64,000 nucleotides of DNA, taken from NCBI GenBank assembly GCA_043228905.1, contig JBHGNT010000002.1, forward strand, positions 7,440,001 to 7,504,000, in the 5' to 3' direction. The stretch is from Azolla caroliniana. Its lineage: Eukaryota; Plantae; Polypodiophyta. The notes under the pieces were generated by a model. The model was not told the origin of the DNA and did not search any database. It saw nothing but the letters and a program-made list of their open reading frames with translations. The translations under genes were made by a program, and so were the position numbers. Positions 1-64,000 of the stretch are shown piece after piece (the first letter of the stretch is position 1; each line of letters starts with the position of its first letter).

Positions 1-46
1 ATTAATATATGCTTAAACACACTTAGATATTGCACATTCTGTACAG

Positions 47-9771
<9,725 letters not shown>

Positions 9772-10449
9772 ATATGAATGAAATAAATGGAGGTAACCAT
9801 AATAACCATCCTTTTACACTGTTTATGCATTGATTGGGGCCACATAAAAATATGTGGTCTTACATACAAAGACATACTTTTTTAATAGGTCTGTGGCACA
9901 TATTGATCTAACTTTGTTGTTTCATCTGTGAGTTTCTTGGGTGCTCTGCACTGCCCTTCTAACCATAAATAATATACTTCGAAATAAAAGACAAAAAGAT
10001 GGCAAAATCCGCCACCTCTCCTCTGGACTTTCATACAAAAACAACGTTGTTTTAATAGATTTGTCGACTTACATACAAAAGCAATGTTTTAAAAGATTTA
10101 TTTTGTGCATTGCACTAACTTCATGGCCTCGTTTATGTATTGCTTTCAGGGGTTCCTTTCTGTTCAGCTGTGTTGGATGGGGTGGGTGTGTACAGGAGCG
10201 GAGGATGTATTTTATATGTTATTTGTATTTGTAAATCAATGCTACACCAAGCGCAAGAGGATTGGAGGAATAAATAGCTAGTTGCTGCACTAGAATTTCA
10301 ATCCCTCTGATTCATTAATTTTTGTTACGTTATTTCAAATAAAGAGTTCACAATCTTCTTATTTTCAGAAATTTTTGAAGATGCGTACCCATATATATGG
10401 TTGATTGACTTTTGTTGCTTGCAGTAAAGAATAAATCTTGTGGTGCTTG

Positions 10450-10646
10450 CAATAAAGTGTGAATCTCTATAGTGATACATTCATGCACTCTACATATCCC
10501 CCACTAGCTACTTGCAGAGGACGTCAAGCAATAAAGAGTGGATCACTATAGTGATACATTCTTGCACTCTACATATACCTTACTAGATACTTGCTTTATG
10601 GAGGTCAGTGAAAAATGGAGGTTCCCCACTAGTTACTAGCAGAGGA
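10450..10646. repeat. Degenerate tandem repeat (~79 bp period) between the convergent PHOT and Aurora 3' ends
   Basis: caataaag.gtg.atc.ctatagtgatacattc.tgcactctacatat at ~10450 and ~10529; partial third copy ccccactagttactagcagagga at ~10624. Confidence 0.8.
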
Positions 10647-11276
10647 TGTGTTTCAACTATGGTATTGTGGATCCATCATAACTCTTGTATCTGCAAGATC
10701 AGAATAAAACATGGCTTTGAATATACACACGTACGCATGTTTACATGTATTTGGTTAAGCATATATGCATGGTTATCAATTCTCTGCTGTATCACTTTGT
10801 AACCATGTCTTTTTGACCAAGACAATATCTCAGTGTTGGTCATCATTTCAAGTGAAACCTACATTCATCACCTAGTTTTAGTGATCTCTCTTGAAACTGG
10901 TGTCATATGTAAGTATAAGAGGAATGTGGGTAGTTCAATTTGAGCTATAAATAAATTTAAACCGACAGTACGAGCAAATTTGGAAAATGTGTAAATTTTA
11001 ATTAAAGGTAAAACATCTTAGAATTTGCTTTTATAATGGGATATTTTTTTATGCTTCAACTGGATGAAATTTAAAACTTCTTTCTTCTTTCTTTTCTATC
11101 TCTCTCTCTATTATATATATATAGAGAGAGGTACACACAACTCTCTAGGCCAGTTTGTGTACTGGTATTGTGTATCAAAATCAATAAGAAATGCCCTTTG
11201 TTGGGTATATAAATTGGAAAGAATCAATGGCCAATACAACATGATAGTGGTATATACGTACGTAGTTGATTGAACA

Positions 11277-14200
11277 TTACAATCCCTGTAAACTACTAGG
11301 GTCAGCATTAACCACAATCCATGGATGAGTAAGAACATGTTTCAAAGGAAGCCTACGCGAAGACTCTTTAACCAGCAACTGCTCAAGTAACAAGGAAAAA
11401 AACACAAATTAAGCATATACAGATTACTGTATACTGAAACAGGTGTGACCAAAAATACAATATGAGCAAAGTAATACCTTAGTAATGAGATCCTTTGCTT
11501 GAGGAGAGATTGAAGGCCTTGAAGGAAACTTAATATCTATCCTTATAATCCTGAAAATACTCTTGGGGAATTACAAGATAAAAAAACAAATAATATGGAA
11601 ATGAAGATGGAACATGGTTTCAAGCCCACCCAAATGTATACTTTATTTTAACTACCGTTTGTATGTGTCAGAATGGCTATGTGCTTCAAAGGGTGGGATT
11701 CCATACAAAAACTCAAAGCAAAGAACTCCTAGGCTCCAGATATCTACTCCTGAATCATGCTCCTTGCTTTCCACTGCAAACGAAAAGCAGAAATAAAACA
11801 TCTTTTAACATTGACATTCAGAAAGAAACAACTATCAAATGTATAGGTACAATTATCAAACACTTTTTGGTTAAGTGTGTGGTGTTGGGAGTATCTTAAG
11901 CTAACCACCACTACAGGAAAATATGCAAATTGATAGACAATACCACTTAATAGATTCACAACCTTTGATATTGCTTCCAGACGATAGCTATCCAAACTGT
12001 GCATCTACTGGCAATAAGTTCATATCAAATAGGCAGTGTACAATAAGCTATCAGTGTCATATTGCACACTCTACTTCTTTCAAGGACAAATACCAACATG
12101 GCACATTTCCTTTACTTGTCTCAAATTGCATTATTAGCTACCTAGCATTCACATCAAATAAATTGCCCGTAAAACTTGGGCAGAAACTTCCTCTTAGTTT
12201 ATCGACTTAAATGCCCATTGCCATTGACCGAATGTTAGATTTTATGCAGATAGATGTTGCTGTCGTTATATATACATACCCATCTCAGGTGCTAGATAGT
12301 CCAAAGTTCCACACAATGTCCTTCTCTTATTGAAAGTATGAACAGACCATCCAAAATCAGCAATCTTCAATTCTCCCTGAAAGGATCAACCAGCAAATCT
12401 TAGGACCCTGCAAGCTAATGCAAACTTCTCCAATTTGTATATAAAGCCATAGAAAAAGTAAAGGAATCTGCTTCAATAGGTACTACCTTAATTCCTATCA
12501 ACAAGTTTTCTGGCTTGATGTCTCTGTGAATAACATGCTTTTGATGGCAATAGATCAGGGCCTTTGCTAATGATGCTATGTACTGCAATTAGCACAACAT
12601 GAAGCAAATACTAAAAGTTAGGAAGATATCACAGGCATTACAAAAAGCCAACAAAGGTATAAAGACTATAGCAGATGCTGTCACAGATGGCCTTGATGTA
12701 CATTACACACCCTGGCCCTGTGGCATCATTCAACAGCCTACTTTAGACAATATGTAGGTCCCTGCCTCCATCATTGAATGAAATACAGCTTGATACCAAT
12801 TGTCATCACCTAGATAGCATCTATGGACTCCATAAGCCAAAAATGTAAAGATGGGATTGCAGTCAAATCATCACTGGATTCATTTTGTAATTATGTGGCT
12901 TATTTGCTTCAAAAACCAGCGCCGAAGGGTTCGAAAGAATTCATTGGTTCTTCAGGAATGTCTATTTCTTTGGTAATGTATATGTGTGAACTTGTATGTT
13001 GGCGTGTTATTATAATCAAGGAAATTGCAGTGGCCACTTCTTGTAGGGTATCGACAAAGGGAGGAAACCCTTCTTCATGTACTCTGGACTAAGTCCCCAC
13101 GCAATTCGTTTCAAGCAACAAGTCACCAACTATCTACAATTATGATTCCCTGCTCATAAAACAACACTTGCCATCTCTTTTACATTTTAGCATGGTACCT
13201 TTGGGCATACGGTCATCTTTTTTTGGCAAGGGTCTGGTACAGGGCTCTATAGTCACTCAGGATCATTTGTAATGATTAGAATACTGGGCAACTTCTGTTA
13301 CATATCAATTATTAAGGTTTTTCCTCAAGAGGTTCCATGACATGTTTGTCATGTCTCCCATGACATTGTTGAGAATCCTTATGCCTTATGTTTTGAATGT
13401 TTCTAATCTAATACACTTTATATATTCTTTGTGGGGTTTCAACTTGTGTTCTTGTATGTTATATATGTGTCACTGCTTCGCTTAGCAAGACAAAACCCTC
13501 ATCGCTCTCCGACAACCCTGCATTCATGGTTTAGGCTATTCCCGTTTCACTCGCAGTTACTAGGGGAATCACATTTGCTTATTCTCTCAGTTACTGAGAT
13601 GTTTCAATTTGATGGTTGCCTCTCACCTGCCTATGGATTCAGCAGGCAGTTCGGAAGGTTAACCCATTCGGGAATCTCCAGATCCATGCTTTGCCTATTT
13701 TCAGCTCCCCGAAGCATTTCGTCGTTTACCATGCCGTTCCTCATCCGTAGAGAGGGTAAAGGTGGTTATGAAGTTGTTATTGAAGAATTATCCGAGAGTT
13801 ATGAAATTACCAATAGGGTATGTGTCAAAACAGCTCTTTGAATAATGTGTTCCTGTATATTATACATTTTTTTCGTATATTACTCACAGTTGCAGCTCTT
13901 TGCTCATCGAAAATCTTTTGAAGCTGGAGTTCCTTGTAGAGTTCCCCTTTTGCTGCATACTCAAGAATCAGGTAAACCCGAGTCTGCAATTGACATGGAC
14001 AATTTTTATAAGTCGACAATGTTAGCTCAAACATATGCATTCATATATTTCAGGAAAACATTAGATATCTTCGGTTGCATGTGTTGATAATCTGTGGCCT
14101 CATTGACTCTCTAAGATATGTGAGATGATATGCAAAGATCAAATATATACAAAGGAGGTTGCTATGTATGCAAGTATCCCTTTGATGTAAGATTATAAAA

Positions 14201-15370
14201 CGTACACTGAATGAATGAAAATACATAGCAATATCCATTGAAACAATTCACAATGTATGCATGGATAGTGTCCACAATGCTGGTAAAGGTCACATTCAAG
14301 GCAACAAATACTGCATGTAAGAGTGAGATACAGTCATGAAAAACTTACTAAATCAAAAGCATATCGCTTTGCAAAACTATATGGAAGTTCATGTATACAT
14401 GCAGGCAATGACTATTGTGAGCTTTCACGGAGAATCATAAGGATAAATATAAATGCATGTATATAAGATCCCCAAAAGACCAGCAATGGAAACACTCAAG
14501 TCAAGGAATGCTAAAAGTACAAGTAAAAATCCCCACTTGATTAAAAATCTACTGCTTTGTTGAGCTAATCGGTAGAATCCATCCATGATGTATATACATA
14601 TCAGTAGCCATAAGAGAAATGAATGTTGTATTTTCAGAGAATCGGATGCTCCATTGCTAAATATGTGTATACATATATACACTCATTGCCAGATTGCAAA
14701 TCATAATTATTGTTCGTGATGTACATGAACATGAATCTACGTGCATACCTACACATACGTTCAGATATATCGATATACACATGGATAAATACATATGCAT
14801 GCTAATGATGGACCTATATATATATATACACATACATACATAAATGTGCAGTTTGGAGAAGGTTAGTAATACCTCGTCATAGAAATATCCATATAGACGA
14901 AGAATGTTGGGATGTCTGAGATGGCTTTGGATCTCGATCTCTCGGCGCAATTGATGTTCAACGTTATATTTTTGAAGCTGATGCTTATAGAGGACCTTAA
15001 GAGCCACAATATACTTACTCTGCAACAAAGAAGGAAACAGAGGACCATTGAACCAAGACAAAGAAGAAAGGAACATAGGAATAAGGAAAAGCATCAAAGA
15101 CAGTAAAACGTCGAGAGAAACTAAAATCGCAATAAGGAATGCAAGAAGAGAAGGATGACAAGTGGAGAGAAAACAGAGTGGCAAACGCCTAACCTTCTTC
15201 TCTCTGGCGAGGTAAACATTTCCGAATTTGCCTCTTCCGAGGGGCTTTCCTATGTCGAAATCATTCAAAGACCAGAACCGGGATCGCTTCTTGACTTCAT
15301 CATCGACGTCGTCTCTGGAGGGTACGCCATTCTCTTTGATCTGAGGCAGAGAAGCCATGAAATCCACCAT
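11277..15370 (-). CDS. AUR: Aurora kinase (closer to alpha/AUR1-2 type)
   Basis: Exons 15370(or 15358)-15194, 15019-14873, 13983-13888, 12582-12487, 12376-12280, 11773-11656, 11550-11478, 11378-11277 (TAA). Motifs [94 protein letters not shown]. Confidence 0.97.
13501..13745 (-). pseudogene. rrn23: NUPT: decayed fragment of the 5' region of plastid 23S rRNA inside Aurora intron 3
   Basis: The reverse complement follows the chloroplast 23S 5' domain (cgacgaaatgcttcggggagctgaaaata...ggagattcccgaat...aacc...gctgaatccat...aaacatc...gattccc...agcctaaacc...ggttgt.ggagagc), with many transitions and small indels. Comparison made from memory of the plastid sequence. Confidence 0.88.
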
Positions 15371-16432
15371 TCCTCTGCTCTAGGCTCTGCCCCGGACATG
15401 TCTAGAAATAAGCAGGGAATGCGCAGGGGGGCCACACACACACACACACAAGAGAAACCCAAGCCGCCCATCCGCCTCACATTGTCTTCTCGGCCCCCCC
15501 GAGACGACGAGGACGAGGTGGACATTGGGCACGCGTATGCCAGAGCTTGGTATGGTATGATCTCTCGGGGTTTCCTAGTGTGGAAACGGTAATGGTGAGT
15601 GTGATGGTGACATGGTATTATATTTTTAGACCCAGAAGAAACCTTGGAATGAAGAAACCCATTCCATGCTTATCTCTCTCTGACTTGGAAAGACTATGAC
15701 GACATCGACCGAATCGAAAAGATCCCGCCTATGATTGAGATTGTCTTCCTCCAAATCTCTCTCGCTATAGATGGATTTATGCTACTTTGTGGAAATTATG
15801 GATATCCATCATTGTAATGGATGGAGATGCATCACTGCCAGCCTCCACACCTCGTCACATTCGTTGGAGATAAGAGATAGGTAGTATAAAGGTATATCTA
15901 TTGAGCAAAGGATATGTTCGTTATGCCATGTGTCTGCTTGTCATCGTATGCTTGTCCCCTATGGTTTTTTTCATGACCCCTTCTAGAGCTTGTATATGAA
16001 CATCTTCTCATTGGAATTCACATTCTTCTTTCCTAATTCCTCCATTAAGTTTTGGTTTTCCAATATTACCATCATTGCCAATAGGTTCACAAATGTTGAC
16101 ACCATGCCATCTCTTGTGTTAAGATGGATTTCGTAAGCTTTTGATTCCTCCTAGACTATTTGACAAATTCCTTATCCAGTTATACCGGCAAGTTTTTGTT
16201 ACCATGTTAAAATAATTAAGGTGCGTACATGATTATTTCGAGATTGCCGATATGAAGTATATAGCTTTAAGGAACTTAAGGATAGCTGGTGGAAAAGAGA
16301 AGAAATCAATAGTGCAAGGAAATCAAAACCTCAGCTTTAAAGTGACTACAGGATTGGGGTGGTTGTACATATACACAAGATCGGACATAAGTGGGGGTAT
16401 TTATAAGAGGAAATGGATGATACATTTAAGTA

Positions 16433-16830
16433 TGGTATCAATGCCAAACACAATTCCCTGAGCAACAAAATAAGGATTACAAGTTCAGTTAAATAGGTCA
16501 TTGCTAGGTACATATGTCCAGACGCCATTCAAGCTATGGAGAGGATTCAATCTATATACATGTTAATAAACCTTCAGCTCAATGTGGTAACAATAGAGCA
16601 GCAATGGCAGACCCTTAAGATTCAGCACGTCGAGGCAACAATGGACAGAATATCACCTTAGACGTCTAAAAACCCCATAGATTGGTTAAAGAAATTTAGA
16701 TCAACCACCTCATACTTGACGGCTATAACATTGAGAAAGTATGCCATGTGTAAAGATTTGCATAAGAATTGGTTGTGATGTGATTTGGGACCCGTTAATT
16801 TGCATCACCAAAGAATGATCCCGATTTATG
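16433..16830 (+). mobile_element. Possible highly degraded Copia gag relic
   Basis: PBS-like tggtatca at 16433, then reading-frame pieces resembling Copia gag (DAIQAMERIQSIY...VVTIEQQWQTLKIQ; WDPLI). Weak similarity only. Confidence 0.3.
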
Positions 16831-17359
16831 ACAATTAGAAGAACCAAAATTTCAGCCATGGTTCAATCCTTAGTCACCATTAGATACATTAAACTATCAT
16901 AATTCGAAGGCACAAAATTAAACACTCCACATCAAGGGAACCTAAACAGGAGAAATTCAAGAAAACTTAAGTTCACCAAAAGCAGACAACCAAAGTATCG
17001 AAATGTTCACATCAAATACAAGAACTGACGGGCCACATCTGTTCATTTTGTATAAAACGGATTGACTTTTTGTAAGCATCTGTACAATCTTCGAGAGGAA
17101 CCAAACATACTTTCAAGTGAATATAGCAAGGCAAATATATAATGATGAACTCAAAACATTTACTATGCTCTTGGTTTGCAACCTCTATAATTTAAGAATT
17201 CGCAATCATTTTAAACCACGCACAATTATCGCACAAACGGGCGAGTAAATCAGCACAGTAATGGTGGTGTTCAAAAACACCATTGCAATTAGGGGAAACG
17301 GGGAAAAGCAGATATATAAAAACGATGATGGCAGGCGTGAAAGAGTGCGCCTTCCCTTC

Positions 17360-17686
<327 letters not shown>

Positions 17687-17782
17687 TTATGTGATGACTG
17701 CAGATGCAGAGATGAGAGGCGGATCGAAACGAAGAGAAAACACAGAGATGATTCTGGCTATGGCGATGGCGAAGCTCTGCAA

Positions 17783-17898
17783 ATTTATAAGGGAAGGGGG
17801 GGGGGGGGGGGGCTGGCTTGGCTCCCCTCGTTTTCCCGCCCAAAACAAGATTTCAAATTTCAAATTCGATGAGATCGTCATCCAACGGCGCAGGATCC
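17783..17898 (-). promoter_or_regulatory. Histone H4 proximal promoter
   Basis: TATAAAT on the minus strand at 17783-17789. G17 tract at 17796-17812. E2F consensus TTTCCCGC at 17832-17839. Two TTCAAA (TTTGAA on minus) at ~17852-17864. Plant histone nonamer CATCCAACG at 17879-17887 followed by an octamer-like GCAGGATC. Confidence 0.75.
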
Positions 17899-19872
17899 TT
17901 CTCGAAACCGACGGTCTGGATTGCCTTGCATGCATCCCACGATGTTCACACTTGAGCCCGTCTGTCCCGTCCCTATACATACATATTCCTCACTTCAGAG
18001 TCCACACTATGAATTATCGCTATTATCATATGCATTTCCCTCATTAGCCCCAATGTTAGTTGGACATGTTTGCATTTGTCACCCATGCGTAAAGGCCAAC
18101 GGGACACTCTCCAAAATTTCAACTGAACCCCCCAATCGCTCAAGACTTCGATCAACGAACACATTGTCTCCCCCTACCAATCAAACATTATATCCTATTA
18201 TATGTATATGTATAAGAAAAGAAGTCAATGTATGCCTTGTTTAGATGGTACGCATATCTTTCCATGTCTCTTAGGGAATTATTTGTTAGTCATTAATGAG
18301 TAGCAATTGAGTCTCAAATTCATTAAGCCATTCTTCCAAAAGGTAATATCTTTTGAAGTTGCTACAAATATGCATCCTTAATGAACTGTTTTAGTGTAGA
18401 CAAAAAGAGATTGGATCAAATGATGGAGACTATCGAGTTTCACGTGACAATCAGTCAACCAGCGTGCACTTTACTCCTTCCACCCTTGTTGAAGTTGATG
18501 AATTTATATAGAAATGTGGGACATAAAGGTAAATCTAACATGTAGGTGAAAGGTGTCTCTAAATTCAGATAAAACTTGTACTTAGCATGCATAGCATATT
18601 ATTCAAAACTGTGTCACTTGCCCTTAATCATTTCCTTGAAAATAGCCATCACATAAATGAAGCAAGAAAGACAATTTTGTTGTCCCTATGTGCTTGGGAA
18701 ATATGCACACATCACAACCAATATATCATAACCGCCCACATGCCATCTGATTCCTAGGCACAACATATATTCACGCACACATTATGTCACCTTAACAATG
18801 AAGATAGTAATATTTCATAATTTATCCACAATCAACTTATAATAATGGAAAATTGTCTTACACCTGGATTGACATGCAACTCATAAACTATATCATGCAT
18901 ACTTGCATAAAGTTCAATCAATGACTTATACAACTTGTAGAATTGTCATCTTCTTGAATCATGTATACATTTGGGTGTTTTGAGTGTTTTATATTATGTC
19001 ATACAAATGTGATGATGGAGCACAAAGTTTATCCATGAAAATTGTTGGACGTACTCGAGCAATGGTGTCACCAAGGCAAGTCAACTGCTCCAAGTCGTGT
19101 AACATGGTTACTATGAGGACCAACAAGCTAGCCAATTGGTCGTCTAAAACAACTAGCTCTCAGGGGTTGAGCACGGGGAATGGTTTTATTATCAATTGAA
19201 CTTTTGATGAGCAAGAGTATAATAAGATATTAAGGAAAAGAATGGATTAAGGGCACTTTATAACCATGCATATAAAATACCATAGGTGTCTTGTACCACC
19301 CAATATTACCTTGTGTTAATATCATGGTGCATGAACAATGAATCCGAAAAAGAGAGCTTGGAATCACGAATGGAGTCTCAAAAAGGTCACAAGAAATCAT
19401 AATGAAGTGGGTGTCTAGTTCCCTTTATATAGTTTGACATATAAGGCTCCCAAACCACCATGTATTCCCATGGATCATGGATCCTACACGGTTGTGATGG
19501 TTCCCATGAGAACAACTACTTTCCCAACTATACTACCCTTGACCCATGAGATTTAGCATTAGAATTGATCCTCGATGTCATGCTTGGAAGAGGTAAGGGA
19601 CCTAAATCCTTAAGTAGTAATGGAAGGGTTGTTAAATACGGGCATGGAGATAGTCAAAGCATTGACAAGAAGTTCGCTCCTTCATTACTAGAACTCGAAC
19701 TAGACACTAACACCCAATAGCAAATAGTTTCTTTAATTAACTTATAATTTTGATCATTAATACTCAAATAACGTGTTTACTCAACTAATGTCATAGTTTA
19801 AAGCGAGGCAAGGGTGCCATGTAACAATTTAGATGCAAAAAGTTTATATGATGTTTGGAAGATGTCAATGAA

Positions 19873-20490
19873 TGTTGTTGTCCATGGACCAAAATGGTAA
19901 TTCAAAGAAACGTAAGAGGAAGTAGGTCAAAGTAGGGGAACAACCGTAAGGAACGAAGACAACCGCAGTATGCACAACCAAGAACGGGAAGAACCAAAGT
20001 GCGCTGAAGTAAAGAGGAAAGGAAAAGCTATAAAAAGAAGAACAGGAGAATGAGACAAGGGGGAGAGCAAAGGGAAGAAGGGAACTATAACCCGTGATTA
20101 TGGGATTCTGAGGGTCTAGGTAATACTATCACTTCGTTGTTAATTCCGGTTGTGAGTTGTGTAACTGTATTCATTACCTACTCGTAATACATATAGTTTT
20201 GGGTCTATTTCTTGTGTTGGTGTTATGTGATTGTTGTCCCCTATGAAATTGATGTGGTGAAACACTCTATATGAAGAGACCTCCCTTACGTAACATATTT
20301 GAAATATTGTTTTCTGGTATCGCCTTGACCACCACGTACCACAACTCTTGGTCCAATTTCGGCTAGGAAATCGAAGGTGTCGCCTCCGAGAAGGAAGGCA
20401 ACACAATTTGGCACGCCCGGTTGAAGCTGTGCAGCACAACGAACTCACATTGGTGGTCATCTTAGTCACCATTATGGCGCCAAACAGAGT
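19873..20490 (+). mobile_element. Gypsy (Tat/Ogre-like) 5' LTR and primer-binding site, relic
   Basis: LTR-like block (tgttg... start uncertain, TATAAAA at ~20029, end ...caacaca at 20405) followed by TGGCACGCCCGGT at 20409-20421, complementary to the 3' end of plant tRNA-Arg(UCU), a PBS type used by Tat/Ogre elements. Confidence 0.6.
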
Positions 20491-20492
20491 TA

Positions 20493-21175
20493 CTCACTTC
20501 ACCGAAATGCTTGGTGTTCAGCATCTCGACGTGCTGCACTTGAGGAGGAGAAAAGGAAAGGGAACGAAGGGCACCAAACAAGGAGCCTGAGAGGAAGAAA
20601 GAACTAACAAAGGGGGAAACAAAAGGAAAAAGGACCGAGTCGACGAAGGAAGTTGACACATCCGTACAAGTCGGAATGAGTGGCAGCGGCGATAGAGTCG
20701 ACCGAAAGAAAAAGGCCAAAACTAGGACATGGTTTGATGTGGTGAAGGGCCTAAAACTAGAAGACGAGTTGGAGAACACCGACTCAGACAAGAGCGGGAA
20801 CGAATCGGAGACAGTCGATTCGCTTCTACTGTTGGATTCGAAGAAACCAGATCAACTAAAGGCCAAGCGGAAGTCGACGCCAACACGAAGGAACCGACGG
20901 GTCGACAAGCGTCGGAGTCGCAACAACGAGGGAGCTAAAATGGGCCTGTTGAGCAGACAAGCCGACCGAGGAGGTCGAGGTGCGCAGAACCAGAAGGGTC
21001 ACGGCAAACATGACCGGACTGGACGAGGAACGCGAGCAAGGCGGAGCGACGCCAGAAGGAGCCGGGTAGAAGAACCGGCTGCCAAAGACACTAACACCAC
21101 AATCTGACCTCAAGTTGAGCTTGAGGGGGAGTGTTGAGCGAGCAAGCTCAACCGTATTCGGATTGGCATCCGGAA
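20493..21175 (+). mobile_element. Copia element C: end of pol, 3' UTR, PPT and first 44 bp of its 3' LTR
   Basis: HFTEMLGVQHLDVLHLR-like pol C-terminus; 3' UTR homologous to the reverse complement of 21610-21870; PPT ttgagggggag at 21121-21131; LTR starts TGTTGAGCG at 21132 and is cut at CGGAA (21171-21175). Confidence 0.85.
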
Positions 21176-21603
21176 TGTGAAAACGAAGGTGCGGAAGCAT
21201 TAGACAACCAACTTAGCCGGATAGCAACAGAGAGAGAGAGATTAACACACACAGAAGGTACGCTAGAGAGAGAGAGAAAGAGCCGAACAACTTAAATCTA
21301 TTATCAAAAACTCTGTGAAATTCTCAATGCATACAACGTGCTCAACAACACTATTTATACAAGTCCTAAGAGGACTAACAAAAGTATAGTGTACTTCAAT
21401 GCTCACACGAGCGCCTGACACTAACTACGAGACATTAACTACCTAGTAGTCTAGGTTGCTACTAGGTTTCCGATTATTGCTTGATCCGGCTAACCGGCTC
21501 CCCAGCTCACCGGCTCGCTTCCGCACCGGCTCATCCTTCCAGATGCCGATCCGACTCAGGCTTATTCAGCCAATCCGGATCAAGTTGAGCTTGCCGCTCA
21601 ACA
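21176..21603 (-). repeat. 3' LTR of Copia B (428 bp, TG...CA)
   Basis: Minus strand reads TGTTGAGCGGCAAGCTC...TATAAATAG...TTTTCACA; preceded by the PPT and followed by the TSD. Confidence 0.9.
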
Positions 21604-24600
21604 CTCCCCCTCAAGCTCAACTTGAGATCGGATCATAGTGTCAGTCTTCATGGTAGCTAGTCCTTCCACCCGGTTCCTTCTGGCGTCACTCTGCCTCGCT
21701 CGCGCTCCTCGTCCGGTCCGGTCCCGTTTGCCGCGACCCTTCTAATATTGCGCACCTCGACCTCCTCGGTCGGCTTGTCTGCTCAACAAGCCCAAGCTCC
21801 CTCGCTGCTGTGACTTCGACGCTTGTCGATTCGTCGATTCCTTCGTGTTGGCGTTGACTTTCGGTGAAGTGTTGCAACTTGTCCGATCCGAGCGGTTTGG
21901 TGAAGATGTTGGCAACTTGCCGATCCGTATGAACATACCAAAGTTCGACTTCACCGCTCAGAACATGCTCACGCACGAAGTGGTAGTGCACTTCTATGTG
22001 CTTTGTGCAAGCATGAAATACGGGGTTCTTGGTGAGTTGCATGTTGCTTATGTTGTCGCAGTCGATCAGGATCGGGTTGGCACCTCGATCCGCAGGTCTT
22101 GCAACAGTCGCCGAAGCCAAATGGCTTCACATGTGGCAACGGTAGCGCCCCGGTATTCAGCCTCAGTGCTCGAAAGGGCCACTGCTGGATGCTTTTTGCT
22201 GCTCCACGCAACAACCGCGCTACTAAGGGAAAACATGTAGCCAGAGGTGGATCGACGATCCGATGCATCACCGACCTAGTCGGCATAGGTATAACCGACT
22301 AGCTCTTTGGTTATACCATGCCGGTATAACAATCCTCGATCCTTCATGCCACTCACATATCGCAAAATTCGATGCGCGCACAGAAGGTGCTTGATGATTG
22401 GCTTCTACATATATTGGCTAATCACGCCGACCGGATAACTAATGTCGGGTCAGATGATTGTCAAATATATAAGGCATTCGATGATTTTTCGGAACCGTTT
22501 CTCATCGCAGGCCGGTCCGGAGTCGGGACAGAGCTTCTGGTTCCAATCTAGGGGTGTGGAGATCGGTCACCATTCCATCATGCCGAACTTGTACAACATA
22601 TTCAACACATAGTGTCTTTGTGAGAGCAATATGCCGTCGGGGGTTCGGATCACCTCGATCCCAAGGAAATAGTGAAGGTTCCCCAGGTCCTTCATCTCAA
22701 ATGCTTCCGACAGCTGGGACTTGACTCGGCTGATTTCATCAAGTCTGGGTCCGGTGATGACTAGATCATCAACATACAACAAGATGCAAACCGGATCGTC
22801 TGAACCTTGCTGGATGAACAACGAAGAGTCGGTCTTGGAGGCCACAAACCCTATCTTACGCAACCGGTGCGTGATCTTCGCATTCCAAGATTGGGGGGCT
22901 TGCTTCAGGCCATAAAGTGACTTCTTGAGCCGACATACCGCCGACTTGTTCATTTCCGACTGGAAACTAGGGGGTTGGGTCATGAAGACCTCTTCTTCAA
23001 GATCGCCTTGAAGAAATGCATTCTTCACGTCCATCTGGTGAAGATACCACCCCCTTACCGCAGCAACCGCCAACACCACACGAACCGTCGTCATATTCGC
23101 TATTGGAGCGAAGGTCTCGTCATAGTGGATTCCGTGGGTCTGCGTGTATCCCTTCGCCACTAACTGGGCTTTGTACCGGTTAACCGAACCGTCAGTATTG
23201 TACTTTACCTTGTACACCCACTTACATCCGATCGGTTTACAGTGTTGGGGAGGGTCGACTAGGTCCCATGTGTCGTTGGCATCAAGTGCCCGCATTTCTT
23301 CCTCCATAGCGGCACGCCAATTTGCGTCCTTTGTCACTTCTGCGTAGCTCTCCGGCTCACGCACTTCCACCACCTTGGTCATGTACGCATAATGATGCGC
23401 CATGTACTCATTGTACTCGTACTGCTTCATGGGGTTCTTCTGGCGGGAAGACCGGCGTAACTTATCATTACCTGATTTGAGGCCCTTTTTGGCCGATTCG
23501 GTCTTTGTTGCCGAAGATCCGCCTTCTTCTTTTTTGGAGTCGGATCCGCTCCGATCCGACTCACCATTGCCGGTCTTGTGCTCTGGCATCTTCCTCTTCC
23601 CCTTTTCCTTGCGCGTGAACTGTCTCCTCAGTTCCTTGCGTGGGGGGAACATGGCCGAGTCTCCACTACTCACCGGTTCATCTTCCGACTGGTCTGTCTG
23701 ACCTAGTCGGAAGTTCGGCCCGCTCAACTGAAACGATTCCGGACTCACATCTAGAGTCTTGAACCCTTCGTCTTCTAACTGGACCGGTTCATGCTCACTA
23801 GCCTCTTCCTCCAGTATCGGGTCAGGGTTGGAAGTCGGAGCTGGTAAGGCATACCATGATGTCGTCTCATCAAACTCAACATCCCGGCTAACTCCGACCT
23901 GCTTCGTCCGGGGGTTATAACACTTATACCCCTTTTGCTCATGTGAGTAACCGACCAAGATGCATTTCTCCGACTTTGCATCCAACTTCCTTTGCTTCTC
24001 ATCCGCACATGCACATATGCAATGCTACCGAATATCCGAAGTTGTCTCAAATTCGGCTTGCACCCAAAATATAGCTCATGCGCGGACACCTTGTCACCGA
24101 TCCGGTTTTGGATATAGATGGCCGTCCGGACTGCCTCGGCCCAGTAGAAATGGGGCATATTCTTCTCCTCCAACATTGCCCTTGCCGCGTTGACAATCGA
24201 CCGGTTCTTCCTTTCGGCCACACCGTTTTGCTCTGATGTGTATCTACAGCTGAACTCTCTCCGAATTCCTTTTTGTTGCATATAACTGTTGAATTGGCCG
24301 GAAAAGTATTCTTTTCCACCATCCGACCGCAGGCACTTGATCTTCCTCTCCGTTTCCCGTTCAACCAAGCTTTGCAGGTTCCAGAAACACTCGAAGACTT
24401 CGCTCTTCCACTCAATGAGGTAGATCCATGTGTGTTGGCTATAGTCGTCAATGAAGGAGACGAAGTATCAACTCTTGCCATGACTAACGTTTTGTGCCGA
24501 TCCCCATACATCCGAATGAATAAGGTCGCGCTTGTTACGGCTACAGTTTCGTTCGGTGGGGAATGGAAGCCGGTGTTGCTTCCCGAGTTGGCAGGCTTCA

Positions 24601-25660
24601 CATATTTGGACCTTCTAGCCACTGAACTTCGGCAAACCGAAAACAACTTGTTTCGTTTGCAGGTCTTGAAGCCTCTGGTAATTGACGTGGCCGATCCGCT
24701 TGCACTAGAGATCAATATTCGATTCAATCTTCTGTCCTTTGGTGAACAAAGCGGTGCCGACATCATTGGTGTCGAGGATGAACATCCTCCCATCTTTGCG
24801 CCCTTGCGCAATAATATGGCCTTCTTCCTCAATGAAGCACCCAAGGTGTGTAAACCGCACATGCATCCCCTGGTCAACGATCTGATCGACTGACATCAGG
24901 TTCTTCGTGATAGTTGGAACATGTAATACGTTCATCAGCTTCCCCCTCTGTCCGACGTGGCTCAATGGGACTTCTTCGACATGCATGATTGGGTGAGGAG
25001 TGTCGTCTCTGGTTTCGACGACTCCCGGTTGTTCCTGTTTCTCCAAGAAAGAGAACCACTCTTTGTGGCTCGTCATGTGATTCGACGCACCGGAATCAAC
25101 GTACCACACTTCCTCTGATTTGGAACTGGTCTTCTTCATCGAGTTAGCTCCTGTTTCATCACCAAGGCTGGCCCTTTGCTAGCCTTTCCAGTTTTGGATC
25201 TTCCCGATCCTTCTGTGTAGTGCGAGTATTGCCAGTTCTCTCTACCGGCCTTGTTGGATCCGGATCTGTCCGAATCGGCGCGCTTCTTCAAGCACTCGCT
25301 TTCTCTATGGCCCTTTTTACCACAGTACCAACATTTCGTGTTGGCCTTTGCTTGCTGGCCTCCGGCTCCGCCTTGACTCCCCCTGCTTGTGGAAGGTTCG
25401 GAATTGCTGTCAGCATGTTCTCTGTGCCTTCGGTCCTACTCTTGTCGGCCGCTACCATTGTGAGCCGACCCGCCTCGTCCACCACGCCCACGGGGCCGAT
25501 CTGCCTCCGTGTACAACATCCGGTTGTCGGCGGGTGCACTTGTTGACGCACCGGCATGGTTCTCCTTTACAAGGAGCATCAACTGTAAGTTGAAAAATGA
25601 CGGTGTATTCTCCCTTGTACATACCACTGTTCGGAACACTCTGAACTTAGACGCTAGGCC

Positions 25661-26298
25661 TGTTGCACACGGTGCTCGGCCACAACCGATAAATAGGATT
25701 AACTCACAGAAAATAGGAAATACAAAGTACACAAAGACAGTAGAGAGAAGAGTACACAGGATATTTTACGTGGAAAACCCTAAATGGGAAAAACCACGGG
25801 AGTCCTCAAACTCCAACTATCACTATGAACAGAGATGTACAATGGTGAAGCTTCAAGGCAACAACCTTGGGCTCACTGTCTTCGCCACAGGCGGCGGTAA
25901 TACACAGAGGCAACGACCTCCTCGTCTCTCTCTCTCTCTCTCTCTCTCTCGGCTGCTCTCTTCACTCTCTCTAAGTGAAAACAGAAAAATAAGCAACAAC
26001 CAAAACTGTTTGCCCTAAGTCATATTTATACACATATGACTTTCGGGCTATTTACAAATATGGCCTCAAGGACCCTTGGCAAACATATTCATAAATATGT
26101 CCCCGCATCCGGATTTCTTTCCGGGTACATTCTTCATCCGGCTCCGTAGCCGGGGTCTTCATCATCCGGCTCCGTAGCCGGGGTCTTCTTCATCCGGCTC
26201 CGTAGCCGGGGTCTTCATCATCCGGCTCCGTAGCCGCAACCGGGCTTGCCGTCATTCATCTCCGGACATCCCATCCGGAGGGACCGAAAATCCCAACA
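25661..26298 (-). repeat. 3' LTR of element D
   Basis: Matches 30414-31051; by eye only one substitution (25740 G vs 30493 A). Contains (TC)13 and the U3 tandem repeats. Confidence 0.97.
26131..26236. repeat. ~3.8 copies of a 28-bp repeat in the U3 of LTR D (also at 30884-30989)
   Basis: Unit tcatccggctccgtagccggggtcttc(a/t); each copy holds the inverted repeat CCGGCT-ccgt-AGCCGG; located upstream of the minus-strand TATA box (~26023-26030). Confidence 0.95.
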
Positions 26299-26308
26299 AA
26301 CTCCCCCT

Positions 26309-29300
26309 TCACTTCGGCATGGGATGTCTCTTCAGTCCGACCCTCTTCCGGCACGCTTCCAGCTTGTCGGGTGTGAGCACTTTGGTCAGCATGTCTGACC
26401 CGTTCTCGTCCGTGTGGATCTTCGTCAGCACGAACTCCTGGTCTTCTATCCTTTCCCGGATCCAGTGATATCTTCGCTGAATGTGCTTCGTCCGGGAGTG
26501 ATAGGCCGCATTCTTCGCAAGGTGGATGGCACTCTGACTGTCGCAATAGAGTCGGTACTCCTCCTGCCGGATACCAAGCTCTCTAATGAAGTCCTTCATC
26601 CATATTATTTCCTTGCCGGCTTCAACAGCCGCCATGTACTCCGCCTCCGTGGTTGACAACGCAACCGTCTTCTGCAGCCTCGACTGCCACGAAACAGCTC
26701 CCCCTGCATACGTCATCACATACCCTGATGTGGACCGGCTGGTATCTGCATCAGCCGACATATCCGAATCGGTAAAGCCGTCAAGTTCGGGCTTACCGGA
26801 GCCGAATCGGAGGCACACGTTTGCCGTACCCTTTAGGTATCGGAGTATCCACTTGACCGCGTTCCAGTGCTCTTTGCCGGGATTGCTCATGTACCGGCTC
26901 ACCACTCCGACTGCATATCCTATGTCCGGTCTTGTACACACCATTGCGTACATCAAGCTCCCGACGGCAGAGGCATATGGTACTTTCATCATGTCCTCCT
27001 TCTCAGCCTTTGTCTTGGGACTTTGCTTGCTGGACAGCTTGCAGTTTGCCGGGAGAGTCGACCCGACTGGTCTTGCTTCCGACATGTTGAACCGTTGAAG
27101 CACCTTTGTCACGTACTTCTCCTGTGATAGCCACAACTGCTTCTTCTTCCGGTCCCGGATGATGTGCATCCCTAGTATTTGCCTCGCCGGACCCAGGTCC
27201 TTCATTGAGAAGGTTCGGTGAAGAGCCTTCTTCAGCATCCGTATCTTGACCTGGTCCCGTCCGACGATCAACATGTCGTCCACGTATAGGAGGAGTATTA
27301 GAGAGTCTCCTCCGTCGAACTTCTTCACAAACACGCAGTGATCGGACTGCGTCTTGTGGTACCCTTCGTCGGTCATGAAGGAGTCGAACTTCCGGTACCA
27401 CTGCCGGGGAGCCTGCTTCAGTCCGTAAAGGCTCTTCTTCAACCGGCATACCAGGTGCTCCTTCCCTTTCTTCTCGAATCCTTCCGGTTGCTGCATGTAG
27501 ATCTCTTCCTTGAGGTCACCGTGAAGGAATGCCGTCTTCACGTCCATCTGTTCTACCTCGAGGTCCATGCTTGCCGCTATGCTCAGCACCGTCCGGATGG
27601 AGGTCATCTTCACTACCGGGGCAAATATCTCGTCGAAGTCGACGCCCTTCTTCTGCTGAAACCCCTTCACCACGATCCTGGCTTTGTATCTCGGGGGGTT
27701 TCCGGCATCTCCCGGTTTCAGCTTGAACACCCACTTGTTACGGAGTGCCCGTTTTCCTTTCGGCAACTCCACAAGTTCATATGTGTGGTTCTCATGCAGG
27801 GAATCCATCTCGTCCTGCATGGCGCTTAACCACCTGCGGCTATGGGTGTCATGCTTCGCTTCTTCAAAGCTCTCCGGCTCCCCCTCGTCGGTTAGCAGCA
27901 CGTGCTCTGGTTCCGGAAATCTCCGGGGGGCCCTTCTCTCTCTTAGAGGATATCTCCGTTCCGGAGCTTCGATAACCGGCTCCTCCGTTTCCTCTTCATC
28001 CGAATCCATTTCGGGATCGGGGCCGGTTCCGGTATCATTTTCATCTTCTTCGGCCGGTTCTGGTTCTTCACCGTCTTCGGCCGGATCTTCGAGTGTTAAC
28101 CGGTCCCTTGCCGGTCGGGACTGCTCCTCGTAGAGTTGATCCTCACCGGTCGACTTGGAGCTCTTCATCTTCTTCTCCGACTCCCAGTCGGCGAGTGTCT
28201 TGTCCTCCATGAAGATGATGTCTCGACTCCTGAATATCTTCTTGTCGACCGGGTCCCATACTCGGTAGCCGAACTCATCGTCGCCGTAACCGAGGAATAT
28301 GCATGGCCGGGTCTTTGGATCTAGCTTTCCTCTCCGGTCCTTTGCCACATGCACATATGCGAGACACCCGAACACCTTCAGATGCCGGTAGGACACTTCC
28401 TTACCGGTCCACACTTTCTGCGGCGTGTCTCCGTCCAAAGGTACTGAGGGTGATCTGTTTATCACGTATGTCGCCGTCGACATTGCCTCAGCCCAAAACC
28501 CCTTGGGTAATTTCGCATGCGCCAGCATACTCCGGACCCTCTCCATTATGGTCCGGTTCATCCTCTCGGCCAGCCCGTTTAGTTCCGGCGTCTTCGGCAC
28601 AGTAAACTCGAGCCGGATTCCCTTCGAGCGACAATACTCCTGGAACTGCCCCCGGTATTCCCCTCCGTTATCCGCTCGTATCGCTTTCAGCTTCTTGCCG
28701 GATTCCCTTTCCACTCTCGTGTGGAGTTCTTTGAAGACGGACAACACTTGGTCCTTTGTCTTCAACGGCGCCGTCCACAGCTTCCGGCTGTGATCATCAA
28801 TGAATGTTACGAAGTACTGGGCTCCGCCATGTGACTTCGTTTCTACCTGACACACGTAAGTGTGCACCAACTCCAATGGTGCACTACGTCTCATCGGTGG
28901 CCTTGAGTGGAAGGAGGTCCGGTTTTGCTTACCGGCCAGACAGTCGGTACACTTCCCCAAGTGTACATGCTTTACCGGTATCAGGTTGTCTTCGGCAAGC
29001 CTCTTCATCCCCTTCTCGCTCATGTGGCACAATCTCTTGTGCCACAGCTCACCGGCAGTGTCGGCTGCCACGTTCAGCTCTTCCGGACATAACCGGGCAT
29101 TCATCAGGTACAACGTGTTAACTTTCCGGGCCCGAGCCACTATCAGACTCCCCTTGCTGAACTTCATTACGCCGTTCCGGATGCTACCTGTGTAGCCTTC
29201 ATCATCTAGCCTCCCGGCCGAAATCAGGTTCAATCGAACCTCCGGAACGTGTCGCACATCCTTCAGCAGCATTTTGCATCCGGTCGAGGTTGTTAACCAC

Positions 29301-30382
29301 ACGTCTCCTATGCCGGCAATCCGGCATGTATCTTCATTTCCCATCCGGACACAACCATGCTCACCGGCTGTGTAGGATGAGAAGTATTTCTTCTCCGGGG
29401 TCAGGTGGAACGACGCTCCGGAATCGACCACCCAGGTCATCTCTTCTCCGGCAAGGTTCAGCTCCCTCTCTTCGGTAATGAGCATGATCTCCTCTTCACT
29501 TGCCGCGAGTGCCGTCGTTCCTTTCCGGTCCTGCCCTCGCCGATCCGAACCTCTCCGGTCCGTGGCTCCCCGGTATGCACCGTTTCTCTCCGGTGACTTC
29601 TTCGAATCGGTGTCGTCGGCTCCGTTGTCCTTTCGGTAATGCCGACAATTCTTCCGGAAGTGCCCCGGCTTCCCACAGTGGAAGCATGTGGGTCTTCCTC
29701 TTGACTGCGACCGGGTCCCCGACTTCTCCCGTCTTTGCGGACTCCGGTTCCATTGTCTTCCCCGTTCCGATTCGGTAAGCAGCGCCTTCGAGTCGGAGGC
29801 CGGTTCTTTATCTCTCCGACGCGCTTCTTCGTTCAAAATACTTGTCTTTACCGTTTGTAAAGACAAGTTATCTTCGGTGCAGGAGGTGCTGAGAGTCACC
29901 ACCAAGTTCTCCCAACTTTCCGGCAATGTACACATCAGAATGATGGCTTGCATTGCATCCTCCAGCGGGAACTTGATCGCCGCAAGCTGGTTCACGAATC
30001 CCATGAACGTGCTTACGTGTTCCACCATACTCTCGCCGTCCCGGTACTTGAGGTTCACTATCTTCCTCATCAGGGAGGTCCGGTTCAACGCATTCTTCCT
30101 CTCGTAGAGGCCCGACAGCTTCCGCCACATCTCGTATGCGTTGGTGTCGTTCGCCACATGTTGCAGAACACTTACATCGACGTATTGCCGAATGGTTGCA
30201 ACGGCTTTCCGGTTCAGAAGCCTCCATTCCGACTCAAGTACCCCCTTCGGTATTTCCGACCTGTCAATCGGTTCGTACAGGTCCCGAACAATAAGAAGAT
30301 CCTCCATCTTGATCTTCCAGTCGGCGTAATTCTGCGCATTCAGCACCATCATCCCCGGCTGCCCGCTGCCGCCGCCTTCCAT
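26309..30382 (-). CDS. Gag-Pol polyprotein of Copia D (~1357 aa; gag, protease, integrase, RT, RNase H)
   Basis: Uninterrupted ORF from MEGGGSGQ (first ATG after the PBS). Motifs CFHCGKPGHFRKNC, WVVDSGASFH, LWHKRLCH, RADNGGEY, NGLAERMNRT, QMDVKTAFLHG, LLYVDDML, FTDSD, EAEYMA, TKHIQRRYH. Confidence 0.96.
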   Translation of the reverse strand: MEGGGSGQPGMMVLNAQNYADWKIKMEDLLIVRDLYEPIDRSEIPKGVLESEWRLLNRKAVATIRQYVDVSVLQHVANDTNAYEMWRKLSGLYERKNALNRTSLMRKIVNLKYRDGESMVEHVSTFMGFVNQLAAIKFPLEDAMQAIILMCTLPESWENLVVTLSTSCTEDNLSLQTVKTSILNEEARRRDKEPASDSKALLTESERGRQWNRSPQRREKSGTRSQSRGRPTCFHCGKPGHFRKNCRHYRKDNGADDTDSKKSPERNGAYRGATDRRGSDRRGQDRKGTTALAASEEEIMLITEERELNLAGEEMTWVVDSGASFHLTPEKKYFSSYTAGEHGCVRMGNEDTCRIAGIGDVWLTTSTGCKMLLKDVRHVPEVRLNLISAGRLDDEGYTGSIRNGVMKFSKGSLIVARARKVNTLYLMNARLCPEELNVAADTAGELWHKRLCHMSEKGMKRLAEDNLIPVKHVHLGKCTDCLAGKQNRTSFHSRPPMRRSAPLELVHTYVCQVETKSHGGAQYFVTFIDDHSRKLWTAPLKTKDQVLSVFKELHTRVERESGKKLKAIRADNGGEYRGQFQEYCRSKGIRLEFTVPKTPELNGLAERMNRTIMERVRSMLAHAKLPKGFWAEAMSTATYVINRSPSVPLDGDTPQKVWTGKEVSYRHLKVFGCLAYVHVAKDRRGKLDPKTRPCIFLGYGDDEFGYRVWDPVDKKIFRSRDIIFMEDKTLADWESEKKMKSSKSTGEDQLYEEQSRPARDRLTLEDPAEDGEEPEPAEEDENDTGTGPDPEMDSDEEETEEPVIEAPERRYPLRERRAPRRFPEPEHVLLTDEGEPESFEEAKHDTHSRRWLSAMQDEMDSLHENHTYELVELPKGKRALRNKWVFKLKPGDAGNPPRYKARIVVKGFQQKKGVDFDEIFAPVVKMTSIRTVLSIAASMDLEVEQMDVKTAFLHGDLKEEIYMQQPEGFEKKGKEHLVCRLKKSLYGLKQAPRQWYRKFDSFMTDEGYHKTQSDHCVFVKKFDGGDSLILLLYVDDMLIVGRDQVKIRMLKKALHRTFSMKDLGPARQILGMHIIRDRKKKQLWLSQEKYVTKVLQRFNMSEARPVGSTLPANCKLSSKQSPKTKAEKEDMMKVPYASAVGSLMYAMVCTRPDIGYAVGVVSRYMSNPGKEHWNAVKWILRYLKGTANVCLRFGSGKPELDGFTDSDMSADADTSRSTSGYVMTYAGGAVSWQSRLQKTVALSTTEAEYMAAVEAGKEIIWMKDFIRELGIRQEEYRLYCDSQSAIHLAKNAAYHSRTKHIQRRYHWIRERIEDQEFVLTKIHTDENGSDMLTKVLTPDKLEACRKRVGLKRHPMPK

Positions 30383-30413
30383 TTTCTGTGTTACCGTCGC
30401 TCTGATACCACTT

Positions 30414-31051
30414 TGTTGCACACGGTGCTCGGCCACAACCGATAAATAGGATTAACTCACAGAAAATAGGAAATACAAAGTACACAAAGACAATAGAGAG
30501 AAGAGTACACAGGATATTTTACGTGGAAAACCCTAAATGGGAAAAACCACGGGAGTCCTCAAACTCCAACTATCACTATGAACAGAGATGTACAATGGTG
30601 AAGCTTCAAGGCAACAACCTTGGGCTCACTGTCTTCGCCACAGGCGGCGGTAATACACAGAGGCAACGACCTCCTCGTCTCTCTCTCTCTCTCTCTCTCT
30701 CTCGGCTGCTCTCTTCACTCTCTCTAAGTGAAAACAGAAAAATAAGCAACAACCAAAACTGTTTGCCCTAAGTCATATTTATACACATATGACTTTCGGG
30801 CTATTTACAAATATGGCCTCAAGGACCCTTGGCAAACATATTCATAAATATGTCCCCGCATCCGGATTTCTTTCCGGGTACATTCTTCATCCGGCTCCGT
30901 AGCCGGGGTCTTCATCATCCGGCTCCGTAGCCGGGGTCTTCTTCATCCGGCTCCGTAGCCGGGGTCTTCATCATCCGGCTCCGTAGCCGCAACCGGGCTT
31001 GCCGTCATTCATCTCCGGACATCCCATCCGGAGGGACCGAAAATCCCAACA
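30414..31051 (-). repeat. 5' LTR of element D
   Basis: TG...CA on minus, followed after 3 nt by the iMet PBS. Confidence 0.97.
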
Positions 31052-31507
31052 AGGCCCCCAAGACAGATCTACACCATCTCATCTTCCTCTACAGTGACGT
31101 TGATAGAGGCAAGTGAGTCACAAATCTCTTTGATTCGGGTCGTGTAATTGGCTACCGACATGTTCTTTTGTCGGACATTGCTCAACTCCTGTCGGAGTTG
31201 CAGCTTCCGGGCTGTAGTGCTCGCCGTGGAAACCTTCTTTAGGTTTCCCCAAGCTTCTTTTGGCATCTTGGCATCTCAGACATGGCTTAGCAGTTGGTCT
31301 CTAACACTGGACGCAAATCAGTACATCACTCTGCTTGCCGCTTGTTCCCACACTGGGAAGTCCTTGTGTGCCGCATCAGGTGTTGTGTCATTAGCTCCGT
31401 CGACATAGCTCCAGTAATGATGCCCAAGCAAGTACTGGTGCATCTTGTATGACCAAGATGCATAGTTGGATCTGTCGAGCTTCTCCACCGGGAGTAAGCT
31501 AGCCATT

Positions 31508-31876
31508 CCTCTGTCTCTCATGTGTACCTTTTGTGTGTGTTGATCTCTCTCTCTCCCTCTATTGCTATCCGGTTAAGAGCAAAACAACTTAAATCTATTA
31601 TCAACAACTCTGTGAAATTCTCTGTGCATATAACGTGCTCAACAACACTATTTATACAAGTCCTAAGAGGACTGACAGAAGTACAATGTACTTCAATGCT
31701 CACACGAGCGTCTGACACTAACTACGAGACATTAACTACCTAGTATTCTAGGCTGCTACTAGGCTTCCGGTTACTGCTTGATCCAGCTAACCGGCTCCCC
31801 AGCTCACCGGCTCACTTGCTCACTGGCTCATCCTTCCGGATGCCGATCCGGATCAGGTTGAGCTTGCCGCTCAACA
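31508..31876 (-). repeat. 5' LTR of Copia B, rearranged (internal inversion; U5 end and PBS lost)
   Basis: Colinear with 21280-21603 over 31577-31876. Segment ~31508-31576 is the reverse complement of the corresponding 3' LTR segment (~21212-21275) and abuts the gag ATG region directly. Confidence 0.85.
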
Positions 31877-31881
31877 CGGAA

Positions 31882-32290
31882 GGATGAGCCGGATCGGTAT
31901 CTGGATGGTATCTGGAAACAACCGGTCGTATCGGGGAGACGGATCGGAGAGTCGGATTCGAGCGGGAACCGAAAGCCTAGTAGTAGCCTAGACTACTAGG
32001 TAATTATTATCTCGTAGTTAGTGTCAGTCGCTTGTATGAGCATTGAAGTACAGAGTACTTCTGTCAGTCCTTTTGTGGACTTGTATAAATAGTGTTGTTT
32101 AGCACGTTGTATGTACAAAGAGTTACACAGAGTTTTAGGGTGTTATTTTTTAATTGAGTTTATGTTTTGCTCTCCCTGTCTCTCCCACGTGTATTCTTTG
32201 TGTTAAGTTTTCCATTAAACTTTCTCTCATTTTCTGTTGCTATCCGGCCGACCCCGTTTTGTCTAACGCTTCTGCACATTTACATTCACA
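31882..32290 (+). mobile_element. Remainder of the 3' LTR of Copia C
   Basis: Continues 21132-21175 across the TSD (catccggaa|ggatgagcc). Homologous to the B LTRs in opposite orientation; TATAAATA at ~32084; ends ...cattcACA. Confidence 0.88.
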
Positions 32291-33010
32291 GTGAGAATGG
32301 CAACGACATTCGTGCAAGGGTGAGATTAGCGACAATGTGTGTGTTTCCAAAAGCATGGTGCAAGATACACGGCCGGACGAACAACGATGGAGAAGGAACC
32401 GACAAAGAAACTCCGGATACAAGTAATACAGAGGGAACTGGTGCCAACACGACCGGAAAGAGAAGCCCACTAGGAGACTGCGGAGGAAGAAGCAATGTGT
32501 GGAGTAGAGACCAACGGGAATTGTTGACAATGCACAAGAGATGGTTCCAGACGAAGTAACGTGGAGATAGCTAGGACCGGAATTGATAAAAGAAAGCCAA
32601 CAAAAGGGCCAAAGTAGATGGAGAAGGAGACACAAATGGAGACGCGAACCAACAAAAGTGGACGACCAGAAAAACGAATAACGTCAAAAGACACGACTGA
32701 ACGCACCAGACAGTCAGACCGCACGGGCACAAACAAACATGGCCGAACCACACAATTAAAAGCGATAATGAGACGATGGCCATAGTGGCAACCGACAAAC
32801 ACACGAGACGAACAGTGGCCGGAGTCGGACTGAACAACGCCGAATGATGATCAGAACTGGTCGGACAGAAACGAATTGATAGGAATGGAGATGCGGCCGA
32901 ACAAAAGACATAGCCAAACCGGACAAACGGCCGAACAATCGAAAGACTGTCGGACAACAGCCAAGAACAGAGATGGCCAGAATGACGACAGAGTTGGAGA
33001 CAGGATGGAG
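32291..33010 (+). mobile_element. Probable continuation of the Gypsy relic (A/G-rich internal region)
   Basis: Purine-rich, with repeated ggccgaac/cggaca motifs and a WCKIHG piece reminiscent of a gag Cys/His motif. Assigned mainly by position. Confidence 0.35.
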
Positions 33011-36000
33011 GACTTCTTCTTCATATGGAGGACACACTTAAGCAAAGTGTGAGAACCTTGACTACCTCCAAACAAATATGGGATAGATTAGAGGTTGATT
33101 ACCTCCATACGGACGTTACGTCCCAAGTTGCAAATTTAAAAACTTTAATAAATATGAATATGAATGAAAATGATGATGTTGATACATTTGTTAAAATTTG
33201 GAGACTTCGACTTGATGATGTGATCCTTTCAGGACTTAGTTTGCCAAGTTCCGTTCAATCCGCCCTCTTGTTAGCCGCCCTACCCCCATCATGGCAACCA
33301 TTTATAAGTACAAAATCCACATCACCCAACATTAGTGTCCCAACATTAGTGGCATCAATCTCACAAGAAAACATACTTCGTAGGGCAATAAATCAACCCT
33401 CCTCATCTCACGCCGCACTTTATATCAAACATCCAAATTACAATAAAAAACCTTACAATAAACCTAGATCAACATACCAACCTAATAACTCCAAATTTTA
33501 TTCACGGACTTCTAAATTTAATGATTCAAGGAATCATAACAAATCTAGGTTCCTTAGATCCTTTTGTACAAATTGTCAAAGGAGTGGACATGAAACAAAA
33601 GATTGTTATAGGAATCCTAACAATGGGAAAAGAACATATAAAGAAGACCAATCTTACAATGCATCACATGATGACTACGATTAAAATAATGACATATGTC
33701 ATGGTGACCAAAATTCCGATGAGGATAATGAAGACTCTTTCATTGCCTTCATGGCCCTCACTTCATTTAACAACTCTCCCACTTCAACGTGGATTCTTGA
33801 TACAGGTGCCACATGTCACCTCACCTCAAGAGTTGAATGGCTCAAAGACTATAAGGTCTTAGAGCATCCTTTCCCGGTTAGATTTGGGAACAATGGGGTT
33901 GAATATGCCCTTGGACATGGGACTGCCCATCTTGAACTTTCTGATGGGAACTTCATTGAAATCAATGAAGTTTACTATATACCTAACATAGCAAAAAACT
34001 TGATATCTTTCAATAAACTCACAAATGATAATACATCCGTCGAGTTTTATCACAAATATTGTATCATTCGTCATAAGACACCCTCTGGACGAGGCTATGT
34101 CGTTAACTGTCCAAGACAAGGATGTCTTTACCTCTTAGGTCGCTTTGTGGTACCTGCTGAAGAAGCACACCACATGGATGATTCAAACACATCCAACTAT
34201 GTGACCTCATTATGGCACTATCGATTAGGCCACTTAAACCATCAAACAATGGTTCACATGGCCCGACAACATATAGCAATTGGTTTTACTCTTCCTAATA
34301 ATTTGAAACTATCCCTTTGCGAAGGGTGTATATTTGGAAAACTCTCTAACTCGCCATTTCCATCCCATCCTACAACGACCACTAAACCCCTCCAACTAGT
34401 GCACACAAAAATATGTGGTCCTTTGTCTACCCCATCCCTATCTAGAAATGTATATTTCCTAACATTTATCGATGACTTTACTCGTTTCACGATGGTCACA
34501 TTTCTCAAGACAAAATGTAGTGATCAAGTCCTTGAGAAATTCAAAGCCTATCACAAACTTGCAACAAATCAACAAGAATTACCCCTTAAAGTACTCCAAT
34601 CAGATAATGGTGGAGAATTCAAGTCCCAAAACTTTCAAATGTATTGCCAAAATCATGGGATTCAACAACGGTTTACCATTCCATATACACCCCAACACAA
34701 TTCAAGGGTTGAACGACGAAACCGATTGTATATGGATGCCACTTGTTGCATGCTCGCCATTGCAAACCTTCCCCGAACATATTGGGAAGAGGCTGTTTCG
34801 ACCGCTTGTTATATATTCAATAGAACATATAGTCGATCAATTAGGACGACTCCATTTTCCTTGTGGTTTGGAAAAAATCCAAATTATAAACATCTAAGAA
34901 TCTTTGGATGTCCATCATATGCACTCGTACCGCTAGAAACTCGATCAAAATTAGATAATCACGCAATTCGCACAATATTGGTTAGGTATGGAGAACCTCA
35001 TGGCTATAAGGGTTATCGATTATACGACCCAAAATACAAAAGATTTATATTTAGCCGACGAGTGATATTTGATGAAGACAAATTGATATTTAATCCTCAT
35101 TCACATCATGGCTATGAAAAGATACAAGACGCGACTACCATGTCTAACACTGAATCCAATAAAGAAGTAATATCATCACCTACTAATTCTTGGCGGGCTC
35201 CACAAATGTCCTCGGAAATTCAACAAGTCACAATTAACTCTCCTCCATTAATGCCCTCATCTCTAGAGGTCCTCCCACAAGTCTTAGGTTCAACCAATGA
35301 CTCCAACTTATTGCCTTTAATAACCAAACAATCCCAACAAACTGATGTACATACTCCAATTTTAAACAGTAACCCCAACCAAAGTAAAAAGAGCCTTAAT
35401 AATCACCATAGCACTCATAAGGAAAAACTTTTAGATGGAACACAATTGACTCATATTGATTATTCATGCTCCCATCCTATCAAAAATCCCCTTATTCCAC
35501 TACGACGATCCTCGCGTCTTAATGACAAGTTGAAAACCATTGGTCACAATGATGCAAAAGTAATTAAAATAGGATGTAGGAATACTTCATATTCCATTAA
35601 TAATCAACATGTAGAACATACAAATAGTTCTGACATTGCGAAATCACCTACTTCACTTAGCTCTACATCTACTCCAAAGAAAGTTTGTACTATTCAAGAT
35701 CTTTATGATCACACAAAAAAAATAGACGCTCTTGTTGCAGACCATCAATTTGAACCTGAGTTTGCATTTTCGGCTCTTGGTTCCCCCTCAACCACATCAG
35801 ACATTTCTGATGATCCCTTAACTATCAATGAGGCATTGCAAAGCCCAGATCATAATGAACGACAAGCTACCATGGCAAAAGAACTTGAATCTCTTGAGAC
35901 CAACAAAACGTGGACCCTAGTACCACTCCCAATGGGATGCTCACCTATTTCATGCAAATGGGTGTTGAAGAAAAAACTAAACCATGATGGTACTGTTGCA

Positions 36001-37373
36001 CGTTACAAAGCTCGACTTGTCGCTCGTGGTTTTTCTCAAGTTGAAGGACTTGACTATTCTGAGACATTCTCACCCGTTCTTCGCATGGCATCTTTTCAGC
36101 TTCTAATGGCTCTGGCCACCATTCTTGACCTCAAGGTACATCATTTGGATGTACAAATGACATTTCTACATGGTGATTTACCCGAAGAAATCTACATGTC
36201 ACAACCTCCTGGGTTTGAGTCACACTCTCAACCAAACTATGTGTGTTGGTTACATCGGTCACTTTATGGACTCAAACAATCTCCTAGGTTATGGTTTCAA
36301 AAATTTAACAATTTTATGCTCTCACATGGCTATTCTAGATTGTTATTAGAACCAAATATATACATTAGACATAATCATACATCTAATCGGTTGTTAGTGG
36401 TAGCACTATATGTGGATGACATTCCTATAGTTGGAACACCATCTGAAATTACTCAAGCAAAGCTAGAACTTTCCAAAGCATTTTCAATAACAGATTTAGG
36501 TCCCCTATCTTATTTTCTAGGCATGCAAGTTTCGCGTAATCGTAGTATGGGCACCTTGATCATTCATCAAAATAAATTCATTAATGAAATTTTGAAATCC
36601 TTCGGAATGTTAAACATTAAACCTTGCCCTACTCCCTTATCACTAACATGTAACTTAAGCATATCCGATGGTCCAACCATGAAAAGAGATATTAATTTTA
36701 TGCAACAATTTCCCTTTAAACAATTAATAGGAAAACTTCGATATTTAGTCACAGGAACTCGTCCTGACCTTTGTTTTGCAATTAATTATCTATCGCGCTT
36801 TATGCATAACCCCAGCCTTATGCATTGGAAATCACTTCAACGAGTTATGCGATATCTAAAACACACATCCAACTATGGATTAACATATAAACGATCCCAA
36901 TCCGAAAGACCAATCAAATCACTTGTTGGTTGGTTTGATTTGGATTGGGGGGGGGGGGGGGGACGTTGATTCTCGAAGATCTACTGCTGGTTTTTCTTTT
37001 ATAATGGCAGGAGCAGCAGTGACGTGGCAATCGAAAAAACAAGAATCTGTGACACTCTCATCTGCTGAAGCTGAATTCGTAATAGTGGCATTAGCTGCTA
37101 AAGAAGGATTATGGTTGCAAACAGTGTTAAAAGAACTCCAACTATGTGAACCACTCCAATTGAAAATCTTATGCGACAATATATCATGTATCTACTTAAC
37201 GAAGAATCCAAAGCACTCGGAGAAAACAAAACATGTGGATTAAAAATATCAGTTTTATACGAGAGTTGGCCGAAGAAAACAAGCTTACCTTAGAGTTTAC
37301 ATCGACAAATAAATCAATCATATGTGGGCCGATTTTCTAACAAAGGCTCTACCTCCGGACAAAAACTACCATT
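33010..37373 (+). mobile_element. Copia element A, AT-rich, gag-pol nearly complete but lacking both LTRs
   Basis: Gag ORF 33025-33684 (LPPSWQPFI, CTNCQRSGHETKDC), one in-frame TAA, then ORF 33751-36969 (WILDTGATCH, LWHYRLGH, QSDNGGEF, YKARLVARG, LYVDDI). A poly-G frameshift at 36946-36962 precedes RNase H (SSAEAEF, HSEKTKHVD, ADFLTKAL). No PBS, PPT or LTR found. Confidence 0.9.
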
Positions 37374-37466
37374 CAATTAAGTTTTTCTTCTTCTCTTTCT
37401 CTCTCTTTCTCTCTTTCCATTCCATATTCCCTTATTTTCCATTTTCCACAGAGCATAATCAGCCGC

Positions 37467-37469
<3 letters not shown>

Positions 37470-37497
<28 letters not shown>
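37470..37497. repeat. (AT)n microsatellite, with adjacent (TCC)n/(TCA)n at ~37598-37635 and (CTA)n at ~37830-37851
   Basis: Direct reading. Confidence 0.95.
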
Positions 37498-38536
37498 TGA
37501 CAGGATATGATCCGGCCTCTGCATATTAAGCCAGGCTGCTGTGCCTGATGTATTATGCCAGATAGATTGATATCACATCAGGCCACTGAGGTGTAAGTCC
37601 TCCTCCTCCTCCTCCTCATCATCATCGTCATCATCAGGCAGAACAGATGAATCCATGGCTTGATCCATGGCTACAATACGATGAGGCTAAGCAGGTAAGT
37701 CCGCCAGATCTAGAGAGATGTACAATAGGGATCTAAAAGCAGTAAATGTCATGCATGGATGGAAGGAGGCATTGATCTGGAAGGAGTACGTCCACAATCT
37801 GAGCATGAATCCGTCCATTATGAACTGCACTACTACTACTACTACTACTACTGCTATGGCAGCGCTGTTACAGCTCAGAAAACCCTAATTTCCTCCCATA
37901 TAAAACTATCTTCTCTTTTTCGCTTCTTCTTTTCTGTTTTTTTTTTTTTTGTTTTTTTCAGATCGCTAAAGCACGCAGATACCAAATTTGCAGAGCTTTT
38001 TTTTTCTGCATCCAAGAAGCTGCGTTTTCTCTCTTTCTTTTTTTGTTTTCTCTATTTTGTTTTCTTACTTTTTTTTGCTTTTTACTTTTTCATTTTTTAG
38101 ATATAAAAGTAGTGGACGGCCCTGATCGTCCAAAACCCCAGATTCACGGGCTGAATGTATTTATATTGTTTTATTTTTCCAAAAAAATGTATTGATTTTT
38201 TCCAATCTGTATGAAATAGTGAGGAGGACATAAATAATCCACCATCACCACCCTCCTCCTTCTCTGTCTGTCTGTCTGTCTGTCTCTTGTTATTACACAG
38301 TTTGATACATAAATTATTATGGTATTTGTTTTCCTCATGGAAGCAAAATCCCTTATTTATCTGATTGATCCTTTCTTCAAGTAAAAGATTTAATAGGTTA
38401 ATTTCTCTTTCGCCTTCTCTTAATTTCTCATATAGATTGGTCCAAATTCTTCTTCTTCTTCTTCTTTATCATTACCATCATTTCTTCTCCCATAGCCATA
38501 GCCGCTCTCTCATTACTATCTGCTTTTGCTGCGGCT

Positions 38537-41121
38537 ATGCCGAAATCTAACCTAACTTCATACACCATCAGGAGCACCACCCGCCAAGTCGTCGAAGGTG
38601 ATATACGAACATCTATCCGCTGATTAAATTAGACCTGCCATAGCTAGTGCTTTCTTTTAATCTTTTGTTTGCTCCGCTGATTAAATTGGACCTGCCATAG
38701 CTAGTGCTTTCTTTTAATCTTTTGTTTGCTCCGTTCAGTGCCTTCCATAAATTTTGAAAAAGGCCAATATCTTAATTTTCTGCAAACAATATAAGTCTGA
38801 AGAGTGCTATTTAGATTTATATAGATTCTGCTTTCTTCGCTTTCTAAATGTGACGTGTTGTATATTTTGTTTTTTTTTCACATTAATCTTCAAAGGCATT
38901 GTTATATCTTATCTTTGCAAACCTTTCTTGATTTGAATGCATAAAATAACAACAAATAGATTCATATTTTGTGTAATCTTGAAGCTCAAGTTTAGGGTTT
39001 AGTCTGTTTCCAAACACGATTTAAGGTTTCCAAATCATGACAGTTGGAGACAATGTGATAATACGACCTGCAGAAACAGAGAGACTTCCATACGTTGCAA
39101 GGATTGAGAAGATCGAATCAGGGTTTCCTAGTGTGGTGGACAACGTTATGGTGAGGCTGAGATGGTATTATAGACCAGAAGACACCGTTGGAGGAAAAAC
39201 ATCCCATGGAAGCAAGGAATTGTTTTGGTCTGATCATTTTGGTGTCCAAAGTGCTGACACCATTGAAGAGAAATGCAACGTTCATTCCTTCAAAAGATAT
39301 ACCAAACTCAAGAGTCCTGGTGAGAATGATTTCTTCTCGCGATTGAAATACAAAGGTTCTACAAGAACCTTCACTCCTACTCGTGTTCCTGTGTGAGTAT
39401 TGTTTGTTTCCATTTGAAAACTAGAGTTAACATATGGCATCAATAACTGAGATGATCCGTGTCTTGTTTTCATTTGTGCATTGATTAACAACTAACAATT
39501 TAGGAGTTAGTTAATGTGTAGATACTGCCGATGTGGGGAGCCTTACAACCCTGATGATTTGATGGTGCAATGTGAAGATTGCAAGGATTGGTATGTGTTC
39601 TCTTACAGTAAATGTGTGCATGTTGATTCCTGACATTGTCTTCAAACATTTGGAAAGCGTTAGATACAATATTTTGGTTAAATATTATCATATCTTTATA
39701 ATGGTGAAAACTGTAAAGTTAATCTCCATTAGCTTACTTCTATTATAATGCTTTCAACCTGTGGTTGTGGACAATGAATTTCAGAAAGAGAAATTTTATG
39801 GAAATTTTCTCTAGTAAAAACCTGCTGGACTCATAGGATAATGCAAAATGATTGATTAGGTTCAGACCCATGATGTCAATGCTGTAAACCACAAAGTCGG
39901 TTACCACTTAAAGTCAATCAGGGAAAATAATCAATCATTATGGCAAATTGTGTTTACAAATCCACAAATCAAGTCTATGTGCCTGCACAGACGAGGTAAT
40001 ATGTATGCTTGTTTGAATATGACTTACATATCAGCTTCTGTATGCAAATTGTGATGGAGATGCTTTCTTATTTTGATCTAGCATGTATTTTCTTGTTTTT
40101 CATAGCAATACCACTATACGATCTGATAGTATTAGGGATAATGAGCTTAACTCAAGCCAATGTGGCCTAAATCAATACCAATCCTTAACAATCTTCATAT
40201 TATTATGTCAGAGACTAGTTGACTCTAAGACTAGATGATATGGTGCTGAAGTTGAGTGCAAATTGTCGACAATGCGATGCAAAATATGCAGAATTGATAA
40301 ATGAGATAATCCTGATCGAGTACTTCAGCTAATAATGTAGTTTGTTGGAAGGAAACACAAATTTAAGTGCATGAGAATGTTTATAATCTTTTATCTTCAT
40401 CTGCAAAAATGATGCTTACCTTAGTTCACATTGTTGAGTTCAGGTTGCATCCATCATGCCTGGAAATGGCTCCTGAGCAATTGAAGAAAGGTGATCGTTT
40501 ATGTTGTCCTGAGTGTGAACTGTTTAAAATTGATTCATCTGACTCATCAAAAGAGAAGACAGAGGTAAGCCAGTGTTTTACAACTACCAAACTACTAAAT
40601 TATATTGCATTCTATTTGCATTTTTCTGATATTGAATGTGCTCATATGAACAATTGACAATGAACCTTTTATCATGAAATACATACATGCAGGTCCTGTT
40701 CATATGAATAATTATTAATATGGCTAGAGATATGCCCAGTTGCAATGACTCCTTGTCATGAAATATGCATTTTTGTTGAGTTCATGTATACCTTAATTAG
40801 GAATCTATGAAAGTAAGTTCAGAGATATTATACCCATTTGCAGCTATGACATTGTAATGAAACAAGGTTTTTTGTTACTGTTCATGTAAATAAACCTTAA
40901 TTACAAATAAATGACGATTAAGGCTAGAAACTTGCCCATTTTTTCTAAATTAGAAAGGAATAATAAGGCCGTAAATGGTTGCTTGTGCTTGTCTTATTAA
41001 GGTTTGATGTGTGCGTATTTAACCAACCATATTTTAACCAACCATATTCTAGAGTGTAAAACAGTTGTATCTGAATTTCATCTGGTGTGTGCAGGCTGAA
41101 TCAAAGCGACAAAAGCGGTGA
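38537..41121 (+). CDS. EBS: EBS/SHL-family BAH-PHD chromatin reader (divergent paralog)
   Basis: Exons 38537-38597, 39044-39392, 39522-39590, 40444-40564, 41095-41121 (TGA). SYTI...VGDNVIIRP...PYVARIEKIE...RWYYRPE...HGSKELFWSDH (BAH); YCRCGEPYNPDDLMVQCEDCKDWLHPSC...CPEC (PHD); C-terminal KRQKR NLS-like tail. Confidence 0.93.
38616..38733. repeat. 57-bp tandem duplication in intron 1 of the BAH-PHD gene
   Basis: tccgctgattaaatt(a/g)gacctgccatagctagtgctttcttttaatcttttgtttgc twice, one mismatch. Confidence 0.95.
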
Positions 41122-43438
41122 AACTATTAACTGGGGCTGAAATGTTGTAATCAAATTTCGTATATATCAATCGAACTACAGGTGACAAATCTGGAAACCT
41201 AATTACATGGTTCAATTAACACCAACCAAGACAAACAAACAAGAAATAGACACATATGACATACTCTCTCTCTCTCTCTTACATAGTTTTAAGTAAACCT
41301 TTCATAGATGAATACAAATGTAATGCATACTTTCATGACCTAGGTAATTCAACAATTAAAGACTTAATAAACAATAATATACGTTATATGTATATGGTGG
41401 TTTCTTCATTAATTTGTAGCACTAATCTATCAGCTACCTATCAAAATGAAGTGTAGGTTTAGCAGAAATGGCAGTTGGATATGATTTTTTTCTTCTTAGT
41501 TTGATCTAAAATTAGCTTGTTTGATCAATATTTGTTTTAGAGCATTTTATTCTCCCTCTTTCTTAACAATGGCTCTAAATAATTTCACTAATTACTATTA
41601 GGTTGTAGTTATTGAAGTTAAAAAGGTCTCGGGAGTAGCCAGGAGCTAGATATAGAGTTTAATTTGTAGATTTAAGAATGCGCACTTTCTCTTTCCAATG
41701 GATCCTTACCTTCTATTCAACAAGTTAGGAAACCAAGAGTTTTGTAGACTTCATATTGGCTCAGAAAAGTTGGTTTATTGGCACACAAGTGCTCCCAAAT
41801 GTTGTGATTTGTTGGATATATCTCATTTTATGTGATCTTAACTTGGAACTTTTGTTGTGTGCAATCAACCCTCTATTCTAGAATAATGTTCACAATAGAA
41901 GCATATTGCGATGATGAAAAAACCATAAGTGAATAATTTACAAGCTATTCAATAGAATAATGTTTGCAATAAAGTAGTGTCATGAGAACCTGATTTCATG
42001 GGAAGGTAACTTCCATATTTGTATGCTCACAATGAAAGTTTCCACATCCACTTTGAAAGAATAAAGTCACAAACATTTGGAGCATGATATGCATTACAAG
42101 GTTGTCAATGTTCAACAATTATCAACAACTGAAGCTAATAACACAAATTTAATCGTAGGAAAATGATAAAATCCGGGTCGCCATCTGTTTTAAGTCTGCC
42201 ATATCCATTAAACCCTAAACTTAACATAAAACCTTTAATACATTAAGTTTGATAAAAACCTCTTAACAGATTTCCTGTCAAAACCATTGTGTGAATAGTT
42301 TATAATTGCAACATTATTTGGAAAGTGCAATTATTGTATTAGTAAGAAGGGGAAGTTCAGATGGCTTGGTACTCTAGCATATGACTGACATTTATCTTGA
42401 GATATTCATCACATGAAATCAACCAACCCTTGGTTTCAAACCAAAGTTTATAGTTATAATTCAATTTTTGCATGGGCAGATAAACACAGGCACATCAAGG
42501 AAATTTGCTACACCCTATAGAGCTCTTGCACATCAATTCATTACAAAGAGCAAGAGATCAACAATTGAATCTTCGATGATTATGGAACCAAATTCTAGAT
42601 TTACCATATAAACATTGATTACCTCAAGCACAAACATTGTAATCATTATAACAGAAGACAACATTCAACATAATGTGCTGTTGAGATGCGTTATCAATAA
42701 CAATCCTTGTGATACAAAATTTCATTATACTGTGCTTTGAAAATATACAATAACAATCCTTGTGATCCATATAGATTTTAGGTGCCAAGAGAAAGAAAAG
42801 CTCATTCTTTCAAGTCTCGACCACAAAAGACAACCAGGAGATAACAATAAACAAACATGGAAATCTGTAACCATAAGCTTACATCTAGCCTCAGCTATCT
42901 ATTTTTGTTTGACATATAAATAGTGATCTTGTACCCAAAACAACATAGGAGGCATTACAAAAAGAGGTATTTGGAAGCCCAACTATAACATGGTTTCTCT
43001 CAAAGTACAGTAGTAACCCAAGAAAAACATAGTCTGGGAAAGTATACCATTCTAGTTGCACTCGAGTTTCTCTTTGAATAGGACTCAAGTCTCATTTATT
43101 ACAAAAAGAGCATGAATGATTTTTTTCTCCTTTAATGAGTTCACTGTAAACTGCATAGAAAGCATTTTCCTCATCCACAATCAGGATGCCACATTTCTTT
43201 CTACCTTATATACCAAAAACTTTAGTCAGTACCGATGCTATTGTTAAGGCCACCTAAGCTTCAACATGCTCTAAAAGAGCCAGCTTGCCCTCAATCTCAT
43301 TTATAAGTTAAAGAATTGTTACAAAGCATTTATGTTTGAAGATAGGATCCACGCTATGTATTTCTGAGATAGATTCAAAGGCTATGCATTTCTGAAATAG
43401 ATTCAAAACAATCAACCAATAAACTGAGTAATACTCTT

Positions 43439-46400
43439 CTAATTATCTGTCAAGAATGGGTCCACATCTCCTTCAGCAGCAGCGAGTGGTTCGAGGGTTG
43501 ATAAATCTTCTTCAGGATCTGGGAAAAACGTTGGAAAGGGAGTAATGGATAAGTCTGGCTTTTTGTGGAAAGCATCCTTCACAAAGACAAAATTGCCAGC
43601 ATGTCCAGGAACCTATTCTCATTGCAAAAAATATAAAAACAGAAAACAAAAAGTCTGCATTCTCAAAAACCTCATCTTTAAGATGTAGAAAGCAAACATT
43701 ATAATTGTGATGTCTAGCACACACAAAAGCACGATACCTGGCCTCGAACCCACATAAGATTTCTTGCTGGATCAATCTTGTGGATCCATACACTCTTCAC
43801 AGTTCTTCGTTTGCCACCCATCCGCCCAGCCATCTTCTTCCCCTTAAAAACCTATGATGGGAAAAACCATGCAAGATTTTCTTTTTTTAAGCTGGAAATT
43901 TGAAAAACATCCTTGAATTTGTTATGATAAGTTATAACTTGGATGGAAGCTCTAGAAAACTTATCATGAAAAATATACTTCAAATTTTTATACCAAACTA
44001 TACCTTTCCTGGATCCTGGCGACCACCAGTTGAACCGAGACTTCGATGGGAAAGTGAAGCACCATGAGAAGCAGGCATTCCAGCAAAACCCCATCTTTTC
44101 ATACCACCCTGTTGATCATGCAATAAAGCTTAAATCTTATGTAAAGTAAATGGTTAAAGCCAAAATAGATTGCTGTGGAAGTTTTGATGTAGTACATGAC
44201 ATTGAGAGAATCTATCTGCCAAGAAGGTAGATGATTGATGATTCTGAATGTTAGACAGGGATGACAAAGTTTTCTTACCAATTTATGCCCAAAATACTAA
44301 GCCATAAAGTAAATCCATCTTATTTTTATATTCTACATCAGCCAATGCAGTTAAGGAAAAAATCCATAAACCAAAATCTTTGACCATTAAGATTGCAACT
44401 ATATAAATCTGAGGGCAGGATACTAACAACTTATATCAATCTAAGATAAATGAGAACTAGGAGGAATCTTTCTTTCGATGAAAGAGGGCAGGATACTGCA
44501 AAACATATCTGACTAGGAATCTACAGGCCCTAAATATTTCTAGAGAATATCAACCAATCATATAATTACACATGGGCGACCAATGACATTCTGGAGGTTT
44601 GTGATACAAAAAACCTTGTGACCTAATTCTCTACTGTAATCAAAAAATCCCGACATGCATTTTTTTATTAAAATTTCAACTAGTTGCAACTAAAAAAATA
44701 CACTACCAATTGACTTGAACTATTTCTTATGCTCATGCTTTCTTTTTGGCCAAAACTGTATTTTTTTCCTTTTATACTTCACAACTTTACAGTTGTCATA
44801 ATATAATCACACTCCTTTAAAATGCTAAAATTGGACGTTCCAAAAATCAATGTTAAGGTTAAGCTCTCAAAGATAAACAGGACAAACAAAATGATGGCAA
44901 TCAATAAAATGGATGTGCACTTAAGGTTAATGTCTTTCCCTATATTCCAATTACTTGATTCAGTTGTAATCATTGAACAGAATTTTAGTGCATAATTCAC
45001 TGTCTTCATTGTAACATCTTTTTCTCTAATAAAGCTTAAAATGATTCAAGAATTAAAAGGGCAAGGGCATTCTCTACCCATAGAATTAGTCGATTGGAGT
45101 TAGAAGTCACTCACAATCACCCCAGATTATCAGGCTTCACTTTTACACATGCATTTCCTTTATGCAAACAATCTTAATTAAATGATTGAGGGTCTACTTT
45201 AAAAATATCATAAACTATGAGTACTCAATCGGAGGGATAACATACCCTTTAAAATATGCAATGTGCTTCACAAACAGAAACAAAAGTTTCGACAATGTTT
45301 GACTCACTTAATGTTATGATACACAAAACTGCTAGTTTCCTCTTATAAATTTCTAGCTTATGATTCATTATTATGTAAGATTTATATACCATACCTGAAA
45401 ACCTTTTCCAATAGTGATTCCAGCTATATCAACATATTGCCCAGGAACAAAATGGCGAACAGATATTGGAGTGCCCACAGGTAATAATGCATCATCTGAT
45501 ACTGGAAACTCTACTAGCTTCCTCTTAAGAGGCACTCCTTGTGTGAAGAAATGTCCAAGTTCAGGTTTCGTAAGCTGCTTAGGCTTCTTTTGTCCACATC
45601 CAATCTAAGAAAAAAAAAACAGATATTATTTGACAGAATAATGACGACTCATGCCTATAGAGACTTTCCTTTCATCATGTCTATTTTTGTTTTTCATTTA
45701 AAGATTCTAGAGAATCTTGAAAAGTTCCCAACGCTAAGCATTGGAATCTTTCCACAAGATTTAATTGAACCTTCAAAGACTCCAATGTTAACTGATAGAG
45801 TATCGATTAATCATTGCATGAAAACAAAGGTTCTCGTGAATCTATAAAACTCCAATCAATTTAACAAATTAGTTAATTACATGACAATACACGTGTACAT
45901 TTTGAAAGCTCCTACATTTTGATCCTTTTAATTACAGCATCATTTAACAGCTAGCTCGAAATGATGGGCTATATAAAAAATGATTACCAACATTTTAATA
46001 AGGTTCTAATATTTGATTCACTAGAAAATCTTGACTAATATGAAATGATGTACTGTATCAAAACCATTACCCCATATGTACATTTTGATAGTCTCCTCGG
46101 AACTAGACACCTTCCAAATAAAACGGGTCATTAACTTGACAAAGCTTGAAATAGTGAGCTATATCAACCCAAAACCTACATTCTAAGATTCTATGCATTT
46201 AACTACAAAGGCGAGATATACTAAAGTATACATGTATATATTGGTAAGAACTTGAGTTTTATTATTTGATACCTCAAGAAAACTTGGCAGGTATATAATT
46301 ATGAACTATATAAAACTTCCATGCATATATTTTTCTAAGCTCCAAAGGTCATCTTTTTAATTAACTTGACAAGCTCAAAATTATGCAAATAATGACATCT

Positions 46401-47044
46401 TTTTAATTAACTTGACAAGCTCAAAATGATGAGCTATCTGATGATAAGCCCCTAGGTTTGATGCATTTAACTACAACGTGAATATAAAGTTGATAACAAA
46501 ATCAATGCAATTTAACCACAATACAAATAAAATTTAACCACAAGATCAATATAATTTAATTGAAACAAAGAATAAATTCAAATTTAACTACAAATACAGA
46601 AAGAAACTCAAAATGCACCTGAAGCGATGTAGTGCAATCTTTACCCTTCACTTTTATCTGAGTAACGATGTTATCATCAAACCAAAGAACAGTGTACGGA
46701 ACTCGGGCGCCCCACTTATCCCATCCAGCAGTCATTCCACACTTGATGGCAATAGCTCCTGTTCTACAAGACTGTTTTGTCATGTCTTTTGGTGTCGCCA
46801 CGATTTCTATACCATTTTCTCTTGCAAATTCTTCTGCGGAGATTCTGGGTTCTTCTTCTTGTTGTTTCTGTTCTTCTGAAAACACTGATCCCGATTCAGT
46901 AGAGAAAAATCTTCCACTGTCTTTAAACCTCTGAAACAGGGGTGTCAATGCAGAGTAGGGGAGAGATGATTTGTATGATGATGTGGGCGATGGTGAAGAC
47001 GTGTAGGAAAGGATGAACCTGGCGAGAATTGACCTGGGTTGCAT
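43439..47044 (-). CDS. RPL3: Mitochondrial large-subunit ribosomal protein uL3
   Basis: Exons 47044-46619, 45604-45395, 44108-44004, 43851-43738, 43612-43439 (TAG). Ser/Arg-rich presequence-like N-terminus, [68 protein letters not shown]. Confidence 0.95.
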
Positions 47045-49082
47045 TTTGTTTCTGCTTTCCCTTCTTGCTTCTACGTCTTCTTCTTCTTCTTTTGCTTTCT
47101 GCTTCCTCTTCTGGCTATGGCTTCATGACAGAGAGAGAAGCCCCTTCAGCGTTAGAGGATAGACGTGCTCCTGGAGTACAAAACCCTGTTGGAGAGGTTC
47201 TCCTGCTTTCACACTTGTCCGGACAAAGCCACCTTCATCAAGGATCGAATTCATCAAAGTGATAGTAAGAGTAAATTGTAAGAGCATGACAAGCCACTCC
47301 TCCCAATGGAAAAGCGATATACCCTCTTGCTTTCTACACGTTAAAACACATTATGAAGCTTACTTGTTAGTCTTTGTTGGCTCGATGATCGTAAACGACA
47401 TGTAGGATGGAATAATGAAAACCGTGTTCCTATAACACCCTATTGAATGATGCTTACTCGTCCAACTCCACTGGTAGCAATGCTGGTGACACTATCTAAA
47501 GGAAGGAAAAGCGTTGGCGAATGTTATAAACAATGAGAACATATCACAAGTGCAACCTTTTTCTTCGTGTTAGGCACATGGCCCATACAAATGGTTTAAG
47601 AGATGTAGCGTGGATACATGACACACAATACTCGATCTATATCCATGAAGCAAGTGCTCAATATTTTCTTAATAGATTGAATCACGAACAATTGGATTGA
47701 AGGGGCAAGAACAACAAGGTACAAAACTATTGTGCTCACGTCAATCTAACATATTGAGACATTATTAATATAAAAAGCAAATAGCAACACCTATGCCATT
47801 CAAAGCAAGACAAGTAATTATTGTTAACCCAATCATAGCGTCATAAGTCAATGCAAATTGGGGACCTTTCTAGAGTAGAGAACATTTGCACACTTTTCTC
47901 TCCTACCAAAAAAGATCAAGGCACCACCACCTCATATAGAATGAAGTTCGTGGCACCACCTCATATAGTATAATATGAACAATTTAGCACCACGTGAAAA
48001 TGTTTTCCAGCTCCTTTAGCTAGTACACCAACCTCGCATAAACTCTTACTTGGACATAGCCACCTCCACTTGACAACCATGTAAATGCTCCATACTTGAT
48101 CACACAAAGGGAACTTTACAAAAAAACACATGAATACTCTACTACAATCATAAGAAATTTGTATATTTGTGAATAATTAAACAACTTGCCTTTTGTCACA
48201 CAATTTGAGTCAATATAATTGCTACTATATCCACATCTTATCAAAGGTCGAAAATCACATTTTGATAGGTGGCTAAATTTTGTAAATTTATGTATGATAA
48301 GACCTACTTACAGATGTTCCTCATCAATCTCATGAATATGATCTAAGCATTGAAACCCTAATGTAATCGCCACGAATAGAACATTCATTACATTGCTTTA
48401 CAACATAATCGTTAGATTTCAAATTGCTACAGCATATGTCAAGAAATGCTGGAGCAAAATCTGAACCTATTATAATGCAGATGAGACAGTTGTTTCCTAT
48501 TTGTCTCAGCTACTTAATATTCCACTGCACCTATTTATATATTTACACTGGTACAGTTATTTGGCAATTGCATGATCTAAATTTATCAGGAAAGACTGCA
48601 GTCATTAATGATGTACTCTGTATAGAAACTGAGAAATTCTCAAAAATTCACAGAACCAGCACCAAAACATGATGCTCGATCGGTTCAACTATCATTGAAA
48701 ATTACCATACTTTCCAAAAATGACGCTAAAAATTGGAACTATTTTGCTAGAGGTATATAATCATTACTGGAAAAAGTATATAACATTACAATGAAAATTT
48801 CAATGGAGAGCATTGGGTTTTTTATGCTTCCAATGACTATAGTACAAATTGGGATGCATTACGTTTTCATTTTGCCATCGACCACCATTTACCAATCAAT
48901 AGTAGACATCATTCAATTGGTTTAACTCTAGTTCGAATATGCGAAATCCATTTGTGGATTGATAGTAGATTTGAATCTATCTGGCGCAACTCAAGTCTAG
49001 TTATGGCTCTTTTCTTATAATGAGCATCATACATGTAAATGTAATTCTCCTTCTCTTGAATATGCAGCAAAAAAGATGGCAT

Positions 49083-52000
49083 CTAATTCACTTTCTTGTC
49101 TTTGCGTCCAACAAGAATGCGAGAAATTTGCAATCCCCTACTGAATGCTTGATTGAAGAGAAGGCGAGTTTGAAAGTCAGAGATAAATGGAAACCAAGCC
49201 AATATCGCAACTGGTGCAAATAACAGCAATCCCATCAGACCCTCATAGGCCCAAGCTAAAACTTTCACAGAATCCCACATGTGAATTTTCTTTACTGAGC
49301 CTTTGCATGATTGGGCTATCTGGAACACACATAAATGAGCTTCCACATTAGTTACAATCTTGGTTTTTTCCATCTCTTTATTCAACTCACTGAAACTAGA
49401 ATAACAGGTCTTTATTCAGGGTTCTGACACTAGTAGGATACCTCAATCACAGAGTTTGGAATTACCTGAATAAGTGCCCAACCAGATGGAAGAAATGCTA
49501 GGGCACTAATAAAAAGATCCACAAATGTGAGGTTTGCAACAACAAAAAGAACTATTAAAATGCTCAACACAATCATAAAACATCCCCCTTTAATCAGCCT
49601 AAACAAGAGCGGATTCTGGGTTCTGATATTCCTACTTCCCCAAGAAAATCCCTGATAAACAATCCAACATGTTCATGATTATCAAACATGAAGATAATAG
49701 ATATATATTTTTGAGCTCTATATGTTATCCAATATGTCACCTTGAATGCAATGAGCATAAAAACCACCAGTAACCAGGAAAATATGTAGACCTGTACAAA
49801 AGATTGTGCTGGGTTGAGATTCTCCACAGTGAGTTTGATATTAGCAAGCATGTAGGCATAACCAAAGACAACTCACCCCTATGCCTTGACTTCTATGAGC
49901 AATATGAAGGTGATAAACCAGACCATATTGGTAAATAAGAAACCTGCCAGCCAAGAGGATTTCAATGGCCTTCCCTGGAATACTAGATCTCTCAAGATGC
50001 TCTTGTTCAGCTTCCCACCAAGTCTCCCAACTTTTGTCAGCAGGCACACCTATTCCGCCTCTATTATTCACCCACTTACTCCAATCTTCCCAATCATCGA
50101 CTATCTTCTGCCACTCAAATCCAGATGGATTGAACAGGGATGGTGCAAAAAGCCATGTTCCCACCAAGAACCATAGCAGGAAGGTGATAAAAACATAAGG
50201 TGCTGAAGTGCTTGAAGAGGAACCATAAGCATCATATATTATTAGCAGCATGAGGAGTTCAAGAGCTTTTGTGAAGTGACTACGTGAATAAAGTCGATAG
50301 TTCTCAGCAAATTTTGCATGAAATACAACAAACGATCGTTTCAGTTGTGCAGGTTTACTGGACTTGTTATATTTAGGTCCACCATGTAACAGAGTCCGGC
50401 CATAAAAATGCATCTTTATACCCGTCATAAAAGTAAAGAAGACAGCAGCAAGCTGAAGTTGCATGATGACAAATTCGCTCAGAGCTGTACGAAATCCTTC
50501 TTCCAAGCCTATTTCCATGAACATGGGAAAGGAAATAAGGAATCCTAATTGCATGAGAGACTGTGATGCCATGGCCACTTGCAATGATTCATTTTCCTGA
50601 AGTGTTACAGATCTAAACTTTATATTTGATTCCAGACCACTTAGAGAAAGATAAATGCGCCCATAAAGAAATGTGTACACCACCAAAACAGCAATCTGCA
50701 TCAATCAAACCAGATCAACGTTTTGTAAGCCCAACATTGACAACGTTTGAACAGCACAAAGAACAAAGTAACTTGCAGAAAGGAAGAAGAACATTGAAGT
50801 GAATTGACATAAGGTCCAATAGGAGTGTGATAAACTGAACACACTACGCAGCACAAAGAAACGAAGTAGCTTGCAGGAAGGAAGAAGAACATACAAGTGA
50901 ATTGACATAAGGTCCAATAGTAGTGTGATAAACTGAACACATTCTGAAGAAGTCAACCCGATGTCCAAGACGATAGATATCCCTGCTCATTGTCTGTTCA
51001 CCATTTCCAGTGGCAATCCTGGCTTCAGCCAGACATATCTGATTCAGGCGCATATCTCGTCCCTTTCCCACTTGAATATACTCATGGTGGGTTATGCTTC
51101 CGCTTCGTAGTATAGTATTATATCCTGATAAATAGATACAAATAAGATTTGCTTTGACAAGTGCATTATAAGACAACCCACATTGACTTCAGGACTTATT
51201 ACAGCATACCTGCAAATATATGTTCATTTAGATTTATTGTGGGAGAAGCCTTGCTTATGCCACCTCTACTAAGGTGAAAAAGCCTATCAAACACATCTGA
51301 ATGTCCATAGTGGAAGCGGACCCTGTTTCAGTCATCAAGTTTTTAAACAAAACAATCTAGCAACCTACTGAAACCAGTGAGACAAGATATGAAACGGCAT
51401 CCTACCTGAGAGGATTGGCTAACACCCGCTGTCCAAGAGTAACAAAAGTAGATTCCTGACGTGACATGAATCCTGCCAAAGATGAAACGCTGCATTGTAC
51501 CACATTGAGTTACATATTATGATGAAGAAGTAGAATACTGACAAAAAAGTGACGCCTACCTTCCGCTAAATATGTGTTCACGCATTCCAAGAATAGAAGG
51601 GGTCGCAATACCATTATGCACGTAGAATTCTTTGAGAAAATTTCTCATTTTAAGCGCCTCTTCTAAGTAAGAATCCTGAGAAACAGGAAATTCATTCCAG
51701 AACTCCTTTCCAAAAAGGAATAATAGCCAGTTCAAAAACTAACCTGATTCATGTCGATTGCTTGCAATGCATCTCCTCTTGTAAAAATTATGGCATGATT
51801 CTGGTTCTCAGCTTTACCCTCTCCCAAAATAGGTTGACCAGGCAACTTGATTTTGTAAATTGTCTTTTGATGACAGGAAATAAATAAATAAAGTTAAACT
51901 TCTCCACAATTTCAACTTTAGAAAACATCCAACTCCAGAATTAAATAGGAATATTTTCATGTCGAAATAGTAAAACAGACGAATTTGTATACCTGATAGC

Positions 52001-55000
52001 TATCTTTCACACCTTTTACAAGGACAGAGTAATATGTTTTCTCTTTGCTTTCTTCTTCCTCCACATATGCCACTCTCAAACACGGGTACCTGTTGTGTCA
52101 AAGCACAGAAGCAGCAGAGCATAGTTATCCATATAATCTACTGATTTTCAAGAAACAAGCATGAAATGAAACTATCTTTTCCTTCAGGGGAAATATACAT
52201 GTAAACCTATTCTGTGTTTCTTACTCTTGAAGTAAACGGACGATATCATTAGCACGTGATTCTCCAGTACGTTTATGAAATTCATCTTCTTGGCAACTCA
52301 CTACGTATGTGAGTTTCATGTCAGCAATCGCCTGAATTTTGGCACGAAACTGAAGAATCCGTTTATCATCTGTGTCTGCTTCCATTATAGCTGTATATCC
52401 ATCCAGTATATCTGCAGGAAATAAATATTTTTATGCTAGGTAAAAGTTGGAAAGTCAAATACAATAAATAACAACCTGAAGAGAAGTTGATGATTTTACC
52501 TGTTCTTTCAGCTAAGTCAAAAAACCCATGGATCTCAAGTGCTTTACGATAGTACATCATACCTCTTACTGCATAAAACAAGGTGTATATACACCGTGAC
52601 TCGTAAGAAAAAGCATATATAAAGCAATTTATACAAAAAAGAGGTTGGTGTTGAAAATCCCCACAAACCTATAATTTAGACAGATCACAATCTAATATGC
52701 AGGAATTAAATAGCAGCGAACACAATATAGCTCGTCCTGCACCCTACCCAAGCCCATAGCTTTTTGCTGGTCTGTAGATAATATATGTAGATGATAAGCC
52801 CACAACACTATCGTAGTTGAGATGATGGAAGGCAGGTAGCGAGTCGCGACGCTACTATGTCATGCCTTCTGAATGCTATTGTATGTCCTGGCATCCAAAG
52901 GTTATCCTGCCTTCTGAAATCACCACATGGAAAATGCACACTAGTTGTGGTTGACTAGCATGCCTCACTCAGTGATTTAGAATTCCCTATGCACTGTGGA
53001 GAACTATGAAACCCATGTAGGCCCATCTTGATTCCAAGGAGACCTGAAACCAATTCTATAGGATCCATTCACCACAATGCAAAAATGGTCTGTCTTAAAA
53101 TCGGTTTCCAAGAGGATCATGCTGAACCCATTCTCATACAATATCACCCTCTATTATAGCTCGTTTGCCAAACTCCTCTCAGTAATTCGTCAGCATACGA
53201 AGACATGTGTTGATGGACACACCGACGTCAAAGACTGCTTCTTTCTTATTGCTAAACTGTGGAGCATAACTAATAAGATACTCCTGAAAAAAAAGCTAAC
53301 CTTCACCGACAAGAAACTGGCCAAGTAGTGGTTGACTTTAGAAATTGGGAGGTGATGTTGAAAACTGCTTGGAACTAGGCCAAAGTGAAGGATACTAAAG
53401 TCACTTTTAAATTAAATCCCTGGTATTCACACACAAACTGAAGCTACACATGAGCCATATAAGTTATGAGCTGCATCTAAGTTGAAGTTGCAACTGAAGT
53501 TGGCATGTTGGCGTAGTCCTATGTCAAGCCATGTTAAACTCACCAGAAGCTACGGTATGTGCCTTACTGCAACTAACCCTCAAGGTAAATTAGCATTGTC
53601 TTGCCATTCTTTACATGCAGTGGCGTTTCCATTCTTAGAAATCAAGAGCTTTTGCACGTCTCATAGAAAGTTGTAATCCACAGAGGCCTACCATACAAAT
53701 TCACAAAAAGGGGGAGAGGATCTACAAAATGTTGTGGTAGCAAACATGTCAATTTGATTGGTCAAATCCAAGACGCCCTTGGGAAGTGATTCTTAACACA
53801 AAACAGGAACATTCCCATGTGTGACTATTATACAGGAACAGATCATCTCTTATGTGTCATCGACCATCTCATTATTTTCATTACTGTTTTTTTGGCTTAT
53901 GAAAAGGACTATAAATGAGAAAACCATGGCCAAGTTTTTCTACAAAGATAGCCTGCTCAAAACGACGCAACCAATTTTAGAATCCTGTTTCCCAACCCAA
54001 ACATGAAAAGTATCAAGGTTTATGGGTGTTATGTACCCATCATAGAATCTTTGAAGCTCTGCTTACCTGTTCGTGTTAGTGTTTGTGCGTGATATGATGC
54101 CCATTTACAGACTTCACTAGGTATTCCATCTGAAAGCCCGACCAACTTTTCAGGATCAGTTTCTTTTATATCCACTCGTTTGAAGAAATTTTTCCACTCA
54201 TCTGTTTAACAGATCTTTAAGTATTAGATACGCAATAGATAATGCATCCAAAGGAACTTTGTTTTTAATGCATAACATTAGACATGCTGTTACCTGGATA
54301 AATTTTCGTAAGGTAATATAGAACAGATATACCATCATCATTCTCAAGTTTAAGAACCTTTTCTGTGAATATGATATCCTCTCCATAGTAAGGAGTCAAT
54401 ACACTGTAAATAACCAAACAGAGGCAATAGGAACAAAATAAGGGGTCTAGATTACTAACACTAACTGGTAGGAAACATAGAAACTGTTTTGTGCTAGTTT
54501 AAAATCCCACCTGAAAGATAGCACATCCTGGATTCGTGGAGGTGATGGCATTTTCATAAAAAGAGAGTTGATAAAGTAAGTAATACGTCGCCTAGCCTCC
54601 AGATTGGAAGGAACATCCATAAAATGCTCCTCGGTGGTTAAGAGCAAGTGAAGTCTTTTGATCTGCAATCATTACATTAATACTCCACTAACTCTTTACA
54701 TATACAGCATATAGCCAGAAAAAATCCTTTACCTTCTTCAGTATTTCATCTTTCGTAGGAGGATACAGTATTGATCCTTTCTGAAATTCAAATCTGTGTT
54801 TTTGTTTTTCCCATCTCCTATCAGCACTTTCAGAGGGGCCTACATTCTCTCTGAGGTAAGATAAAAATAAAAGTGTTCGTTTTTAGACTACATGTAATAT
54901 GCAGGTACAATATAAGTCTTTATGTGTATTTGTTTAGACAATTATAAAACCTCATGTGTGCTTCGGTTAAAATCTCGTTCGACATTTCTGGGTGTCCGCG

Positions 55001-58000
55001 ATCCATGTCTCTGAAGATAAGTTCACAGTTTAGGCAACATCATGTACAATGAACTATTTAAGTTACATATCCTGCATTTAACCTATAATGGTTACCAGTT
55101 CAACATCATAAGAATTAGGGAAACAGAATAAAGTAGACTCCTAATGCTGATAAAAGTAGATATGATGTTTTTCTACCCAACCTATTCCAGTTGTTTGATG
55201 TGGGCAATTCCACACACTTGAATACGGCTTTCTTTTCAAGTATGTGAGGTGGAGCACATCAACCCACAGAAAATGTGAAAATAGAAATCTGGTCAAGCAA
55301 CACACCTACCTTCAGGGAAATTAAGATTCCCTAGAAAAACATACTTGCTAAACAAAAGGAATATTTTCTAGACAGAGTGAAATGTACTGCTGTATATGTA
55401 TGCCAATTTCTGCATTGCAGAGTCCTACTACAATCATGAAAAACTGGTCAAGCCAATACAGTAGTCCATCTCTAGATAAGCATAAAATATTTTATAAGAT
55501 GAAATCTTGGATACTCACTGGTCAATCTCATTCCTTACATCACCATCATACACTTCAAGTATATCCTGTAGGAGGAAAGTTAACTGCTCTTCTTGACTTG
55601 GCTCACATTTCTCCTGCAAGATTCAATTCTAATTCCCATTGCTAAGCTTAAAGTTTATAGCAAAAAAAAACAGAAATCTTACCAAAATCTTCACAAGTTC
55701 AACAATCTTGTGGAAAAGTGAAACTAAACCAGTCATTCTGAACTTCCTGAAAAATGTACTTCCTTCTATGCTCTCATTGACATCAGTAACCACCTGATCT
55801 ATGATACTAAATATATATATCAAATAGAAGAGTTCCATTACAAACAACCACCGGAACTATCTATACAAAATAAATTATCACATCCCAACATTACCTTTTT
55901 TCATGCTCGCCAATAACTATACCACACAGAACTTCCTTCAACAAGTCATAAGACTCCATAACAGCATATTCCACATATGGATCATGCTTCATCCTTCTGA
56001 GGAGTTCCTCATAATCCACTTTTTCTCTATCAGAGTATTCGTCAAACATATCTATTACTGAGGCTACCTGTAAGCCCAAATTTCAGATAAACAAAATAAA
56101 TGGTGATGCTACTAGAAGCATAGAAACTACACACAGACAAAAAAATGGTGATGCTACGAGAAGCATAGAAACTCCACACAGACAAAAAAAATGCTGATGC
56201 TACTAGAAGCATAGAAATTATGAACCTTCAACCTTCGATCTCTTAGGCAACAATATCTTGGAGAGATCTTGAGAGATGTAAAAGACTAGCAATCTTAACA
56301 GTGCTCCTTTCACATGCTTCAGATATACCCAGACACTATAACATACACCATATTAGTCCATACAGCCATCACTACAAGAGCTTAGTTCCTCTGCTTATTT
56401 CTCTATCTGTATGGTCTATCAAGCTACAGAGATTCAACTGTATGCAGCCATAAGGTCTCCAAGTTGAATATTTTATCCTACATCTTTGTAGGTCTCTTTC
56501 TTATGCTCCTCATTCTCTGATACAGTTTCTTTTGAAGGTCACAAGTCCTGGCAGACACCACTAACTACAAATCCATCATGATTGGATATCTGTTGGTGGC
56601 TAGGAAAACTTTATAGAGAAGTTATTATGGCACCATGCAACTAGAATGAAGCAGGTTCTCCATCAATCAGCCTATCTTTTCCATCCTCCGTCTGATTGAG
56701 CAGAGACTTTACTGCCACTTGGCGGACTTGCAAATCACTTTGCCGATTGCAGCTGTTATAGATTGCAAAGACGTTATGTGAATGAACCATATATTGTACT
56801 TCATAAAAGATAATGAAAGTGATCCATTACCCAAGTGATAAAACATGACCATGGTATAATGCCTGTAGAATAATGACTTCTGTATTGTACTGTAACATCA
56901 GCTAATCATTTACCATGATGAGATGCACACCATCCATAGTTGTCATCAGAGCAGCATATTGCTAACACATTTTAATGCAAGTCAATATAAAAAACATCTC
57001 ACAGTAACCTTATTAGCCAGTAGAAACGGAGGCCACTGGATATATTTCATCCTCTGCTTAGACGAATATGGTATCAAAAGACGTTCCATCTCTGAATTGT
57101 TTATGTAGTCTTCTTCCCAAAGACTCTTGATAACCACATTCCAAAGCTGAGAAAACACTGCAACCTGCATCTCTATGTCAGCAACCTTTGTATTATCCTA
57201 CAAATTTAAGAGTAAAACATCAACGATCTTTAAATACCCGCTGTCAAAACAAACACGTTTCATAGATAGGGATATAGGCCTAGTCAGTCATCATATACTG
57301 TTCCAAAAGGTCCCCTAAAAAGGAACTCGAGTTCCTGACAAAACTAAACCCATACCTTGCCATCCTGAGACTCAGAATTTTCATCAGCAGGGGAGTATAC
57401 TCTACGGTGCTGCAGATCACTATAACTTCTATCCAAATACTTGTAAGTCTTGTATAGTGAGAAATGTTGATGGTACCCATGAGCCTTGTCATCAGATGTA
57501 TGAGATACCAAATTCACATTAAAGGCTGCAGGTAAGGACCGAAACCGTGACTTCAGCATTTCTAAGGTTCTAATCTGCCATATAGGAGAAAAAATCATAA
57601 TTAGAAAATAAGATTATAGTTAGGGAGAATTGAAACAAATACCTTTTGTTTCATTTCTATTCATAAAATATTTGCAGAAAGATTATGGATGAGGGTGAGA
57701 CTAATTTATCTCTTAAGTTTGTAAACAAGACTAACATAATCCTGTTCAACCATGTTTAAATGGCTTAAAACATAAAGAGTAAAACAGCACACTACTATAA
57801 AAATGCAGGAAGAGTAAATTTATGAACGCCATTGTTTGTTTAGATGATCTTTGTTCAAGTTGGTGGACAAACATTACAATAACACCATGACAGCTGGAGA
57901 ATTATCATAAAGGCCAAAACTAAGGTTATTGATGATAATACTGATTGTATTTCCCTATTTCTTCAAGATTACGAATCTCCTGTGCATGCCATGTTGATGG

Positions 58001-61000
58001 GTTCTTCTTCACCTACATGGATACCAGCACAGTACGATTTCAGCTAGCCACAGTTTTCAGGTTACTGAGCTTATACTCTCGAGGAAACTTTCATTGCAGC
58101 CATTGGCTATTGTTTGGATATCTATAGTAGTATAGATGCTTCCATTAAACAAAACAGAATTAATAATACCCCTGAAATAATAGTGTAAAAGTAGTTCATC
58201 ATGAGATAAACTTTTGTTCTTCATTCCTTGTACTTTGAATCTCAAATTGAACATCTTTGTTCTAGGTGTGTATGCAAGAATCGAAGAGGTCCATTTTCTG
58301 AGTTTGTTTTTCAAGAAGGTTGGGATTAGTCATCATACAGCCCTGTGAAAAACTCCAAGGAGCTATATGAAAGAGAAAAATGGAAGCAAGATGTTGTTAT
58401 TAGAGGTACTCAAGAGGAAGAATCAGGGAATACACTCTCTGTTGCGGGGAACATCACAAAACTCTTTGAAGATTGCTTTGCTATGTGTGATGTTATGATA
58501 TATGGAGCACATCATGTTGGCTGGAAGAGGCCAAAGGTAGAACCATGTCAAGCCATTGTTTGCAGTCTTAGATGACAAGAAAAGAGGCATCTTTTTAGAT
58601 AGTAGCAAGTTGTACCTAAAAGGTACAATTTCTTTGTATCAAAAAGATCGAACCCATAGGAGCAAAGAACGAACAAGGCAAGCCTATGCAACCAGAAAAA
58701 AACTCAAAATGCATAGCAAGTGATGATCATCAACACGACCAACACGAATCCGACTCGAACCCTCGCTTGAGCACAATCAGCAGTCCCAATGTGGAGTTAG
58801 CGGTAGCATTACAATCCATCCAAACCTTAATATCAATGATGGAAAAAGAATGAGCCACCATAGATGGCCCAAGACTCCCCACAAACAATAGGGGTAAAAG
58901 CCCCTCAATCTCAAAGTTAGTTCCTCGTTTCCTTGGGTTCGGAGACGAATATGACCACGTTGAATGCTTCAAGCAAATAAGCTGAGCTTATGAAGCCATC
59001 ACGGAGATGTGCCATCCTAACCAACAAAGTTTTGTGTGCCGTCCTAACCAAGATTGTAGCAGCTTCCCAATCAGACTGGTGCACCAAATTACACGCCACG
59101 TTTTGGGCCTTCCATACATCCTACAAGGTCGCCACAAGCCACACGCCACACGCCTTTCAAGCTCGTATACGGCCAAGAAGCCGTAGTTTCGGTCGAGTTC
59201 CACGTCCATATACTCCGGATAGCAGTCCAAGAAAGATGGGACGGAGATCTCCTACCCTCACATCTCGAAAACCTCGAACGTTTGACAGAGACCCCTTTAA
59301 TTGCCTTCCAAGCGCTCTTAATGAAAAAAGCAAACAGAAAAGTTTGGCAAGACAACAAAGTTAAAGACAAAGACCTAGCAGAGGACGATATGGTCCTCAA
59401 ATTCATGTCCCAACGACATAAGAAAAAACTCAAGCTACAAGGGGAAGGACCTTATATCGCCTCCACAATCACAAAGACGGGGTGTGTCGATTATGCAAAC
59501 TTGACGGAACCGACATCCCAAGTATCATCAACGGGAGTAAGCTCAAACTCTAACTTGGCCATAGAAAACCTTCACGCTCGGAGCCTTGCTCACTGGCTGG
59601 CAACGTGATATGGAGTCCAAATTAAAGGCATCCGAAACCCACATAGCTCAATTGGAAGCCGATCTCCGCAATGAGCAGTCAAAGCTCAAACAACAAGGAG
59701 AGCCCCACCAAATCGCCATTGCGCCACTGACCAGCTCCAAAACCCTAATGTCCCATCTGCCATGCACGATCAACAATTCAACTATTCACCGGTCCTTCAT
59801 CGACACTCCTCTCCTTCGACATGTGGGAACGCCTAGGTTTCCCCAACCTAGATGAGTGCAACGACATTTTCCATGGGTTCAAGGGATCCATGGCATGCTG
59901 CCTCAGACTACTGACATGCCAAATCAAGATGAAGTACAGCACACATGCAATTAAAACCCACGTCCTTCCACCTAAGGTGTTGTATATGTCGTGCCTCCTT
60001 GGCCAAGATTGGTGCCATGCCAACCAATGTTTAATATCTCCTAGCACGAATACCATTCACTTCCCCACCTCGACCGGCCTATGCGCGGAACAAATGCCTA
60101 GCACCACACTTGGTCACCACCACACCCGTTGAACCACCCACCCAAACTCTAAACAACTCGGGCAACGAGACCATACTCAGTGTGGAACATACCCCTAGGC
60201 ACACCCGACGAACCAAAACCCCGACTACAACAAAATCAACAACTGACTCGCACAAACCCACATCCGGCAAATCTCACGGGTGGGTCAACATTCATGGAAC
60301 CTTTGCCGAAGGACCTCGAACCAGTCAAAAAGTGGTATGGAACCAATGGAGAAGGATGGCACAAGGGTGCTACCCAGTTCTGGGTGCCAAAATGCAGCCG
60401 CATACACACCCCTACTTAGGGCATGAAATGAAGTAGAAAGATATCTTAACGTCTTTTCTAGGCCAAAATGGCCTCAAGGACCAAATAAGAGATTACATCT
60501 GTTGCCTTATCTTTGAGAACAACAAATCAAAATAAATAAATGTTATTATGTAAAAAAAAGTAAATAAGATAAAAAGATACTAAAAAAATCTTGTTATTGG
60601 TAAATGTAAGATTCTCAAGTCAGATATACTGTAATTTTGTATTTAAAAGATCTCTAGGATTGGTCAATCCAAAGTGGAGGAAATCCAAAATTTGTTCTTA
60701 TGTAGACAATTGGGGCAAAATCCTCAACATCCTATCCTATCATGCGATTAGAAACAGATGCTTGGCCCATAGAGGTACTAGCCATGCTGAGTATACAAGT
60801 ATATCACAAAATTCAAGAATATGCCCGATCAGGTACAAAAAACTAATAAGAGTAAAATCCTCTTATCTAATTGGGTGCTTGACATTATGAAATGGTTAAA
60901 GAAATGGGGCATAAAATATCTATTGGAGCCTCAGGTGATGCTATGAACTATGCGATCATTGAGGATAGATTACTAGAGGCACTAAGGATGAAATGGCAAG

Positions 61001-64000
61001 ATGTTAAAATGCCAAAATCGGAATATTACATTGCAAATATTAACCCCCAATAGAAGATAAAAATGTCAGACCATGTCCAATTGCATCCCACTACCCCCAT
61101 GAGCCTTGGCTCTCAAAGAGCCTCAAAACTTCTTCAAACTCGCTCACTCAAATTAGGTGGAGGTAGAATCATGACATTATCACCCAAATAGCAACCATAC
61201 GCAATGAAAACCTAGTGGAGGATGAATATCACTTACTTATCACATGCCCAACACATAAGGCAATTCGCGAGAAACATGATGACTTGTTAGACGGGCATAA
61301 TATTTCACTAGCATGCTCGAATGTCCACCAAGAAGGGTGAGCACATACATGTGTGCATTGTTTTTACTTAGAAAGCTTTTACTGTAGAGTAGTAACCCCC
61401 TTCTTAGGACGCAGTCACATACAAATGATATGTTGATTTGATCCCATAGATCAACTTTGGCCTCCACATGGATGATAAAATGTCTATTTTATTTTATTCC
61501 AAGAAGGGTGAGCACATGTGTGCATTGTTTTTACTTAGAAAGTTTTTACTGTAGAGTAGTAACCCCCCTTCTTAGGACGGAGTCACACACAAAATGATAT
61601 GTTGATTTGGGCCCATAGATCAAATTTGGCCTCCTCATGGATGATAGAACGTCTAATTCCAACAAAATTCATCATTTCTGGCATCTCCATGCTTGTGAAT
61701 GTGTCTATTATCAATATTAAGAACATATTAAGAACGAACTCCATGCCTATAGGCCTGGTAGAGGAATTCCATGCCAGACCATTGACAGATTATATGGATA
61801 ATCAATCCTAGATTTTTGAAAGAACATTGACTACAAACCTCACCAAGTCGCGAAAATGCTCCAATAACACCCCCACAAATAGTCGACCAGATTGCATACC
61901 ATATTTGGGTATCCATAAAATAGACCTACAAAAAAGCAAGATCATGATGCATTAACCCAGTATAAAAATAATGTGATTTAGGGACAATAAATGATTACCA
62001 GTACAACAGGGGTCCAGACGAGAAGAATAACCCCAAAATTGTGTTTTTCTGCATTAGATTGAGATGTCCACTTGAGAAACAGCTCTAAAAAATTATTTCA
62101 CATATAACTGGGAATGAAAACACTTATTCCTACCATTGGGGAATGCTCCTGAGCTATCTGTCACTGTCATAATTTGCTTCGTTGGTTCAATCAAGGGTTT
62201 TATCTGGAAGGATGTGATTCTCAGTTGAGGACATTTACAGAAGGAACCCATGGATTAGGTATCCCTTGAATTAACCTAAAATTGTTTTACCTCCAAATAA
62301 TAGCTAAACAATAGCTTACAGGTGAACACCAAAACCCAGAACAGAGTGTACCTAGTTAGTATAAAACAACAAAAGTTATAACTGCACACACATGTTTCTA
62401 TACACTCAAAGTAACAGCCTTCAATTCTTGTTGGTCACTTACTTGAAAAGAACATAAGGGCTCTCGTGCATACCACGCCCAACATAGATTTGTGGCTGCA
62501 GAAGTACAATATTGTTAATACTTTCTCATTTTTGTCTCACAGAAGCCATGTTTCTATGAGGTATGCAGTTGCTTTCAAAACATAAGAATAGCATTCACCT
62601 GGGCCCACCATAGAAGAATTTTCACAATTGTAAGTTCTGACCGCTCAATAGCCCGCCTTAGCATTGGAAACAGGAACAAGAATGCACTGATAGCATCTGG
62701 TATCAAGTAGACTAGGACAGCAGTCACATAGAGGGATGGGCTTTCGGACTTCCCTAGCCAGTTCTCTAAGATGCTCACCAATCCATTTGAGCCTTCCAAT
62801 GAGTGAGCATAACAAATGGGCAAAGCGATTACCCATGCTAGGGCGGTCATCGCCTTCAAAACATATCGAAGTACATCAAGATAGTTATCTTTTCGCCATG
62901 CCTTGAAGCTCAATCCAATATCCACAACAGCTGTATACGTGAGCATACAATTAAGGCTATCAAGCATACATTATACTCAGCATCACGCAAAGAAGATATA
63001 TTCTTTGGTGTCAATCTTAAGACAGAAGTATTGGAGGATTACCTTGAATCAGTCTGAGAATTGCAGATGTAATAAATATACTCAAAACCTTCTTGAAAAC
63101 AGAACCACTAAAAATGATCGAAAATGAATCACTGCCATTCCATGCTATTATAATCATAGCCTAAAAACAGAACAGCATACATGCTATGGATTCAGGATGC
63201 TTATTTTTCTAGTAGAAATCAGCTTCATTTAGTTATTGTGAATTGTAAATATATCCACCCGTATCCTAGTGGCATAGATATAACATCATGATAATATGTA
63301 TAATACCTGTAGTGATAGTATAAAAAAGGACCACATCCTGTTGAAGCTTCTAAAGATGTGCAAAAATGTGCGAGCTTCTACAAAGTTAGTTTTTCCCATC
63401 CACATAGATTGTTCATTCCCACTAGTATTTATCTGAAACCAAATCCATCGGGCAGAAATGCATTAAAACATTGTGTGATTACATATGATGATCCCACCAG
63501 TATTTCAGTATATCTGTGTATGTTGCTTACCAATGTTGTTTTCCTGTGCTGCTTGGTATTCCACTTGAAGAACTTATCATCTGATGTAATGGGCCAGCTG
63601 AGGCTGAAGCAATCTACAGACCTATTAAGAAAACATTACAAGTTTGATGTTCAGAATAGAGAAGGGTTTAGGGTTAAAATCTTGTAGAAAATAATAAGAA
63701 GTTTCCTTATTAATTCTTGAAGTTTTTACAACATTTTATATGAGAAGATGGTTATCAACAGGAGGTTTGTAGTATACCAGAAATACTCATTAAGATCATC
63801 ATAGTTGCGCCATGAAGAATGACCAGAATTTTTTGAATTGGCACAATTGAATTCCTGAAATAGAAGCATGTTAGCTGGCCACTGCATTAATTGAATATTC
63901 GAAACCTCTAAAGGAAATTCTGCAATGTCTTACCTTTTCAATGAGTTTATAAATTGGTGTAACTACTTTTAGCAGAAAAGAATCTGGATCTTGTGAATTT
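49083..64000 (-). CDS. CALS: Callose synthase (GSL/CalS, GT48), 3' ~two thirds, divergent at catalytic motifs; 5' exons beyond the window
   Basis: About 33 GT-AG exons traced, e.g. 63778-63854 ([12 protein letters not shown]), 63307-63432 (GKTNFVE), 61839-61925 (YFMDTQIWY), 57009-57197 (QWPPFLLA), 54511-54662 (NLEARRRI), 54294-54403 (VLTPYY), 51744-51863 ([12 protein letters not shown]...IDMNQ), 51210-51322, 50895-51124 ([12 protein letters not shown]), 49878-50695 ([14 protein letters not shown]) and 49083-49319 ([18 protein letters not shown]). No stop or frameshift found in the spliced frame. Confidence 0.95.
50752..50941. repeat. ~98-bp tandem duplication spanning a CalS exon 3' end and splice donor
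   Basis: cagcacaaagaa...ggaagaagaacat...agtgaattgacataaggtccaatag.agtgtgataaactgaacaca at ~50752-50843 and ~50849-50941. Confidence 0.93.
56098..56217. repeat. ~45-bp tandem repeat (about 2.7 copies) in a CalS intron
   Basis: aaatggtgatgctactagaagcatagaaact.cacacagacaaaaa repeated. Confidence 0.92.
58345..58700 (+). mobile_element. Non-LTR retrotransposon ORF1 relic (L1-type RRM/CTD-like)
   Basis: [11 protein letters not shown]...IYGAHHVG...QAIVC...LYLKGT...DRT resembles the N-I-x-I-x-G...AHR-x-G...RPIIV...LKG pattern of LINE ORF1 proteins. Confidence 0.55.
58720..60500 (+). mobile_element. Gypsy (Athila/Tat-type) relic: integrase C-terminal half plus downstream extra ORF
   Basis: [12 protein letters not shown]...DW...[20 protein letters not shown]...LVYGQEAV; GEGPY (GPY module); NGSKLKL. 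Followed by a coiled-coil and protease-like pieces. Confidence 0.8.
60690..61657 (+). mobile_element. LINE 3' end (RTEX/CR1-L2-like ORF2 C-terminus) with duplicated 3' tail
   Basis: [15 protein letters not shown] and [21 protein letters not shown] (EDExH..CP C-terminal motif). The 3' ~165 bp occurs twice (61328-61498 ending in tattttattttatt, and 61499-61657). Confidence 0.7.

Follow-up and report, generated by a model that had tools for sequence, protein, structure and literature searches.

A callose synthase gene of the CalS3 type, located within the 64,000-nucleotide stretch of Azolla caroliniana DNA that was analysed here (the window), is spliced, constrained and carried in related plants, and lacks the catalytic aspartate of the (N/S)ED motif: the window gene (type A in what follows) reads NEH at that site, and a paralogue of it (type B) reads SEH. 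The gene is almost certainly functional in an evolutionary sense, and its canonical polymerase activity, to judge by mutants of Fks1 in yeast and of CALS1 in Arabidopsis, has most likely been lost. The reading favoured here, to which a rough probability of 0.5 is assigned, is that it encodes a selectively maintained CalS3-type subunit that would not carry out canonical glucan polymerisation and would act inside heteromeric callose synthase complexes; its role within such complexes is speculative.

The extent of the gene was established by tblastn searches with two queries, a homologue from Ceratopteris richardii (KAH7287599, P0002) and the full-length product of a fern transcript (P0297), both of which align to the window from position 63984 down to position 49086 in approximately 30 exon pieces, the aligned exon cores being free of stop codons throughout. 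The part inside the window matches the fern relatives from residue ~381 to their C-terminus, with a domain order that is colinear with the full-length fern enzymes over that entire range, and the first ~380 residues map beyond position 64000. (In Arabidopsis CALS1, that N-terminal segment includes a Vta1 domain that lies at subunit interfaces; the architecture of land-plant callose synthases comprises Vta1, FKS1_dom1, CALS1/Bag and GT48 parts and at least 16 transmembrane helices.) Membership of family GT48 is indicated by three exons that singly score 135.9, 101.9 and 49.8 bits against the Pfam family PF02364 (Glucan_synthase), for which the cut-off is 37.2; all such searches were run exon by exon, single exons rather than a joined spliced protein serving as queries. 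The features of the locus are collected in Table 1.

Table 1. Features of the callose synthase locus, in window coordinates, with the evidence that defines each.
Feature	Position	Strand	Basis
Callose synthase gene (GT48, CalS3-type), portion inside the window	49083..63984	-	tblastn with Ceratopteris P0002 and Logan transcript P0297
Stop codon of the gene	49083-49085	-	exon-by-exon translation
Long exon, 273 codons: transmembrane and interfacial part, latch loop	49877..50695	-	PF02364, 135.9 bits
Rewritten latch (RxTGR) loop, 12 residues, in place of Y-RxTG-R	50336..50371	-	exon alignments
Tandem duplication, period 98, 1.9 copies, 92% match; exon end and intron start	50752..50941	.	TRF
Exon encoding GKGRDM...LAEARIATG	50895..51124	-	both ends fixed by RNA joints
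Arg of LAEAR (Fks1 K1261)	51018-51020	-	Fks1 alignment
Ala of LAEAR (Fks1 F1258)	51027-51029	-	Fks1 alignment
Exon encoding HYGHSD and NLNEHIFAG	51210..51322	-	RNA joints 51123/51209 and 51321/51405; PF02364, 49.8 bits
His codon (CAT) for the catalytic Asp (Fks1 D1222, Arabidopsis CALS1 D1442)	51220..51222	-	Fks1 alignment
Ser codon for the Pro of HYGHPD (Fks1 P1196)	51298..51300	-	Fks1 alignment; also in paralogue B
D of NQD, first codon of the following exon	51673-51675	-	translation
Exon with donor-binding motifs, including N-Q of NQD	51744..51863	-	translation
Large intron, ~4.2 kb, with retroelement-like open frames	57593..61835	-	tblastn cores stop at ~61836 and restart at ~57592

At three of its most conserved motifs the gene reads HSD, NEH and LAEAR, whereas canonical enzymes read HPD, SED and FEAK. 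The codons for Ser, His and Arg that a first-pass annotation of this DNA had pointed out agree with the translation, and the Fks1 numbering which that annotation had given (ED1221-1222 and K1261) proved accurate as well: residues were mapped by phmmer alignment of single exons to solved Fks1 chains (E-values of 2e-9 and 2e-5), which places the His at D1222 and the Arg at K1261. The mapping further revealed an additional change that the annotation had not contained, namely an Ala at the position of Fks1 F1258. HPD, ED and the lysine had been described as nearly invariant in plant callose synthases; of the database relatives that cover the respective columns, 58 of 60 carry the P of HPD, 67 of 77 the D of the ED position, and 157 of 167 the K of FEAK. 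The ten deviants at the ED position include several short fragments truncated by the gene caller and three alignment gaps, the longer ones among them including the Adiantum sequence P0080, and none of these ten, out of 77 relatives, has His at that position; the combination EH, which might have turned out to be common among active callose synthases, was absent from all other relatives sampled. Judged from these columns, the substitutions exceed chance variation.

Relatives that share the altered motifs were sought by comparing the LAEAR exon with 1.8 billion representatives and by a word-index search with the long exon, after which the underlying DNA was fetched; the matches with the same oddities are short gene calls from low-coverage metagenome and Logan contigs. 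Four types can be distinguished. Type A is the gene in this window, near-identical copies of which occur in several runs, and type A' (L005) shares 92% protein identity with it across the long exon; type B (L004, L007, L010 and part of L002) shares 83% across the same exon, and type B' (L006), which derives from the same JGI project as A', is 80% identical to A and 94% identical to B. The ENA contigs L002, L003, L007 and P0160 switch among A, B and canonical stretches and were treated as assembly chimeras; only their unambiguous parts were used, and they show that A, B and canonical paralogues coexist in the same samples. An inserted latch loop is found in A, A', B and B', and the motifs HSD and (N/S)EH are found in A and B. 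In interfacial helix 2 of A, A' and B, the motif LAEAR puts Ala at the place of F1258 and Arg at that of K1261; the Arg retains the charge, and such a conservative replacement of Lys is on its own weak evidence.

The latch loop has been rewritten as well. The canonical plant loop has the form GGAKY-RxTG-RGF, compared with which the loop in the window is 6 residues longer and that of paralogue B is 5 residues longer. The aromatic and basic pair that is spaced five apart (Y1424-R1429 in Fks1, RxTGR in plants) is missing, with Lys or His now at +5, and the latch Arg is shifted to +11 in A and to +10 in B. The loop differs in sequence among A, A', B and B', being the sole motif that varies freely within the clade, and B' is even without the Tyr; such free variation is as expected if the role of the loop in latching UDP had lapsed. 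The exon that encodes it gave no match to solved structures at E <= 1e-5, and at a looser threshold it scored 20 bits against Fks1, compared with 40 bits for the Ceratopteris homologue.

The donor-binding site is retained. The donor-binding set is present in A, comprising K-x-x-N (K1082/N1085), NQD (D1102/N1104), GKGR (K1246/R1248) and HYGH (H1195), and paralogue B keeps these motifs too, with GKGRN (L010); the Glu that precedes the replacement His is likewise intact. When ten diverse callose synthases (of the CalS3-, 8-, 9- and 12-types, together with ferns) were used to define 340 invariant positions, 323 of these (95%) were found to be kept in the window. The 17 changed positions include P to S, S to N, D to H and F to A within residues 1420-1482, as well as the G of RxTG. 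An argument from the clustering of changed sites was dropped, the concentration being merely mild (5 of 53 invariant positions in residues 1400-1499, compared with 12 of 287 elsewhere), and the case has therefore been built upon the identity of the changed residues rather than their density.

The significance of these identities can be gauged from published mutagenesis. In yeast Fks1, growth is abolished by E1221A/K and D1222A/K in the catalytic NED motif, by N1257A/W and F1258A in interfacial helix 2, and by Y1424A, R1429A and R1429K in the latch loop (PMC13249079). Fks1 K1261 touches the UDP phosphate, and K1261A lowers growth (PMC13249079), while K1261L disrupts function (PMC10499315); the GT2 synthases have an Arg at the equivalent place (PMC13249079). 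In Arabidopsis, the ED1441-2AA form of CALS1, when assayed in yeast, produced no glucan above background, UDP is held by R1635 of RxTGR, and the core of the complex was found to be trimeric, with CALS1 and CALS3 working jointly (bioRxiv 10.64898/2026.05.05.722910). In the window gene, three changes any one of which destroys function in yeast (for the Asp, in its A/K form) occur together with the conservative change of Lys to Arg.

Several independent lines of evidence indicate that these letters are genuine. A second, independent set of DNA reads under the same organism label (run X2) matches positions 50970-52287 with 0 differences, and positions 49000-50994 with one difference and no gaps; RNA contigs from runs X10 and X8 match positions 51209-51321 with 0 differences; and the His codon is likewise CAT in metagenome contigs L001, L003 and L004. 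No other letter was seen at 51220-51222 in any DNA or RNA run. The possibility of an assembly error, which the first-pass annotation had named as one that would undo its claim, as well as the related possibilities of a sequencing artefact or of nuclear RNA editing that restores the Asp, are contradicted by the CAT codon, which the window shares with the independent DNA run, three metagenome assemblies and the RNA contigs from three organisms. Nothing was found in favour of these possibilities, and they are regarded as vanishingly improbable.

Transcription and splicing were assessed from RNA-type runs of three organism labels (A, E and H), the contigs of which skip 15 introns between positions 49320 and 54732, all of them GT..AG on the strand of the gene; this evidence consists of assembled contigs, and it speaks to presence and splicing rather than to expression level, tissue or transcript ends. 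The frame is open from position 54662 to the stop codon across 15 exons (as determined from exon-length phase, with split codons checked individually), in keeping with the intact frame and splice sites originally described, and the His codon, which was to be verified together with expression in RNA, occurs in spliced RNA contigs of all three organism labels. Transcripts of canonical callose synthases were present in that RNA data as well, within one and the same run.

The history of the gene was examined with trees built from the long exon alone. A and A', and B and B', form starred pairs and are united in a jointly starred clade (100/99), which lies inside a starred fern subclade (100/98) together with sequences from Ceratopteris (P0002), Adiantum (P0294) and Pteridium (P0295), and with P0162 and P0297; this fern group falls with seed-plant sequences named callose synthase 3. 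Remodelling of the catalytic centre predates the duplication that gave rise to A and B. The stem of the A/B clade in this tree is approximately 2-3x that of its sister group, and the total paths are similar. A sister relationship between the P0297 group and the A/B clade was considered: the fork is open in the tree, only 5 conservative changes are shared, and by dS the group lies further from A/B than from a canonical sequence. A sequence from Adiantum nelumboides (P0080, which has HSD, SES, DED and a degenerate loop) was considered as an old sister of the clade, a grouping that would place the loss earlier than the divergence of the fern orders and that is rejected by the AU test (p = 0.008); the sequence belongs to the other fern subclade, where its branch is long.

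Constraint was estimated from pairwise comparisons made exon by exon, with columns pooled, by the NG86 and maximum likelihood (ML) methods; the values derive from 220-385 codons in the C-terminal third of the protein, some of them from low-coverage and partly chimeric metagenome contigs. For A versus A' (349 codons), dS was 0.40-0.45 and dN/dS was 0.10; for B versus B' (220 codons), dS was 0.56-0.74 and dN/dS was 0.04-0.06; and for A versus B (385 codons), dS was 0.81-0.92 and dN/dS was 0.10. A canonical pair from the same samples (L024 versus L028, 227 codons) gave a dS of 0.82-0.96 and a dN/dS of 0.07. On these values A and B look as old as the canonical pair and about as constrained.

The same estimates bear upon the view that the gene is a decaying duplicate, that is, an unprocessed pseudogene which happens still to be open and transcribed. 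Several essential motifs are altered together, as would be expected under decay, and the locus contains a tandem duplication of 98 nt that straddles the border of an exon and an intron, an intronic insert resembling a retroelement and, in contig L001, a 1-nt deletion within an exon. However, dN/dS is 0.04-0.10 in three independent comparisons at dS of 0.45-0.9, which is as low as in the canonical pair; 15 RNA-verified exons are open, 95% of the invariant sites are kept, and both duplicates have been retained in at least two divergent species. Nor does the untranscribed young pseudogene with a dN/dS of ~1, which the first-pass annotation had set out as the ordinary alternative, agree with the spliced RNA and the open frame found in the window. 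The tandem duplication is accommodated by splicing: the donor used in transcripts is the GT of copy 1 (after 50895), whereas copy 2 has lost its GT and is intronic, and the corresponding RNA joint (50695/50895) is seen in both X10 and X17, with the duplication itself contained, without gaps, in the X2 DNA. The deletion in L001, together with a missing donor in that contig, was considered as a sign of decay and rejected, L001 having collapsed a repeat that the independent DNA run confirms; its 1-nt deletion is probably an error (contig coverage is 1.4x), and X17 RNA (organism H, 97% identical), which shares a 3-nt deletion at 50367 with L001, is spliced normally. That the gene is a pseudogene in decay is accordingly considered very improbable.

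The favoured reading and its more serious competitor differ in what the conserved protein would do. Both had been put forward by the first-pass annotation, whose view of an intact gene that probably does not make glucan in the normal way is supported by these results. According to the former, the acceptor-activating Asp has become His, the interfacial Phe has become Ala, the UDP-coordinating Lys has become Arg and the Tyr-x4-Arg spacing of the latch is gone; the protein would nevertheless fold, enter the membrane and perhaps bind UDP-glucose, would lack the canonical mechanism of beta-1,3-glucan polymerisation, and would contribute to heteromeric callose synthase complexes in a structural or regulatory, non-catalytic capacity. 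Such a subunit is suggested as the most economical explanation for strong conservation of fold, channel and donor site when the catalytic base is gone. The alternative is that the protein remains an active glycosyltransferase with altered chemistry, in which His would act as the general base, Arg would contact the UDP phosphate, and the longer latch would change gating, processivity, regulation or product (short primers, or another acceptor or linkage). In its favour, A and B have each preserved the whole donor-binding set (K-x-x-N, NQD, GKGR, the His of HxD and the Glu before the replacement His) over a dS of ~0.9 in addition to their stem, and a pure scaffold would not obviously need such residues; A and B agree in the replacement residues His, Ala, Arg and Ser; and the long stem with similar total paths gives the change a focal rather than a global appearance. 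The Arg of GT2 enzymes at the place of K1261 (PMC13249079) points the same way, as does the ability of His to serve as general base elsewhere among glycosyltransferase folds, although the change of Asp to His is without a precedent test in GT48. Set against this, F1258A, R1429K and D1222A/K each abolish yeast growth, and three such changes together make canonical catalysis unlikely; and the variability of the loop within the clade, with its Tyr lost in B', argues against a newly tuned structure. Altered chemistry is thus treated as a possible but rather doubtful account.

Pseudoenzymes often retain nucleotide-binding residues, and the non-catalytic subunit postulated here has parallels among them: as in pseudokinases, for example, or in catalytically dead subunits of enzyme complexes, a homologue of an enzyme has lost a key residue, is expressed and is under purifying selection, and by these features the gene would count as a pseudoenzyme. 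No example of a GT48 pseudoenzyme was found in literature searches, and full-text searches for a clade of catalytically altered callose synthases, of which the first-pass annotation had been unaware, found no paper describing one.

The gene can be compared with characterised and canonical systems. The closest canonical group consists of the sequences from Ceratopteris (KP509_32G064600; P0002), Adiantum (P0294) and Pteridium (P0295) that share its fern subclade (100/98), which are 63-67% identical to the window protein over ~1400 mapped residues and carry HPD, SED, FEAK and Y-RPTG-R, whereas the window gene has HSD, NEH, AEAR and a longer loop. The plasmodesmal enzymes CALS3/GSL12 and CALS1 of Arabidopsis are ~57% identical to it; in CALS1/CALS3 the Asp of SED2 (D1442) and the Arg of RxTGR (R1635) are intact and required for activity (bioRxiv 10.64898/2026.05.05.722910), whereas the window gene has His and a rewritten loop. 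Yeast Fks1 (PDB 7XE4, 7YUY, 9PE1 and others) shares the common GT48 catalytic core and has NED, F1258, K1261 and Y1424-R1429. A further group of Logan transcripts within the same fern subclade (P0297, P0411 and P0412; 1953-1961 residues) is full-length and under purifying selection (dN/dS of ~0.1 versus the P0162 locus), and has an altered active site of its own, with SQD in place of SED, GKGRY and YEAK in all three and TGGDF in two of the three; it differs from the window gene in that the Glu is altered instead of the Asp and that no loop insertion is present, and dS between them is 1.6-1.9.

It may therefore be that remodelling of CalS3-type proteins has happened repeatedly in ferns. A broader proposal, offered tentatively and considered somewhat unlikely as it stands, is that ferns hold an undescribed class of CalS3-type pseudo-synthases, disabled differently in each lineage, that would be strongly selected as non-catalytic subunits and would tune heteromeric complexes of the plasmodesma type. 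The alterations seen are EH with a rewritten latch in A/B, QD in the P0297 group (two of its three members having TGG in addition), and heavy degeneration in the Adiantum copy.

Callose synthases have been treated as uniformly catalytic, their regulation and complex make-up are poorly understood, and a trimeric, heteromeric core has been reported only in a 2026 preprint. A conserved and expressed subunit in which the Asp, the interfacial Phe and the UDP latch have all been changed would represent a natural experiment with two possible outcomes: either callose synthase complexes employ non-catalytic subunits, as do many kinase and protease systems, or GT48 chemistry can proceed with His as the base and with an altered latch. 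Both outcomes bear upon the gating of plasmodesmata, the deposition of callose and the mechanism of the antifungal target Fks1.

A minor observation concerns the large intron of the gene. Two of its open frames gave no match in Pfam, and a plasmid search with the insert gave no match. The open frames lie on the + strand, at roughly 58700-60450, and the insert resembles a retroelement, as judged solely from how the sequence reads.

A further fern lineage of CalS3-type callose synthases, represented by a Logan transcript contig (L089, positions 254-6139) and by the proteins P0297, P0411 and P0412, was found to fall within the fern subclade that also contains the window's gene. The three proteins are full length (1953-1961 residues), and their active site has been changed otherwise than that of the window's gene: the SED motif reads SQD, accompanied by GKGRY and YEAK, and in two of the three members TGRxF has become TGGDF. 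Comparison of this lineage with its nearest canonical sequence yielded a dN/dS of approximately 0.1.

A strongly degenerate callose synthase-like model was also encountered in Adiantum nelumboides (P0080, accession MCO5612409; 644 residues), in which NQD is replaced by DED, the corresponding motifs read HSD, SES, GKGHN and HYAK, and the loop is rewritten. In the tree, this protein is carried on a long branch. Its placement as the sister of the window's clade was rejected by the AU test (p = 0.008). The model may represent either a pseudogene or an independent case.

Several metagenome records, comprising the DNA contigs L002, L003, L007 and L010 and the protein P0160, were observed to jump abruptly between paralogue A (the window's gene), paralogue B (its duplicate) and a canonical paralogue. 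All derive from low-coverage metagenome contigs, of plant-host origin, within ENA assemblies ERZ10343xx-ERZ10344xx, and the switch point in L003 and L007 lies in the same conserved stretch despite their different samples. Chimeric assembly most likely accounts for these records, and their users should treat them with caution.

Additional gene-like and retroelement-like open frames within the window are listed below; the phototropin-like reading was taken only from the six-frame listing.

Other open frames of the window, as read from its sequence
Feature	Position	Strand	Reading
Phototropin-like, exon-like frames	~27-9800	+	LOV-domain stretch, then AGC-kinase motifs
Aurora-type Ser/Thr kinase-like, exon-like frames	~11650-15380	-	
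Histone H4, intronless frame	17363-17686	-	canonical
Ty1/copia-like fragments	21689-25435	-	broken copies beside the long frames
Uninterrupted frame, 1380 residues	26312-30451	-	like Ty1/copia polyprotein
Uninterrupted frame, 1094 residues	33685-36966	+	like Ty1/copia polyprotein
BAH-domain-like frames	39025-40654	+	BAH domain, then PHD-like zinc finger
Frames inside the callose synthase gene's 4.2-kb intron	58700-60450	+ (antisense to gene)	

For the intronic frames the resemblance is to a Ty3/gypsy-type element, at its integrase end; a Pfam search with two of these frames returned no match. The 1380-residue frame may form part of a recently active element. The frames with the BAH-like and PHD-like readings resemble a gene of the chromatin-reader type.
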